Positions 1 to 64,000 of a stretch of DNA of 64,000 nt are shown piece by piece. Position numbers and translations under genes: made by a program. Location: the NCBI GenBank assembly GCA_965233055.1, contig CBDDRJ010000015.1, positions 2,457 to 66,456 of the forward strand, in the 5' to 3' direction. The notes under the pieces are model-generated. The model worked only from the letters and a program-made list of their open reading frames with translations. It searched no databases and had not been told where the DNA came from. Every line of letters starts with the position of its first letter. The first letter of the stretch is position 1. The DNA is from an uncultured bacterium. GTDB lineage: Bacteria; Pseudomonadota; Gammaproteobacteria; Burkholderiales; Burkholderiaceae_D.

Positions 1-75
1 AACGACAGCACTGCCTCGCCCCAGGTGGAGAGCCACCTGTCGCCGGCCAGCCTGGCAGTGGGCGCCTGCTACTGA
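1..75 (+). CDS. 3' end of an upstream gene (partial). The product cannot be determined; it is possibly another component of the adjacent ABC transporter.
   Basis: The frame is open from the window edge and ends ...LAVGACY*. Its TGA at 73-75 overlaps the ATG (75-77) of the next permease gene. Confidence 0.3.
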   Translation, partial: NDSTASPQVESHLSPASLAVGACY

Positions 76-899
76 TGCCGGCTCTGCGCCACCCCGATCC
101 GGCCTGGCATTGGCGCCTGACCCTGTGTGCGCTCGGCGTGCTGCTGCTGTGGCCGATGCTGGTGCTGTCCGAATTCAAGCCGTGGATCCTGTTCGACAGC
201 CAGAGCCTGTCTGCGGCCGGGCGCTTCCTGCAGCAGTTCCTGCGGCCGGCGCTGGACAGCCAATTCCTGCTGATGGTGCTGCGCGAGACCTGGCAGACGG
301 TGGCCATCGCCACCTGCGGCCTGACCCTGGCCCTGCTGGGCGCGATTCCGGCCACCCTGATCGTTACCGAACGGCTGTCGATTTCGCGCCTGGGCACCGG
401 CCGCATGGGGCCACTGGCACGGCTGGTGCGGCAAGCCGTGCGCTGGGTGCTGGTGCTGCTGCGCAGTGTGCCCGAGCTGGTGTGGGCGCTGCTGTTCGTG
501 CGCGTGGTCGGCCTCGGCCCCACGGCCGGCGTGCTGGCGATCGCCCTCACCTACTGCGGCATGCTGGGCAAGGTGTACGCCGAGATCCTCGAGTCGGGCG
601 ATGCGCAGGCCAGCAACGCCCTGCTGGTCAATGGCAGCTCCCGCCTGCAGGCCCTGCTGTACGGAGCCCTGCCCGAATCGTCGTCCGAACTGGTGTCCTA
701 CACCGTCTACCGCTGGGAATGCGCGATCCGCGGCTCGGCCGTCATGGGCTTCGTCGGCGCCGGCGGCCTCGGCCAGCGCATGGATGAATCGACCAGGATG
801 ATGGCCGGCGGCGAAGTGTCGACGATGCTGATCGTGTTCATCCTGCTGGTCGCGCTGGCCGACCTGGTGTCCAGGCTGCTGCGCCGGAGGCTGGGATGA
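75..899 (+). CDS. phnE: Phosphonate/phosphite-type ABC transporter permease (PhnE family)
   Basis: The protein is 274 aa and polytopic. It has the segments LRSVPELVWALLFVRVVGLGPTAGVLAIALTYCGMLGKVYAEILE and YRWECAIRGSAVMGFVGAGGLGQ, which are typical of PhnE permeases. It overlaps the next permease gene by 4 nt. Confidence 0.75.
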   Translation: MPALRHPDPAWHWRLTLCALGVLLLWPMLVLSEFKPWILFDSQSLSAAGRFLQQFLRPALDSQFLLMVLRETWQTVAIATCGLTLALLGAIPATLIVTERLSISRLGTGRMGPLARLVRQAVRWVLVLLRSVPELVWALLFVRVVGLGPTAGVLAIALTYCGMLGKVYAEILESGDAQASNALLVNGSSRLQALLYGALPESSSELVSYTVYRWECAIRGSAVMGFVGAGGLGQRMDESTRMMAGGEVSTMLIVFILLVALADLVSRLLRRRLG

Positions 900-1708
900 T
901 GGCGCCGCTGCCCGTGCGTCGTGCCGGCTGCCCGCTTGCGCCCCGGCGCTCGCCCGGCACGGTGCTGCTGGTGGCGGGGCTGGTGTTGCTGGTGGTGGCC
1001 AGCTTCGCCTCGCTGCCTTTGACATGGTCGGAATTTTTCACGCCGGGGGCAGCCGGCACCACGCTCGAGTTCCTGGCCGGCTTTGCGCCGCCCGACACTG
1101 CGCCAGCCTTCCTGGCCAGGACTGCCTGGGCCACGCTCGAAACGCTGTCGATGTCCCTGTTGGGCACGCTGCTGGCCGTCATCGGCGGCCTGCTGCTGGC
1201 GCTGCCCGCGTCAGGCCGCTTCGGGCGTGCGCCGCGCGCCGTCACCCGCATGCTGCAAAATATATTGCGCTCGATTCCCGAACTGGTCTGGGCTTCGCTG
1301 CTGCTGGTCGCCGCCGGCCTGGGGCCGTTCGCCGGCACGCTGGCGCTGGGGCTGCACACGGCCGGCGTGCTGGGGCGCCTGTTCGCCGACGCGCTGGAGA
1401 ACGCCGCGCCGCTGCCGGTGCAGACGCTGCGCACCAATGGCGCAGGCCAGGTCGCAGCCTTCCTGTACGCGACGCTGCCGCAGACGCTGCCGCAGATGCT
1501 GTCGTATGCGCTGTACCGCTGGGAGAACAATATCCGTGCCGCCGCCATCCTCGGCGTGGTCGGTGCCGGCGGCCTCGGCCAGATGCTCAAATACCACCTG
1601 TCGCTGTTCCAGACCCACAGCGCCGCCACGGTCGTCATTGCGATGCTGCTGCTGGTGGCCGCCGTCGACGCGATCAGCTTCGCCACGCGCCGCGCGCTGA
1701 CCCGGTGA
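896..1708 (+). CDS. phnE: Second PhnE-family ABC transporter permease
   Basis: The protein is 270 aa. It has LRSIPELVWASLLLVAAGLGPFAGTLALGLHTAGVLGRLFADALE and YRWENNIRAAAILGVVGAGGLGQ. It is a paralog of the preceding gene. Confidence 0.8.
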   Translation: MMAPLPVRRAGCPLAPRRSPGTVLLVAGLVLLVVASFASLPLTWSEFFTPGAAGTTLEFLAGFAPPDTAPAFLARTAWATLETLSMSLLGTLLAVIGGLLLALPASGRFGRAPRAVTRMLQNILRSIPELVWASLLLVAAGLGPFAGTLALGLHTAGVLGRLFADALENAAPLPVQTLRTNGAGQVAAFLYATLPQTLPQMLSYALYRWENNIRAAAILGVVGAGGLGQMLKYHLSLFQTHSAATVVIAMLLLVAAVDAISFATRRALTR

Positions 1709-1977
1709 ATTCCTCTTTGCGCGCCACCTGAAACAAGGGGGCGCCGCAAAAAACGACAAATCCCCCGTTTAGACCGGTTTGGAACGAACTTCTCCGCCCA
1801 ATTGAGGAAAAATCACTATTTTTCTGCGATAATTTTATCAATGATGCTGTGAACACATTCTTATCGTAGTATTATTAAATATTAACAAATCGCTGCCGAT
1901 GTACCAAATATGAACATGCGTGTCCCACTCGTCGACGGCGCCGACGCCGCCAACCCAGCACTCATTGGAGGAGTACG

Positions 1978-2265
1978 ATGAACGTACGGCAAAAGAAACT
2001 GGAAATGATCGAAGCGATGAATCGCGCGCGCGCGCTCGAGCCGTCGAGCTTCGTCCCGAACAAGCTGCTCGATACCCTGATCGAGAAAATGAAACTCAAG
2101 AATGACGCCGAGCTGTGCCGCGTGCTCGAAGTGCAGCCGCCGATCATCAGCAAGATCCGCCACCGCAAGCTGGCGGTGGGCGCGACGATCCTGCTGCGCA
2201 TGCATGAGAAGTCGGAACTGAGCATCCGCGAACTGAAGGAACTGACCAGCGCTTCGATGCACTGA
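1978..2265 (+). CDS. Small putative DNA-binding protein (HTH-like), function unknown
   Basis: The ORF is 95 aa. A GGAGGA Shine-Dalgarno sits 6 nt upstream and an AT-rich promoter region lies at 1760-1970. The segment AELCRVLEVQPPIISKIRHRK looks like a helix-turn-helix. Confidence 0.55.
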   Translation: MNVRQKKLEMIEAMNRARALEPSSFVPNKLLDTLIEKMKLKNDAELCRVLEVQPPIISKIRHRKLAVGATILLRMHEKSELSIRELKELTSASMH

Positions 2266-2278
2266 GCGCTTCAACACG

Positions 2279-2318
2279 AACGGCGGCGTCCGGCGCACCC
2301 GCGCCGCGCGCCGCCGTT
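2279..2318. terminator. GC-rich hairpin between convergent genes (candidate bidirectional terminator)
   Basis: AACGGCGGCG (2279-2288) pairs with CGCCGCCGTT (2309-2318), with an inner GGCGC/GCGCC pairing. The T-run is weak. Confidence 0.4.
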
Positions 2319-2329
2319 TGCATGGTGGT

Positions 2330-2785
2330 TCAGGATTTTTTCGGACGACCGGTCTTCAGCTGCGGCAGGCCGGACAGCACCTGCCTGAGGGCCGCCAGGT
2401 CGAGCTGCTTGAGCAAGGCGACGCCGGCGCGCAGCAGTTCGCTCTTTTTCACTTCGACCCCCGCCTTCAGGCAAGCCTTCTTGACCAGGCCCAGCACCGC
2501 GTATTCGTCGTCGGGCATGGTGAAGCTGTCGCGCACCAGTTTTGGCTTGTGCACTTTGACCTTGGGTACTGCAGGCGGCTTGGCAGCAGGCCCCTTTGCT
2601 GCAGGCGCCTTCGCTGCAGGCGCGGCTGGGGCAAGCGGCGCCACCTTGGCCACTGGCTTTGGTTCCGCCTTTGCCACAGGCTTGCGGGGCGCTGGCTTGG
2701 CAGCAGCTTTCGCCACTGGCTTCCTGGCGGCCGGCTTCCTGGCGGCCGGCTTGGCTGCAGCCGCTTTCTTGACTGGTTTTTCCAT
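2330..2785 (-). CDS. Histone H1-like lysine/alanine/proline-repeat protein (nucleoid-associated, putative)
   Basis: The protein is 151 aa. The N-terminal ~80 aa is AKP low complexity (KPAARKPAARKPVAKAAAKPAPRKPVAK). The C-terminal is a globular domain beginning FTMPDDEYAVLGLVKKACLKAG. Confidence 0.65.
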   Translation of the reverse strand: MEKPVKKAAAAKPAARKPAARKPVAKAAAKPAPRKPVAKAEPKPVAKVAPLAPAAPAAKAPAAKGPAAKPPAVPKVKVHKPKLVRDSFTMPDDEYAVLGLVKKACLKAGVEVKKSELLRAGVALLKQLDLAALRQVLSGLPQLKTGRPKKS

Positions 2786-2824
2786 TTTTCGCTCCGAGTT
2801 TATCGAATAAACAGTATATACGAT

Positions 2825-3937
2825 TTATTCCATTTCCGCTTCAGCATCGCGGAACTCGGTCGCAATCTGCGCGAACCTGGCTTCGATGGCAAAAAAGGCG
2901 TCGAGGATATCCGGGTCAAAATGGGTGCCACGCCCCTTCTTCATGATGTCCATCGCCTCCTGGTGGCTGAAGGCCGGCTTGTAGACGCGCTTGGAGATGA
3001 GCGCGTCGTACACGTCGGCCACCGCCATCAGGCGCGCCGACACGGGAATGGCCTCGCCGCTCAGGTTCTCCGGATAGCCGGAACCGTCCCACTTCTCCTG
3101 GTGCGAATGGGCGATCTCGCGCGCGAACCGGAGGAAGTCGTTACTGCCGCCGATGAACTTCTCGACGATCATGATGGTGTCGCGCCCGTACACGGTATGC
3201 AGCTTCATGATGTCGAACTCGTCGCTGTCGAGCTTGCCCGGCTTGAGCAGGATGCGGTCGGGAATGCCGACCTTGCCGATATCGTGCAGCGGCGCGCATT
3301 TGAACAGCAGCTCGATGTTCTTTTCGGTCAGCACACTTGAAAAACGCGGGTGGGGAGCGAGCTGGCGGGCCAGCGCCTGCACATAGTTCTGGGTGCGGCG
3401 GATATGATTGCCGGTCTCGTTGTCGCGCGTTTCGGCCATGGTCGCCATCGCCATGATGGTCGCGTCCTGCATCAGCGACAGCTGCATGGTGCGCTCGGCC
3501 ACCTTCCGTTCCAGTATCTCGTTCTGGTTCTGCAGCAGGGCGCGCGCATTCTTGAGCGTGAGCTGGGTCGCCACGCGGGCAAACAGGATCGGCGGGCTGA
3601 TCGGCTTGGTCAGGTAGTCGACCGCGCCCATCGTCAGGCCCATCGCCTCGTCTTCGACCAGTCCCTTGGCGGTCAGGAAGATCACCGGGATGTCGGCCGT
3701 CGCCGGGTTCGCCTTGAGCAGGCGGCAGGTCTCGTAGCCGTCCACATCGGGCATCATCACGTCGAGCAGGATCAGGTCGAGGTCGGGCGAACTGGCCGCG
3801 ATCGACAGCGCCGTGTTGCCGTTGGTAGCAACCTTGGTATTGTATTTTTCCTTGAGCAGGCGCGACAGCAGCATGATGTTGTCTGGCGTGTCATCGACGA
3901 TCAGGATCGTCGGTTTGGTCTTGTGTTGGCCGGTCAT
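2825..3937 (-). CDS. Response regulator with HD-GYP c-di-GMP phosphodiesterase output domain
   Basis: The receiver has ILIVDDTPDN...ILLDVMMPDVDGYE...LTAKG. The output domain has the HD (LHDIGKVGIP) and GYP (HQEKWDGSGYP) motifs. Confidence 0.85.
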   Translation of the reverse strand: MTGQHKTKPTILIVDDTPDNIMLLSRLLKEKYNTKVATNGNTALSIAASSPDLDLILLDVMMPDVDGYETCRLLKANPATADIPVIFLTAKGLVEDEAMGLTMGAVDYLTKPISPPILFARVATQLTLKNARALLQNQNEILERKVAERTMQLSLMQDATIMAMATMAETRDNETGNHIRRTQNYVQALARQLAPHPRFSSVLTEKNIELLFKCAPLHDIGKVGIPDRILLKPGKLDSDEFDIMKLHTVYGRDTIMIVEKFIGGSNDFLRFAREIAHSHQEKWDGSGYPENLSGEAIPVSARLMAVADVYDALISKRVYKPAFSHQEAMDIMKKGRGTHFDPDILDAFFAIEARFAQIATEFRDAEAEME

Positions 3938-3956
3938 GGGCTATCCATCATTGTCG

Positions 3957-6900
3957 TTATGCGGTGTCGTCATCGAGCTCAGCCAGAATCCTGATGGCGT
4001 CGTCGAATTCATAGCGCGCCAGGTGTCCGGCGAGGCGGTCCAGCTTTGGTGCCGGCAAGGCCGCTGCCAGGCTGGCGCGCACGCTGTCGAAGTAATCGGT
4101 GGTGTCGCCCGAGAATTCCTCGAGCAAGCCGCGCAGGTGGGCGATGGCCTGCGGCGCGCTGTCGGCGCAGGCCGGCACCGTCCTGGCGGCGTTTGGCGCC
4201 GCGCCGTCGAAGTAGCGGTCCAGGCCGGCCAGCACCAGCATCAGGGCGTTGTCGAGGGCATTGATCTTTTCGAGCGCTTCGCCCGGGTCCGGCGCCGCAC
4301 TGCCGAGCAGCTCTTCGACCGCCTGGGCGCAGGCCTGCACGTCGCGCGCGCCGACATTGCCGGCCACCCCGCGCAGCGCATGGGCGCGCGCGCTGGCGTC
4401 CTGTTGCAAGCCGTTCTGCGCGTCTTCGCGGATCTCCTGCACCGCATTGCGCTGCGACGAGCGGAAGCGCTCGAGCAGCTGCTGGTACAGCACCGTATTG
4501 CCCGCCACGTGGCGCAGGCCCAGCACCGAGTCGACGCCCGACAGGCCAGGCAGGGCCGCCGCTTCGCGCTGAGGGGCAGCGGTGCGGGCCGGCATCGCAT
4601 GGCCGAGCCAGCGCGCCAGCGTGCTGTAGAGCTTTTCCGGATCGATCGGCTTGGTCACATAGTCCTGCATGCCCTCGGCAAAGCAGCGCTCGCGGATCTC
4701 GGCCAGCGCGTGGGCCGTCATGGCGATCACCGGCAGCGAATTGAAGCGCGGGTCGCGGCGCAGGGCGATGGTGGCCTCGTGGCCGTCCATCAACGGCATT
4801 TCCAGGTCCATCAGCACCAGGCCATAGCCCTGCGGGCCGGCCTGCATCAGTTTTTCCAGCGCCTGCGCGCCGGTGCTGGCGACATCGACGCTGATGCCCT
4901 GCACTGCCATCAGCTCGCGCGCGATCTGCTGGTTGACCTGGTTGTCCTCGACCAGCAGCACCTTGACGGCGTAGTTGCGTGGGTCGGGCGACTCGCCCGC
5001 CACGCTCGGCGCCGACAGCGGCACGAACAGCGACACCAGCGTGTCGACCAGCACCGACTGGCCGATCGGCTTGAACAGGAAGGCATTGACGCCAGCCGAC
5101 TCGGCCTCGCGCTGCACTTCCTCGCGGCCGAAGGCAGTCACCAGCACGATCGACGGCTTCGATTGCAGCGTCAAGTCCTGCTTGACCGAGCGCGCCAGCG
5201 CAATGCCGTCCATCTCGGGCATCTGCCAGTCGGTCAGCATCAGGCGGTAAGGGTCGCCGACGGCGTCGGCCGCCTGTACCTTGGCCAGTGCATCAACGCC
5301 GCTGGCGGCGGTATCGACCCGCAGCGGCAATGCCTGCAGGGCTTCCTCCATGATGTCGAGCGCGATGGCGCTGTCGTCGACCAGCAGCACGCGCGCATTG
5401 GCCAGCGCGGCCGGCGTGGCGGCGACCCGTTCGGGCAGGCCGGACAGGGCGAATTCGAGGTCGAAATGGAAGGTCGAACCGACGCCGGGTTCGGTCCGCA
5501 CCGCGATCGTGCCGCCCATCAGTTCCACCAGCTGCTGCGAAATCGACAAGCCCAGGCCGGTGCCGCCGTATTCGCGCGTGGTCGAGCCGTTGGCCTGGCT
5601 AAAGGCGCGGAACAGCTTGGCCTTCTGCTGCGCCGTCATGCCGATGCCGGTGTCGCGCACGGCGAAGCGCAGCGTCACGCGCGACGCTTCCGGGTCGCCG
5701 ATGCGGGTCACGGACAACTCGAGCTCGCCCGCCTCGGTGAACTTGACGGCGTTGTTGACCAGGTTGATCAGTACCTGGCCCAGGCGCAGCGGGTCGCCCA
5801 CCAGGTGGCGCGGGATCGTGTGCGGCACATGGAACAGGTATTCGAGCTGCTTGTCGGTGGCCTTCTGGCTGGTGACGCTGGCCACATTCGACAGCACGTC
5901 GTCGAGGAAGAACGGGATTTCCTCGACATCGAGCTTGCCGGCCTCGATCTTCGAGAAGTCGAGGATGTCGTTGATGATGCCCAGCAGCGACATGGCGGCA
6001 CGGTGGATCTTGCCGACATAGTCGAGCTGCTTCGGATTGAGGTCGGTGCGCAGCGCCAGGTAGGCCATGCCGATGATGGCGCTCATCGGGGTGCGGATCT
6101 CGTGGCTCATATTGGCCAGGAACTCGGACTTGGCCACGTTGGCCGCCTCGGCCCGCACATTGGCCGACAGCAGCGACTGCTCGCGCTCGCGCCGTTCGCT
6201 GATGTCGCGGATGAATGAGCAGAACTCGTAGTCCTTGTCGTCGGCCGTGCGCACCTGGGTGATGGCCAGCTCGATCGGGAATTCGGTGCCGTCGCGGCGC
6301 AGCGCGTAGATCTCGATGCGGGTATCGAGCACGGCGCCGCTGCCGCTGGCCATATAGCGCTGCATGCCGTGCCGGTGCGCTTCGCGGTAGCGTTCCGGGA
6401 TGATGCACTCGTCGAGCGGACGGCCCAGCGCTTCGTCGCGCGACCAGCCGAAGATTTTTTCGGCCTGCTTGTTCCAGCCGACCACGCGTCCCATCAGGTC
6501 CATCCGCACCACCGCGTCGAGCGCGGTATCGACGATCGTCTGCAGCTTGGCCTGGCTGTCGCGCGCAATGCGGATCGAGCTGGTCAACTCATGGGTGCGC
6601 TCGTCGATCTTGTGCTCGAGGTCTTCATTGAGCTCGCGCAGCTGCTGCTCGATGCGCTTGCGCTCTGAGATATCGCGCACCGTCGCCTGCAGCACCTGGC
6701 GTCCGCCGTAGTCGAACGCCGACAGCAGCACTTCGGCCGGGAAGTCGCTGCCGTCGAGGCGGCGGTGGATCCATTCGAAGCGCGCCTGCCCGCTCTTCAT
6801 GGCCATCTCGATGCGCTCGTTGGCGGCGATGAACGAGTCGCGGCCGTCGGCCTGGGTCGGCGGCGACAGCGTCGACGGGTGGCATTTGACGAAGGCGTCC

Positions 6901-7922
6901 TTGTTCGGCATGCCGAACATCTCGAGCGTGTGCTTGTTGCAGTCGAAGAAGCCCTGCTCGGTCAGCAGCATCAGCGCGTCATTGGTGCCTTCGAAAATCG
7001 CATTGAGGCGGTCGACCATGCGGCTCTTCTCGTCGAGCAGCGCGGTGGTCACCTGCTCGGCCTTGTGCAGGCTGGTCAGGGTGTCGCGGAAGCGCCGCAC
7101 CGCGACCGACAGGCGGCCGATCTGGTCCTGCCGGTGCAGGCCCGACAGCGCGATATCGGTGTCGCCGCGCGCCAGCTTCTCGAGCGCGTCCTGGATATCG
7201 CCGAACGGCTTGGCCAGGCGGTGGCCGATGAAGAAGATGCTGACCACGACGGTCAGCGTCAGCAGCAGGTTGCCGATCGCCGAATGCAGGATCTGGCGCT
7301 GCAGGTCGTGCTCGATCTGGGCGCGCGAAAACGCCAGCTCCAGCGCGCCGACTGAATAGACGCGGTTGCCGTCGGTGTAGCTGATCGTGCGCCGCACCTG
7401 CACCGCCATCTCGGGCCGGTCGCCGTCGTTGGCGCCCAGGCTGGCCAGCACGGTGCCATTGGGCGCCAGCACGCGCAGCATCAGCACCTCGGGCGTGGCG
7501 CCGAGCGCATCGACGACGCTGGCCACGGCCGCGCCGTTGACATCGAACAGCGGCCGTGCCAGCGCCTGCGACAGCACCTTGGCCTGGCGCTCGACGCGCT
7601 CGTTCAACTGGACGTTGGCGTCGTGCCGCAGCGTGATGGTGGCATAGGTGGTGTAGCCGCCGCTGGTCAGCGCAACGGTCAGGAAGATGCCGACGGCCAG
7701 CCGGATCAGGATGTTCTGGTGCCAGCTGGCCAGCAGGCGCGCCCACAGGCCGCGCGCTGGCGCGCCGCCTGCCGCACCAAGCTTGGCCGCGTTATGCGGG
7801 TCCGGCTTAATGGCTGCCTCCGTCGCCGCCGGCCCGCTTGCGGTAGGCCGGGCTATTGCGCACTTCCTCGATGGTTTTCCAGATCTTCTCGGCCAGTTGC
7901 GGGTTCGACGCCACCAGCGCAT
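3957..7922 (-). CDS. Hybrid sensor histidine kinase (periplasmic domain-HAMP-PAS-PAS-HisKA-HATPase-REC-REC-HPt)
   Basis: The H-box is SEFLANMSHEIRTPMSAI and the ATPase motifs are DTGIGM...GGTGLGLSI. Two receivers are present (LLVDDS...LTDWQMPEMDG and LLVEDNQVN...LMDLEMPLMDG), plus an HPt (AHALRGVAGNVGA). The listed ATG at 7922 overlaps the upstream gene by 116 nt, so the true start is probably downstream at about 7750-7810. Confidence 0.85.
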   Translation of the reverse strand: MRWWRRTRNWPRRSGKPSRKCAIARPTASGPAATEAAIKPDPHNAAKLGAAGGAPARGLWARLLASWHQNILIRLAVGIFLTVALTSGGYTTYATITLRHDANVQLNERVERQAKVLSQALARPLFDVNGAAVASVVDALGATPEVLMLRVLAPNGTVLASLGANDGDRPEMAVQVRRTISYTDGNRVYSVGALELAFSRAQIEHDLQRQILHSAIGNLLLTLTVVVSIFFIGHRLAKPFGDIQDALEKLARGDTDIALSGLHRQDQIGRLSVAVRRFRDTLTSLHKAEQVTTALLDEKSRMVDRLNAIFEGTNDALMLLTEQGFFDCNKHTLEMFGMPNKDAFVKCHPSTLSPPTQADGRDSFIAANERIEMAMKSGQARFEWIHRRLDGSDFPAEVLLSAFDYGGRQVLQATVRDISERKRIEQQLRELNEDLEHKIDERTHELTSSIRIARDSQAKLQTIVDTALDAVVRMDLMGRVVGWNKQAEKIFGWSRDEALGRPLDECIIPERYREAHRHGMQRYMASGSGAVLDTRIEIYALRRDGTEFPIELAITQVRTADDKDYEFCSFIRDISERREREQSLLSANVRAEAANVAKSEFLANMSHEIRTPMSAIIGMAYLALRTDLNPKQLDYVGKIHRAAMSLLGIINDILDFSKIEAGKLDVEEIPFFLDDVLSNVASVTSQKATDKQLEYLFHVPHTIPRHLVGDPLRLGQVLINLVNNAVKFTEAGELELSVTRIGDPEASRVTLRFAVRDTGIGMTAQQKAKLFRAFSQANGSTTREYGGTGLGLSISQQLVELMGGTIAVRTEPGVGSTFHFDLEFALSGLPERVAATPAALANARVLLVDDSAIALDIMEEALQALPLRVDTAASGVDALAKVQAADAVGDPYRLMLTDWQMPEMDGIALARSVKQDLTLQSKPSIVLVTAFGREEVQREAESAGVNAFLFKPIGQSVLVDTLVSLFVPLSAPSVAGESPDPRNYAVKVLLVEDNQVNQQIARELMAVQGISVDVASTGAQALEKLMQAGPQGYGLVLMDLEMPLMDGHEATIALRRDPRFNSLPVIAMTAHALAEIRERCFAEGMQDYVTKPIDPEKLYSTLARWLGHAMPARTAAPQREAAALPGLSGVDSVLGLRHVAGNTVLYQQLLERFRSSQRNAVQEIREDAQNGLQQDASARAHALRGVAGNVGARDVQACAQAVEELLGSAAPDPGEALEKINALDNALMLVLAGLDRYFDGAAPNAARTVPACADSAPQAIAHLRGLLEEFSGDTTDYFDSVRASLAAALPAPKLDRLAGHLARYEFDDAIRILAELDDDTA

Positions 7923-8595
7923 GCGACAGCAGCAGGAAATAAGGCTTCTCGATCAAGGGCAGCGGCAGCAGTTCGAGCTGGCCGGCCAGCGGGCCGTGCA
8001 TGATCGATGCGGCGTCGCCGCCGCCCATGGCGGCCGCGCCGATGCGCCCGGCCACCAGTTTCTGCGCCAGCTCGATGGCGCGCTGGCTGCCTTCGTCGAC
8101 CGGCACACTGAGGCCGCGCAGGAAGTCGCCCACCGAGTAGCCCAGCTGGACGCCGACCGTCCCCTCCAGCTTGCTCAAGGCCTTGCCGTCCCACTCGACC
8201 GTGCTGCCCTTGCGGCGCACCAGCATATAGCGGTCGATATGCAGGCGGGCCCTGGCATCGGGCTGCTTGCCGCCGGGGTAGGCGCCGATCTCGAGCCGGT
8301 CCGGCTTGAAGCTGACGGCAAACGCGCCGCCCACCTCATTGGCGCGCACCTGGGCCAGGCAGCGCTTCCACGGCATGCTCTGGTAGTCGAACGAGATGCC
8401 GAGCCTGGCCTCGACCTGGCGCAGCAGGGCAAAATTATGGCCCTCGCCCTTGATCGTGCGCCACGGCGGCACGTCGGCCCGCTCGAAACACAGGGTAATG
8501 GTTTCCTTGGCCACCGCCGGAACGGCAACGAGCATGCACATCAGCAGGCTGCCGGCGCAGACGGCGCAGGCAGAAAAAAACGAGCTTCCCCGCAT
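7807..8595 (-). CDS. Periplasmic solute-binding protein, family-3-like, with no cognate permease nearby
   Basis: The protein is 262 aa with a signal peptide. It has ITLCFERADVPPWRT. It is a paralog of 8665-9426 and a more distant paralog of 16898-17731. Confidence 0.7.
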   Translation of the reverse strand: MRGSSFFSACAVCAGSLLMCMLVAVPAVAKETITLCFERADVPPWRTIKGEGHNFALLRQVEARLGISFDYQSMPWKRCLAQVRANEVGGAFAVSFKPDRLEIGAYPGGKQPDARARLHIDRYMLVRRKGSTVEWDGKALSKLEGTVGVQLGYSVGDFLRGLSVPVDEGSQRAIELAQKLVAGRIGAAAMGGGDAASIMHGPLAGQLELLPLPLIEKPYFLLLSHALVASNPQLAEKIWKTIEEVRNSPAYRKRAGGDGGSH

Positions 8596-8664
8596 GTGTT
8601 TCCCTTGAGCTAAGTATCAAGCGATAGTGTATGCAAAAAACCCGTCAACGTGGAATATTTTGCA

Positions 8665-9426
8665 TCATTTCCCGATGCCGTCGGCAGCCTCGTGCTCCAG
8701 CTTCTGGTAGGCCGGACTGGTCCGCACTTCCTCGACCGTCTTCCACAGCTGCCGGGCCAGCGCCGGGTTATTGGTGGCGAGCTTGCGCGACAGGATGAGG
8801 AAGTACGGTTTTTCGATCAGCTTCACCGGAAGCACCTCCAGCTGGGCAGCCAGCGGGCCTTTCATCACCGACGCCACGTCGGTATCGAACACGGCAGCGG
8901 CGGCCAGCCGCCCGGCCGCCACCTGGCGCGCCAGTTCGCCGGCCCGCACATTGAGTTCATCGACCCGCAGTTTCTGGTCGCGCAGGAATTCGCCCACCGA
9001 GTAGCCGAGCTGAAAGCCGACCAGGCCGTCGACTTTGGTAAACTGCCTGCCGTCCCAGCTGATGGTGCTGCCCTTGCGGCGCACCAGGCTGTAATTGGCC
9101 GTATGCATCCGCTTGCTGGCGTCGGGCACGTCACCGCCCGGGTAGGCGCCCATCGGCGCCCGGTTGCGGCTGAAGCTGACCGAGAACGCGCCATCGACCT
9201 CGCTGGCTGCCAGCTTGGCCAGGCAGCGCTTCCACGGCAGGCTGTCGTATCTGAAGTCGATGTCGAGCCGGGCCGAGACCTGGCTCAGCAGGGCGAAATT
9301 GAGTCCGCCGCCGTCGACCGTGCGCCACGGCGGCACGTCCTTGCGCTCGAAGCACAGCGACAGGGTGTCGCGGGCCAGCACGGGGCTGGCCAGCACCAGG
9401 CAAATCAGGGCAAGGGCGCATCGCAT
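8665..9426 (-). CDS. Periplasmic solute-binding protein, family-3-like (paralog)
   Basis: The ATG at 9426 gives 253 aa starting MRCALALICLVLASPVLA (signal peptide) and LSLCFERKDVPPWRT. The 465-aa tracked ORF is an upstream extension that runs antisense through ppx. Confidence 0.7.
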   Translation of the reverse strand: MRCALALICLVLASPVLARDTLSLCFERKDVPPWRTVDGGGLNFALLSQVSARLDIDFRYDSLPWKRCLAKLAASEVDGAFSVSFSRNRAPMGAYPGGDVPDASKRMHTANYSLVRRKGSTISWDGRQFTKVDGLVGFQLGYSVGEFLRDQKLRVDELNVRAGELARQVAAGRLAAAAVFDTDVASVMKGPLAAQLEVLPVKLIEKPYFLILSRKLATNNPALARQLWKTVEEVRTSPAYQKLEHEAADGIGK

Positions 9427-9479
9427 AAGCCACTCTACCGCGTGGCTTTGCAATTGTCTATTGCGGCATTGCTCGCCGC

Positions 9480-10955
9480 TCAGGCGACCGACCTGACGCC
9501 GAAGTCGACGCCGACCTCGTCCCACCATTCCTGCTCGCGTTCGATCCAGTAAGCGATGGTCGGGTGCTCGGTCATGCAGCGGCGGCGAATCTCCAGTTCG
9601 ACCCGGCTCTTCATGCGCAGCTTGACCTGCCCGACCTCGCCATCGATGCGCGCATGCATGAACAGCATCGCCAGCCGCAGCGCCAGCACGGCGCGCGCCA
9701 GGTCCGGGTCGACCAGCAATTCGCTGACCTTGCGCAGATTGCCCTTCTGGGCCAGGGCCAGGCGGCTCATGGTCTTTTGCTCGCGCGCGGTAAAGCCGGG
9801 CAAGTCGGCGTGCTCGATCATATAGGCCGTGTGCTTGTGGTAGCCGGTCTGCGACAGCGCCATGCCCACTTCGTGCAGCAGCGCGCTCCAGCCCAGCAGC
9901 TTGACGGGACCGTCGCCGTTCGGGCGCAGCTGCGCATACAGGGCCAGCGCATCGCTGGCCACGCGCTGGCCGCGCGCCAGGTCGACGTGGAATTTGCCGG
10001 CCAGCGCCAGCACCGCCTGCTCGCGCCGGTCGCGCTTGGTCGAGCGGAAGTACAGGTCCCACATCACGCCCATGCGCAAGCCCGCTTCGACCGCATTCAG
10101 CTGAGTGATCCCCAGCTCGGACACCAGCGCGATCAGGATCGCGATGCCGCCGACGATGGTGCTGGCACGGTCCGGGCGCAGGCCGGCCAGGTCGACCTTG
10201 CTGACATAGCCGAACCCGATGAAGCGCTCGCGCAGCAGCTGCAGGTTGGCCAGCGTCAGGCGGCCGTCGCCGAGCTTGTTCTTGGCGATGATGTCGGCGA
10301 TCGCGCGGATCGTGCCGGACGAGCCGTAGGCGGCCTTCCAGTTGCCGGCCTGGTAGGGCGGCGCCGCATCCTCGATGTGGCTGCGCGCCGACAGCACGGC
10401 CGCCTCGAACGAGGCGGCATCGACGCGACCGCCGACGAAGAAGGATAGGCTCTGCTTGACGGTGCCGACCGAGAACGACTCGACCCGCTCGATGTCCTGC
10501 CCGCGCCCGAGGATCAGTTCGGTCGAACCGCCGCCGATGTCGATGACCAGGCGCCGCTCCTGCGGGCTGGCCAGGGCATTGGCCACCCCCATATAGATCA
10601 GGCGCCCCTCTTCCTCGCCGGAAATGATTTCAATCGGATAGCCGAGCGCCTGTTCGCAGGCCGGCAGAAAGGTCCCCCCATTGGTGGCCTGGCGCATGGC
10701 CGAGGTGGCGACGACCCGCACGGCGTCGAGGTCATAGGCCGCCAGCGCGACCTTGAACTGGGCCAGGCAGTCGAGCGCCGACTGCATCGCCGCCGGCGTC
10801 AGCGCGCCCTTGGCGTCGAGGCCGGCCGCCAGCCGGATCGGCTCGCGCAGGCTCTTGATGACACGGATGACATCGCCCTCGTGCTGGCCGACGTGCAGCC
10901 GGAAACTATTGGACCCGAGATCTACCGCTGCATACATGGCTGGGCCTTTAATCAA
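9480..10955 (-). CDS. ppx: Exopolyphosphatase / guanosine pentaphosphate phosphohydrolase (Ppx/GppA family)
   Basis: It has the N-terminal YAAVDLGSNSFRLHV and VIDIGGGSTEL actin-like ATPase motifs. The C-terminal is HD-like (LHEVGMALSQTGYHKH). The start may instead be the ATG at 10937. Confidence 0.85.
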   Translation of the reverse strand: MIKGPAMYAAVDLGSNSFRLHVGQHEGDVIRVIKSLREPIRLAAGLDAKGALTPAAMQSALDCLAQFKVALAAYDLDAVRVVATSAMRQATNGGTFLPACEQALGYPIEIISGEEEGRLIYMGVANALASPQERRLVIDIGGGSTELILGRGQDIERVESFSVGTVKQSLSFFVGGRVDAASFEAAVLSARSHIEDAAPPYQAGNWKAAYGSSGTIRAIADIIAKNKLGDGRLTLANLQLLRERFIGFGYVSKVDLAGLRPDRASTIVGGIAILIALVSELGITQLNAVEAGLRMGVMWDLYFRSTKRDRREQAVLALAGKFHVDLARGQRVASDALALYAQLRPNGDGPVKLLGWSALLHEVGMALSQTGYHKHTAYMIEHADLPGFTAREQKTMSRLALAQKGNLRKVSELLVDPDLARAVLALRLAMLFMHARIDGEVGQVKLRMKSRVELEIRRRCMTEHPTIAYWIEREQEWWDEVGVDFGVRSVA

Positions 10956-11055
10956 AAAATCCTGACAGGATAAGCGACAAGTATGACGCCTTGGTGACGG
11001 CCGTCAAACAGGTACGGTGGCTACGCTTGCATACCCAGGCGCGACGCCGGCATCG

Positions 11056-11139
11056 TGCCGGCTTCACGCGTGGGTAAGCTCCGCAGCGCCAACATCATGC
11101 CGGCTCGACGCGTGGGCAAGCTCCGCTTACCCACCCTAC
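11056..11139. repeat. REP-like element: a 29-nt direct repeat (period 42 nt) plus a hairpin
   Basis: TGCCGGCTTCACGCGTGGGTAAGCTCCGC (11056-11084) is repeated as TGCCGGCTCGACGCGTGGGCAAGCTCCGC (11098-11126). This is followed by TTACCCACCCTAC, which forms a GTGGGCAAGC/GCTTACCCAC hairpin. The element overlaps the stop of the GGDEF gene. Confidence 0.6.
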
Positions 11140-12302
11140 ACGGCCAGCGCGTCCGGCGCCGCCGCTTCGACCACCCGGTTGCGCCCCGCCATCTTGGCCG
11201 TCTGCAAGGCCTCGTCGGCGCGCTTGAACAGGCTCACCGTGCTGTCGTCGGGACGGATCACCGTCACGCCCAGGCTGGCCGTGACGGTGATGACCGCCCG
11301 TTCACTCTTGACGGGCGTGTCGGCCAGCGCGCTGCGGATGCGCTCGGCCACCATCGCCGCTTCGGCCAGCCCTGTTCGCGGCAGCAGCACTGCGTATTCG
11401 GCCCCGCCCAGGCGGCCCAGCTGGTCGCTGTCGCGCAGCTGCTTCTTGCACACGTCGACGATGGCGCGCATGACGCTGTCGCCGACCGGATGGCCATAGC
11501 TGTCGTTGACGCGCTTGAAATGGTCGAGGTCGAACACGATCAGCGAAGTCGGGGTGCCGGGCCGGCGCGCCAGCGACATCCACGGCGTCAGCGCGCTGAA
11601 GAAGCCGCGCCGGTTCGGCACGTCGGTCAGCATGTCGACCACCGCCACACGCGCCAGTTCGGCCTGCAACTGCTCGCGCGACAGCAGCAGGTAGCCGAAG
11701 CTGCCCAGCATCATCAGCAGGAATAGCGCGCCCGACGACAGCAGCAGCGACAGATTGTTGCTCATCCAGCCCCAGCCGTCGGGCATCGCCACCATCAGCA
11801 CGCCGCGCGAAGCGACCATCAGCGCCAGCAGGCTGACCGACACCACCAGGAAACGGCGCAGCATGCTGGCGCTGCGCCAGCGCTGCGACATGGCCGCCGC
11901 GCTGGCCAGGTACAGGCCGCACAGCATCAGCGATCCGACCAGCACGCGCACGGCCGGCTCGTCGACCAGGTAGCAGCCGATATAGATGGCGATGGCCGGG
12001 CCCAGCAGCATCAAGATGGTGCGCCGGCCGAACGGGCGGTCGGCCGCTTCCCACATCGCGCCGGCGTCGAGCGCGATGCCGAAGAACAGGATCGAATAAC
12101 CGAGCGGGATCGACACCGCGTCCGGCACGATGCCGCTGCCGCGCAGGAACAGGATCAGCCAGGCCACCGCCTGGCATTGCTTGGCAATGGTCCAGGTGGT
12201 CAGGGCCAGCGGCTTCTTGCTGTCGTACTCGAAAAAGAACAGCGCCGCGCACAGGCTCAGATTGCCCATGGCCAGCGCCAGCACCATTGTATTGATATCC
12301 AT
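11136..12302 (-). CDS. Membrane-anchored GGDEF-domain protein with a degenerate active site (GGAEY) and a retained RxxD I-site
   Basis: The N-terminal ~200 aa is polytopic. The GGDEF domain has FDLDHFKRVNDSYGHPVGD and ...LRDSDQLGRLGGAEYAVLLP. I verified the codons GGC GGG GCC GAA TAC. Confidence 0.8.
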   Translation of the reverse strand: MDINTMVLALAMGNLSLCAALFFFEYDSKKPLALTTWTIAKQCQAVAWLILFLRGSGIVPDAVSIPLGYSILFFGIALDAGAMWEAADRPFGRRTILMLLGPAIAIYIGCYLVDEPAVRVLVGSLMLCGLYLASAAAMSQRWRSASMLRRFLVVSVSLLALMVASRGVLMVAMPDGWGWMSNNLSLLLSSGALFLLMMLGSFGYLLLSREQLQAELARVAVVDMLTDVPNRRGFFSALTPWMSLARRPGTPTSLIVFDLDHFKRVNDSYGHPVGDSVMRAIVDVCKKQLRDSDQLGRLGGAEYAVLLPRTGLAEAAMVAERIRSALADTPVKSERAVITVTASLGVTVIRPDDSTVSLFKRADEALQTAKMAGRNRVVEAAAPDALAV

Positions 12303-12334
12303 ATTGCCCTACGCAGACCGGCACGGTGCGTGCA

Positions 12335-12610
12335 TTAAATCTCGTGCTCGACGTGGGTGCTGCCGTCGCCGATCTTGCTGGCCCAGGCTTGCACGAAGAA
12401 ATGCTTGTCCTGCTCGGTCGGGGTGTCGTTCCAGAACACGATCAGCGTACCTTTGTGGTCGTGGATCTGGGTTACCTTCTCGATGAAGTAGTCGACGCCG
12501 GCAGCGTCGGCCAGCGCCATCACGTAGCCATAGACCCGCGTCAGGCGCTCGATGCGGTCCGGTTCGGTCAAGCTGTTGGTCGCGGTAATGGTCGGGTGGT
12601 CTAAGAACAT
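12335..12610 (-). CDS. Hypothetical small protein (91 aa)
   Basis: The ATG at 12610 is preceded by GGAGA. The frame shows the high third-position GC typical of local genes. I recognised no motif. Confidence 0.5.
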   Translation of the reverse strand: MFLDHPTITATNSLTEPDRIERLTRVYGYVMALADAAGVDYFIEKVTQIHDHKGTLIVFWNDTPTEQDKHFFVQAWASKIGDGSTHVEHEI

Positions 12611-12762
12611 AAAGTCTCCAATGCGGCAGGACAGTGGCAGCCATCCCACATTGACAATGTACCACGCACTTTAAGCCATGCAAAATGCATTGGGCTGGTA
12701 GCAGCTTATCAGAAACTAATGCTGTCCAACAAGGACTCTGCATGCCATATACTTAACACATC

Positions 12763-13584
12763 ATGTCAAGATCGCACGACACCCGCCCCGCCCCGCCGCT
12801 GGTCACGACCGAAAACGGCGTGCGCACGCTCGCCTTCCGCCGCGGCGACGTGCAAAGCGCGATGCGGCTCGACCGCCCCGACCAGCTGGTGCTGGCCTAT
12901 GTGCGCGCGATGATGTGCTTCGTGCTGTTCGTGCCGCGCCCGCGCCACATCCTGATGGTCGGGCTGGGCGGCGGCTCGCTGGCCAAGTTCTGCTACCGCC
13001 ATTTCCCCGACTGCCGCATCACCGTGGTCGAACTGCGCGCCGACGTGATCGCGCTGCGCGAGCAGTTCTGCGTGCCGCCCGACGACGCCCGCTTCACCGT
13101 CGTGCATGCCGACGCCACCGCCTACGTGGCCGGCTTGCAGCACGAGGTCGATGTGCTGATGGTCGATGGCTTTGATGCAAACGGCCTGCCGGCCGCGCTG
13201 TGCAGCGCCAAGTTCTATGTCGACTGCCGCCGCGCGCTGCGGCGCAACGGGGTGCTGGTGGCCAATGTGTTCAGCTACGACACGCGCTACCCGGCCGTGC
13301 TGGCGCGGCTCGACCTGATCTTCAACCGCAAGCTGTGCTGGTTCGACCGCGCCGCCGGCAACAACCGCATCCTGTTCGCCGTCAATGTGCCGTTCCGAAC
13401 GGAAGCTGGCGAAGCGCTGGCGTGGCCGGTGCGGGTGCAGCAGTGGATCGTGCGCCGTAACGGCCTCGGCCTGGCGGGCCTGAACCGGCTGCTGGTGCGC
13501 GCCATCATCGCCTGGTACGAGCGCCCTACCTGGCTTTGGCCTGGATCTCGATGTCGGCCAGCGACTCGCGGCCCTTGTCCGTGA
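12763..13584 (+). CDS. Spermidine-synthase-like class I SAM-dependent transferase
   Basis: It has ILMVGLGGGSLAKF (motif I), ITVVELRADV and DVLMVDGFD, the pattern of polyamine aminopropyltransferase-like proteins. The 3' end overlaps the convergent ORF by ~59 nt, so the stop may be mis-assigned. Confidence 0.65.
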   Translation: MSRSHDTRPAPPLVTTENGVRTLAFRRGDVQSAMRLDRPDQLVLAYVRAMMCFVLFVPRPRHILMVGLGGGSLAKFCYRHFPDCRITVVELRADVIALREQFCVPPDDARFTVVHADATAYVAGLQHEVDVLMVDGFDANGLPAALCSAKFYVDCRRALRRNGVLVANVFSYDTRYPAVLARLDLIFNRKLCWFDRAAGNNRILFAVNVPFRTEAGEALAWPVRVQQWIVRRNGLGLAGLNRLLVRAIIAWYERPTWLWPGSRCRPATRGPCP

Positions 13585-13948
13585 CTTTATTGCCGCCCCC
13601 TTCGAGCGGGGCAATATGGGATTTTTTGCCGAGGAACAGGGCCACGTCGGCCGCCAGCGGCGCCTGCGGGTCGGCCGCCACGGCGCGCAGGCCGAGGATG
13701 CAGCGGCGCACGAATAGCAGCTGCTGGCCTTTTTCGACAATGGAGACTTTGCCGTCGCGGCCGTACTGGATCAGCTTGAGGCCCGACAGGCGCTTGACAT
13801 TGCGGCCGACGCAGGCGTTGACCCGGTCGTGTTTGGCGCCGCCGGCGATTTGTTCGAGCGCGTCGTATTCGTCGCCCGTCAGTGTTTGATTCTTCATTGC
13901 TGCTTTCATGGTGCCGCGCAGGGCGACAAATTCGCCCCGGGGCACCAT
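13526..13948 (-). CDS. Hypothetical protein (~125-140 aa)
   Basis: The frame is coding-like. Candidate starts lie at 13948, 13909 and 13897. I recognised no motif. Confidence 0.45.
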   Translation of the reverse strand: MVPRGEFVALRGTMKAAMKNQTLTGDEYDALEQIAGGAKHDRVNACVGRNVKRLSGLKLIQYGRDGKVSIVEKGQQLLFVRRCILGLRAVAADPQAPLAADVALFLGKKSHIAPLEGGGNKVTDKGRESLADIEIQAKAR

Positions 13949-13966
13949 GGTAACCGGGCCAGCCTG

Positions 13967-14107
13967 TCAGGGCAAGGAACGGATCAGCAGCCAGGCCAGG
14001 CCGATGGTGGCAAAAGCGGCGACCACGAGCGTTGCCTGCAGGCGCGTCGAGCCCAGCACCGTGGTGCGGCGGCCCAGGTAGATTTTATGATGCAGGGAAT
14101 TGCCCAT
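13967..14107 (-). CDS. 46-aa small membrane protein (below the ORF-track cutoff)
   Basis: The ATG at 14107 has GGAGGA 6 nt upstream. The translation is MGNSLHHKIYLGRRTTVLGSTRLQATLVVAAFATIGLAWLLIRSLP*, with one C-terminal TM helix. Confidence 0.4.
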   Translation of the reverse strand: MGNSLHHKIYLGRRTTVLGSTRLQATLVVAAFATIGLAWLLIRSLP

Positions 14108-14288
14108 GATGTCCTCCTCAGACGGAAAAAACGTGTTGATGCACCATTATAAAAAGCCGGCGCTTGCTACGATGTGACGCAAGACACAAAAGAAATCTTT
14201 GTGTTCATAAAGCAACGGTTTTTCCCGGCAGCTAAGGCGCGCCGCACGAATGCCGGTTTTGCTAAGGTGGGGCCATCAGGAGGACACC

Positions 14289-14537
14289 ATGAGCCGCCCG
14301 CGCCAGCCCCATTCCGACGACGTCAAGGTACCGCCGTGGCATGACGAAGCCGACATCGGCAGCGGGGGAAAAACCCCGGCCGACCACGAAACCGACGAGT
14401 TGATCCGGCAAATCCCCCCGTTGCCGCCGCCGGCCGCGCCAGCGCGGCCCGGGCGGCCGGCCGCTGATTTCCGGCATGATCGCGGCGCCGGCGGCGAGTG
14501 TTGCCGGCGAGATAGCGTTGTTTTCATTTCACACTAG
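14289..14537 (+). CDS. Hypothetical small protein (82 aa)
   Basis: The ATG at 14289 follows AGGAGGA. Third-position GC is high in the first two thirds. The protein is Pro/Asp-rich with no recognisable domain. Confidence 0.4.
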   Translation: MSRPRQPHSDDVKVPPWHDEADIGSGGKTPADHETDELIRQIPPLPPPAAPARPGRPAADFRHDRGAGGECCRRDSVVFISH

Positions 14538-14569
14538 GCGGCGCACCGCAGGCAGCGCATAATCCTTGC

Positions 14570-16813
14570 ATGGGGTTAAAGTTCACCGTGCCAAGTGAGG
14601 TTGCCGTGCTGAACCACTATTCGCGAATCCGCCTGTTCCCATTGCTGCCACTGGCCGCCCTCGCCTTGCCCGCGGCCGCCCAGCAAGCGCCCGATCCGAC
14701 CCCGGCCGTCATCATCTTCGGCAGCGGCCAGACGCGCCAGGTGCAAAACATCACGCGCGGCGACCTGCAGAAGGCGCTGCCCGGCACCAGCCCCTTGAAG
14801 ACGCTGGAAAAACTGCCGGGCGTGAGCTTCCAGTCGTCGGACGCGTTCGGCAGCTACGAATGGTCGACCCGCTTCAGCGTGCGCGGCTTCAGCCAGGGCC
14901 AGCTGGGCTTCACGCTCGACAATGTCCCGCTTGGCAATATGAGCTACGGCAACAACAACGGCCTGCACATCAGCCGCGCCATCTCGGCCGAGAACCTCGG
15001 CCAGGTCGACCTGTCGCAAGGCGCGGGCGCGGTCGGCACCGCCTCGTCGGGCAATCTGGGCGGCACCGTGCAGTTCATTTCGAGCAGCCCCCATGAAACG
15101 GCCGGCCTGACTGCCGTGCAGACCCTGGGCAGCCACCAGATGGCGCGCACCTATCTGCGCGCCGACAGTGGCCAGTTCGGCAATGGCACGCTGGCCTACG
15201 CCAGCGTCACGCGCCAGCGCGCGATGAAATGGAAGGGCGACGGCCCGCAGGACCAGGACCTGATCAACACCAAACTGGTCCAGCGCTTCGGCGAGCACAG
15301 TTTCAGCGCCTTTTACAATTATTCGGACCGCAGCGAAAACGATTACCAGGACTTGTCGCCCGACGCCCAGCGCCGCCTCGGCTGGCACTGGGACAATTAC
15401 GCGCCCGACTGGCAGCGCGCGCTGGAAGCGGCCAAAGGGCACTACAGCGGCGGCGTCAATAATATGGACGATGCCTATTACGATGCGCGCGGCCTGCGCC
15501 GCGACCACCTCGCAGGCGCCACATTGAGCGTCGTGGCCGGCCCCGACCTGTCGGCCCGCGCCACCGCCTACCACCACAGCAACGAGGGCCAGGGCCACTG
15601 GTACACGCCTTACCAGGCCAGCTCGGCCACGGTGCCGATTTCGATCCGCACCACCGAATACGCGATCCGGCGCAATGGCGTCGTTGCCGACCTCAGTTGG
15701 GAATGGGGCAGGCACACGATCAATGCCGGCCTGTGGATCGAGCAGAACCGGCACACGCTGACGCGCAATTTCTATGCCGTCAACGGCCCGGAGGACAGCA
15801 ACCGCTTCCTGAGCAACCCCTTCCTGACCGGCTTCAAGCAAGTGTTCGACACCCGCACCCGCCAGTGGTTTGTGCAGGACACCGTCCTGCTGATGGACGA
15901 CAGGCTCAAAGTCAATGCCGGCTTCAAGAGCCCCGACTCGACCATCGACGCCACCAGCATCAACGCGGCGCGCGCGGCCGGCAGGCTGGCCGCGTCCAGG
16001 CCCTTGTTGCCGCAACTGGGACTGAACTACGACGCCAGCGCCAGCGATGAAGTATTCGCCTCCGTCTCGCGCAATCTGCGCGCCTTCGAGGCCGGCGTCT
16101 ATGGCCAGTTCTCGCAAAGCCAGGCCGCCTTCAATGCCAGCGCCGCCCAGCTCAAGCCGGAAACTTCGGTGACGATGGACCTGGGCTACCGCTTCAAGCG
16201 GGCCGGCCTGGCCGGCTCGGTGGCCATCTACCGCGCCGATTTCAGCGACCGCCTGCTGTCGGTCGCCACCTGCCTCGGCGTGGTCGGCTGCCCCAACACC
16301 ATCGTCAACGTCGGCAAGGTCGCCACCCGCGGCGTCGAGGCGGCCGCCAGCTGGACCTTCGCGCCGCGCTGGACCTGGTTCAACACGCTGACCTGGAACG
16401 ATTCGACCTACCGCGACGACTACCGCGACGGCGCGGCGCTGGTGGCGGTCAGCGGCAAGCAGGTGGTCGATGCGCCGCGCCTGATGCTGGCGACCGAAAT
16501 CGGCATCGACACGCGTCGCTGGTTCACCCGCCTGTCGGCCAAGTACACCGGGCGCCGCTTCTACACCTACCTGAACGACGCCGGCGTGCCGGCCTACTGG
16601 GTGGCCAGCCTGGCCGGCGGCATCAAGTTCGGCAAGGCGGGCCCGGTCAAGGACCTGGCGCTGCAGTTCCATGCCAGTAACCTGCTCGACAGGCGATACT
16701 TCGGCACCATCGGCACCAACCAGTTCGTCGCCAGCGACCCGAACGGCCTGTTCCCGACCTTGCATACGGGCGCGCCGCGCGAAATATTCGTCACCGTCAG
16801 CGGCAGTTTGTAA
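14570..16813 (+). CDS. TonB-dependent outer-membrane receptor
   Basis: It has a signal peptide (...LALPAAAQQ), a plug region (LPGVSFQSSD...RGF) and a long beta-barrel. The C-terminal REIFVTVSGSL is a terminal aromatic-type motif. The start may be the GTG at ~14606. Confidence 0.85.
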   Translation: MGLKFTVPSEVAVLNHYSRIRLFPLLPLAALALPAAAQQAPDPTPAVIIFGSGQTRQVQNITRGDLQKALPGTSPLKTLEKLPGVSFQSSDAFGSYEWSTRFSVRGFSQGQLGFTLDNVPLGNMSYGNNNGLHISRAISAENLGQVDLSQGAGAVGTASSGNLGGTVQFISSSPHETAGLTAVQTLGSHQMARTYLRADSGQFGNGTLAYASVTRQRAMKWKGDGPQDQDLINTKLVQRFGEHSFSAFYNYSDRSENDYQDLSPDAQRRLGWHWDNYAPDWQRALEAAKGHYSGGVNNMDDAYYDARGLRRDHLAGATLSVVAGPDLSARATAYHHSNEGQGHWYTPYQASSATVPISIRTTEYAIRRNGVVADLSWEWGRHTINAGLWIEQNRHTLTRNFYAVNGPEDSNRFLSNPFLTGFKQVFDTRTRQWFVQDTVLLMDDRLKVNAGFKSPDSTIDATSINAARAAGRLAASRPLLPQLGLNYDASASDEVFASVSRNLRAFEAGVYGQFSQSQAAFNASAAQLKPETSVTMDLGYRFKRAGLAGSVAIYRADFSDRLLSVATCLGVVGCPNTIVNVGKVATRGVEAAASWTFAPRWTWFNTLTWNDSTYRDDYRDGAALVAVSGKQVVDAPRLMLATEIGIDTRRWFTRLSAKYTGRRFYTYLNDAGVPAYWVASLAGGIKFGKAGPVKDLALQFHASNLLDRRYFGTIGTNQFVASDPNGLFPTLHTGAPREIFVTVSGSL

Positions 16814-16897
16814 CAAGCGTTAACATAATCCGCGTTAGAAACTTTTCGCGGCTCGATAAGCGTTACACTATCCTTTTGACAAAGGGATCGTTGCCGC

Positions 16898-17731
16898 GTG
16901 ATGCAGAGCCAGTTCAAGACAGCGTGGATGGGGGCAGCACTGGCGTTGGCCTTGCTGCCGGCCCGCGCCGCCGACCTGCCCCCGGCGACCGACCCGGCCA
17001 AACCGCTTTCCATTTCGATCTGCGAAGACGAGAACGAGTGGCCGCCCTACTCGTATTTCCTGCGCGTCGACGGCAAGAAGAGCCAGAAACTGGTTGGCTA
17101 CGCGGTCGACGTCATCGACGAGATTTTCACCCGCCACCATATCCGCTACCGCATCGACATGATCCCGTGGGCCCGCTGCATGGCGGTAACAAAGATCGGC
17201 AAGCAATACCAGATGGTGCTGAACCTGTCGTTCAGTCCCGAACGCATGCAGGCACTGCTGTTTTCGCGGCCGTATTATTCGACCACCGTCTACTATTACT
17301 ATTCGAAGCGGCGCCACCCGGACGGGCTGGCCGTCAAGGGCCCGGCCGACCTGCGCTCTTACCGCCTGTGCGGCGTGCGCGGCTACAACTACGTCGGCTA
17401 CGGCATCGACGCCGCGGCGATCGACCAGGGCGCGGGCGACTTCACCGCCCTGATCGCCAAGATGCACCTGGGCCGCTGCGACCTGTTCCTGGAAAAGAAT
17501 GAAATCATGACGGCCTACGCCGCCATCGGCCGCGACTACCTGGCCGACCCCGACGTCGGCCGCGCACCGATGCCGGGCATGAAGCCGGGCCTGTTCCATT
17601 TCGGCATCTCGCGCAAGTATCCAGAGGCGGAATCCTTGCGCACGCTGGTCGACCAGGAACTGGTCAGGATGGAAGACAGCGGCCGCCTGCATGAAATCTG
17701 GATCCGTGCCTCCCGCCTGAACAAACCCTGA
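16898..17731 (+). CDS. Periplasmic solute-binding protein, family-3-like (third paralog type)
   Basis: The protein is 277 aa with a signal peptide (MGAALALALLPARA). It has LSISICEDENEWPPYSY, analogous to the CFER..VPPW motif of the other two. Confidence 0.65.
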   Translation: MMQSQFKTAWMGAALALALLPARAADLPPATDPAKPLSISICEDENEWPPYSYFLRVDGKKSQKLVGYAVDVIDEIFTRHHIRYRIDMIPWARCMAVTKIGKQYQMVLNLSFSPERMQALLFSRPYYSTTVYYYYSKRRHPDGLAVKGPADLRSYRLCGVRGYNYVGYGIDAAAIDQGAGDFTALIAKMHLGRCDLFLEKNEIMTAYAAIGRDYLADPDVGRAPMPGMKPGLFHFGISRKYPEAESLRTLVDQELVRMEDSGRLHEIWIRASRLNKP

Positions 17732-17908
17732 CGCTGCGCATCAATATATAGGCTGGGTAACTCCCTTACCCACGCGTTGATCCGCCGGCCTAAGATCGGA
17801 TTGCTGAGTCGCTCGCATGTCATTCTCCTCATTCTGCTTGGTCGCAATTCCAGTTCAGGATCTGATTTGCCAGCGGCTCAGCTCTTTTCAATCATAGTAT
17901 CGACACGA

Positions 17909-18889
17909 TCAAAAGCGCGCGGCCCACGACGCCAGCTGCTGCGGCGTCATCGGCGCGCCAGCCTCCTGCAGCGAACATTGCACGGCGCCGTCCTGCGCCA
18001 CCACGTCGAGGGTCCAGCCGCGCTTGCCCAGCCACACCAGGCAAGCCAGCCAGCCGGCGAACTGCGGCGACAAGGCCGCTTCGCTGCCGCTCTCGAAGTA
18101 CTCGGCCAGTACCCTGCTGTCGGCCAGCCTCAGCTGCGTCGCATTCGGCCGGCCCGCTCCCAACAGCGCCGCCAGCACGTCGAGCGCCGCCGCCGGTTCA
18201 CTGTACGGGTGCAAGCGTTCCATGCGCGCCAGCTGCTGCTGTACCGCTTCGCGCAGGCCGGCATTGCGCCACGCCTCGAACGCCACCAGGTCGGCATAGT
18301 CGTAGCCGCGCCAGTCCGGCGTGGCCGGCACCGCCGCGGCCGCCAGCGCGCCGCCGAGGCAGGCGTCGAGCGTCAATTGCTGCTCCGGCGCCGCCAGGCT
18401 GGCAAACACGGTCGACAGCGCCGCCACCCGGTTGGCCAGCAACTGCTGCTGGCCGACCTGCATTTTGTCGCGCAGCATGTGCGCATGCTCGCGCTTGAGC
18501 TGCGCCAGGCCCAGCGCCTGCTTGAGCTCCATGCGCAGGGCGACGATTTCCCACGGTTTCTGGATATAGCGGTGGATCTGCCCCTGGTTGACCGCTTCGA
18601 CCGTGTGTTCCAGTTCCGAGTAGGCGGTGGTCAGGATGCGCACCATGTCCGGATAGCGGTCGCGCGCATGGAACAGCAATTCATTGCCGTAGGCGCCCGG
18701 CATGCGCTGGTCCGACACCAGCACCGCGATGCGGTCGGCATTGGCGTCGAGCACGGCGCGCCCCTCGTCGACCGAGCCGGCCGTCAGCACCGGCGCCAGC
18801 GCGCCGATCGCCCGCTGGAAGTATTTGACGGCGGTCGCCTCGTCGTCGACGAACAGGATGGCGGGCGTTTCGGGATGGGCTTGGTTCAT
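17909..18889 (-). CDS. Receiver-domain protein with an uncharacterised C-terminal domain (PhcQ-like position)
   Basis: The receiver has ILFVDDEATAVKYF...LVSDQRMPGAYGNELL...ILTTAY...IQKPW. The C-terminal ~200 aa has no HTH. The gene overlaps the upstream gene by 4 nt. Confidence 0.7.
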   Translation of the reverse strand: MNQAHPETPAILFVDDEATAVKYFQRAIGALAPVLTAGSVDEGRAVLDANADRIAVLVSDQRMPGAYGNELLFHARDRYPDMVRILTTAYSELEHTVEAVNQGQIHRYIQKPWEIVALRMELKQALGLAQLKREHAHMLRDKMQVGQQQLLANRVAALSTVFASLAAPEQQLTLDACLGGALAAAAVPATPDWRGYDYADLVAFEAWRNAGLREAVQQQLARMERLHPYSEPAAALDVLAALLGAGRPNATQLRLADSRVLAEYFESGSEAALSPQFAGWLACLVWLGKRGWTLDVVAQDGAVQCSLQEAGAPMTPQQLASWAARF

Positions 18890-20028
18890 TGCGGTCTCTT
18901 TTCTAATGGAAAATTCAACGCCACCGTGGTGGACTGGCCCGGCACCGACTGCACGTCGATGTTGCCGCCAAACGATTGCATGATGCGCTGACAGAAAATC
19001 ATGCCCCAGCCGTTGCCGCCGCTGTCGGCGTGCATCGTCACCGGGTCGACCAGCAGGCGCTCGAGGATGGCCGGCTCGATGCCCGGCCCGTTGTCGCGGA
19101 TGCGGATGCGCGGCAGCCGGTCGACCAGCACGCTGAACTGCAGGCGGGCGTCGCCGCGGCCGGCCAGCGCGCGCAGGGAGTTCGACAGGATCGACGACAG
19201 CACCAGCGCCACGCAGTTGGGCAGCGCGCAGATGGCGAAGTCCTGCTGCACGTCGACCTCGATCAGGCTGCGCTGCGCCGGCGTCAATGGATAGGCGTCG
19301 AGCAGCGCGGCCACCAGCTGGCGCGCGCTGACCGGCGCGCTGGCGCGGCCCGGCCTGGGTGCCGAGTTGGCAAGGCGCACCGAGCCGGCAAAGCTGGCCA
19401 GCACCGACAGGCAGTAGCGCGCATTGTCGTGCATCAGGTCGGCCGCATCGCCGATCTCGGCCTGCAGCGTCGCCCCTTCGATCGCCCCCACCCGGCGCCC
19501 GATGCCGCGCGCGAAATTGGAGATGGTCGCCAGCGGCGTGTTCAGTTCATGGGCCAGAAAGGCGAGCGTCTCTTCGATCGCCGTCATGCTCTCGCGCCGC
19601 GCGCTGCGGGCACGGGCACGTTCGCTCGCTTCGAGCATCGTGTGGCGCACCATGTCGAGCTGCAGCGGTTTTTCGAGGATGCGGAAGATATCGCCGCAAT
19701 TGATGGTGTCGAGCAGCACGTCCTTGTCGGCATGGGCCGTCACCAGGATGCGCACGATATGCGGGTAATGCAGCGCGACATGGCGCAGCAGGTCGCTGCC
19801 GTGCCGGCGCGGCATCCGGTAGTCGGTCACCAGCACACCGATGTCGCAGGCCGACTGGGCCAGGATGGTCAGCGCCTCGTCGACATTGGCGGCCGTGACG
19901 ACGTCGTAGTCGCCTTCGAGCGCACGCGAAAAATACTTGCAGGCCAGCGCTTCGTCGTCGACGTACAGCACCGTGACGCGGGTGGCGCTGTCGCCATGGG
20001 CCAGCCTTGATGGCAGCGGCGCGTTCAT
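18886..20028 (-). CDS. Receiver fused to a HisKA/HATPase kinase core (PhcR-like architecture)
   Basis: The ATG at 20028 forms an ATGA overlap with the upstream stop. The receiver has VLYVDDEALACKYF...LVTDYRMP. The H-box is LAFLAHELNTPLATI and the ATPase region has DNGPGIEP...GNGWGMIFCQRIMQSFGG. Confidence 0.75.
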   Translation of the reverse strand: MNAPLPSRLAHGDSATRVTVLYVDDEALACKYFSRALEGDYDVVTAANVDEALTILAQSACDIGVLVTDYRMPRRHGSDLLRHVALHYPHIVRILVTAHADKDVLLDTINCGDIFRILEKPLQLDMVRHTMLEASERARARSARRESMTAIEETLAFLAHELNTPLATISNFARGIGRRVGAIEGATLQAEIGDAADLMHDNARYCLSVLASFAGSVRLANSAPRPGRASAPVSARQLVAALLDAYPLTPAQRSLIEVDVQQDFAICALPNCVALVLSSILSNSLRALAGRGDARLQFSVLVDRLPRIRIRDNGPGIEPAILERLLVDPVTMHADSGGNGWGMIFCQRIMQSFGGNIDVQSVPGQSTTVALNFPLEKRPQ

Positions 20029-21368
20029 TCGGCGCGCGCCAGGTCGAACACCATGCGGGTCCACTGGCCCGGCTCGCTCTCGGCAAAAAGGGTCCCGCCA
20101 TGGCGCTTGATCACGCCATAGCTGATCGACAGGCCCAGGCCCAGGCCCTGCCCCACTTCGCGCGTGGTGAAGAAGGGCTCGAACACGCGCGGCAAATGCT
20201 GCGGCAGGATGCCCTGGCCATTGTCCTGCACCGACACCTGCAGCCGGTCCTGCTCCCAGCCGGCGACGACGCGAATCGCCATGTCGCGCCGGCCGGCCTT
20301 GCGCATGGCCAGCACGGCATTGCTGAACAGGTTGATCAGGACACCGATGATGGCCGCCTCATCGCCCCGCACCAGCGTGTCGGCGGGCAGTTCGCGCTCG
20401 AGTTTGACGCCCTTGATTTCGTGGCCGACCAGGCGGATGGCCGCGCTGAGCGCCTTCTCGAACAGGAAGGGCGAGCCGTCGGACTCGTCGTCCGGCTTGC
20501 GGTAGGCAAAGGTCTTCAGGTCCGACACGATGTGCTGGACCCGCAGCATGCCCTGCTTGGCGTCGGACAGGCATTCGGCCAGCACCGGGCTGGCATTGGA
20601 GGCCGGTTCCTCGATCGCGATGTCGATCGCCATCATGCAGAAATTGACGGGGTTGTTGACCTCGTGCAGCAAGCCGGCCGCCAGCGTGCCGATCGCCGCC
20701 ATTTTTTCCTGCTGCAGCATCTGGCCCTTGATGGCAACCAGGTCGCGGTTGGTGGTCTCGAGCATGCGGTTCTTGTCGTCCAGTTCGGCCTTGAGCAGGT
20801 ATAACTGGTAGCGCGCGCGCTCATTGACGATATTGAATACCGTGCTGACCGCGATCGACATCAGCAGGAACAAGGTATTGACGATGAACACGCCAGGGGT
20901 GTCGATGCCGTTCGGGTGCAGGTTGCTGGCCAGCCCGTACAACAGGCAGGTGAACAGTCCAAAAACCAGGTTTTGCCACAGGCCGGACGCGAGCACGATG
21001 CCGGCGCCGTAGATGGCCAGCGTCAGGCCGACAAAATAGATCGAATGCGCCCCTTCGGTTGCGCTGATCATCCACACGATCATCACTTGCGGCAGCACCA
21101 GCCAGCCAAAGGTCAGCCACTCGATGCGCCGCTTGCCCCAGGCGGTCCAGCTGATCGCCATGACCAGCAGGATCAACAGCGAAACGGCCACCCGCGCCGA
21201 CAGGAACGGGGCGCGCTGGTGCGGGTACAGCGCCACGTCCAGTCCGACTCCGGCCAGCACCAGCGCCACCGCCGTCAATGCGCCGGCCCGGCTGAAGGTC
21301 AGCCGGAACTGGCGCAGGGCAATATCGTAGCCGGGCGACAGGCGCCGGTCGACCGCGGACGTGCTCAT
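20025..21368 (-). CDS. Polytopic membrane sensor histidine kinase (PhcS-like position)
   Basis: The N-terminal ~190 aa has about 5-6 TM helices. The H-box is LAAGLLHEVNNPVNF and the ATPase region has DNGQGILPQHLPRVFEPFFTTREVGQGLGLGLSISYG. Confidence 0.8.
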   Translation of the reverse strand: MSTSAVDRRLSPGYDIALRQFRLTFSRAGALTAVALVLAGVGLDVALYPHQRAPFLSARVAVSLLILLVMAISWTAWGKRRIEWLTFGWLVLPQVMIVWMISATEGAHSIYFVGLTLAIYGAGIVLASGLWQNLVFGLFTCLLYGLASNLHPNGIDTPGVFIVNTLFLLMSIAVSTVFNIVNERARYQLYLLKAELDDKNRMLETTNRDLVAIKGQMLQQEKMAAIGTLAAGLLHEVNNPVNFCMMAIDIAIEEPASNASPVLAECLSDAKQGMLRVQHIVSDLKTFAYRKPDDESDGSPFLFEKALSAAIRLVGHEIKGVKLERELPADTLVRGDEAAIIGVLINLFSNAVLAMRKAGRRDMAIRVVAGWEQDRLQVSVQDNGQGILPQHLPRVFEPFFTTREVGQGLGLGLSISYGVIKRHGGTLFAESEPGQWTRMVFDLARAE

Positions 21369-22831
21369 GGTAGCGTCGCTTGGGCGAACACATTGACGCC
21401 GGTGGCGTCGACAAAGATCCGGCGTGCGCCCGCCTGCGGCGGCAGCAATGCCTCGAGAGCGGCCTCGTCGCGATACACCAGGTGCCAGTCGAGCACGTGC
21501 TCCATGCCGTACCTGCCCGGATTATCGGAATGGACATTGGTGGCCAACAAGGTGCCACCCCGATGAAGACGCGCCGCAAATTGCAGCATCAGGCGCGCGC
21601 ACACCTTGTCCGACAGGTAGTCGAACAGGCCGGCGCAATAGACGGCGTCGAAGGCGGGCGCGCAATCGGTGGTGTCGGCGCGCCGCTTGAGCAGCGCATG
21701 GACCGAGTCGCGGGTATAGGTAATCGATACGGGCCGCCCCCGTTTGATGGTGATTTCCATCAGGCGCTGGCGCGTCCAGTCGAGCGCTTCTTCGCTGAAA
21801 TCGAGCAGCTCGAAGCTCAGCCATTCCGGCTCGGGATACGATTGCAGGAAGCGGGCGATTTCGGCGGCCGGGCCGCATGCCACGTTCAGTATGTGCATCG
21901 GGCGACCGCGCGCGCGCGCCGCATCGGCCAGTTGCCTGAGGAAGTCCGCCAGGATGTCGATGCGGTTGCGGTGGGCCACCACCACCGGCGCCTGCAGGAA
22001 GGCGGTATTGACGATCTGGAAGTAAGTGCTGGCCCCCTGACGCGGGTCGCCGAGGATCTGGTTGACCATCATGAAGTCGCCCGCATAGCCGAGCGGCTTG
22101 ATATACGCGCGGTAGACGAATGGCGCGCCCAGGATCAGCGGATTGAGGGTCGACTGGGCAAAAGCGCGGTGGGCCGGCGCGTTGTCGCCCTCGGCCTTTG
22201 CTGCAACCGTCTCGATTTGCTGCATGTGGTGGGAAATCTTCTCGACAAAGGGCGCGGCCAGCTCGTCGAAGTAGTCGGCGCGCAGCTTGCCGTCTTCCTT
22301 GGGCAATGCGTCCGACAGGTCGACCTGCTCGACCCAGCGCGACACGTCGGCCAGGAAGGCGCGCGTTTCGTTGATGACGATCTGGTAGTCGCGGTCGATG
22401 CGCGATCGTTCGTCCCATTCGCGCACGTACTGGTGGGCCTGCACGCCGACCGATCGCGGCACCGGCCGGTCGATCGACAGGTCGCTCCACTCGTCGATCA
22501 GCGACACCGACACCACCGCCGTCAGGCCGGTGTTGACCGAGTTGACCACGATGGCCTTGCCGTTATAGGCGTCTTTGGGACCGAGGCGCACCCTCAGTTC
22601 GCTCAGCACTTCGCTGACCTGGATGAAGAGATTCGGATTGTAGATCTCCATGACAAGAGACTTGCGCCGGAGATTGACGATCGTGCCCCGGATTGCCTCG
22701 CCGTGCGTGCTGCGGAAGCTGACGACGGGATCTATATGGGTAGGAGAATACAAAATAGGCGCTTTTCGATGCGTAAATCGACTCTGTTCGAGACCGTTGC
22801 TGCCATGGATAAGCACAGGCAGTATCCACAT
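21365..22831 (-). CDS. Two-domain protein with a C-terminal class I SAM-dependent methyltransferase (PhcB-like position)
   Basis: The C-terminal domain has ILNVACGPAAEIARFL (motif I), AVYCAGLFDYLSDKV and GGTLLATNV. The N-terminal ~290 aa is of unknown function. The exact start is uncertain. The gene has a 4-nt overlap with the kinase gene. Confidence 0.7.
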   Translation of the reverse strand: MWILPVLIHGSNGLEQSRFTHRKAPILYSPTHIDPVVSFRSTHGEAIRGTIVNLRRKSLVMEIYNPNLFIQVSEVLSELRVRLGPKDAYNGKAIVVNSVNTGLTAVVSVSLIDEWSDLSIDRPVPRSVGVQAHQYVREWDERSRIDRDYQIVINETRAFLADVSRWVEQVDLSDALPKEDGKLRADYFDELAAPFVEKISHHMQQIETVAAKAEGDNAPAHRAFAQSTLNPLILGAPFVYRAYIKPLGYAGDFMMVNQILGDPRQGASTYFQIVNTAFLQAPVVVAHRNRIDILADFLRQLADAARARGRPMHILNVACGPAAEIARFLQSYPEPEWLSFELLDFSEEALDWTRQRLMEITIKRGRPVSITYTRDSVHALLKRRADTTDCAPAFDAVYCAGLFDYLSDKVCARLMLQFAARLHRGGTLLATNVHSDNPGRYGMEHVLDWHLVYRDEAALEALLPPQAGARRIFVDATGVNVFAQATLP

Positions 22832-22934
22832 TCTGCAATATCGAAAAGCGCAAGATTGTGATTTCCGGTTGTTGGTTGATCTGCATCAAACTCAGCTGTG
22901 ACAGATTTCCTTTCCAAAAAAATTCAACATGACT

Positions 22935-24215
22935 CTAGCGCACCGGCGCCAGCCCCGCCGAGAAGCTGCCGGCATCGGAGTAGCGCGGCGTGATAACGAT
23001 CCGTCCGCGCACATCAATATAGCCCCAGCGCCCTTTGAGGCGCACGGCGGCCAGCCCGTCCGAAAACGGCTGCACCTGCTCGAACCGGGCCGCCACCGCC
23101 CAGCGCCCCTTGGTGTTGACGAAGCCCCACACGTCGCCCTTGCGGGCGGCCGCCAGCTCGCCGCGGAACGGACCCAGTTCATCGAAGGAGGCGGCAATCA
23201 CTGCACGACCTGAGCTATCCGGGAAATCGCAGCGCAGTGCCGGGTCGCCCTTGGCCATCGGCGCGCGGTAGGACGGCGCCACGGCGATCGGGCGCAGCTG
23301 CCCGCGCCGGTCTATGTTCTGCCACAGCCCGTCGAACCTGACGGCCGCAGCTTCGCCGGAAAACGCTTCGGCCCTTTCATACTTTCGGGGCAGCTTGAAC
23401 GCACCCTTGCGATCCACATAGCCCCAGCGCTGCACCTGCACCGCCGTCACCAGCGGACGCGCGCCATCGCGTTCGAGCTTTGCGACCAGCCGCCCGTGGT
23501 CGAACCAGTCGAGCGCCTGCAGCAGGGCCGGCGCGTCGGGTCCCTGCCAGTTGGCGCGCAAGGCCGCGTAGTGTTCGTCGAAGCCGCCCTGGCCGGCCGG
23601 GCGCACCGCCACCGGGGCCGGCGGCCACAGCGACTGCAGGCACTGGCCGCACATGGCCTGGGCCAGGGCGATCAGGCCCTGCCCTGCTTCGCGCGCCGTG
23701 TGCACCGTCAGGCGTTCGCCGTCGTAGCCATTCCACGGCAGCATATTGTCGCAGCGCGCGTCCGAACGCAGGCGCAGCGCCTTGCGACCGCGCAGCAGCA
23801 CGGTCAGCTCCAGCTGCAGGCTGCCGTTCATGGCCTCGGGCGCGTCGTCGCCGCAGCTGTGCAGCCCGAGCGCCGGCTGGCCGGCTGCCTGCCCTTGCGC
23901 CAGCTTGGCCAGCGTGCCGAACGCGGCGCCGACCGGCTCTGCCAGCGGACCCTGTTGCGACACCAGCGCATCGCCGTCGCGCCACAGCAGGTATTCGTCG
24001 TCGAAGCTGTCGCCGCTGGCGTCGCGCGCCGACACCGTCAGGCGCGCCGCCTGCAGCTCTGCCAGGTCGAACGGGAAGCGGGCAGCCGGCAGCGCCGCAT
24101 GAAAGGCTTGCCGCGCGCTGAAGGCTTCGCGCGTCAGGCCGGGTGCCGCGGGCGAGCCGGCCGTGGCGGCCATGGTGGCGCCAGCCAGCGCCAGTGCAAC
24201 CAGTAGCTTGACCAT
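22935..24215 (-). CDS. Secreted WG-repeat (KWG-type) protein
   Basis: The ATG at 24215 follows GGGGAGAG and the protein has signal peptide [17 protein letters not shown]. The C-terminal carries repeated units [30 protein letters not shown] and [10 protein letters not shown]. Confidence 0.7.
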
Positions 24216-24353
24216 CGAAACTCTCCCCAGGGCGGTGTCCAATGCGCCAGCGTAGGACGGAACGGGGCCATCGTCAATATCGAACAGTGTAATACCGGCG
24301 TCATATTGTCCTCCTATACTTTTCCCATGGGAAATTTATTGCAGGACAAAAAC

Positions 24354-26003
24354 ATGATCAAACTACCTCCACTGACCACCGGCCTGCGCGTCATCGCCTC
24401 GTTCGCCCTGATCCTCGGCCTGATGGCGGCCATGCATTCGATCGCGATCTGGCGCCTGAAAGCGGCCGACAATATCGCCACCGACCTGGTGGCCGACAAG
24501 CTGGCCAAGCAGCAGCTGAGCTCCGAACTGCTCGGCATGGTGCAGCTCAACGGGCTGCGGGCGATGTCGATCGCGCGCAGCGACAGCCTGGAAGTGTCCG
24601 AGCATTTCGGCGCCCAGCTGGCCGACGGCGATTTGCGCCAGAAGAGTCTGGAAACCCGCCTCGCCGGCATGCCGCTCGACGCGCGCGAACGGGCCCTGCT
24701 AGCGGCCATCAAGGAACAGCAGGCCCGCTTCACGGCGCTGCGCAGCGAAGTGTTCAAATTCAAGGACATGGGGCGCACCCAGGAAGTGACCAGCATGGTC
24801 GAGCAGCAGTTCGACCCGCTGTTCAAGGCCTACACCGACGGCCTCGAGCAGTTGCTGCAGTACCAGGGCAGCCAGGCGCGCGCGCTGGCGGCCGAATCGG
24901 GCAGGCAGTACCGGGCCAGCCTGGCGCTGCTGATGGTGATGGGCATCGGCGCGCTGTCGGCCGGCTGCGTGCTGGCCTGGCTGCTGACGCGCTCGATCGC
25001 CGTGCCGCTCAAGCAGGCCGTGGTGGTGGCCGAGCGGGTCGCCGCCGGCGACCTGCGCGCCGTGCCTCCGCTGGCGCGCGACGACGAGATTGGACAACTA
25101 TTCGTCGCCCTCTCGAGCATGACGGCGACCCTGGCCGGCACGGTGTCGAAGGTGCGGCTGGACGCGGCCGACATCGACCGCGCCGCGCGCGACATCGCCG
25201 ATGGCAATCTGGACCTGTCGCACCGCACTACCGACCAGGCGGCAGCGCTGGAAAAGACTGCGGCCTCGATGGTGGAGCTGACGGCGGCCGTGTCGATGAC
25301 CAGCGGCAGCGCACGCGATGCCACCGCACTGGCGCGCGCCGCGTCAGCGGTGGCAGAACGCGGCGGCCAGGACGTCGAGCGCGTGGTCGCCACCATGGAG
25401 GCGATCAGCCTGTTCGCCAGGAAGATCGTCGACATCACCGGCGTCATCGACGGCATCGCGTTCCAGACCAATATCCTGGCCCTGAACGCAGCAGTCGAGG
25501 CAGCGCGCGCCGGTGAACAGGGGCGTGGCTTTGCCGTCGTCGCCGGCGAAGTGCGCACGCTGGCGCAGCGCTCGGCCACCGCCGCGCAGGAGATCAAGAA
25601 GCTGATCGGCGATTCGGCCGAACAGATCAGCAATGGCAGCGCGCTGGCGCAGGCGGCCGGCTCGACCATGCACGAAGTGGTTGACAGCGTGCAGCGCCTG
25701 ACCGGCATCATGGCCTCAATCAGCCACGCCAGCGGCGAACAGGAAGCCGATATCGGCCACGCCAACCGCGCCATCCACGACATGGACGGCATGACCCAGC
25801 AAAACGCGGCACTGGTGCACCAGGCGGCGGCAGCGGCGCGCGCCATGCACCTAAATGCGTCCAGCCTGGCGCAGCTGGTGAGCCACTTCAAGGTCGAAGC
25901 GATACCGGCGCAACTGCCGCAACGTCGAGTGGGCCAATTCACTTCCCAACGCGTGGGTTCGGTGAAACCGAGCCCACCCTACAGCCTGCGGCGCGCCGCC
26001 TAG
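24354..26003 (+). CDS. Methyl-accepting chemotaxis protein
   Basis: It has an N-terminal TM, a four-helix-type ligand region and a second TM. HAMP is present (AERVAAGDL). The signalling tip is [36 protein letters not shown]. The last ~30 codons run into REP-like sequence. Confidence 0.85.
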
Positions 26004-26024
26004 GCAGCTCCCCGGATAGAAGAA

Positions 26025-26090
26025 AAGCAGGGGCGCGGCTTTGCCGTCGTCGCCGCCGAATTGCGCAGGCTGGCGCAGCGCTCGCGCCGC
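26025..26090 (+). pseudogene. Relic of an MCP signalling-tip segment
   Basis: It translates as [22 protein letters not shown]. It is nucleotide-similar to 25515-25575 ([21 protein letters not shown]) of the adjacent MCP. No flanking ORF is present. Confidence 0.55.
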
Positions 26091-26202
26091 CTGAGGCCAG
26101 CCTGTCCGGAATTGACAAGCGACTGTCGGAAAAAGAGGTGATCCGATCCGCACACATGGTCAATACTCCCAAGTTCTATAGCGAATAGCGGAGCACTCCA
26201 CC

Positions 26203-26682
26203 ATGATGATGTTTGAACAAATCGACACCGGCTGCATCGACGGCGAATCGACCCCCTGGATGCCGTTCGCGCCCTACAGCAACGATGTGATGATCAAGTA
26301 CTTCAAGATCGATCCGGTGCGCGGCGAAACCATCACTCTGCTCAAGGCGCCGGCCGGGGCAGAAATGCCAAAGCATCACCACACCGGCACAGTCATTGTC
26401 TACACCATTGAGGGCCAATGGAAGTACAAGGAGCACGACTGGGTCGCACGCGCCGGCAGCGTCGTCTACGAGACGGCATCGACCGCGCACACGCCCCAGG
26501 TGGTGAGCAAGACGGGCCACATCATGACCTTCAATATCGTCTGTGGTGAGCTGCTCTACCTCGACGACAAGGACAATATCATCGCCGTCGAAAACTGGAA
26601 AACATCGATGAAGCGTTACCTCGATTACTGCGCCGCCCAGGGCATCACGCCGCAGGACCTGTCCTCGTACAACGCCAAATAG
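26203..26682 (+). CDS. Cupin-fold protein, 2,4'-dihydroxyacetophenone-dioxygenase-like
   Basis: The protein is 159 aa. The cupin metal motif region is MPKHHHTGTVIVYTIEG...ETASTAHTP. Confidence 0.6.
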   Translation: MMMFEQIDTGCIDGESTPWMPFAPYSNDVMIKYFKIDPVRGETITLLKAPAGAEMPKHHHTGTVIVYTIEGQWKYKEHDWVARAGSVVYETASTAHTPQVVSKTGHIMTFNIVCGELLYLDDKDNIIAVENWKTSMKRYLDYCAAQGITPQDLSSYNAK

Positions 26683-26723
26683 GCCGACTTGGCAAGTGCC
26701 GGGCTGTATGCCATGATGGCGGG

Positions 26724-27746
26724 ATGGTCACCCGTCATATCCCGGCTCGCTATTTCCAGCTGCTGCGCGATGTCGTCCAAGAGAACGGCGTCAGCGCGGA
26801 CCTTTGGCTACGCCAGGCCGGCGTCAGCGAACAGGCGCTGACCGCCCGTGACAGCCTGCTGACCGCCAGCCAGGCCGACGCTCTCGCCGATGCCGCGCTG
26901 GCGCTGTGCGAGCGCAGCGATATCGCCTTTGAAATGGGGCGGCGCATCAAGACCAACTCTCATAGCCTGCTCGGTTACGGCCTGATCAGCTGCAATACGT
27001 TCGACGAATACATGCGCATGGCTCAGCGCCACTATCATCTGATGATAGAAACCTGGACCCTGCGCTACCGGCTGGTGCCCGGCGGCGCCGAAGCGACCTA
27101 CACGCCGACAGTGGCGATGAGCAGCGAGCTGCTGGCCTTCTACCTGGAAGTGCTGGCGCTGGCCCATCATAACCAGATGGTGCTGATGCTGGGCGAGCGC
27201 TTGCCGCCCTACGACATCTACCTGTCGATGAAGGCACCGCCGCATATCCAGCGCTACTACCAGCTTGGCCGCGCCCGTTTCCATTTCGACGAGGGAGAGC
27301 TGGCGGCCGTCAGGGTGGTGATGGACAGCGACATGCTGCGCCTGCCCCTCGCGATGGGCAATCCGGATGTGGCGCGCGATATCGACGAGCGCTGCAGCAA
27401 GCTGGCCCAGCGCCCGGCCCGCGGGGTCGACAACTGGATCGACTACGTCACCATGGTGCTGCAGGAATCGCAGGGCGGGCTGGTCACGCTCGATGACATC
27501 GCCAGGCGTGCCAATGTATCGGCCCGCACCATTGACCGCCACCTGAAACAGGAGGGGCAGCGCTTTCGCGAGCTGGCCGAAAAGATCCGCTTCGAGAAGG
27601 CCTGCGCCATGCTGGCCGCGCCCGGCACCAGGATCACCGATGTCGCCGAGCTGCTCGGCTTTAGCGACACCGCCAACTTCAGCCGTGCCTTCCAGCGCGT
27701 GATGGGCGTCTCGCCAAGCCAGTACCGGTCCCAGCTGACGGGCTAG
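26724..27746 (+). CDS. AraC-family transcriptional regulator (paralog 1 of 3)
   Basis: The N-terminal has IPARYFQLLRDVV. The C-terminal is a double HTH (ARRANVSARTIDRHLK...VAELLGFSDTANFSRAFQRVMGVSPSQYR). Confidence 0.85.
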   Translation: MVTRHIPARYFQLLRDVVQENGVSADLWLRQAGVSEQALTARDSLLTASQADALADAALALCERSDIAFEMGRRIKTNSHSLLGYGLISCNTFDEYMRMAQRHYHLMIETWTLRYRLVPGGAEATYTPTVAMSSELLAFYLEVLALAHHNQMVLMLGERLPPYDIYLSMKAPPHIQRYYQLGRARFHFDEGELAAVRVVMDSDMLRLPLAMGNPDVARDIDERCSKLAQRPARGVDNWIDYVTMVLQESQGGLVTLDDIARRANVSARTIDRHLKQEGQRFRELAEKIRFEKACAMLAAPGTRITDVAELLGFSDTANFSRAFQRVMGVSPSQYRSQLTG

Positions 27747-27749
27747 TGG

Positions 27750-27923
27750 ACCGTAACAGTGGAATGCGGAGTGAAGGATGCGCCGGCATTTGCAGGGCAA
27801 GGCGCAAAGCGCAGCGATAGTGCGTACTATCGCGAGCATTTGTAACGGTTCGCCCTTGCAAGGGCGGACTCCTCTCAGGCGACCAGCCGGCACGGCAGGC
27901 ACTCCGCATTCCACTGTTACGGT
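27750..27923. repeat. 174-bp structured element bounded by perfect 24-bp inverted repeats (MITE/REP-like or structured RNA)
   Basis: ACCGTAACAGTGGAATGCGGAGTG (27750-27773) is the exact reverse complement of 27900-27923. Internal hairpins are GCGATAGTgcgtACTATCGC and CGCCCTTgcaAGGGCG. Confidence 0.7.
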
Positions 27924-28046
27924 TCACTAGGAGCCTGCTGGCGGCGCGCGGCTGGCCGAAACAGACAAGGCCTTGTCGGTTAATGACATGGCAGCCGTGC
28001 CAGCGGCACGTCATCATGTCCTGTCAAACTTCTTCCGACAGGCACG

Positions 28047-28862
28047 ATGGATATTAGCTACTCGACCATGCGGGTCAACGGCATCGACCTGCACGTCGCC
28101 ATGGCCGGCAGCGGCACCGACGTCCTGCTGCTGCACGGTTTTCCCGATACCCACCTGGTGTGGCGCGAACAGATTCCCGCCCTGGTCGCGGCCGGCCACC
28201 GCGTGATCGCGCCCGACCTGCGCGGCTGCGGCCAAAGCAGCATGCCGCCGCGGGTGCGCGACTATCGGCTCGACTTGCTGGTCGACGACATCGTCGGCCT
28301 GCTCGATGCGCTCGGCATCGCCAAGGTCAGGCTGGTGGCGCATGACTGGGGCGCGGTGATCGGCTGGCAGCTGGCACTGCGCCATCCTGGCCGCATCGAG
28401 CGCTACTGCGCCCTGTCGGTCGGCCACCCCAGCTGCTATGCGCGCGGCGGCCTGCTGCAAAAGCTCAAGGCCTACTATATCGCCCTGTTCCAGTTGCCGC
28501 TGCTGCCGGAACTGATCCTCAGGTTCGGCAACTGGCGCGGCCTGTATTGCCTGACCCGCTGCCGCCACGAGCTGGCGACCTGGCGCCAGTCGCTGTCCCC
28601 GCCGGGGCGTCTGCGGGCCGGCATCAACTACTACCGCGCCAACCTTGGCCTGGTGTGGCCGCACGACTGGGGCGACGTGCTGGTGCCGGTGCTGGGCATC
28701 TACAGCACCGGCGATATCGCCCTGGTCGAGCGCCAGATGGTTGCGTCCGGACTGCGCTGCAAGGCCGGCTGGCGCTATGTGCGCTTCGAACGGGCCGGCC
28801 ATTGGATGCAATCGGAAATCCCCGACCGCCTCAATCCGGTCCTGCTCTCCTTCCTGAAATAA
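28047..28862 (+). CDS. Alpha/beta hydrolase, epoxide-hydrolase-like (paralog A)
   Basis: It has LLLHGFPDTHLVWREQIPALVAAGHRVIAPDLRGCGQS and the nucleophile elbow VAHDWGAVIG. The C-terminal GHWMQSE carries the catalytic His. Confidence 0.8.
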   Translation: MDISYSTMRVNGIDLHVAMAGSGTDVLLLHGFPDTHLVWREQIPALVAAGHRVIAPDLRGCGQSSMPPRVRDYRLDLLVDDIVGLLDALGIAKVRLVAHDWGAVIGWQLALRHPGRIERYCALSVGHPSCYARGGLLQKLKAYYIALFQLPLLPELILRFGNWRGLYCLTRCRHELATWRQSLSPPGRLRAGINYYRANLGLVWPHDWGDVLVPVLGIYSTGDIALVERQMVASGLRCKAGWRYVRFERAGHWMQSEIPDRLNPVLLSFLK

Positions 28863-28884
28863 ACCCGCCTACTGAAAGGCCACT

Positions 28885-29550
28885 GTGACATCATCGCGCT
28901 TCCTGCCCCTGCTCGGGGCCAGCTTCATCACCATCTTCGCTGCATTCTGCCTGTGGCAAAGCCCTGGCATCATCGCAGGCAAACTCAGTGGCGCCGAAAT
29001 CGACCATCACCTCAAACTTGCCGACGCCCAGCTGCACATGCCGGAGAAGGCAGAAGTGCTCAAGCGCGTGCGGCGTTGGGCCGAAGCTGACGACGGCCAG
29101 CCCTTCTATATGCTCAACCTGATGCGCCATCACCGCACGCTGCGCCAGTTCCCGGGCAGCCTGCCGTTTGACGGCAGCCCGGTCGATGCCAATAACTACT
29201 ATGAGAACAAGACCTTGCCGATGTTGGTGACCAACGGTGGCAGCCTGCCGTTCGGCAGCGCTACCCATGGCCAGGCCCTGATCCCGGTCGGCGCCGACCG
29301 CGATCAGGACGATTGGACGCGCGCACTGGTGGTGCGCTATACCAGCCGGCGCGCCTTCCTCGCCTTGCTGAGCGACCCGGCCTATGCCAAGGTCGCCCCT
29401 TACAAGATGATGGCGCTCGATGTGTTGCTGGTGCCCACCAGCGGCGACATCGTACTGCCCGACCCGCGCGTCATGCTTGGCGCAATCCTGCTATGCCTGT
29501 TCCTGCTGGCCGGCTGGCTGCGTTCTGCTCAAAAGGAGAAAAAACAATGA
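28885..29550 (+). CDS. Membrane-anchored protein with a DUF1330-like core (paralog A)
   Basis: The protein is 221 aa with N- and C-terminal TM helices. The core QPFYMLNLMRHH...RALVVRYTSRRAFLALLSDPAYAKVAPYK resembles the DUF1330 dimeric alpha/beta-barrel pattern. This is an inference. Confidence 0.55.
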   Translation: MTSSRFLPLLGASFITIFAAFCLWQSPGIIAGKLSGAEIDHHLKLADAQLHMPEKAEVLKRVRRWAEADDGQPFYMLNLMRHHRTLRQFPGSLPFDGSPVDANNYYENKTLPMLVTNGGSLPFGSATHGQALIPVGADRDQDDWTRALVVRYTSRRAFLALLSDPAYAKVAPYKMMALDVLLVPTSGDIVLPDPRVMLGAILLCLFLLAGWLRSAQKEKKQ

Positions 29551-30701
29551 AAGCTGTCGTCTGCCAAGACACAACACTAACGCTGCGCGAGCTGCAGGAA
29601 CCAAGGCCCGCACAGGGCCAGGCCTTGCTCAAGGTGCTGCGCTGCGGAATCTGCGGCTCGGACCTGCATGTGCGCCACCATTGCGACCACATGGGGCAGT
29701 TGATGACGCGCAGCGGCTATCCGTCCTTCCCCAAAGCCGACCAGCCGCTGGTGTTCGGCCATGAATTCTGCGGCGAGATTATCGACTATGGCCCGGGCAC
29801 AGCGGGCCCGATACGGCCCGGCACCCGCGTGTGCGCGATGCCGGTGATCCGCAAGGGAAGCGATATCGATATGGTCGGCTTGTCGGTGCGCGCCCCTGGT
29901 GCCTATGCCGAACGGGTGGTGGTCGAAACGTCGATGATGGTTCCGGTACCAAATGGCCTGTCAAGCGATATGGCGGCCCTGACCGAGCCGATGGCGGTGG
30001 CGCTGCATGCGGTCAACCGCGGCCAGGTGCGCAAGAGCGACGTCGCCGTCGTGGTCGGCTGCGGCCCGGTCGGCCTGGCGGTGATCTGCATGCTCAAGGC
30101 GCGCGGCGTCGCGACCGTCATTGCCAGCGATTTTTCGGCCGGCCGGCGTGCACTGGCGCTCCAGTGCGGCGCCGACAGCGTGGTCGACCCTGCCGTCGAA
30201 TCGCCGTATGCCGGTTGGCGCGAGCTCGGCTTCCTGGGCGGCCTCGATAGCTTGCTCGAGCTGGCCGTCGGCACCCGCGAAAAACTGGGCAAGCTGCCTG
30301 TGCCCTGGTGGCATAGCTGGCGCCTGGCCGAAGGGCTCGGCCTCAAGCCCAAGCATCCGGTCGTGTTTGAATGCGTCGGCGTGCCTGGCGTGCTGCAGTC
30401 CATCATTGACGGCGCGCCCTTGTTCTCGCGCGTGGTGGTGGTGGGTGTCTGCATGCAGATGGACCAGATCGAACCGGCCATGGCCATCAATAAGGAGCTC
30501 GACCTGCGCTTCTCGATGGGCTATTCGCCGCTGGAGTACCGCGACGCGCTGCACCTGATCGCCGACGGCAAAGTCGCCTGCTCCCCGATGATCACCGGCG
30601 TGGTTGGCCTGGACGGCGTGGCGCAGGCGTTTGACGACCTGCGCGATCCGGAACGGCACGCCAAGATCCTGATCGATCCGGCTCGTCGCCCCGCCTCCTA
30701 A
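29547..30701 (+). CDS. Zinc-dependent alcohol dehydrogenase (MDR family)
   Basis: The ATG at 29547 forms an ATGA overlap with the upstream stop. It has [19 protein letters not shown] and the NAD fold [11 protein letters not shown]. Confidence 0.85.
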
Positions 30702-32305
30702 CGCAAGGCCACGGCACGGCTGCCATGTTCCGCCAGTTTGAAGACCTTGACGACCTGGGCCAGGCTGTCCGCTTGTTGCTGCATCGACGCGGCCGCTGCT
30801 GCGGCCTGTTCGACCAGCGCCGCATTCTGCTGGGTCACCCCATCCATCTCGATGATCGCGGTATTGATCTGTTCGATGCCGGCCGTCTGTTCGCGGCTGG
30901 CTGACTGGATCTCGCCCATGATGGCCGTCACCCGCGAGATGCTGTCGACGATCGCTTCCATCGTCACGCCCGCTTCGCCGACCAGGGCATTGCCCTGGCT
31001 GACCTGGGCCACCGACTCGCTGATCAAGTCCTTGATCTCATGGGCCGCGCTGGCGCTGCGCTGGGCCAGGTTGCGCACTTCGCTGGCGACGACGGCAAAG
31101 CCGCGTCCCTGTTCGCCGGCCCGCGCCGCCTCGACCGCCGCATTGAGCGCCAGGATATTGGTCTGGAAGGCGATGCTGTCGATGACGCCGATGATGTCTT
31201 CGATCTTCTTCGATGAGCGCGAGATCGCTTCCATCGTCAGCACGACCTTGCCGACCACGGCGCCGCCCTTGCTGGCCACGGCGGATGCGGACGCTGCCAG
31301 TTCGTTGGCGTGGCGCGCATTGTCGGCATTCTGGCCCACCGTGCTGGTGAGCTGTTCCATCGACGAGGCCGTCTCTTCGAGCGCACTGGCCTGCTGCTCG
31401 GTGCGGTCCGACAGGTCCTGGTTACCGGCCGCGATATCGGCCGACAGGGTCGCCATCTCGTCGGTGCCGCCGCGCACGTCGGCCACCAGCACCGCCAGCT
31501 TGTCGCGCATCGCGCGCAAGGCTTGCAGCAGGCTGTCGTCGTCGCCATAGGTGGTATCGATCTCCACCGTCAGGTCGCCATCGGCGATGCGCCCGGCGAT
31601 GGCACTGGCATAGACCGGTTCTCCGCCCAGCTGGCGCAATAGCCCGCGCACGATAACATAGGCGATCAGCGAACCGAGCACAATGGCGGCCACGCCGAGC
31701 AGCATGATGTTCAGGCGGGCCGTCGCTGCCGACGATGACGACAGCTTCGACTCTTGCGCCATATTGGCAGACTGCGCATCGACCAGGCTTGACAGCAGCG
31801 TCACGAATTCTTTTTCCGACAGGCGAATCGTGGCATTGAGCATGCTGCGCGCCTCGGTCAGTTCGCCCTTGTTCAGGTAGACGAACAATTCCTTCTGGCT
31901 CGCCTCGTCGGTCGCGCTGGCCTTGCCGATCGCCGCCAACACCTCCCGTTCGGCTTTGGCCTCGAGCGTCTTGTCGAGTGTCGCCAGCAAGGCGGCATTG
32001 CGCTGGCGCAGCGGCTTGATCTGGTTCGCCACCGCGTTCTCGCCCTGGTATTCGGCGGCGATGATGGCGCTGCGCAGCAACTGGTGGATCAGCGCCACGT
32101 TGTATTTCACTTCAGTGGCCAGCGTCACCTTCCTGTACTGGTCCTGCAAGATGGTATCGACCCGCTGCTGCATGCTGGCCATGGCGGCCACCGACACCGC
32201 CATCATCGTCACCAGCAGCACCATCACGAATCCAAAGCCCAGTCCGAGCCGCTTGCCGATCGCCAGCTGCGCCAGCCGCGCACCGATTGCCTTCCATGCC
32301 TTCAT
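30698..32305 (-). CDS. Methyl-accepting chemotaxis protein
   Basis: The ATG at 32305 gives [11 protein letters not shown] and a TM. HAMP is present ([10 protein letters not shown]). The tip is [36 protein letters not shown]. Confidence 0.85.
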
Positions 32306-32316
32306 CGCGATCTCCC

Positions 32317-32421
32317 TCACGGCAAGGCCAGCAGGCCGTCTGCGATCAGCCAGGCGTAGCCGCTGGCAATCACCAGTGCGGCCACCAGGCACACGGCGCG
32401 TCCCTGCAAGGCGCCTATCAT
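32317..32421 (-). CDS. 34-aa hydrophobic micro-protein (below the ORF-track cutoff)
   Basis: Its ATG (32421-32419) overlaps the TGA (32420-32418) of the acyl-CoA ligase gene. GGGAGGG lies upstream. The translation is [34 protein letters not shown]. Confidence 0.35.
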
Positions 32422-34070
32422 GGCTGCCCTCCCTGGCCGGTCGGCAGCCGGTATTCCTTGAACAGCTCGCGCAGCTTCATTTTCTGCAGCTTGCCGGTCG
32501 CCGTATGCGGCAGTTCGTCGACGAAGGCGACATCGTCCGGCAGCCACCATTTGGCTACGCGCACATCGAGGAAGGCCAGCATCTCCTCGCGACTCACTGC
32601 TTGGCCCGCCTTCTTCACCACCACCAGCAATGGCCGCTCCTGCCATTTCGGGTGATGGACACCGATCACTGCGGCCTCCGCCACTGCAGGATGGCCCATC
32701 GCCGCATTCTCCAGGTCGATCGACGAGATCCATTCGCCGCCCGACTTGATGACATCCTTGGCACGGTCGGTGATGTGCATATAGCCGTCCGGGTCGATGG
32801 TGGCGACGTCGCCGGTATCGAAGTAGCCCTGCGCATCGAGCACCTGACCGCCCTCGCCGAGGTAGTAGCCGGACGTGATCCAGGGGCCGCGCACCACCAG
32901 ATGGCCGAAGGCGCGGCCATCGCGCGGCAGCTCGTTGCCGTCGTCGTCGACGATCTTCATCGACACGCCGAACACGGCGCGGCCCTGGTTGGCCTGCACC
33001 TGGTAGCGCTGCGCATCGTCCAGCATGGCGTGCTTGGGCTGCAGGTGGCACACCGTCCCCAGCGGCGACATCTCGGTCATGCCCCAGGCATGGATCACGG
33101 TCGCGCCGAACACCTTGTCGAAAGTCTCGATCATCGACAGGCCGGCGGCCGAGCCGCCGATCACGCAGCGGCGCAGCGACAGGTCGCGCTTCGGATCGAG
33201 CCGTTCGGCCTCGACGTGGCGGAACATCATCAGCCACACGGTCGGTACGCCCAGGGCCAGCGTCACGTTTTCGTCGCGCATCAACTCATAGACGCTCTTG
33301 CCATCCATCGCCGGACCCGGCATCACCAGCTTGGCCCCGCACATCGCGCCCGAATACGGCATGCCCCAGGCATTGACGTGGAACATCGGCACCACCAGCA
33401 GGGCCGAATCGTTGCTCGACAAGCCCAGCGCATCGGGCGTGCAGGCAGCCATCGAGTGCAGCACGGTCGAGCGGTGCGAATACAGCACCCCTTTCGGATT
33501 GCCGGTGGTGCCCGAGGTGTAGCACAGCGAGGCGGCGCTGTTCTCGTCCATGGCCGGCCAGTCGAACTGTTCGCTGGCATCGGCCAGCAGCTCCTCGTAG
33601 CACATCAGATTGTCGACTTTGATGGCCGGCATGTGTGCGTGGGCTGTCATCGCGACAAAGCCTTTGACGCTCTTCATCAGTGGCGCCAGCCTTTCGATCA
33701 GGGGCGCGAAGCCGATGTCGAAAAACAGATACTGGTCGTCGGCGTGATTGACGATGTACTCGATCTGCTCCTGGAACAGGCGCGGATTGATCGTATGCAG
33801 CACCGCGCCCATGCCCGACACGGCATAGTACAACTCCATATGGCGATAGCCATTCCATGCCAGGGTGGCCACGCGCTGGCCAGGTTCTACGCCGAGGCGG
33901 GCCAGCACATTGGCCATGCGCTTGGCGCGCAGCGCGATTTCGCCGTAATTGGTGCGGTGGATCGGCCCTTCCGAGGTGCGCGAAACGATCTCCTTGTGCG
34001 GATGGTTGCTGCGCGCGTGTTCGATCAGCGATGAAATCAGCAATGGCTGGTGTTGCATGAGTCCTAGCAT
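32418..34070 (-). CDS. AMP-forming fatty-acyl-CoA ligase (medium/long-chain type)
   Basis: It has the AMP-binding motif [14 protein letters not shown], plus GYFDTGD and the C-terminal [11 protein letters not shown]. Confidence 0.85.
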
Positions 34071-34097
34071 GGTTATCTCCTGGGGATGGCTTGCTTG

Positions 34098-34355
34098 TTA
34101 TATGAAATTGGCGTTCCACGCGTCGAATAGCGCCTGGTCGGGCGATGCGGCATGCTTGCGTGGCTCCTCGCGGGGCCGGGTTTGCGGGGCGAGGTTGATC
34201 AAGGCCTGGCGCACGCTATTACCATACCAGCGCCCGCCGCGCGGCGCGGCCAGGCCGCGCGTATTCAATTCTGCGGCGATCACGTGGTAGGAAGCGCCGC
34301 TGGCCCGCCGCGACTTCATCAGCGCCAATGCGCGCTTGCACACGACCGCCTCCAT
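34098..34355 (-). CDS. 85-aa ORF resembling the 'recombinase' domain of serine recombinases (stand-alone fragment)
   Basis: Its ATG (34355) overlaps the TAA of the RND gene by 1 nt. The segment SYHVIAAELNTRGLAAPRGGRWYGNSVRQALIN matches the conserved I-A-x-x-L-N-x-x-G-x-x-x-x-R-G-G-x-W pattern of that domain. Confidence 0.4.
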   Translation of the reverse strand: MEAVVCKRALALMKSRRASGASYHVIAAELNTRGLAAPRGGRWYGNSVRQALINLAPQTRPREEPRKHAASPDQALFDAWNANFI

Positions 34356-36754
34356 TACACCTTCCTGAGCATGAAGTGGGACAGGGCCGGGATCAGCACC
34401 AGCGCACCCACCATATTCAGGCTGAACATGAAGGTCAGCAGGATGCCCATATCGGCCTGGAACTTGATCGGCGACCAGGCCCAGCACACGACACCGGCGG
34501 CCAGCGTCACGCCAACCAGCGCCACCACCCGCCCGGTAAATTGCAGGGCGTGGCGGTAGGCGTCGCCCAGGCTGGCGCCGGCGCGCTGTCGCGCCAGTTG
34601 CACCGACAGCAGGTAGAGCGCATAGTCGACACCGATGCCGACGCCGAGCGCGATCACCGGCAGCGTCGCCACCTTGACGCCCATGCCCAGCATGACCATC
34701 AGCGCCTCGCACAGGATCGAAGTCAGCGCCAGTGGCAGCACCGCCACCAGCACCGCGCGCCAGCTGCGGAAGGTCACCCAGCACAGCGCGATGACCGCGA
34801 TATACACCAGCAGCAGCATGCGGTGGTTGGCCTCGCGCACCACGATATTGGTGGCAGCTTCGATGCCGGCGCTGCCGGCCGCCAGCAGGAACTGGCGCTC
34901 CGGCGTGCTGTGCTCCCTGGCGAAGGCATCGGCCGCCTGCACCACCCGCTCCAGTGTTTCGGCCTTGTGGTCTGCCAGGTAAGCGATCACCGGCATCAGC
35001 GAGCATTCGATATTGAACAGATCCGGGTTATTGACCGAGGCTTGCTGTGCGCCGTAGTTGAGCACATCCTGGTTGCGCGAAATGGTCAGCCACTTCGGAC
35101 TGCCTTCCGAGGTGCCGGCCGTGATCTGGCGCACCGCGTCGGTCAGCGACACGGTGGTCTGCACGCCCGGCACCTGCTGCAAGGTCCAGGCCAGGCGGTC
35201 GGCCTCGACCAGGGTTTCATACTTCAGGCAACCTTCCTTCGGGGTCTTGACCATGATCGCGAACTGGTCGGACGAAAGCGAATAATTGGCCGTGATATAG
35301 GCGTTGTCGCGGTTGTAGCGCGATTCCTTGCGCAGCTCCGGCGCGCCGGGGTCGAGGTCGCCGATCTTCAGGTGCATCGAGATCGCCAGGCCGCCGGCGG
35401 CCAGCACAAAGGCGACCGACAGTGCTGCAATGGCCCAGCGTCGCTCGGTGAAGCGGTCGAGCATCAGCCACAGCTTGCCCAGGCCGCGCCCCCTGCCCTC
35501 GTCGGCGTCTTCGCGCAGGCAGCGGCGCGCCGCATCCTTGGATACGCCCAAATAGGACAGCAGTACCGGCAGCAGCAGCAAATTGGTGAAGATCAGTACC
35601 GCCACGCCGATACTGGCCGTCATCGCCAGGTCCTTGATGACGGGGATGTCGATCACCATCAGCACCGCAAAACCGACCGCGTCGGCCAGCAGCGCTGTCA
35701 GGCCAGCCAGGAACAGGCGGCGGAAGGTGTAGCGCGCCGCCACCAGCAAATGGGTGCCGCGGCCGACGTCCTGCATGATGCCATTCATCTTCTGCGCGCC
35801 GTGCGAGACCCCGATGGCGAACACCAGGAAAGGCACCAGGATGGAAAACGGATCAAGCTCGAAGCCAAACGCCGCCACCAGGCCAAGTTGCCACACCACC
35901 GCCACGATCGAGCAGGCCAGCACCAGTGCGGTCGAACGCACACAGCGCGTGTAGAAATAGATCACCACCGTCGCCACCAGCGCCGCCACACCAAAGTACA
36001 TGACAACCTCGGCCATGCCGGCCAACAGCTCGCCAATCAGCTTGGCGAAACCGACGCTGTGGATGCCGACCTTGAAGCTGCCGTTTTCATGCTTCTTGAC
36101 GGTTTGCTCGAGCGCCTGCGAGAACCTGGCGTAGTCGATCGGCTGGCCCGTCGCCGGATCCTTGTCCAGCAGCGGCACGAAGATCATGGTCGACTTGAAA
36201 TTGTTGGCGACCAGGCTGCCGACGATGCCCGAGCGGGCGATATTGATCTTGAGCTGGTCGACGCTGGCCTGGGAGCCGTCATAGGCGTCCGGCATCACCG
36301 GACCGCCCTGGAAGCCCTCTTCCGTCACTTCGTTCCAGCGCACGGTCGGAGTCCACATCGACTTCATCCACGCGCGGTCGACGCCCGGCGTCAGGAACAG
36401 TTCGTCGTTGACCTGCTTGAGCACCTCGAGGTAGCGCGGATCGAAGATATCACCCTGCGGGTTCGCCACCACCACGCGCACCGCATTGCCCAGGCCGCGC
36501 AGCGCGGCCTTGTTGTCGAGGTAGTTCTTGATATAAGGCTGGCCCTGCGGCAGCATCTTTTCGAAGCTGGCATTGAGGGCCAGGCGCGTTGCGCCCAGGT
36601 AGCCCAGCGCCAGCGTGACCAGCGCGCAAACGACGATCATCCACAGGCGGTGGTTGAACACCAGCCGCTCGATCATATTGCCCGATGTCGTGTCAAAGTC
36701 CTTCAGGTCGCGCACGACGGGCATGTCGTCGACCTGGTTCAATCCTGCTGCCAT
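34355..36754 (-). CDS. RND-superfamily (MMPL/HpnN-like, COG1033-type) inner-membrane transporter
   Basis: The protein is 799 aa. It has two blocks of ~6 TM helices separated by two large periplasmic loops. Confidence 0.75.
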   Translation of the reverse strand: MAAGLNQVDDMPVVRDLKDFDTTSGNMIERLVFNHRLWMIVVCALVTLALGYLGATRLALNASFEKMLPQGQPYIKNYLDNKAALRGLGNAVRVVVANPQGDIFDPRYLEVLKQVNDELFLTPGVDRAWMKSMWTPTVRWNEVTEEGFQGGPVMPDAYDGSQASVDQLKINIARSGIVGSLVANNFKSTMIFVPLLDKDPATGQPIDYARFSQALEQTVKKHENGSFKVGIHSVGFAKLIGELLAGMAEVVMYFGVAALVATVVIYFYTRCVRSTALVLACSIVAVVWQLGLVAAFGFELDPFSILVPFLVFAIGVSHGAQKMNGIMQDVGRGTHLLVAARYTFRRLFLAGLTALLADAVGFAVLMVIDIPVIKDLAMTASIGVAVLIFTNLLLLPVLLSYLGVSKDAARRCLREDADEGRGRGLGKLWLMLDRFTERRWAIAALSVAFVLAAGGLAISMHLKIGDLDPGAPELRKESRYNRDNAYITANYSLSSDQFAIMVKTPKEGCLKYETLVEADRLAWTLQQVPGVQTTVSLTDAVRQITAGTSEGSPKWLTISRNQDVLNYGAQQASVNNPDLFNIECSLMPVIAYLADHKAETLERVVQAADAFAREHSTPERQFLLAAGSAGIEAATNIVVREANHRMLLLVYIAVIALCWVTFRSWRAVLVAVLPLALTSILCEALMVMLGMGVKVATLPVIALGVGIGVDYALYLLSVQLARQRAGASLGDAYRHALQFTGRVVALVGVTLAAGVVCWAWSPIKFQADMGILLTFMFSLNMVGALVLIPALSHFMLRKV

Positions 36755-37779
36755 TACATTTTCTCCTTGCGCAGGCCGCGCATGCCGGCCAACACCAAGG
36801 TGCCGCTGCCGGTCAGCAGCGCCGCGCTGGTGGCGGCCGGCTTGATGCCGGCCAGTGGTTTGAAGGTCGCGCCATGGTCGCTACTGGCCAGCACCTGGCC
36901 GCCCTGACTGACCAGCAGCAGCTTGCCGTCGGCGCCGACCGCGCCGGCCGTCAGACCCGACTGCACGCCGGTGGTGACGCGGCTCCAGCTGGCGCCCTGG
37001 TCGAGGCTGCGCATCGCATTGCCGCGCAGGCCAAACACAATCAGAGCGTCACCATCGCCGGTCAGGCCGAAGTAGCTGCCCTTGTATGGCGTGGGCAAGG
37101 CCTCGAAGCGCGACCGGTCGACGGACAGGCGCAGCACCAGGCCCTGTTCGCCGACGATATAGATGCGCCCGCCGACCTGCCTGACCGCATTGAGGTGGAA
37201 TCCTTTCGGGTTGTCGATGCGCGCGCTCCACGGCGTCCAGCTGGCGCCGCCGTCAAGGGTCGCGAAGATCTGGTTGAAGGCGCCAACCACGAAGCCCTTC
37301 TTGTCGTCTTCGAAGCAGACATCGAGCAAAGGCTTGTCCGGGCCGTGCGCCAGCACGCCACGCGCTTCTTCGACCAGCGCCTCGCTGGCGGCCTGCGCTA
37401 TCACCAGGCGCGCCGCCTTGATGCCGTCGAGCTGGCGCATCCAGCTGGCGCCGCCATCGTTCGAATGCAGCACCACGCCATCGTGGCCCACTGCCCAGCC
37501 CAGCTGCGGCGTCGGGAAATGCACGGCCACCAGGTCGGATGACACCGGCACCCGGGCTTGCTGCCAGCGGGCGCCGTCATCGTCGGAATACAGGATATGG
37601 CCGCGCTGGCCGACTGCCACCAGGCGCTTGCCTGCCGCTGCCAATCCATTGATCAGCGCGCGCTCGGCCCGCGCCGATGGTGCCGCCGGCGTATCGAGCA
37701 CGTCGACAAAACTGCCGGCCGCGTGCAGCGGCAAGGCGCAGCACAGCATCAGGGACAGCACAAGCGAAGATGGTTTCAT
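36754..37779 (-). CDS. Periplasmic BNR/Ycf48-like beta-propeller protein
   Basis: The ATG at 37779 gives signal peptide MKPSSLVLSLMLCCALPLHA. The SxDxGxxW-type repeats are SDDDGARW, SNDGGASW, TLDGGASW, SLDQGASW and SSDHGATF. Its stop overlaps the RND start (TAATG). Confidence 0.75.
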   Translation of the reverse strand: MKPSSLVLSLMLCCALPLHAAGSFVDVLDTPAAPSARAERALINGLAAAGKRLVAVGQRGHILYSDDDGARWQQARVPVSSDLVAVHFPTPQLGWAVGHDGVVLHSNDGGASWMRQLDGIKAARLVIAQAASEALVEEARGVLAHGPDKPLLDVCFEDDKKGFVVGAFNQIFATLDGGASWTPWSARIDNPKGFHLNAVRQVGGRIYIVGEQGLVLRLSVDRSRFEALPTPYKGSYFGLTGDGDALIVFGLRGNAMRSLDQGASWSRVTTGVQSGLTAGAVGADGKLLLVSQGGQVLASSDHGATFKPLAGIKPAATSAALLTGSGTLVLAGMRGLRKEKM

Positions 37780-37886
37780 AATCAATTCAATAAAAAAACT
37801 GCCGGCAGCTGGGGGTACCTGCCACCGGCAGCAAAACGAGAAACTTGCTGCGCGCCGCCGCGGGGATGGGTCGCTGCGCGCTTTAC

Positions 37887-39239
37887 TTAACGTACGCCGC
37901 TGCCTGCCAGCGCTTCTGCCGACCATTCACTGGCCTTGAGCGGCGCGATGAACTTAACGCCGGTGAAGTGGCCTGACACGCCGGTGATGTTGTACGTACC
38001 GCTGACAAAGTCGTAGATCATGTGATTGCCCGACAACACAGCCTGCGCATCGTAGGCAAATGCCGAATGCGAGAACGAGGTGCGGTACAACTGGCCGCGT
38101 GCATCGTATTCATCCGAGGCGACGGCGATCCAGCTGTCTTCATCGACGTAGAAGGTGCGCTTGCTGTAGATATGGCGCTTGCCCGGCTTGAGCGTCGCTT
38201 CCACCACCCACACGCGGTGCAGCTCCCAGCGCACCAGGTCAGGATTGACGTGGTTGGCCTTGGTGATGTCGGCCACATTCTTGTGGTAGACGATCTTGTA
38301 GGCGTTGTACGGCACGATCATTTCCTTCTTGCCGACCAGCTTGAAGTCGAAGCGGTCGAGCGCGCCGTTGAAGACCCACGCGTCGTCATAGGTCGAAGCG
38401 CCGGCCGAACCAGGGTTTGGCGTGTCGTAGGCGACATCCGGTGCAAGCTTGACGCGGCGCTGGCCTGGCAGGTATTGCCAGACGCGACGCGGCTGCACGG
38501 TTGGATTGACCGAATCGATCGCCAGCAGCGCTTCGCCAGCGCGGCGGGCCGGCGCCAGGTAGGCCAGCTTGGTGCGGAAGAACACGTCGGACTGCTTGGC
38601 CGCCACATTTTTCTTCGGGTCCGACAGCGGGAATTCCTGGTAGATCTCGCCGGTCGTGGCCAAGGTCGGCGTGCCGGACGAGTCGACATTCCACGAGTCG
38701 TACTTGATGAACTGGGCATGGCCCTGGTAGCGCAGCAAGTGATTCCACATCACTTCATTGCCGGTCTTGGGGATCGGGAACGGCACGCCGGACAGCGCGT
38801 TCTCAAGGCCGACACCGCCGTCGGTGGACTTGGCCGCCAGCGCATTCCTGGCCGTGTTCTCGACCTGCTGCTTGGGGAAGTTGACCGGACGGTGCGACGG
38901 GTAGACATCGACGCGGTAAGTCGGGAAGCGCTTGAGCAGTTCGCGGGTGCCAAAGGTGAGCTTGTCGGCGTGGCTGGCCGCGTCCCTGGCCGTGATGACC
39001 AGGCGTGGCTTGTCGCTGGCGTACGGGTCAGGACGCAGGCCGCCGCCCTTGACGAAGCCGGCCGGGATGGTGGTCAGGCCACCCGTGTATTCCGGGATGG
39101 TGCCGTCTTTATTGCCGGCTTTTTCGGCGCCGACCACGGTCAGGTTGGCACCCAACTGCTTGGCTTCGTCAGGCGATACGGCTGCATGGGCGCCGGCTGC
39201 GGCCAGTGCGGCCGCCAGTAAGGAGAAAGTAAGCTTCAT
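37887..39239 (-). CDS. DUF1329-family periplasmic protein (LolA-like fold family)
   Basis: The protein is 450 aa with a signal peptide. It has GTRELLKRFPTYRVDVYPSHR and WNHLLRYQG, which are characteristic of DUF1329. Confidence 0.7.
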   Translation of the reverse strand: MKLTFSLLAAALAAAGAHAAVSPDEAKQLGANLTVVGAEKAGNKDGTIPEYTGGLTTIPAGFVKGGGLRPDPYASDKPRLVITARDAASHADKLTFGTRELLKRFPTYRVDVYPSHRPVNFPKQQVENTARNALAAKSTDGGVGLENALSGVPFPIPKTGNEVMWNHLLRYQGHAQFIKYDSWNVDSSGTPTLATTGEIYQEFPLSDPKKNVAAKQSDVFFRTKLAYLAPARRAGEALLAIDSVNPTVQPRRVWQYLPGQRRVKLAPDVAYDTPNPGSAGASTYDDAWVFNGALDRFDFKLVGKKEMIVPYNAYKIVYHKNVADITKANHVNPDLVRWELHRVWVVEATLKPGKRHIYSKRTFYVDEDSWIAVASDEYDARGQLYRTSFSHSAFAYDAQAVLSGNHMIYDFVSGTYNITGVSGHFTGVKFIAPLKASEWSAEALAGSGVR

Positions 39240-39254
39240 GGTTATCCCTGTCGA

Positions 39255-41198
39255 TCAGAAAGTGGTTTTCAAGGTCACGGCAACGAAGCCGCGATCTTTG
39301 AGCAAGGCGGTCACGCCGCCGCTGGAAGTGATGGCGCCGGTGGCGTCGGTCGTCAGCGGGCCGAAGAAGCCCGCATATTTGACGTCGATGCGGTACTTCT
39401 GGTAAATGTCGAACCCGAGGCCAAGCCCATAGGTGCCGGCGCCCTTATTGCCGCCCGACGTAATGGCGGAATTGCCCTTCAGGCCGGCCGCATACGACAG
39501 CGGCATCGACACATCCACGCCCGGGAACACCTGGAACCAGGTGGGGGTGAAGTTCAGTGCCACGCCGAAGAAATTACGGCTGACCTTGTCGACCCCGGTA
39601 TAGCTGTCGCGCCCCTTGTAGTAGATGTCGCCGGAGGTGACCTTGTCGATCCGGTTATAGACCAGTTCGGCCATGATGGTGGAGGCGTCAAATAGCGGCG
39701 TCTGGGCGGTGGTGGCCAGGAAGTTCAGCACGCCGTGGATGGTGTTGCCACGCGCGCCGCTGACTTCGCCGGCGGCCGGCAGCGCGCCGGCGGCCACCAC
39801 CAGGGTCGGCGCGAACTTGGCGTTGAGGGCCGCGACGATGGCAGGGTTGGTGCCCACTGGCATCAACACCGCTGCCGTGCTCAGCAGCGGCATATGCTTG
39901 CGGTAGTTCATTTCGGCGCCGATCGAGATGCCGCCGATATTCTTCGACAGCGACAGGCCGACGATGTCGATGCCGCTGGCGTATTCGAGCTGGTACTGGC
40001 TGGTGGTGCCCAGTGCCGCCGGATAGAACAGGCAATTGCTGCCGCCGGCCACCATGGCGCCCGGAATGGCCGCGGTACAGGTGGCGTTGCCGACGGCAAC
40101 GGCAGTCTGCAAACCAGCCGACGCCGCTGCAGCTTGGGCAGCGGCAGCCGTGCCGCCGGCGGCCAGCACGGCCGCGGCGGCCTTTTGCGCATTGGCCGCC
40201 ACCAGCGGGCTGCTCTGGCCAAACAGGGCCGACGGCAGGCCGGCCAGGCGCAGATTGGCTTGCGGCAGCAGGTCGGAGGTGCGGCGCAGATAGAGGCCGA
40301 CGGTGCCGTCGAGCCACTCGGGGCTCCAGCGGGCCGCCACGCCGAAGTCGCCGCGCTGCTTCGGTTCGCGGTCGGCACCCTTGAAGCCGACACCGAGCGC
40401 GCCCAGGTTATAGCTTTCGCCGCCCTGCAGGCCGTAGTCGTAGAAGCCGAGGAAGGAACCCGACTCAGGCAGGCGGGCCGGCTTCCACTTGAAGAAATAC
40501 TGGGCCGCCAGCGACAACTCGTTCGATGGCGACAGCTGGACCGAGGCGGCCGCGCGCGGCAGGAACAATTCCTTGGCATCCGAGCCGGGCACCGAATATG
40601 CCTTGATCAGGTCGATCGACGACTGGCCGTAGTTGACGCCGTGGATAGGCGAAATCAGGCTCTCGCCCCAGTACATGGTGTGCTTGCCCAGCTTGAAGTT
40701 GAGCGGCATATCGGCCACGTCGAAACGGCCGAACACGAAGGCGTCGAGCAGTTCGCCCGACGCGCCCTTGTGGTAGCGCTTGGCGTAAGGCGACAGGCCG
40801 AGCGCCGGCTTGCCGCCTTCGTAATGGTTCGAGCTGGCGATATTGGTGTTGTCGAGCTTGGAATAGGCGGCGTCATTCCAGGCAGCGCCACTGATGCGCA
40901 AGCCGAACGACTTGTCATAGACCACGTCGAACTCGGTCATCAGGTCGAGCCGGTTCGATACGGTGCCCTTGTTGAAATTGCGGTCGCCGTCGTCCGAATT
41001 GGGGCTGGCCAGGATCGCGGCCAGCTGGCCCTCGGTGCGGCGGGCATAGTTGTACTTGATGGTGTTGTCGAAGCGGATCGACAAGTCCGGATTGCCGGTC
41101 TCGATCTCGCCGGCCTGGGCAGCGCCGATTGCGCATAATGCGGCCGCGAGGGCCACTGTACGCAGGGCGAATCGCGGTGTGGTTTCAGTGGTGTTCAT
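39255..41198 (-). CDS. DUF1302-family outer-membrane protein
   Basis: The protein is 647 aa with a signal peptide. It has the N-terminal IRFDNTIKYNYARR, an alternating beta-strand pattern and a C-terminal ...VAVTLKTTF. Confidence 0.7.
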   Translation of the reverse strand: MNTTETTPRFALRTVALAAALCAIGAAQAGEIETGNPDLSIRFDNTIKYNYARRTEGQLAAILASPNSDDGDRNFNKGTVSNRLDLMTEFDVVYDKSFGLRISGAAWNDAAYSKLDNTNIASSNHYEGGKPALGLSPYAKRYHKGASGELLDAFVFGRFDVADMPLNFKLGKHTMYWGESLISPIHGVNYGQSSIDLIKAYSVPGSDAKELFLPRAAASVQLSPSNELSLAAQYFFKWKPARLPESGSFLGFYDYGLQGGESYNLGALGVGFKGADREPKQRGDFGVAARWSPEWLDGTVGLYLRRTSDLLPQANLRLAGLPSALFGQSSPLVAANAQKAAAAVLAAGGTAAAAQAAAASAGLQTAVAVGNATCTAAIPGAMVAGGSNCLFYPAALGTTSQYQLEYASGIDIVGLSLSKNIGGISIGAEMNYRKHMPLLSTAAVLMPVGTNPAIVAALNAKFAPTLVVAAGALPAAGEVSGARGNTIHGVLNFLATTAQTPLFDASTIMAELVYNRIDKVTSGDIYYKGRDSYTGVDKVSRNFFGVALNFTPTWFQVFPGVDVSMPLSYAAGLKGNSAITSGGNKGAGTYGLGLGFDIYQKYRIDVKYAGFFGPLTTDATGAITSSGGVTALLKDRGFVAVTLKTTF

Positions 41199-41581
41199 GC
41201 TGCGCCATCTCCTTTGTTGATATTTTTTTGCTGCGGTTATACAACGGGTGATTCAAAGTCCGGGGACGAGCCGCTCCACCGCGCCGGCTGTGGCTGGCGC
41301 GCTGCGGCCCTGGCGGGGCCGTCACTGTCGGGGAGTGCGGATCAGGCGGCTGTGGGTGCGCCTGCTGGTTCGGTGAGTTGCTGCATGGTCGTCTCCTGGG
41401 TTATGCCTATTGAATGCGTGAAACCTATGTTTGGTTTCTTGGATTGCATTGTGGAATGGCAGCACGCCGCACCGCTTGTCATTTTTTGCCAACAACTTGT
41501 TATTTCACGACAGGGGCTGCCGCCACAGAGGGAAACGGCGCAAGATGGAAACCTATCATTTCACGCCAACTGTGGTTTATC

Positions 41582-42610
41582 ATGCAAAAAATGAAATCCT
41601 TGGACAATGCCGCCCCGGCGCGCTACTTTGCCCAGCTCATCGACATGATCGAGGCGCGTGGCATGCCTTGCCGCGACGCCTTGCCTGCCGCCCTGGTCAG
41701 GACCCTGAACGATGCGCAGGCGCGCCTGACCACGGCCCAGATCGATGCTCTGCTGGCCGACCTGATGCGGCTGACCGGCCGCACCGACCTGGCCTATGAG
41801 CTGGGCAAGCTGATCAAGCTCAATTCCCACGATGTGCTCGGCTACGCCATGATCAGTTGCCCGACGCTCGACCATGTGCTGCGCATGGTGGCGCGCTACT
41901 ACCGGCTGATGACACCGCTGTTCACCTTCCGTTATGAGCGGCGCGGCAATGTCGCCGACATTGCCTTCGTGCCGGCGCTGGCCATGAGCGAGCGCACGCT
42001 GCAGTTTCATCTCGAGGCGGTTGCCGTGTCGTTCCAGGTGCAGATGCATGCCGTGGCCCAGGGCAGGATGAGCTGCGACTACCTCTTGTCGATGCCGGCT
42101 CCGGCGCATGAGGCGCGCTACCGTGAATTCCTGCCTTCGCGCTTCCAGTTCGGCCAGCAGTCGCTGCCCGGCGTTGCCATCAGGATGGTCACCGAGCAGT
42201 TCGACGTGCCGCTGGCGATGACCGATTTGCGCGCTGTCGAACAGGCCGAGGCGCGCTGCAAGCTGATGATGCAGGCCTGCTCCAAGGCCGGCAACTGGAG
42301 CGACTGGGTGCGCATGTTCCTGATGGAAGCCGAAGATTGCCAGCCGACGCTGGGCGAACTGGCCGCCATCGCCAATGTCTCGGCGCGCACCCTCGACCGT
42401 CACCTGGCGCGCGAAGGCGCCAGCTTCCGCGAACTGGGCGTGACGGCGCGCAACGAGCGCGCCTGCCAGATGCTGCGCGAGGGCCGCCATGCGGTGTCGC
42501 AAATTGCCTACCGGCTCGGCTACACCGACGTCGCCAATTTCAGCCGCAGCTTCAAGAAACTGAACGGCGTCAACCCGACCGAGTTCGCGGCGGCGGAAAA
42601 AGACAAGTAG
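41582..42610 (+). CDS. AraC-family transcriptional regulator (paralog 2 of 3)
   Basis: The ATG at 41582 gives an N-terminal with APARYFAQLIDMI. The C-terminal has AAIANVSARTLDRHLA...IAYRLGYTDVANFSRSFKKLNGVNPTEF. Confidence 0.8.
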   Translation: MQKMKSLDNAAPARYFAQLIDMIEARGMPCRDALPAALVRTLNDAQARLTTAQIDALLADLMRLTGRTDLAYELGKLIKLNSHDVLGYAMISCPTLDHVLRMVARYYRLMTPLFTFRYERRGNVADIAFVPALAMSERTLQFHLEAVAVSFQVQMHAVAQGRMSCDYLLSMPAPAHEARYREFLPSRFQFGQQSLPGVAIRMVTEQFDVPLAMTDLRAVEQAEARCKLMMQACSKAGNWSDWVRMFLMEAEDCQPTLGELAAIANVSARTLDRHLAREGASFRELGVTARNERACQMLREGRHAVSQIAYRLGYTDVANFSRSFKKLNGVNPTEFAAAEKDK

Positions 42611-42685
42611 TTGGCTGGAAATCACAAGTCCGGCGTGGCCCGTTTGGTGACAATGGGACTTCCGCATACTTGTCGAGGACCCGCC

Positions 42686-43090
42686 ATGCCCCCACGCCTT
42701 CGCCCGCCCCAGGCGATACTGTTTAGTATCCTGTTCCTACTGTCGGCCATCGTCATGATCGCGCTCGGGATCGACGCCCGCGCCTATCTGGTGCCGTCGC
42801 TGAGCCTGCTGCTGGCGGCGTTCCTGCTGTGGAGCGGCCGTGCCGAACGCTGGTTCGTGCGCCTGCTCACACTCAACCAGCTCAGCGCCATCGTCCTGAT
42901 CCTTGACCTGTGGCTGGGCGACCTGCTGCACCTGCCCAAGCTGACCATCGCGGCCACCATGCTGGGCGCCAACCTGCTGCTGGGCGGTCCCTTGATGGGC
43001 ATCCTGTCGATCGGCGCCCTCGCTTCGATGCATTTCAGTAAGACTCTGCCCGCCTGGTTCCAGTCCGGCCGTGCCAGGGAGGCAGCATGA
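42686..43090 (+). CDS. Small integral membrane protein (134 aa, ~4 TM)
   Basis: Starting at the ATG at 42686, the protein is hydrophobic throughout. It has a 4-nt overlap with the next gene. Confidence 0.5.
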   Translation: MPPRLRPPQAILFSILFLLSAIVMIALGIDARAYLVPSLSLLLAAFLLWSGRAERWFVRLLTLNQLSAIVLILDLWLGDLLHLPKLTIAATMLGANLLLGGPLMGILSIGALASMHFSKTLPAWFQSGRAREAA

Positions 43091-44877
43091 TCAAGCTCTT
43101 GGCAGCAGTGGGTGCGCTGGCAGCCATCCATGGCGCTGGCGCCGCCACTCTTAGCGGCACCGTCAGCGGTCCCGACGGCAAGCCTGCCGCCGGCGCCATG
43201 GTGACCGTGTTCAACCAGGCCAAGGACCGCAAGGAAACCGTCTACAGCGGCGCCGATGGCAGCTATGCGATCCGCACCGACTTCGGCGGCAAGCTGGTGT
43301 TGCGCGCTCGCCTGCTCGGCCTGGCAGACGCCAGCCACGAGCTCGAGGCCAGCATCGTCAGCGTGATGCGCCAGGATTTTGCGCTGACCCGCTTCGCCAA
43401 CGCCCAGGCGGCGTCCGATGCCTTGCCGGCCTCGGCCCACAATGCGCGCCTGCCGTGGGCCAGCGTCGACGCCCGCCAGCCCTTCGTCAGCCAGTGCATG
43501 TATTGCCACCAGGTCGGCAACGCCCTGACCCGCGGCGCGCGCCCGCAGGCCGCGTGGGAAGCGACCATCCTGCGCATGGAAGGCTATTTCGCCATGCTGT
43601 CGGGCGCCGAGGTGCGCCATATCAGCGGCGTGCTGGCCAAGGGTTTCGACGGCAAGCCGGTCGCCGCCAGCTATGGCAGCGCCGCCTTCGATCCCGCTTT
43701 GGCCAATGCCAAAATCGAACAGTGGATGGTGGGCGACGCCATGTCCTTCATCCATGACACCGAAGTCGGCGACGACGAAAAGCTGTATGGCACCGACGAA
43801 GGCCACGACATTCTGTGGGTGCTTGACCGCAAGAGCCACAAGATCGAGCAATACAAGCTGCCCGACATCGACCTGCCGGCGGGCGGCGTTTTCTCCGGTC
43901 TGCAACTGCCGATCGGCATCTTCACCGGCAAGCACGGCCCGCACAGCATGGCCCAGACCAAGGATGGCCGTATCTGGATCACCAATGCGCTGTCGTCGAC
44001 CTTGATGTCGTTCGACCCTGCAGCTAAGGCCTTCAAGACCTATCCGGTGCCGGGCGACGCGCTGTATCCGCATACGATACGGATCGACGCCAAGGGCATC
44101 GTTTGGTTCACCATCGTGGCCTCGAACCAGATCGGGCGTTTCGATCCAGTCACCGAGGACATGAAGGTGATGCGCCTGCCGGCCAATGGTTTCTTCCGCT
44201 GGGTCAGCGACCAGCTGTTCCCGACCGTAGTCAAACTGGCCAGCTGGTTCCCCGGCAAGAACCTGCACCTGGACCTGTCGCACCAGCGGTGGCTGGGCCA
44301 CAATATTCTGGCCTTCCCGTATGGCATCGACATCAATCCCAAGGATGGCAGCGTGTGGTACGCCAAGCTGTATGCCAGCAAGATCGGCCGCATCGACCCG
44401 GCCACGCTGGAAGTGACCGAATACGACACCCCGCTCAAGGGTCCGCGCCGTCCGCGTTTCGACCGCCAAGGGGTGCTGTGGATTCCAGCCTTTGACGACA
44501 GCGGCCTGATGTCCTTCGATACCGGCACCAGGAGGTTCAGCGCGCGCCCCCTGCCCTTGCTGGCGCCCGGCGAACACGAAGTGCCTTACGCGCTCAATGT
44601 GCATCCAAGCACTGGCGAAGTGTGGGTCACCGCCAACAATTCGGACCGGGTGCTGCGCTACCTGCCGAAGGCCGACAAATTCATCGCCTACCCGAGTCCG
44701 ACCCGGGTGACGGTGCTGCGCGACCTGGTCTTCACCAAGGATGGCCGGGTCTGTTCGAGCCTGTCGAACCTGCCGGCCTACGGCACCGAGGACGGACTCG
44801 ACTCCTTCATGTGCATCAACCCGGATGGCGCAGCGCAGGACCGCGCCGCCATCGCATCCGACCGAAAGACCAAATAA
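43087..44877 (+). CDS. Periplasmic protein: CarboxypepD_reg-like domain + CxxCH heme-c motif + multi-blade beta-propeller (streptogramin-lyase/COG4257-like)
   Basis: It has a signal peptide and LSGTVSGPDGKPAAGAMVTVF. The heme motif is SQCMYCHQVGN. Six to seven repeats of the type DGxVW(F/Y/I/V)t....s.IGR(F/I)DP.t......P are present. Confidence 0.6.
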   Translation: MIKLLAAVGALAAIHGAGAATLSGTVSGPDGKPAAGAMVTVFNQAKDRKETVYSGADGSYAIRTDFGGKLVLRARLLGLADASHELEASIVSVMRQDFALTRFANAQAASDALPASAHNARLPWASVDARQPFVSQCMYCHQVGNALTRGARPQAAWEATILRMEGYFAMLSGAEVRHISGVLAKGFDGKPVAASYGSAAFDPALANAKIEQWMVGDAMSFIHDTEVGDDEKLYGTDEGHDILWVLDRKSHKIEQYKLPDIDLPAGGVFSGLQLPIGIFTGKHGPHSMAQTKDGRIWITNALSSTLMSFDPAAKAFKTYPVPGDALYPHTIRIDAKGIVWFTIVASNQIGRFDPVTEDMKVMRLPANGFFRWVSDQLFPTVVKLASWFPGKNLHLDLSHQRWLGHNILAFPYGIDINPKDGSVWYAKLYASKIGRIDPATLEVTEYDTPLKGPRRPRFDRQGVLWIPAFDDSGLMSFDTGTRRFSARPLPLLAPGEHEVPYALNVHPSTGEVWVTANNSDRVLRYLPKADKFIAYPSPTRVTVLRDLVFTKDGRVCSSLSNLPAYGTEDGLDSFMCINPDGAAQDRAAIASDRKTK

Positions 44878-46610
44878 TGGGAGCATCCATGCACGCAGTT
44901 GAACACATCGAGGGCAAGCTGGCACGGCTGGCGGCGCGCAAGACCGACTGGGCCGGCCTCGACCTGGCCACTCGCATCGCGCTGCTGGAACAGGTGCGTG
45001 CACGCATTCCGGCTGTGGCCGAACGCTGGATCGCGCTGTCGAACAATGCCAAGGGCCTGAGCGCCGAATCGCCGCTGCAGGGCGAGGAATGGACCTCCGG
45101 TCCGTGGGCCCTGCTGGCCACCTGCGACCACCTGCTGGCCACCTTGCGCCAGATCGCCGCAGACGGCCGGCCGGCGGTCAGCCGCCTCAAGCGCCGCACG
45201 CTCGCCAGCGGCCAGCTGGCCGTCGAGGTATTCCCGCTCAATCTGTTCGACCGCCTGCTGCTGTCCGGGGTCCACGCGGAAGTGTGGATGGAAGCCGATG
45301 TGAGCGAAGCCAACCTGGACCAGCATGTGGCCTTTCATTACCGCGCCGGCGCCGCCCATCCGGGCGAGCTGGCACTGGTGCTTGGCGCCGGCAATATCTC
45401 CAGCATCGCGCCGCTCGATGCCCTGCACAAGCTGTATACCGAAAAAGCCGTATGCCTGGTCAAGCTCAATCCGGTCAATGACTACCTGGCGCCGGTATTC
45501 GACGACATCTTTGCACCGCTGATCGAACGCGATTTCCTGCTCTTCGTCACCGGTGGCGGCGAGCTCGGCGCCTACCTGTGCCAGCACACACTGGTCGACA
45601 CCATCCACATCACGGGCAGCCAGGCTACCCACGACCTGATCGTGTATGGCGCAGCAGAACAAGGCGAGCAGCGGCGCCGCGCCAACACCCCGGTCAACGG
45701 CAAGCCGGTCAGTAGCGAGCTGGGCGCGGTATGCCCGACCATCGTCGTGCCGGGCCCGTGGACGCACGCCGATATCGCCTTCCAGGCCAGGCATATCGCC
45801 ACCCAGAAGCTGCATAACTCAGGCTTCAATTGCGTCGCCTCCCAGGTACTGGTATTGCCGCGCCAATGGGAACACACGGACGCCCTGCGCGCCGCAGTGC
45901 GCGAGGCCGTGGCCGCCGCGCCGGATCGCAAGCCCTACTACCCGGGAGCGCGCAGCCGCCAACAAGCATTCGCCGCCTGCCAGCCTGGCGTGCGCCAGGT
46001 CAACGGCCGTACCGACCAGGCCCAACGCGACATGGTCGAACTGCCGCCCTTGGGCAGCGCCAGCCAATATGCGCACCGTAACGAGGTATTTGCACCGACC
46101 TTGTGCGAACAACTGCTCGACGGCCTGGACCCGGAGATCTACCTGCGCAATGCGATCGACTTCGCCAATACGCGGCTGCACGGCACGCTCGGCGCGAACA
46201 TCCTGATTCACCCGGCCACCATCAAGGCGCTCGGTCCGCGTTTCGACGAATTGCTGGAGGAACTGCGCTACGGCTGCATCGCCATCAACGCCTGGACCGG
46301 GCTGGGCTATCTGCTGACGGTGACGCCGTGGGGCGCCTATCCGGGCCATGTGCCCAACGATGTCCAGAGCGGCATCGGCAGCGTGCACAACACCTTCATG
46401 TTCGACCGCGCCCAGCGCACCGTGGTCAAGGCGCCGTTCCGGCCTTTCCCGCGCAGCCTGCTCGGTGGTGTGCCGACCTTGCTGCCGACTCCGCCCTGGT
46501 TCGTCAGCAACCGCCAGGCGCACAATGTGGCGCGCAAACTGTTCGCGTTCCAGGTCAAGCCTTCGTGGTTCAAGCTGCCGGGGATCTTCTTCGACGCATT
46601 GCGCGGCTAA
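44877..46610 (+). CDS. Aldehyde dehydrogenase superfamily protein (long form, ~577 aa)
   Basis: Its ATG at 44877 overlaps the upstream TAA. It has LVLGAGNISSI, SELGAVCPTIVVPG and the candidate catalytic Cys region HNSGFNCVASQ. Confidence 0.65.
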   Translation: MGASMHAVEHIEGKLARLAARKTDWAGLDLATRIALLEQVRARIPAVAERWIALSNNAKGLSAESPLQGEEWTSGPWALLATCDHLLATLRQIAADGRPAVSRLKRRTLASGQLAVEVFPLNLFDRLLLSGVHAEVWMEADVSEANLDQHVAFHYRAGAAHPGELALVLGAGNISSIAPLDALHKLYTEKAVCLVKLNPVNDYLAPVFDDIFAPLIERDFLLFVTGGGELGAYLCQHTLVDTIHITGSQATHDLIVYGAAEQGEQRRRANTPVNGKPVSSELGAVCPTIVVPGPWTHADIAFQARHIATQKLHNSGFNCVASQVLVLPRQWEHTDALRAAVREAVAAAPDRKPYYPGARSRQQAFAACQPGVRQVNGRTDQAQRDMVELPPLGSASQYAHRNEVFAPTLCEQLLDGLDPEIYLRNAIDFANTRLHGTLGANILIHPATIKALGPRFDELLEELRYGCIAINAWTGLGYLLTVTPWGAYPGHVPNDVQSGIGSVHNTFMFDRAQRTVVKAPFRPFPRSLLGGVPTLLPTPPWFVSNRQAHNVARKLFAFQVKPSWFKLPGIFFDALRG

Positions 46611-46617
46611 TAGCTCG

Positions 46618-46643
46618 TAGGGTGGGCGGGACCGCCCCCCTAC
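46618..46643. repeat. REP-type hairpin between convergent genes
   Basis: The sequence GTAGGGTGGGCGGgaCCGCCCCCCTAC is an imperfect palindrome of the GTAGGGTGGGC family. Confidence 0.55.
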
Positions 46644-46688
46644 AAAACGTGGCGCGCTCGGGCTTGTCCCGCCTGGGCCGACCGGCTG

Positions 46689-47759
46689 CTAGGCCAACCT
46701 TGCCGACAAACCGCTGCGCCGCACTTGCGGCAAAGCCGTTTGCAGCACCGCCGCGCCATCGATTTCATCGAGCCAGCGACATACTTCGATCTGTTGTGGC
46801 GGCGTCAATGCGGAGAATGTCTCGCGCATGCGCTGCGCCATCCACAGCGGATAGCTCGCAGCATGGCGCCGGTGGATACCACCGACCATCGGATAGGCCA
46901 CCGGCCCCATGAAGCGCTGCGGCGTCGCCGCCTGTTCCAGCGCCACACCGCACTGCTGCAGGAACGGCATCATCTCGTCAATGATCGAACGCAGCGCCGG
47001 CATCAAGGTCGGCGGCACCCTGTCGTCGCTCAGGAAGGCGCCGCCAATTGCGCTGTCCGGATCGAACATCCGGTCGATCCAGGCTTTCAGGTGCGGGCGC
47101 GGTTCGATCAGATCGCGCCGCGACAAAGGGTCGCGGCCGATATGCGCATACAGCGGCCCGATCAGGCCAAAGTCGCCGATGCAGGGCCGCCCGCCCAACA
47201 GGAAAGGGTAGAGCGCAAAATGGGCATCAAGGGCGTCGAGCTGGATCTGGCCGAAGCGCTCGAGCAGCGCCGTCATATCGGGGCCGAAGCCGAGGGTGGC
47301 CCTCAGGGCCTGCATGCCATTGGCGATCTGCCTGCCCATCAGGCGCTGCAGGAAACCGGGCCAGCCAGGCAGCAGCACGCTGCCGGCCTCCTGGTGGTAC
47401 CAGGGCAGGTGTTCGGGCCGGTTCCAACGCGTATGCATGGCCAGCGGCAGCAGGAATTCGTCACCCCACAGTTCGAACAGATAGGCCGCCATGCGCAGCA
47501 CCGGCGTGGCCGGCAATGCCGGATTGGCCCGATAGCGCGCTTCGAGCGTGTCAATGATGACGCTGGTGTCCTGCAGCCATTCGCCCGAAGGCGTGTGCAC
47601 CACCGGCACCACCGCCGCCCCCACCTTTTGCGGCATCACGCGCAGATAGATCCAGGCGGTGGCCGTCGTTTCGGTGAAGGCGATGCGCTTGTGCAGCAGG
47701 TAGCTGCGGGCCTTGCCGGAGTAGTAGGAGAACTGCGCACCATACAAGGTATGGCTCAT
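46689..47759 (-). CDS. Long GST-like protein (thioredoxin-like N-domain + extended C-domain), paralog A
   Basis: It has LYGAQFSYYSGKARSYLLHKRIAFTE...VPVVHTPSGEWLQDTSVII, a GST N-terminal pattern. It is 356 aa and a paralog of 54548-55657. Confidence 0.65.
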   Translation of the reverse strand: MSHTLYGAQFSYYSGKARSYLLHKRIAFTETTATAWIYLRVMPQKVGAAVVPVVHTPSGEWLQDTSVIIDTLEARYRANPALPATPVLRMAAYLFELWGDEFLLPLAMHTRWNRPEHLPWYHQEAGSVLLPGWPGFLQRLMGRQIANGMQALRATLGFGPDMTALLERFGQIQLDALDAHFALYPFLLGGRPCIGDFGLIGPLYAHIGRDPLSRRDLIEPRPHLKAWIDRMFDPDSAIGGAFLSDDRVPPTLMPALRSIIDEMMPFLQQCGVALEQAATPQRFMGPVAYPMVGGIHRRHAASYPLWMAQRMRETFSALTPPQQIEVCRWLDEIDGAAVLQTALPQVRRSGLSARLA

Positions 47760-48454
47760 CGCGCCACCGCGCGCTCACGGCGCAGGGAGCGCAGCCAGCA
47801 GACCAGCAGGAAGACGATCAGCAGCAGCGCGCCGCACAGCACCCGCAAGTCAGATAGCACCAGTTCGGCCGAGGTGGGCAGCAGCGTCACCTGCAGTGCG
47901 GCCAACTTGTAAGGCGCATAAGGCAGGTAGTCAGGGCTGCTGAACAGCGCCAGCGCGTGGCGCCGGCTCGGGTAGCGCATCACGATCACGCGATCGAAGC
48001 GCCCGCCGTCGGCCTTCCCCTCCAGTAGCGCCGGGCCCTGGCTGACGCCGGCGTAGATCGGGAAGTCGCCGGCCAACAGCGCCAGCGCCGTGACCTTGCT
48101 TTCATAGTAGGCGTTGGCCTGGCGCGGTGTGCCTTTGAAATCCGGCGCGCCCGGGTAGGTCAGTAGTGTGTCATGGTAGCGCAGCAGGTTGATCATATAG
48201 ACCGGCTGACCATCGTCCTGCAGGGCCCAGCTGCGCAGCTGGGCCACCAGCGGCCCACGCAGCGCTTCCGGCACCGCCGGGCTGGCCTCGATACGCGCCA
48301 GGTAGGCATCGATCTCGGGCGCGGCCAGACGCCCTTGCACCAGGCCGGGAGTCTGCCACAGGTAGAAGGCGGCGAACAGGGCCAGCAGGACCAGCCCAAG
48401 ATTGCGTTCGAAACGGTGGCGGCGTGCCGTCGCCGGCTGGATGGTTTTGCTCAT
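47756..48454 (-). CDS. Membrane-anchored DUF1330-like protein (paralog B)
   Basis: Its ATG at 48454 overlaps the upstream TGA (ATGA). The protein is 232 aa with TM helices at both ends. The core QPVYMINLLRYH...RVIVMRYPSRRHALALFSSPDYLPYAPYK is alignable to 28885-29550. Confidence 0.55.
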   Translation of the reverse strand: MSKTIQPATARRHRFERNLGLVLLALFAAFYLWQTPGLVQGRLAAPEIDAYLARIEASPAVPEALRGPLVAQLRSWALQDDGQPVYMINLLRYHDTLLTYPGAPDFKGTPRQANAYYESKVTALALLAGDFPIYAGVSQGPALLEGKADGGRFDRVIVMRYPSRRHALALFSSPDYLPYAPYKLAALQVTLLPTSAELVLSDLRVLCGALLLIVFLLVCWLRSLRRERAVAR

Positions 48455-49287
48455 TTCAAATACTCCAATAATAAATCGTTCACTTGCTGCGGGCGGTCCA
48501 ATTGCAGCCAATGGCTGGCGCCCTCCACTTCCTCGTAGCGCCAGGCGCCATCGACGTACTGGCCCGAGATCTGCATCTGTTTGCGCGACAGCGTATGGTC
48601 GCCGCTGCTCCACATGCCCATCACCGGCACCTGGACCCGCCCATGATGGCGCGGGATGATGATGCCGATATTCTCGCGGTACAGGCCATTGGCGGCGTGC
48701 ATGCGGCCGGGACGGGCCATATCGGCCTTCCACTGCGCCAGCTCGGGCGGGTAGTTGGTCATCCATTTGAACAGCGACCAGTTGCCCAGCTTGAGGATGG
48801 CCGCGCCGAGCGGGGAAGCCAGGATCGGCACGTAGTAGCCCTTGATCAGCTGGGCCAGGCCACCGCGCGGATAGGCCTCGGGATGGCCGACCGACATGGC
48901 GACATAGCGGTCGACACGCTGCGGGCAGGCCAGCGCGAATTGCCAGCCGATCACGGCGCCCCAGTCATGCCCGACCAGGCGCACCTTAGTGGCGCCGACC
49001 GCATCGAGGATGCCGGCCAGGTCGGCCAACACGACAGGAATCTTGTAGGACCCGCTGGCAGTGGGCGCATCGCTGTCGCCGAAGCCGCGCAGGTCCGGTG
49101 CGATGACGCGGAACCCGGCCGCCACCAGCGCCGGGATCTGCTTGCGCCATACCTTGTGGCTGTCGGGAAAACCGTGGATCAGCAGGACGTCCGGGCCCTG
49201 TCCTTCGACCACCACATTGAGCGTGATGCCGTTGACGCCGATCCGCCGGCTGGCGAATTCGGTTCGATGAATTGGGTTGCTGCTCAC
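48451..49287 (-). CDS. Alpha/beta hydrolase, epoxide-hydrolase-like (paralog B)
   Basis: A GTG start at 49287 follows GGGGAGA. It has LLIHGFPDSHKVWRKQIPALVAAGFRVIAPDLRGFGDS, VGHDWGAVIG and SHWLQLD. The tracked ATG extension would translate the poly-G tract as PPPPP. Confidence 0.75.
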   Translation of the reverse strand: MSSNPIHRTEFASRRIGVNGITLNVVVEGQGPDVLLIHGFPDSHKVWRKQIPALVAAGFRVIAPDLRGFGDSDAPTASGSYKIPVVLADLAGILDAVGATKVRLVGHDWGAVIGWQFALACPQRVDRYVAMSVGHPEAYPRGGLAQLIKGYYVPILASPLGAAILKLGNWSLFKWMTNYPPELAQWKADMARPGRMHAANGLYRENIGIIIPRHHGRVQVPVMGMWSSGDHTLSRKQMQISGQYVDGAWRYEEVEGASHWLQLDRPQQVNDLLLEYLK

Positions 49288-49362
49288 TGCTGGTCTCCCC
49301 TGTTGGTGATGCTGAATTATCAGCAAGCAACGGAACCATGACTTGTGTTTAGTGCCCAGTAT

Positions 49363-49376
49363 GGGGGGGGGGGGGG
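49363..49376. repeat. G14 homopolymer (C14 on the coding strand of the downstream operon)
   Basis: I counted 14 consecutive G residues directly at 49363-49376, followed by TGGGTGG. The tract lies 76 nt upstream of the GTG start at 49287. Confidence 0.9.
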
Positions 49377-49426
49377 TGGGTGGAACCAAAAACCGGTTCA
49401 CCCAATCGCAACGATGTCGTAGCAGC

Positions 49427-49502
49427 GTAGGGTGGGCACTGTGTGCCCACCGCCCGACAGCGACGGTGGGCAAGGTCAAAAGCGAGCTGACCGACCCTAC
49501 GG
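49427..49502. repeat. REP-type nested hairpin element
   Basis: The sequence is CGTAGGGTGGGCACtgtGTGCCCACCG...GACGGTGGGCAAGG...GACCCTACGG. It belongs to the same family as 46618 and 11127. Confidence 0.6.
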
Positions 49503-49533
49503 TTGCGCCGCCAGCGCCACTCCTTGGAGTCGC

Positions 49534-51489
49534 TTACTTCGGGCTGTACCAGACCGGCGACGACCAGGCCCGCTCCTGGATGGTGGCCGGTACGCCGGCC
49601 GGCAAAGCCAATCCGCTGCGGATGGCGTCGCGCTGCGTATAGCGGCACACCGGGTTTTCCAGCACGCGGACGTAGTAGAACGCAGACTGGTCGGCGCGGA
49701 ACGACGGATCGCGCCAGGTGGTCGCCAGTTCCGGCGCTCCCTTGTCTTTCGAGATCGAGCAATCGGCCAGGTCGACCTTGGCGCCGTTGTCGCGACAAAC
49801 GCCGGTGGCCGGATCGGGTACCACCCCGTCCGAGCACGCCACGTCGAACACCCGTTCAAAGGTCTGGGTCCCGTCCGACCAGCCCTTGACCACCTGGATG
49901 CGTTGCAGCGGCGCCGAATTGGCGTCGCGCGTGGCCCACACCAGCAGCGACATCGCCGCGCCGGCCTTGGCCGCGCGCAGATCACCCCCCATCGGCACGC
50001 CGGCCGCATAGGCTTGCTTGACCATATCGGCGCGCAAATGCAGGTCAGCCGGCAAGTCGAAACCGGCGAACATGCGCACCCGCAGGCGGCTGCCGCTGGT
50101 GCCGAACGTTTCCTTGCGCTTCATGCCGTCGAAGATCGCTTCGCGCGTGTTCTGCTCGGCCCATACACCGGTCAGGCCGCCCGGGTTGAGGCGCGGCGCG
50201 TTGATGCCGAGCGAACGGGTGACCAGATTGGTGGTCGAGCCCATCCTGACCTTGGCATCGTTGTCGACCGCCGCGCCGTGACCCTTGTAGGTGCTTTCCT
50301 CGGTGTCGCCGGGGGTGCCGTTGTGATTGTCGGTGGCGGCGACGATGCCGAACTTATACGGATTGAAGCCAAGCTTCTGCTCTTCCAGCAAGCCCTTGCG
50401 CAGCACATTGCGCACCACGTCGTTGTGGCTGACGCAACGCCGTGCGTGCAAGCCGTCGGCCGGATTGACCTTGTCCTCGCCCGCTTTGCAGACTGGCCAC
50501 AGGGCCTCGAAACCGCATTGCTCGTCATTGCTGCCCAGGCCGGACGCGCATTCCGAATTGCCCTTGGCCTGGAACACTTCGACCAGGGTTTCGAGCTTGG
50601 CGCGCAGGGCCAGGTTCTCGCGCGTGATGGCGCTGGTATTGCCATTGGTCTCGCCGAACATCAGGCCCCACGACCAGTTTGGATTGTGCGGGATCGACAG
50701 CGCCTGGCAGTCGCCCTTGCAGCCGGCGTCGAGCCAGCGCAGCATGTCCTCAGGGAAGCCGTCGAAGGCGCTGAACACCCGGTCCGGCACCTTGGTGCCG
50801 CGGAAGATCACATTACGATGCAGCATGCCGGTGGCGTCGAGGGTCGGGCTGTATTCGAAGGCGGAAAAAGTGGTGAATTTGCCGGGCTGGTAGTGCTCAT
50901 TGGCGGCGGCCTGCACATCGTCCCATACGCCCTTGACTTCGGCCACGCAGCGCGCGCCGCCGACGCCGCATACGGTCTCGTCGTAGACACCGGTCTTGCT
51001 GCCCAACTGGCGCACCTGCGCGGTCAGGCGCGGGAACATCGCCAGAATCTGGTAGCGCTGCCCCATGCAATTGAGGCTCCAGTAATTGCCACTGTCAGGC
51101 TTGGAGCACTGGGCATACATGCCCATGCCTTCAGCATGATCGGTGATGGCGGCGAAATCGAGCGGCGTGAGCAGGCGCTGGCGCAAGCCGCCGGTCAGCT
51201 CCACTTCCTCGCCTTTGGCGAAGCGGTAAGCGGTACGCGGCGTATTGTCGGTGCCCAGTACGCCGGCGTCCATCGACAGGCTGGTATGCACATGCAGCTC
51301 GCCGAAATAAGCGTTCTTGAGCGGATTGGCCGGTGGTGGCTGCACGGCGGCGGTCTGCGGGCCGGTCTTACCAGCGAGCGCGATACGGCCGCGCGCCTTG
51401 TATTCGGCATGGGCGATCCAGGCCGCCAGCGCCACCAACAACACCAGCAGGGCGGCGCCGGTCCAGCGTGCGATTTTCTTCAACATCAT
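49534..51489 (-). CDS. DUF3604-family protein (PHP-like metal-dependent hydrolase fold, N-terminal membrane anchor/signal)
   Basis: The ATG at 51489 follows AGGGGAG. The N-terminal is MMLKKIARWTGAALLVLLVALAAW. It has the PHP-like FGELHVHTSLSMD. The protein is ~651 aa. Confidence 0.65.
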   Translation of the reverse strand: MMLKKIARWTGAALLVLLVALAAWIAHAEYKARGRIALAGKTGPQTAAVQPPPANPLKNAYFGELHVHTSLSMDAGVLGTDNTPRTAYRFAKGEEVELTGGLRQRLLTPLDFAAITDHAEGMGMYAQCSKPDSGNYWSLNCMGQRYQILAMFPRLTAQVRQLGSKTGVYDETVCGVGGARCVAEVKGVWDDVQAAANEHYQPGKFTTFSAFEYSPTLDATGMLHRNVIFRGTKVPDRVFSAFDGFPEDMLRWLDAGCKGDCQALSIPHNPNWSWGLMFGETNGNTSAITRENLALRAKLETLVEVFQAKGNSECASGLGSNDEQCGFEALWPVCKAGEDKVNPADGLHARRCVSHNDVVRNVLRKGLLEEQKLGFNPYKFGIVAATDNHNGTPGDTEESTYKGHGAAVDNDAKVRMGSTTNLVTRSLGINAPRLNPGGLTGVWAEQNTREAIFDGMKRKETFGTSGSRLRVRMFAGFDLPADLHLRADMVKQAYAAGVPMGGDLRAAKAGAAMSLLVWATRDANSAPLQRIQVVKGWSDGTQTFERVFDVACSDGVVPDPATGVCRDNGAKVDLADCSISKDKGAPELATTWRDPSFRADQSAFYYVRVLENPVCRYTQRDAIRSGLALPAGVPATIQERAWSSPVWYSPK

Positions 51490-51514
51490 TGCTCCCCTAT
51501 CCATTTCATTTTTA

Positions 51515-52507
51515 TTAAACCAGAACCACAATCACCCGCTCGGCCAGCCACACCGTCGCCACTGCCCCGACGCCATAGGCACAGGCCTGTTCGATGCGCC
51601 GCAATGGCAGCGCGCGCCACTGGCGCAAGGCCGCCAGCAGCAGCGACGCCGCCAGCACGAAGGCCAGCTGGCCAGCCTCCACGCCGAGGTTAAACAGCAG
51701 CAGGGCTTGCACCACCTCCCCTTGCGGCAAGCCGATGTCAGCCAGCGCACCGGCAAACCCCAGGCCGTGCAGCAGGCCGAAACCGAACGCCACCAGCCAT
51801 GGCGCGCGGCGCATCAAGGAGCCTTGGCCGGCCGGGCGCAGCACCTCGCGCGCCAGGAACACGATCGACAGAGCGATGCTGGCTTCGACCGGCGGCGCAG
51901 GCAGTACCACCACATCGAGCGCCGCCAGCGCCAGTGTGAGGCAATGGGCCGCGGTGAAGGCGGTGATGGTCTGCACCAGGCGCCAGCGTTGCGGCACCAG
52001 CAGCAACAGGCAAAATACGAACAGCAGATGGTCGATGCCGCTCAGGATATGTTCGACCCCTAGCAGGAAATAGCCGCCCAGCGCCACCTGGCGCGTGGCC
52101 AGCGTCCCCAATGCCACGCCAGGCGCGCGCGGCGAGGCCAGCGCAGACCAGTGGCGTCCGTCCTGCATGGTCAGCTGGACCTGCACATTGACCATGGTGG
52201 CGGCCAGGCCGGCGATCGGCAGCATCACGCCGCGCGCCAGGCTGGCGCCGCAGCGCAGCCGCCAATGCTGGAGACGCGCGCCCGGCGTGCTGCGTTCGGC
52301 GATTTCGCCGTCGGCGACGCAATCGGCCGGGAACACCGGAGCGATGGCTGGCGCCTTGCCCTGGGTGGCCGGCACCCGCCAGCTGACGTCGTACCGCTGC
52401 GGCGCCACTTCAATCACTCTCAGCGAGGCAGGCAGGCTTTCGTGGGCCGGCGCCGGCGCCGTCGCCAGGCACAGCCAGGCAAACAAGAAGCTGCGCAAGG
52501 CGGTCAA
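51515..52507 (-). CDS. HupE/UreJ-family membrane protein with an N-terminal periplasmic extension
   Basis: It has LLGVEHILSGIDHLLFV and FGLLHGLGFAGAL, the HupE/UreJ signatures. The proposed TTG start at 52507 overlaps the upstream TGA and gives signal peptide TALRSFLFAWLCLATAPAPA. The start is uncertain. Confidence 0.6.
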   Translation of the reverse strand: MTALRSFLFAWLCLATAPAPAHESLPASLRVIEVAPQRYDVSWRVPATQGKAPAIAPVFPADCVADGEIAERSTPGARLQHWRLRCGASLARGVMLPIAGLAATMVNVQVQLTMQDGRHWSALASPRAPGVALGTLATRQVALGGYFLLGVEHILSGIDHLLFVFCLLLLVPQRWRLVQTITAFTAAHCLTLALAALDVVVLPAPPVEASIALSIVFLAREVLRPAGQGSLMRRAPWLVAFGFGLLHGLGFAGALADIGLPQGEVVQALLLFNLGVEAGQLAFVLAASLLLAALRQWRALPLRRIEQACAYGVGAVATVWLAERVIVVLV

Positions 52508-53355
52508 GGCGCCCCCAGTGCGGCCGGCATCGTGATGCGGTAGGACTTGCGCACCCGCGCGTAAGCCTGCTCGCGCGCCTGCTGCAAGCGCTCGTTGGTC
52601 AGATCGGCTTTGACGGCATCGCGCACGGCATCCAACGGCTGAAAAGCGGCGGCACTGCGCTGGCCGACCCGCACCAGATGCAGGCCGGTTGCCGTCTTCA
52701 GCGGTCCGTGCCACTGCCCGGGCGCCAGCTGCGCGACGGCGGCGGCGAAGTCGGCGCCGAAGTCGCGCGCGATGTCCTGCTGCGACATGCGCGGCTGGGC
52801 CCGCGCCAGCATCGACGGATCGCCGTCGACCGCCTGGCCGGCCTGCAGGCGCACCAGCGCCGCGCGCGCACGCACGTCGGCATCGCCCGGATGCCGCGCG
52901 CTGAAATGGATCTGCTCGAAACTGTGCAAGACAGGCGCCGCATAGGCGTCGCGGCGAGTCGCGTAGTAGGCGGCTAGCTCGTTCTCGGTCGGCGTCATCA
53001 CCTCGGCCTGGGCCAGGTAGTCGAACTTTTGCACCAGGCGGCGGCGCACGATCACGTCGTCGCGATCGAGCCCCATGGCCTGCGCCTCGCGGTACAGCAC
53101 TTCTTCGCGCACGAAGGAGCGCACGATCTCGCGCAGGCGGGCCGGGTCGGGATTGGCGCCGTACTGCTTGACCGCCAGCAGGCGCAAGCGCTCCACATCG
53201 GCGTCGGTGACCACGATGTCGGCCCCGGCTGGCTGGTGCAAGACGGCATACAGGACAAAGAATGCGGCGGCCAGCGCCGCGAAATGGACGAGCGGCTCGG
53301 CCAGCAGGCGGCGCCAGCGGGCGCGCGGCGCAGGCACCGGATCGGCTTGGGTCAT
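52504..53355 (-). CDS. Membrane-anchored parvulin-type peptidyl-prolyl isomerase (PpiC/PpiD-like)
   Basis: The ATG at 53355 gives one N-terminal TM (LVHFAALAAAFFVLYAV). The parvulin-like C-terminal is DFGADFAAAVAQLAPGQWHGPLKTATGLHLVRV. Confidence 0.6.
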   Translation of the reverse strand: MTQADPVPAPRARWRRLLAEPLVHFAALAAAFFVLYAVLHQPAGADIVVTDADVERLRLLAVKQYGANPDPARLREIVRSFVREEVLYREAQAMGLDRDDVIVRRRLVQKFDYLAQAEVMTPTENELAAYYATRRDAYAAPVLHSFEQIHFSARHPGDADVRARAALVRLQAGQAVDGDPSMLARAQPRMSQQDIARDFGADFAAAVAQLAPGQWHGPLKTATGLHLVRVGQRSAAAFQPLDAVRDAVKADLTNERLQQAREQAYARVRKSYRITMPAALGAP

Positions 53356-53413
53356 CGTGGTCTGCCTGGCGAGAAAAAGTGAACCGTCAAAAAGCTTGAT
53401 TGTGACTGAGGTT

Positions 53414-54481
53414 CTAAGCAACTACTTGTGAATTGAGCCCAAACTCGTCGGCTGGGCGCGACAAGCCGGCGCGATACGCCATCGGGGTCAGCCCGGATTC
53501 CTTACGAAATGCATGGCTGAAATTGGCGCCATCGCGGTAGCCGAGCCGGTAGGCGATCTGGGTGATCGGCTGCGCCTTGTCGAGCAGCATCGCGCAGGCC
53601 CGCTCATGCCGGATCTGCCGGCCCATCTGGCGCAGATTGCAGGCTTCGCTGGCGAGCTGGCGCGTCAACGAGGTCGGGCTGACATTGAGCAGCTGGGCCA
53701 GTTCCTCGCGCGACGGCTGGCAGCCTTCGGCCTCGCGCAGGATGACCTGCACCCACTGGGCCCAGTTGCGGTGGCGCGCGATGCTGCGCTGGCGCTGCTG
53801 CAGGGTGTCGACCATGGCGGCGGTGACAGCCTGGTCAACCGGCCACAGCGGCGTATCGAGCATGGCGGCGTCGAACACGAATTTGACCTCCGGCAGGGCC
53901 TGGGCGCCGAAGCTGAAGCGGGTCGGACGCAGCGCCGCATAGCGCCGCAGGTGCGGCGGGCTGGGCATCGACAGATAGGCGTCGGCACGCCCCATGCGCT
54001 GGCCCAGCGCCTCCTTCAATTCAGTATGGACGGAGACGGCGAACACTTCTTCGAGCGCCCTCAGGGTCAGCGGGCTCATGAAGGCGGCCGGGCGCCAGAT
54101 CAGCACGCCGCCGTCCGCATTGCGCTCGTACTGCAGCGAAAACACCGGGGTGACCAGGCGCGAGAAGCGCGCCAGCAGGCGCAGCAGCTGGTCGGCCGTC
54201 TCACAGCGCAACAAGGCCTGGCCCAGGCTCTGGTGGTGATGGATCTTGATCGCCAGGCCCAGTTCGAAACCGAGGTCGTCGCGACCCGACAGCGCGGAAA
54301 ATGTGGTGATCAGGGCATCGAACTGGCTGATGGTCAGGATCTTGTCGGGGTGCCGCAGCTCCTGCTCATTGAAGCCCAGGCCGGCCAGCGCGGCGTCGAT
54401 CCGCTCACCGAGCTGGCCGCGCAGCAGTGCCAGCAGCGGCGTGAAGTAACGGGCCGGAATGATCGGGTCGAATAGCGCCAT
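53414..54481 (-). CDS. AraC-family transcriptional regulator (paralog 3 of 3)
   Basis: The ATG at 54481 gives an N-terminal with IPARYFTPLLALL. The C-terminal has LAQLLNVSPTSLTRQLA...IAYRLGYRDGANFSHAFRKESGLTPMAYR. Confidence 0.8.
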   Translation of the reverse strand: MALFDPIIPARYFTPLLALLRGQLGERIDAALAGLGFNEQELRHPDKILTISQFDALITTFSALSGRDDLGFELGLAIKIHHHQSLGQALLRCETADQLLRLLARFSRLVTPVFSLQYERNADGGVLIWRPAAFMSPLTLRALEEVFAVSVHTELKEALGQRMGRADAYLSMPSPPHLRRYAALRPTRFSFGAQALPEVKFVFDAAMLDTPLWPVDQAVTAAMVDTLQQRQRSIARHRNWAQWVQVILREAEGCQPSREELAQLLNVSPTSLTRQLASEACNLRQMGRQIRHERACAMLLDKAQPITQIAYRLGYRDGANFSHAFRKESGLTPMAYRAGLSRPADEFGLNSQVVA

Positions 54482-54547
54482 GGCGCGCGGTTTTCCTTTG
54501 ACTGGGATAGCGCGAGGATAACAGATAGGCGTCACCCCTTGGCCCCT

Positions 54548-55657
54548 TCATTCGCCCAGCGCCACTTCCGGTGCCACATGCAAGCCGACCCGGCGCAAGC
54601 GAGGAAAGCGCAGCGACAGCAAGCCGGCGGCGCCGTGCGCTGCCAGCCAGTCCTTCACCTGCGTGGCCTGCGCTTCCGGCGACTGGGCGACCTGGTCCTG
54701 CAGGCGCTGTAGCATCCAAAGTGCATACGGCACGACCACCCGGCGCAGGCTGGCGCCGCCATACGGTATGTCGACCGCCGGGCCAAGCCGCGGATAGCGA
54801 GGGTCGGTGGCCGACATCGGCTCCAGCGCCCGCATGGCATGGGTACATTGCTCCAGATAGGGCAGCATTTCGCCGAACAAGCTGGCCAGCATCGGGTCCA
54901 GGCTGGCGGGCAGCTGGTCGTCTGGCAGAAATGCGCCGGCGCTCTGGCCGGTGGCACTCATGCGGGCAATCCAGCCGCGCAGGTGCTGGCGCCTGTCGAT
55001 CAACTGGCGCAGCGGGTAAGGGTCAAGGGCCAGGTGGCCATTGATCGGTCCCATCAGCGCAAAGTCGGCCAGCGAGGCGCGGCTGCCCAGCAAGTAGGGC
55101 ATTGCCGCGAAATGCGCGTCAAGCGCATCGAGCTGCCGCTCCGACCAGCGTTCGACCAAGCCATGGGTGTTTGGCACCACGCCGACCTGGCGCGTCACTT
55201 CCAGCATGAATTGGTGGAAGTGGTTGACGACGGCATGCCGCATGAAGCGCGGAAAGCCCGGCAATAGCGTCGACAGTTCGTCGCGCCAGAGCGGGAAATT
55301 CTCGTGAAAACTGAAACGGTAATGCTCGGCCGTCGGATGCCAGAACTCGTCGGCCCACAGTTCGACCAGCAAGGCGAAACAGCGCTGCACCGGGGTGGCC
55401 GGCAGCGCCGGCGCCTTCGGGTAGCGCTGTTCCATCGCTTCGATGATCAGGGTACTGTCCTGCAGCCACTGGCCTTCAGGCGTGACCAGCACCGGCACGG
55501 CGGCGTCGCCACAATGCTGCGGGATGGTCCGCTTGAACATCAGCAGCGATGGCTTCTTTTCCGTGAACCGGATGCCTTTGTGCTGCAAATAAGAGCGCAC
55601 CTTGGCCGAGTACCAGGAAATGCGCCACGCATAGAGGGTGAAGTGTGGGGTGTGCAT
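54548..55657 (-). CDS. Long GST-like protein, paralog B
   Basis: The ATG at 55657 gives FTLYAWRISWYSAKVRSYLQHKGIRFTE...VPVLVTPEGQWLQDSTLII. It is alignable over its full length with 46689-47759. Confidence 0.65.
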   Translation of the reverse strand: MHTPHFTLYAWRISWYSAKVRSYLQHKGIRFTEKKPSLLMFKRTIPQHCGDAAVPVLVTPEGQWLQDSTLIIEAMEQRYPKAPALPATPVQRCFALLVELWADEFWHPTAEHYRFSFHENFPLWRDELSTLLPGFPRFMRHAVVNHFHQFMLEVTRQVGVVPNTHGLVERWSERQLDALDAHFAAMPYLLGSRASLADFALMGPINGHLALDPYPLRQLIDRRQHLRGWIARMSATGQSAGAFLPDDQLPASLDPMLASLFGEMLPYLEQCTHAMRALEPMSATDPRYPRLGPAVDIPYGGASLRRVVVPYALWMLQRLQDQVAQSPEAQATQVKDWLAAHGAAGLLSLRFPRLRRVGLHVAPEVALGE

Positions 55658-55705
55658 GAGCGTCGATATTACGGGTCCTGCGCGCGCCACACTTGTGATT
55701 TCAAC

Positions 55706-56617
55706 TCAAGCCTGTGCAGTTTCCCGCTGGCGCAATGCCACCTCGATGGCCAGTGCGGCAAAGCGCAACGGGTCGTCTTCCTGGATAAAATGCCCACCGT
55801 GCAGTGTGGGATGCGATTGCTGCTGCGCGCCCGGCACCTCGCGCCTGAAGCGCGCACCAAACGGGCGTGTGATCGGATCGCCGTCACTAAAGCAGGTGAT
55901 GAAAGGCTTGTCCCATTTCAGGTAGACCTGCCACGCCTGGCGGCACCTGGCTGCCTCCGGGTCGTCAAAGTGCACCGGCACCAGCGACGGGTAGATGCGC
56001 GCCGCCGCTTTGTAGCGTTCGTCCGGGAACGGCGCATCGTAAGCCGCCACTTCGGCAGCGCTCAGCTTGCGTTTGGACCCCATTTGCAGAATGCGGCCAA
56101 TCGGGAACCATGGACTGAGGCGGGCGAATTTCTCCCACAGGCGCCAGGCCAGCGTCATTGGCGCGTCGCCGGTTGCCAAACCGCCGTTCGACAGCACGAT
56201 TGCGGCAAAGCGTTCAGGATTTTCGGCGGCGAGGCGCAATCCAAGCAGCGAGCCCCAGTCCTGGCACACCAGAGTGATGTCCTTCAGGTCGAGCGCCTCG
56301 ATCCAGTGACGCAGCCAGGCAAGCTGGCCGGAAAAGCTGTAATCCGGGCGCTCGGCCGGCTTGTCGGACTTGCCGAAGCCGATCAAATCAGGCGCCAGCA
56401 CGCGCAGGCCGGCTGCCGCCACCGGCGGTATCATGTGTCGATACAGGTAGGACCAGCTTGGTTCGCCATGCAGCATCAATACCACCTTGCCGTCGTTCGG
56501 TCCCTGGTCCACATAATGCAGGCGCAAGTCCGGCGTGATGTCGTGATAATTGGGCGCGAACGGGTAATCGGGCAGGTTGGCAAAGCGGTGGTCAGGCGTG
56601 CGCAGTACATTCATCAT
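55706..56617 (-). CDS. Haloalkane dehalogenase-like alpha/beta hydrolase (HLD-I, DhlA-like)
   Basis: NVLRTPDHRFANLPDYPFAPNYH...LHGEPSWSYLYRHMIP...APDLIGFGKSDKP...LVCQDWGSLLG...GGHFIQED is closely co-linear with the Xanthobacter DhlA sequence as I recall it. The nucleophile Asp-Trp and the catalytic His are present. Confidence 0.7.
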   Translation of the reverse strand: MMNVLRTPDHRFANLPDYPFAPNYHDITPDLRLHYVDQGPNDGKVVLMLHGEPSWSYLYRHMIPPVAAAGLRVLAPDLIGFGKSDKPAERPDYSFSGQLAWLRHWIEALDLKDITLVCQDWGSLLGLRLAAENPERFAAIVLSNGGLATGDAPMTLAWRLWEKFARLSPWFPIGRILQMGSKRKLSAAEVAAYDAPFPDERYKAAARIYPSLVPVHFDDPEAARCRQAWQVYLKWDKPFITCFSDGDPITRPFGARFRREVPGAQQQSHPTLHGGHFIQEDDPLRFAALAIEVALRQRETAQA

Positions 56618-56746
56618 TCATTTCCCAGGCGACAGCGGTGATGCTGATCCCTGATATTGCCCGAAATCAGAGCTTTGGTCGCCTTCAAATGGCGACAAGT
56701 CATAGTCATTTCGTGACATTCCAATGATCATGGCAAGCGATAAATG

Positions 56747-56776
56747 CAAAAAACCCCGCCGGCATCGCTGCCGGCG
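56747..56776 (-). terminator. Rho-independent terminator of the protease gene
   Basis: On the minus strand, the stem CGCCGGCA-gcga-TGCCGGCG is followed by GGGGTTTTTTG. It begins 30 nt after the stop at 56806. Confidence 0.75.
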
Positions 56777-56805
56777 AGGAACCCGAGGCTGACTACCTTA
56801 CTTGC

Positions 56806-58533
56806 TTATTCGGCGATATCGGCGCCGACATTGATGGCCGCGTAGGCGCGCGTCACCGCTTTGACTTCTGCGCTGTTGGCGCCATACAGTTCGGTCGCCG
56901 AAGCGATCATCTTCAGGCGCGCGTCGGCGTAGTTGGTCGACGAAGTGAACTTGGTGGAGTTGGCCTTGAACCAGATGCGGAACGCCTTGTCGGTGCCGAT
57001 GCCGGTCATCGCCAGCGGCGCCTTGATCAGGTATTTGCTCCAGGTGTCGCTGTTGGCGGTGGACGACGAACCCTTGGCCAGGAAGTAGAACATGCGGTTG
57101 TTCGGGCCGCTGCTGTAGTGGACATCGAGGCGCTTGAGCGAGGTCGACCATGCGTCAGGGCTGCGGCCATCCTTCGACGGCTTCATCATCCAGCGCAGCG
57201 GGGTGCCCGTCTTGCTGATCTCGGTGCCCATCTTCCAGTCATTGCCCGTGTTCGGCACCACGGTGCCGGTGCCGCCGGCGCGCGCGTAGGCTTCCACCGC
57301 TTCGCCATTGATGTCCGAGCTCGACTCGTTCAGGCCGCCCGACTCGCCGCGGTAGGCCAGGTTCGACGTCGATGCCGTTACGCCGTGGCCCATTTCGTGG
57401 CCGATCACGTCGATCGAGCCCAGGCTCAGGAAGGAGCTGCCGTCGCCGATGAACATGCACTTGCAGCTGTCGCTGTAGTAGGCATTGTCGTAGGCGGTAT
57501 TGACGTGGGCCGCAATATAGGTGGCCGTGTTATTACCGTCGAGCGACTGCCAGCCCAGCGTGTTCTTGAGCATGTCGTAGGTGTTCATCAGGCCCCACAT
57601 GGCGTTGACCGCTGCGGTCTGGCCATTGGCATTGGTGGTGCTGCCACCGGCGATATACTGCTTGCCGTCGCCCCAGGTATTGGTGGTGTTGGTATAGACC
57701 GAACCGGCCTGGGTCGTGTGGTTGGCGTTGGTGATGGCCATTGCGCCAAAGGTGCCACCGGTGCCGCGGCTGGCATCGATCATCGTGTAGGTGCTGCCAT
57801 TGAGGGTGGTGTTGATTGGCACGGTGCCGTTGTACTGGCTGTAGCCGGTGCCGACCACGGTCTGGAACATATCCCACTGGTCGATCTGCTGGCCGGTCCT
57901 GGCGCTGACGACGGTGTCGTGGAATACCGCCTTGTTGCCATTGGCCATACGGGTGTGGACCAGGTAGGCCAGCTCGTAGCCATCGACCACGTCTTCGACG
58001 TCGACCGCATTGAGTTCGCTCTCGGCCTTGCGGGCCGCGCCGGGCACGCGCACGGTCTTCATCACTGGCCAGACGATCAGTTCAGCGCTTGGCGGGTCGA
58101 TGTGGACGCCATTCCTGGCGACCTTGGCGACCACGCCGTCGATCGCGGCCTTGGCGCTGATCGAAGGGTTAACGTCCATCTTGCCTTTGGCCAGGCCGTG
58201 GCGGCGCTCGGCCACCGACTCGGACACGATGCTGCCATCGTCGCCGGTGACGACGATCGATTCGGCGCCGAACACGCGCACGCCCTTGAAGGTGTGGTCG
58301 ACGCGGGCGATGGTCTGGCCCTTGACGCCCGGGTGCACCTTGGCGACGACGAAACCATGGTCGGCGTCCAGGCCGCGCGCGGCGCGCTGCGACATCAGGG
58401 CGGCGACCAGGCCGGCATTTTTTTGTGCCGACTGGGCGGCAGGCGCAGCCATCAGGCTGTCGGCGTGTACGTTCAGGGCGATCAGTGGCAGTGCGGCGAT
58501 CGACGCGGCGATCAGTGTCTTACGAAAATTCAT
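56806..58533 (-). CDS. Secreted M4 (thermolysin/pseudolysin-family) zinc metalloprotease with propeptide
   Basis: The ATG at 58533 follows GGAGAA and gives signal peptide MNFRKTLIAASIAALPLIALNVHA. The zinc site is VIGHEMGHGV and the third zinc ligand lies in GGLNESSSDI. Confidence 0.85.
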   Translation of the reverse strand: MNFRKTLIAASIAALPLIALNVHADSLMAAPAAQSAQKNAGLVAALMSQRAARGLDADHGFVVAKVHPGVKGQTIARVDHTFKGVRVFGAESIVVTGDDGSIVSESVAERRHGLAKGKMDVNPSISAKAAIDGVVAKVARNGVHIDPPSAELIVWPVMKTVRVPGAARKAESELNAVDVEDVVDGYELAYLVHTRMANGNKAVFHDTVVSARTGQQIDQWDMFQTVVGTGYSQYNGTVPINTTLNGSTYTMIDASRGTGGTFGAMAITNANHTTQAGSVYTNTTNTWGDGKQYIAGGSTTNANGQTAAVNAMWGLMNTYDMLKNTLGWQSLDGNNTATYIAAHVNTAYDNAYYSDSCKCMFIGDGSSFLSLGSIDVIGHEMGHGVTASTSNLAYRGESGGLNESSSDINGEAVEAYARAGGTGTVVPNTGNDWKMGTEISKTGTPLRWMMKPSKDGRSPDAWSTSLKRLDVHYSSGPNNRMFYFLAKGSSSTANSDTWSKYLIKAPLAMTGIGTDKAFRIWFKANSTKFTSSTNYADARLKMIASATELYGANSAEVKAVTRAYAAINVGADIAE

Positions 58534-58978
58534 CTTTTCTCCAATAGATTGAATATCAACATGGTTGTGGTAGACAACGACATGCCCGGCGACCCTTTGC
58601 TTGCCTTGGGACATCGTGGGTCCGAAGGCAGCGGTTTATTTTTTGGGCCGGCGAGTGGAGATGCAATATCCGCCTGAGAAAAAGCGAAGTCAAAAATCTA
58701 TAAAACTAGGACAGAACGACGCCAAATGTTCAATTATTAACATTGACTGACGCCTATTCGTCGGCAGCCGATGACAGCCGATTTTTGCACCACGATGGGG
58801 AGATTTCGCTCTGAAGCACGAATTAATGCATTGTTAGAGTGCGTTTTTATTTGTATTCGTATGATGAATATCTGGAATCACCAAATAAAATTAAATTTAT
58901 TTTGTGCACTGCAGTATATTTACTCCATGCCGTGACATTTGTTCGGCCCCATTCATCGTTTCATGTTGAGGAGGATTT

Positions 58979-59317
58979 ATGCTTACCCTTACCCGAGTAC
59001 TTGCCGTATCCACCTTGTCGCTGCTGTTATCGACCGCAGCCCATGCCGCCGACGTGGCCCGCCTTTCCAAAGATTGCCCGGTCCCCAATTACCGCAATGC
59101 CTGGATCAGTGCCGATCTGCAAGGCAGCGTTGTGATCACCTTCAGCGCAGATGCGTCCGGCAAGATTGTCGAACCGAAGGTACAGCAGTCGAGCGGCTAC
59201 CACCATCTCGATGCGGCGACCTTGAAGGCTGTCAAGAATTGCAAGGCGGTCAATCCGGCCGCAGCGCAGGGGCAGCTAGTGACGGGCAGAGTCCGGTATG
59301 ACTGGCTGATCAACTGA
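58979..59317 (+). CDS. Small periplasmic TonB C-terminal-domain-like protein
   Basis: The protein is 112 aa with a signal peptide (...STAAHA). YRNAWISADLQGSVVITFSADASGKIVEPKVQQSSGYHHLDAATLKAVKNCK fits the TonB_C pattern. Confidence 0.6.
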   Translation: MLTLTRVLAVSTLSLLLSTAAHAADVARLSKDCPVPNYRNAWISADLQGSVVITFSADASGKIVEPKVQQSSGYHHLDAATLKAVKNCKAVNPAAAQGQLVTGRVRYDWLIN

Positions 59318-59326
59318 GCGAGAAAC

Positions 59327-59358
59327 GCAATAAGCCCACCCGGCGGTGGGCTTATTGC
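59327..59358 (+). terminator. Stem-loop terminator candidate
   Basis: GCAATAAGCCCACC-cggc-GGTGGGCTTATTGC is a perfect 14-bp stem lying 10 nt after the stop. The T-run is weak (cggtgttgt). Confidence 0.5.
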
Positions 59359-59421
59359 CGGTGTTGTCGAACATCCTAAGTAATTGAATGGCCTGTCATT
59401 TCATCGTCATATTCCCGGTTT

Positions 59422-59445
59422 ATAATTCCATTAATGTGGAATTAT
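59422..59445. promoter_or_regulatory. Candidate ArsR operator (perfect inverted repeat)
   Basis: ATAATTCCA-ttaatg-TGGAATTAT lies 26 nt upstream of the arsR ATG, inside an AT-rich promoter-like stretch. Confidence 0.55.
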
Positions 59446-59470
59446 CGAATAGATGATCAAGGAGGCCAGC

Positions 59471-59809
59471 ATGGAAACAAAAGAGGCAATTAGCGCCCTG
59501 GCGGCCCTGGCGCAAGAGTCACGCCTGGCCGTGTTCCGGCTATTGGTGCAGGTCGGGCCGGCCGGTCTGGCCGCGACCAAGATTGCCGAACGGATCAACA
59601 TCCCCCAGTCTTCACTATCGTTCCACCTCAAGGAACTGACGCACGCCCAGCTGGTCGCGCCGCGCCAGGATGGCCGCTTCGTCATCTATTCGGCAAACTT
59701 CACGACCATGAACGGGCTGATGGCCTTCCTGACCGACAGCTGCTGCGGCGGCAATCCCTGCTCGCCCTCGGCACCGCTGGCTTGCACCACCGAACAATCG
59801 CCCTCCTGA
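59471..59809 (+). CDS. arsR: ArsR/SmtB-family metalloregulator with a C-terminal cysteine cluster
   Basis: AAGGAGG lies 5 nt upstream of the ATG at 59471. The wHTH is LAATKIAERINIPQSSLSFHLKEL. No ELCVCDL motif is present. The C-terminal has DSCCGGNPC. Confidence 0.85.
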   Translation: METKEAISALAALAQESRLAVFRLLVQVGPAGLAATKIAERINIPQSSLSFHLKELTHAQLVAPRQDGRFVIYSANFTTMNGLMAFLTDSCCGGNPCSPSAPLACTTEQSPS

Positions 59810-59813
59810 TGAA

Positions 59814-60308
59814 ATGAGCTCCGACATGAACGTCCTCTTTCTTTGCACCGGCAACTCCTGCCGTTCGATCCTCGGCGAGGCCACCTTCAACCACCTGGCG
59901 CCGGCCGGCTGGCACGCGATGAGTGCCGGCAGCAAGCCGGCCGGCTATGTCCATCCGCGCTCGCTCGCGCTATTGGCACGCGAAGGGATATCGACAGACG
60001 GCTACTACAGCAAGTCGTGGGAGGCGTTGCCGTCGACGCCAGACATCGTCATCACCGTCTGTGGCAGCGCTGCCGGCGAGACTTGCCCGGCCTACCTCGG
60101 CCCTGTATTGCGCACGCACTGGGGCGTGGAAGATCCGGCCCACGCGACCGGCACCGAAGAAGAAATCGATGCCGCATTCATGACGGCCTACCGCATCCTG
60201 CGTGCGCGCATCGAAGCATTGCTGGCACTGCCGCTGGCCGAGCTGACGGATGACAAGGCCCGGCTCAAGGCCGAGCTGGACCGCATCGGCAGCCTGCTGC
60301 CCAATTAA
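59814..60308 (+). CDS. arsC: Arsenate reductase, LMW-PTPase family (thioredoxin-coupled type)
   Basis: The P-loop is VLFLCTGNSCRS. The downstream Cys pair lies in TVCGSAAGETCP. Confidence 0.8.
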   Translation: MSSDMNVLFLCTGNSCRSILGEATFNHLAPAGWHAMSAGSKPAGYVHPRSLALLAREGISTDGYYSKSWEALPSTPDIVITVCGSAAGETCPAYLGPVLRTHWGVEDPAHATGTEEEIDAAFMTAYRILRARIEALLALPLAELTDDKARLKAELDRIGSLLPN

Positions 60309-60348
60309 ACTGGCTTCACGCCAACGAACCGACCAAACGGGAAATATC

Positions 60349-60849
60349 ATGAGCGAAAAAGTGTATAACGTGCTGTTTCTGTGCACCGGGAATTCCGCGC
60401 GCAGCATCATGGCCGAGGCCGTACTCAATGCCGCCGGAAAGGGACGCTTCAAGGCTTACAGCGCCGGCAGCCACCCGACTGGTGGCGTGCACCGCTTCGC
60501 CATCGAGCAGATCGATTCGATCGGCTATCCGCTGGAAAATTTGCGCAGCAAGTCCTGGGATGAATTTGCCGCGCCTGGCGCGCCGCACATGGACTTCGTC
60601 ATCACCGTGTGCGACAAGGCAGCCGGCGAGGTTTGTCCGCACTGGCCAGGCCAGCCGATGACTGCCCACTGGGGTTTCCAGGATCCGGCCGCGACCAAGG
60701 GCAGCAATGATGAAATCGGCCATGCCTTCGCCACGGTCTGCCGCGAAATCAAGACCCGCCTGGACATCTTCATGAGCCTGCCGCTTGAGAAGCTTGAGAA
60801 GCTGGCCCTGAAACGAGAACTCGATAAGATCGGAGAAAGCAAGCGATGA
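60349..60849 (+). CDS. arsC: Second LMW-PTPase-family ArsC-like protein
   Basis: The ATG at 60349 gives the P-loop VLFLCTGNSARS. It also has TVCDKAAGEVCPHWPG. Confidence 0.75.
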   Translation: MSEKVYNVLFLCTGNSARSIMAEAVLNAAGKGRFKAYSAGSHPTGGVHRFAIEQIDSIGYPLENLRSKSWDEFAAPGAPHMDFVITVCDKAAGEVCPHWPGQPMTAHWGFQDPAATKGSNDEIGHAFATVCREIKTRLDIFMSLPLEKLEKLALKRELDKIGESKR

Positions 60850-61538
60850 CGAAGGCACGACGTATTGTGGCCGAGGGCCTGGGGACTGCGCTGCTGCTGG
60901 CAGTGGTGGTGGGGTCGGGCATCATGGCCGAGCGCCTGGCCGGCGGCAACGTGGCGCTGGCGCTGCTGGCGAACGCACTCGCCACCGGCGCCGGCCTGGT
61001 CGCCCTGATCCTGATGTTCGGGCCCGTCTCGGGAGCGCATTTCAATCCAGCCGTCACGCTGTCGCAGGCGTGGCAAAAGAATATGCCGGGCAGCGAAGTG
61101 CTGCCTTACATCCTGGCGCAAGTTGCAGGCGGTTTTGCCGGTGTCGCGGCGGCCCACCTGATGTTTGGCGACCCGCTATTCTTTGCGTCCGAGCATGTCC
61201 GCACCGGCCCGGCCCAGTGGTGGAGCGAATTCGTCGCCACCTTCGGCCTGTTGGCGGTTATCATCGGCTGCTCGCGCAGCCGCCCTGCCGTGACGCCGTT
61301 TGCCGTGGCTGCTTACATCACGGCCGCCTATTGGTTCACCTCGTCGACTTCATTTGCCAATCCGGCGGTGACGCTGGCGCGCAGTGCCTCCAATACCTTC
61401 GCCGGCATCCGGCCAATCGACGCGCCCGGATTCATCATCGCGCAATTGCTCGGCGCGGCCTGCGCGACCATCGTGTTCTGCTGGTTGTATCCGGCTGAGA
61501 ACGCTAAAGGCTCGGAACAAGATTCCATTGGTCATTGA
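60846..61538 (+). CDS. aqpS: MIP-family aquaglyceroporin in an ars operon (AqpS-like)
   Basis: It has two NPA boxes (GAHFNPAVT and SFANPAVT) and six TM segments. It overlaps arsC by 4 nt. Confidence 0.8.
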   Translation: MTKARRIVAEGLGTALLLAVVVGSGIMAERLAGGNVALALLANALATGAGLVALILMFGPVSGAHFNPAVTLSQAWQKNMPGSEVLPYILAQVAGGFAGVAAAHLMFGDPLFFASEHVRTGPAQWWSEFVATFGLLAVIIGCSRSRPAVTPFAVAAYITAAYWFTSSTSFANPAVTLARSASNTFAGIRPIDAPGFIIAQLLGAACATIVFCWLYPAENAKGSEQDSIGH

Positions 61539-63084
61539 TGACCAATCCGTGCTGCTCGACCAATACCCGCCCTGCCGCTTCATTGAAGGCCCGGTCCGAC
61601 GTCGGTTCGAATTTGTCGATATGGGCCAGGCTGGACTTATCCAGGATGAAGGTGCCGACCAGGTAGTGGCGGCTGATGTTATACAGCGAAGGCGACAGGC
61701 TCAGCAGTGAAGTCACCGGGATCCCGCACAGGTGCGGCTCCAGGTCGCCCTCCTCCGCATGCCCCTGCAGCAGATACCACAGCGGGGTCCCGATGGCCAG
61801 TTTGGCGTCGGGTTTCATCCACGTGAGCAAATTCTTCAGGACTTCCCTGGCGGTCGCCGCATCAAGGTGTTCGATGACGTCGAAGAAACAGATCAAGTCA
61901 TACGACGCCAGCGTATCGCGATCGAGGTGCTGCACCAGGCCATGCCACACGGTGCGATAGACGCCGCTTTCGAACAGGGGAATATTGCAGCAAGTCCGGT
62001 AGTAGCCGTCGATGGCGTCGACCGCCCAGTCGCGGCTCAACGCATGGTTCTTCAAGACGGTGCCCAGGTTGCCGGTGCCAAAACCAATATCGAGGACGGA
62101 AACAGGGCGCGGCGTCTCGCCAAACACCAGGGGAATCAGATGCTTGGCTGACGACGACCCGCCTACGAAGGCGTAATTGGGCGGCACGGCGATGTCAGCA
62201 ACAATCTTGTAATTCTCGACGATGGTCTTGAGGGTCACGGGTTGCGGCGGCGGTGTGACTGCGGCAGCCGGCGTACCGTCGGAAACCTGATGCCAGCGCT
62301 CGTCGATGATCAATCCATGGCGCTTCACCAGCGCAAGACCGGCGGCTTCATCGAATGCCCGGTCAGTCGTTGGTTCGAATTTGTCGATATGCGCCAGGCT
62401 GGACTTATCCAGGATGAAAGTTCCGACAAGATAGGTCTTGTTGATGTTGTACAGGACCGGCGCCAGGTTCAGCAGCGAGGTGACGGGGACACCGCACAGA
62501 TGGGGTTCAAGGTCGCCTTCTTCGCCATGGCTTTGCACCAGGAACCACAACGGCGTTCCAATGGCCAATTTGCAGTCGGGTTTCATCCAGGTCAGCAAAT
62601 CGGTCAGGACTCGCTTTGCGGTCGAGGCGTCGAGGTGTTCGATGACGTCGAAGAAGCAGATCAAGTCATAGGTTTCCAGCCTTGCGCGATCGAGGTCCTG
62701 GACCAGTCCGTGCCACACATTGCGATAGACGCAGTTTTCAAACAGCGGCACGTTGCAGCAGGTGCGGTAGAAGCCGTCGATGCCGTCGATGACCCAGTCC
62801 TTGCACAGGGGATCTTGCTTGATGTGATTTCCCATATCGCCGCGGCCAAAGCCGATATCGAGCGCGGTGACAGGGCGCGGTGTGTCGCCGAAGACTTTCG
62901 GCACGAGGTGCTTGGCTGAACTTGACCAGCCAACAAATACATAATCCGGCGGGACAGCGATATCGGCGACGATCTTGTAGTCCGCGACGATTGCCGTCAC
63001 CTTGCTGGCGGGAGCAGCTTCGACCGATGCTTTGCGTATTTTCTTGGTTTTTACATTGTCGCGCATGAAACGGTTCGCCCTCAA
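61504..63084 (-). CDS. Internally duplicated class I SAM-methyltransferase-like protein (two ~256-aa repeats)
   Basis: Each half contains YKIVADIAVPP, LDIGFG(R/T)G, YRTCCN(V/I)PLFE, YDLICFFDVIEHLDA, LLTWMKPD.KLAIGTPLW, EEGDLEPHLCG and YLVGTFILDKSSLAHIDKFEPT. The DNA period is 768 nt (TTCGAATTTGTCGAT at 61606 and 62374). Confidence 0.75.
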   Translation of the reverse strand: MRANRFMRDNVKTKKIRKASVEAAPASKVTAIVADYKIVADIAVPPDYVFVGWSSSAKHLVPKVFGDTPRPVTALDIGFGRGDMGNHIKQDPLCKDWVIDGIDGFYRTCCNVPLFENCVYRNVWHGLVQDLDRARLETYDLICFFDVIEHLDASTAKRVLTDLLTWMKPDCKLAIGTPLWFLVQSHGEEGDLEPHLCGVPVTSLLNLAPVLYNINKTYLVGTFILDKSSLAHIDKFEPTTDRAFDEAAGLALVKRHGLIIDERWHQVSDGTPAAAVTPPPQPVTLKTIVENYKIVADIAVPPNYAFVGGSSSAKHLIPLVFGETPRPVSVLDIGFGTGNLGTVLKNHALSRDWAVDAIDGYYRTCCNIPLFESGVYRTVWHGLVQHLDRDTLASYDLICFFDVIEHLDAATAREVLKNLLTWMKPDAKLAIGTPLWYLLQGHAEEGDLEPHLCGIPVTSLLSLSPSLYNISRHYLVGTFILDKSSLAHIDKFEPTSDRAFNEAAGRVLVEQHGLVINDQWNLVPSL

Positions 63085-63450
63085 TAGATTCAGGATAGCA
63101 GGACTTACTCATAGTAGATTTGTGATTGTAGCTTGATTTAACTCAAGCGCCGCCAACCATCAGCGCACGACTGGACCGGCCGGCACTCCAAAGCGCATGG
63201 ACGGGAATTCAAGCAAGCCAATTGTACTCACCACCGGCGCCGAAGGCCGCATCGGCCAAGCCTTGGCAGAGGAAAGGCCAAGTCTTGCACTGTCGTTGGT
63301 TTCGAGCGCAGTGGCAAAGGCGAGCATCGCATCGAGGCCGATATCACGTCCGATGCGTCGCTGGACTTATTCTGCCCCGGTGCGGATTGGCAGCCGCAGC
63401 TGCGACGGTGCTGTCCGGCATTGCCCTGATCTGGCTGGCATTGGTGCCCT

Positions 63451-64000
63451 TTACCCGACCAGCAACTCCGGCGTTTCCGGATTGGCAGGCGCGTCGACGC
63501 CGTCAGTACTGTTCAACAAATTGAACAGGAACGCGGTGTCGAGGACCTGGATCAAGACCTCTCCCTCATTGGCCTTGATCATCTGCCGAATCAGCATGCC
63601 GTCGCTGTGGCCCGCCAGTGGCGTCGAGACAAGCTGGGCGGAATCGAACTTCGCCACGCCGTGCAATTCACTGACCAGCAGGCCGATGGTCTGATTGCCA
63701 TGGTGCACCATGATCACCTGGGCCTTGTGGTCGGCCGTGGTCTTGCGCCCCGACACAAACACCCCAAGGTCGAACACCCATACGCAGCGGCCCGGCTGTC
63801 CAGCCGCCTGCTCATCGAGCGCCAGGATGCCGACCTTGCCGCTACCGGTTGCGATCGACACGCGCGCCACCTTCGACGCCGGCAAGGCTTCGTTGACATC
63901 CTCCGCGTTGATCGCAAACAGCACGCCGTCGATGAAGAAGGTGGCGAATTCCGCTCCCCCGTGGCCGCCGCTATCGGTGTCGAGCAACTCGACGACGCTG
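63451..64000 (-). CDS. CheW-like domain protein (5' end outside the window)
   Basis: The frame is open to the window edge. FATFFIDGVLFAINAEDVNE...VIMVHHGNQTIGLLVSELHGVAKF...MLIRQMIKANEGEVLIQVLDTAFL is the CheW-domain pattern. Confidence 0.7.
   Translation of the reverse strand, partial: SVVELLDTDSGGHGGAEFATFFIDGVLFAINAEDVNEALPASKVARVSIATGSGKVGILALDEQAAGQPGRCVWVFDLGVFVSGRKTTADHKAQVIMVHHGNQTIGLLVSELHGVAKFDSAQLVSTPLAGHSDGMLIRQMIKANEGEVLIQVLDTAFLFNLLNSTDGVDAPANPETPELLVG

Follow-up and report, generated by a model that had tools for sequence, protein, structure and literature searches.

A run of four co-directional genes on the minus strand (17909-22831) of the 64-kb stretch of DNA analyzed here (the window) raises the question of whether an Oxalobacteraceae-like bacterium carries the phcB-phcS-phcR-phcQ operon known from the RSSC (Ralstonia solanacearum species complex), and whether such an operon would work as it does in Ralstonia. 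An earlier sequence-only reading had described the genes as one unit with ATGA start/stop overlaps at its three junctions, and both the ORF list and the sequence itself confirmed this arrangement (21365-21368, 20025-20028, and 18886-18889). The minus-strand ORFs span 21365-22831 (488 aa), 20025-21368 (447 aa), 18886-20064 (392 aa from a GTG, or 380 aa if the ATG at 20028 is used), and 17909-18889 (326 aa). The motifs cited in that reading (ILNVACGPAAEIARFL, AVYCAGLFDYLSDKV, GGTLLATNV, VLYVDDE, and LVTDYRMP) are all found in the sequence, and Pfam searches and hydropathy recovered the domain architectures it had described for the four proteins. The first gene does encode a methyltransferase, as had been proposed, but the 488-aa length given for it probably needs correction. 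For all relatives, homology begins at residue 27 of the 488-aa ORF, and at the aligned position 73 loci have a GTG codon and 6 a TTG; the RSSC phcB gene whose product is P0133 (beginning MYSP) has its called start at a GTG in the aligned position. Because of this onset of homology and these aligned GTG/TTG codons, the most likely start of phcB is the TTG at 22753, which would yield a SAM-dependent methyltransferase of 462 aa (21365-22753, minus strand).

We compared the four proteins with those of an R. pseudosolanacearum locus (L081), which served as the RSSC reference and whose methyltransferase is named 'methyltransferase PhcB' by NCBI. Each aligned to its cognate over essentially its full length, with identities of 60% (PhcB), 58% (PhcS), 52% (PhcR), and 47% (PhcQ), and non-cognate matches were confined to shared receiver or kinase domains. 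In the reverse search, the best match of each RSSC protein was the cognate window gene, so that cognates were best both ways. These one-to-one matches bear out the assignment of the operon to the phcB-phcS-phcR-phcQ type and support its interpretation as a putative Phc-type quorum-sensing module. The same four genes stand in the same order in both loci (467, 442, 374, and 336 aa in L081; 462, 447, 380, and 326 aa in the window), the phospho-acceptor His of PhcS, the H-box of PhcR, and the Asp residues of both receivers are conserved, and PhcR and PhcQ lack a DNA-binding domain in the RSSC and in the window alike. The loci differ in spacing, as the genes lie 8-61 nt apart in the RSSC but share 4-nt ATGA overlaps in the window. 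They also differ in their surroundings; no flanking synteny is common to them, and upstream of phcB, L081 encodes a 345-aa REC protein without counterpart in the window (probably PrhX, the PhcB-neighboring regulator of PMC10788593), whereas the window encodes a WG-repeat protein. One R. pseudosolanacearum genome has its phcS interrupted by an IS element.

Pfam matched the 488-aa ORF to Methyltransf_25 and Methyltransf_12 at residues 314-428 (E 5.5e-05 and 1.1e-04), both under the Pfam gathering scores. Homology to RSSC PhcB covers the whole length, extending over both the class I SAM methyltransferase domain and the ~290 residues N-terminal to it; in the alignment with P0133, which NCBI names PhcB, identity is 60% with 76% positives over 461 aa and 2 gaps (residues 1-459 versus 1-461). 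More than 3000 homologs were found, many of them called 3-OH-PAME biosynthesis protein in JGI naming. In SAM motif I (VACGPAAE), residues C293, G294, P295, A296, and E298 (462-aa numbering) are invariant. The AlphaFold model (pLDDT 82) predicts an N-terminal all-beta module (10-85), a helical region (99-282), and a class I Rossmann methyltransferase (286-460) with an alternating beta/alpha fold. A fold search against the PDB returned 907 matches at E<=0.001, and the 50 best listed were almost all methyltransferases; the modeled fold is that of a class I small-molecule methyltransferase. The best match, 3ocj (an uncharacterized 'possible exported protein' of Bordetella parapertussis), aligns to the helical and methyltransferase parts of the model (E 6.5e-11, TM 0.60 normalized to the target, 328 columns), but it shares only 18% identity, lacks the N-terminal beta module, and does not count as a demonstrated relative of PhcB. 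For the N-terminal region, Pfam gave nothing at E<=10, and a PDB sequence search gave only weak matches to the methyltransferase domain. The fold search was likewise dominated by the methyltransferase domain and not by the beta module. We also considered reading the chain length of the signal from the similarity of the window protein to the two RSSC PhcB clusters retrieved, P0133 (about 59-60% identity) and P0143 (58%). This approach was rejected because the identities are nearly equal (59% versus 58%) and the clusters are not matched to signal types, so chain length is not assignable in this way.

The second gene, the phcS ortholog (20025-21368, minus strand), encodes a membrane sensor histidine kinase of 447 aa with HisKA and HATPase_c domains in Pfam. 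It is 58% identical to RSSC PhcS (residues 13-447 versus 8-442), and its N-terminus is polytopic, with five hydrophobic segments in residues 23-178 compared to six in RSSC PhcS according to a hydropathy scan. His230, the autophosphorylation site of RSSC PhcS (PMC11960443), aligns with His235 of the window protein (20664-20666, minus strand) within HE[VI]NNP, and His235 is thus the predicted phospho-acceptor. A precomputed annotation lists a MASE8 domain for RSSC PhcS, yet a Pfam search of the N-terminal ~200 residues at E<=10 was empty for both proteins, and we did not retain MASE8 as the identity of the PhcS N-terminus.

PhcR is defined as a receiver fused to a histidine-kinase core without a DNA-binding domain (PMC8578825), and this is the architecture of the third protein, a soluble fusion of 380 aa encoded by the phcR ortholog (18886-20028, minus strand), in which Pfam found Response_reg, HisKA, and HATPase_c and no further domain. 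It shares 52% identity with RSSC PhcR (residues 19-374 versus 10-374), the motif LAFLAHELNTPLA is identical, and both the receiver Asp69 (19822-19824, minus strand) and the H-box His160 (19549-19551, minus strand) are invariant alignment columns. The last gene, the phcQ ortholog (17909-18889, minus strand), encodes a 326-aa receiver protein with a conserved ~200-aa C-terminal domain, which is included in the alignment to RSSC PhcQ (47% identity, residues 9-326 versus 9-329). Its receiver Asp60 (18710-18712, minus strand) is conserved, as are the receiver DxRMP motifs of both PhcR and PhcQ relative to the RSSC, and its relatives are named 'probable response regulator PhcQ' by JGI. Pfam found Response_reg alone in PhcQ and no other domain, DNA-binding domains included; a search of the PDB with its AlphaFold model (pLDDT 88) gave matches limited to the receiver domain. 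The possibility that the C-terminal domain is a degenerate kinase module akin to that of PhcR was rejected because a profile-profile comparison aligned only the receivers (columns 1-132, 39% identity). That rejection also rests on the fold search having matched receiver domains only.

PhcB relatives are encoded in at least 593 species-representative genomes in our locus search, spanning Janthinobacterium, Rugamonas, Pseudoduganella, Telluria, Paraburkholderia, Cupriavidus, and Gallionellaceae and Methylotenera MAGs. Among the 80 best related loci, 61 keep all four genes in the B-S-R-Q order at 80% coverage or more, including those of nine Ralstonia species, which argues that the block did not arise by chance. 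Some Paraburkholderia and Janthinobacterium loci have a shortened PhcR or none. The best-matching genomes belong to Rugamonas, Janthinobacterium, Telluria, and Pseudoduganella, and in a neighbor-joining tree without support values, the window PhcB groups with Oxalobacteraceae sequences, in agreement with the lineage that the sequence-only reading had proposed. GC content around the operon is uniform (0.62-0.68) and, together with the placement of PhcB in the tree, suggests that the genes are native. A comparison of the flanks with those of the 80 related loci revealed no shared synteny, with one exception: in two Rugamonas genomes, an MCP gene lies divergently to phcB. This match reaches ~50% identity, and MCPs form a family of paralogs.

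The operon's occurrence in another lineage had been presented as a departure from the RSSC, but that novelty was overestimated, as phcBSRQ has already been described outside the R. solanacearum complex, in Cupriavidus and R. pickettii (PMC2864759), and the proteins are routinely named by JGI. The Cupriavidus operons (C. metallidurans CH34 and C. necator) are orthologous systems of a non-pathogenic soil betaproteobacterium, and their identities to the window proteins lie at about 60-66% (B and S), 56-59% (R), and about 50% (Q). In C. metallidurans CH34, phcBSRQ corresponds to Rmet_2949-52 and phcA to Rmet_2977 (PMC2864759). Cupriavidus differs from the window in its family (Burkholderiaceae versus Oxalobacteraceae) and in that its phcA is known and functional, and it sets a precedent for a Phc system that is functional outside plant pathogens with differing outputs (PMC2864759).

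Could the window copy be a decaying or silent remnant without current function? The presumed promoter site is the intergenic region between the phcB start and the stop (22935) of the WG-repeat gene (22754-22934, minus strand), 78 nt of which would become coding if phcB started at the ATG at 22831; we presume that the operon promoter lies there. Scans of 17400-23300 for consensus sigma-70 promoters and terminators recognized none; counts did not exceed those in shuffled sequence, and no matches were sensibly placed at the operon ends. This absence would fit a remnant, and natural inactivation does occur, as in the R. pseudosolanacearum phcS split by an IS element. Decay is nonetheless extremely unlikely, since none of the four reading frames is broken, the catalytic residues are retained, all three translational-coupling overlaps persist, and GC3 of the operon genes (0.73-0.85 in stop-to-stop frames) is typical for coding sequence of the window.

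We instead consider it likely, by sequence comparison and by analogy, that the locus is an intact ortholog of the Ralstonia/Cupriavidus phcBSRQ operon in an Oxalobacteraceae bacterium and that it works as in Ralstonia. From the Ralstonia literature (PMC8578825, PMC11960443, PMC13320629), we infer the following steps. PhcB would use SAM to methylate a 3-hydroxy fatty acid, forming a diffusible or volatile methyl ester. Once accumulated, the ester would be sensed by the membrane kinase PhcS, which would autophosphorylate at His235 and pass the phosphoryl group to the receivers of PhcQ (Asp60) and PhcR (Asp69). PhcQ may then act on a LysR regulator resembling PhcA whose gene lies elsewhere in the genome, and PhcR may modulate the PhcS-PhcQ-PhcA pathway. 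The same proteins could in principle operate without cell-to-cell signaling, with the methyl ester serving as an intracellular or envelope cue to the fatty-acid or envelope state of the cell itself. The sequence gives no proof of export or intercellular sensing of the product, and the wholly membrane-embedded sensor domain of PhcS is expected of either kind of lipid sensor. We regard this alternative as very unlikely because the ester of characterized orthologs is a secreted, intercellular signal (PMC8578825, PMC11960443), and because the tight linkage of synthase and sensor in at least 61 loci is a typical autoinducer arrangement.

The sequence-only reading had also stated that the window lacks a phcA-like LysR gene, and this holds, as neither Pfam searches of ~44 ORFs nor HTH probes detected one. 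As a positive control, the HTH probes produced LysR matches in 14 of the 80 related loci, within 10 kb of phcB and at varying positions. In L081, phcA is likewise absent from the 10 kb flanking phcB in each direction. The neighbor of phcA in R. solanacearum and C. metallidurans is fur (PMC2864759). Because phcA is unlinked to phcBSRQ in Ralstonia and C. metallidurans, its absence from the window is uninformative.

This point bears on a further explanation, in which the hardware is orthologous but the wiring is different; the signal would be an ester other than 3-OH MAME or 3-OH PAME, and the output would not run through a PhcA ortholog and might feed, for example, c-di-GMP, motility, or chemotaxis control. 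The clearest precedent is CH34, from which 3-OH PAME itself was not extractable and in which the active signal was not identifiable as 3-OH PAME, outputs are unlike those in Ralstonia, and motility is stimulated, not repressed, when PhcA is activated (PMC2864759). These results imply that orthology is no guarantee of the same signal or regulon. The lack of a LysR gene in the window, identities to RSSC proteins of only 47-60%, and the truncation or loss of PhcR in the Paraburkholderia and Janthinobacterium loci, which indicates that the downstream part is evolutionarily plastic, are also consistent with different wiring. On the other hand, little can be concluded from the lack of phcA in 64 kb when the gene is unlinked in Ralstonia and Cupriavidus too, and the four proteins are conserved end to end, the C-terminal domain of PhcQ included. 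Furthermore, Ralstonia PhcQ binds and stabilizes PhcA, and binding needs the disordered C-terminal tail of PhcA (PMC13320629), an interaction taken here as one of PhcQ as a whole. On balance, we consider different wiring unlikely and the Ralstonia-like pathway the preferred reading.

In recent quorum-sensing reviews, Phc figures as an unusual R. solanacearum species complex system (PMC13220807, PMC7912708). Our literature search found no paper on Phc in Oxalobacteraceae, and a comparative-genomics paper on Janthinobacterium and Duganella covers only JQS, an alpha-hydroxyketone system, with no mention of Phc. It is a tentative and rather doubtful proposition that Phc methyl-ester signaling is Burkholderiales-wide instead of being confined to Ralstonia and Cupriavidus, and active in free-living Oxalobacteraceae, perhaps with a different ester and a non-PhcA output. 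Should the system work in the lineages that carry it, soil and rhizosphere communities would have a widespread volatile signal in 3-hydroxy fatty acid methyl esters, and cross-talk involving pathogenic Ralstonia could occur. For this window alone the gain is small and fairly ordinary, namely the correct annotation of a database-recognized operon with no new mechanism. The window presents a complete, well-conserved phcBSRQ copy in an Oxalobacteraceae soil bacterium, and hundreds of related species have copies of this kind.

Four co-directional minus-strand genes in the window (17909-22831) had been read from sequence alone as a phcBSRQ cell-cell signaling operon. This interpretation is right, and the family is already recognized by sequence databases. 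Pairwise BLASTP against a Ralstonia pseudosolanacearum locus from the RSSC (R. solanacearum species complex) revealed one-to-one cognate matches for PhcB (60% identity; window residues 1-459, RSSC 1-461), PhcS (58%; 13-447, 8-442), PhcR (52%; 19-374, 10-374) and PhcQ (47%; 9-326, 9-329). The reciprocal comparison proposed in the sequence-only reading gave the same answer: the best window match of each RSSC Phc protein in reverse tblastn was its cognate gene, while non-cognate BLASTP matches were confined to shared receiver (40-43%, ~135-165 aa) or kinase (~25%) domains. The R. pseudosolanacearum reference locus encodes a PhcB of 467 aa, a PhcS of 442 aa, a PhcR of 374 aa (REC-HisKA-HATPase) and a PhcQ of 336 aa (REC). 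The RSSC has the same gene set and anatomy, and the window differs only in its tighter gene overlaps and its neighborhood.

Searching with the window methyltransferase brought up over 3000 full-length relatives, with Janthinobacterium, Pseudoduganella, Massilia, Paraburkholderia and Cupriavidus as the named genomes in the 60-66% identity range and metagenomic matches of up to 77%. JGI labels many of these relatives 'extracellular factor (EF) 3-hydroxypalmitic acid methyl ester biosynthesis protein' and independently labels relatives of the fourth window protein 'probable response regulator PhcQ'. The Ralstonia-homolog search recovered the reference-locus protein (cluster P0133), which NCBI names 'class I SAM-dependent methyltransferase PhcB [Ralstonia pseudosolanacearum]'; window PhcB is 59% identical to this cluster and 58% identical to a second RSSC cluster, P0143. 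Signaling residues are also conserved. His230 of PhcS, the autophosphorylation site needed for PhcA activation (PMC11960443), corresponds to His235 of the window protein, within an HE[VI]NNP motif, and the window and the R. pseudosolanacearum locus share an identical PhcR H-box, LAFLAHELNTPLA. Both keep the receiver phospho-acceptor motifs of PhcR (LVTDYRMP) and PhcQ (LVSDQRMPG), and the PhcQ C-terminal domain is alignable to its very end.

The ORF list and reverse-complement sequence place phcB at 21365-22831 (488 aa from ATG), phcS at 20025-21368 (447 aa), phcR at 18886-20028 (380 aa from ATG, or 392 aa if from a GTG at 20064) and phcQ at 17909-18889 (326 aa), all on the minus strand. The three ATGA overlaps reported previously lie exactly at 21365-21368, 20025-20028 and 18886-18889, and Pfam agreed with the domain architectures proposed for all four proteins. 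PhcB carries a class I methyltransferase domain (residues 314-428 of the 488-aa ORF; matches at E 5.5e-05 and 1.1e-04, both under Pfam gathering scores); PhcS has a hydrophobic N-terminus, with five hydrophobic segments within residues 23-178 in a hydropathy scan, followed by HisKA and HATPase_c; PhcR combines Response_reg, HisKA and HATPase_c; and Response_reg is the sole domain of PhcQ. GC around the operon (0.62-0.68) resembles the remaining window.

The 488-aa ORF of phcB was found as described, but its ATG is probably not the true start. PhcB relatives are alignable only from residue 27 of this ORF onward, where most begin with 'MYSQTQIDP'. The start-aligned codon is conserved as non-ATG across 79 phcB loci (GTG in 73, TTG in 6), the called start of R. 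pseudosolanacearum phcB is a GTG whose product begins MYSP, and the window codon at this position is a TTG (22753). Because homology begins at residue 27 and the aligned codons of relatives are GTG or TTG, the product of window phcB is probably 462 aa long, initiated at a conserved non-ATG codon, with the upstream ATG probably incidental. The annotation of P0007, a close relative, includes a similar N-terminal extension, so this start is likely but short of certain.

Structure models lend modest support to a Phc-type mechanism. In the PhcB model (pLDDT 82, pTM 0.73), a predicted beta module (10-85) is followed by a helical region (99-282) and then by a Rossmann methyltransferase (286-460). Its PDB neighbors belong to the class I small-molecule O-/C-methyltransferases, and 3ocj, an uncharacterized Bordetella protein, ranks first. 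For PhcQ (pLDDT 88), only the receiver domain matched solved structures, and the receiver was the sole domain common to PhcQ and PhcR in profile comparison. Two conserved regions lack a Pfam family: PhcB residues 1-284 (window 21902-22753; N-terminal beta module and helical region) and PhcQ residues 131-326 (window 17912-18499; C-terminal domain). Both are confidently modeled (pLDDT mostly >80), and no convincing PDB counterpart was found for either except 3ocj, for part of PhcB.

Across one genome per GTDB species, at least 593 species genomes encode a PhcB relative. The best 80 of these include Rugamonas, Janthinobacterium, Pseudoduganella, Duganella, Telluria, Noviherbaspirillum, Cupriavidus and Paraburkholderia, together with nine Ralstonia loci and MAGs assigned to Methylotenera and Gallionellaceae. 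The order B-S-R-Q, with all four genes at ≥80% coverage, was found in 61 of these 80 loci, the others being mostly truncated contigs or PhcR variants. None of the genes flanking the window operon is common to any of the 80 loci; the conserved unit is therefore the four-gene block and not its neighborhood. In a neighbor-joining tree without bootstrap, window PhcB fell among Oxalobacteraceae on a fairly long branch, and Ralstonia, including the RSSC, grouped with Cupriavidus.

PhcR varies between lineages. Nine Paraburkholderia loci (L026, L027, L030, L034, L038, L050, L052, L056 and L059) match only the receiver part at the PhcR position; in P. xenovorans LB400 chromosome 2 (L030) this position holds an ORF of 144 aa from which the kinase half has been lost. 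PhcR is absent, leaving B-S-Q, in Janthinobacterium fluminis, Janthinobacterium sp. CG3 and one Burkholderiales MAG (L012, L024 and L025). This variation fits the finding that Ralstonia PhcR is largely dispensable (PMC8578825). In another R. pseudosolanacearum locus (CP051171.1, L082), an insertion bearing a DDE_3 transposase splits phcS (11418-13834) into parts encoding residues 1-298 (11418-12311) and 297-442 (13397-13834), so that an IS element has naturally interrupted the signal sensor of a sequenced RSSC strain.

By extension from the Ralstonia literature, PhcB of the window host would methylate 3-hydroxymyristate or 3-hydroxypalmitate, and PhcS would sense the methyl ester. PhcR and PhcQ, soluble receiver proteins without DNA-binding domains, would presumably be phosphorylated by PhcS, and PhcQ may be the main route to a putative PhcA, binding and stabilizing it. 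In Ralstonia, PhcA is reached mainly through PhcQ (PMC8578825), and PhcQ binds PhcA and maintains its stability (PMC13320629). The window had been described as lacking a phcA-like LysR gene, correctly: Pfam found no LysR-type protein among ~44 ORFs across it (three encode AraC-family regulators), and its six-frame translation gave no match (best E ~1) to three LysR helix-turn-helix probes that did pick up LysR genes in 14 of the 80 loci. This absence carries little weight because phcA is unlinked both in the RSSC, where it is not within 10 kb on either side of phcB in the reference locus, and in C. metallidurans, where phcA is Rmet_2977 and phcBSRQ is Rmet_2949-52 (PMC2864759).

Four Cupriavidus species, as well as R. 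pickettii, have been described as conserving phcBSRQ and phcA, and Phc of C. metallidurans CH34 was reported functional, with outputs that differ and a signal that may be a variant (PMC2864759). Phc is still treated in recent reviews as peculiar to the R. solanacearum complex and unusual (PMC13220807, PMC7912708). We found no paper on Phc in Oxalobacteraceae; comparative genomics of Janthinobacterium and Duganella signaling describes JQS and leaves phc unmentioned (PMC5080296).

Directly upstream of phcB lies a WG-repeat protein gene (22935-24242, minus), common to none of the 80 loci, and beyond it a divergently oriented methyl-accepting chemotaxis protein gene (24306-26003, plus). Two Rugamonas loci have a divergent chemotaxis protein gene of ~50% identity adjoining phcB (L001, 8441-9511; L051, 8288-9334). 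At the lower-GC window end (0.58-0.62), a 534-aa protein (61507-63108, minus) carries a class I methyltransferase domain (Methyltransf_23) in its C-terminal part (residues 322-443); we rejected it as a PhcB paralog because RSSC PhcB has no second match in the window. A second signaling cluster lies near the phc operon (2828-7952 and 11139-12308, both minus). It includes a 1331-aa hybrid kinase (HAMP, PAS, HisKA, HATPase, two receivers and Hpt) and, directly downstream, a receiver-HD-GYP response regulator that is likely a c-di-GMP phosphodiesterase, with genes for a GGDEF protein and a Ppx/GppA phosphatase close by. The three AraC-family regulators are paralogs with an Arabinose_bd N-terminal domain (26724-27746, plus; 41414-42607, plus; 53417-54547, minus). 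Each adjoins clusters of hydrolase, GST or DUF genes; these comprise alpha/beta hydrolases, GSTs, DUF3604 and, at 32421-41252, DUF1302/DUF1329/BNR/MMPL with an AMP-binding enzyme.
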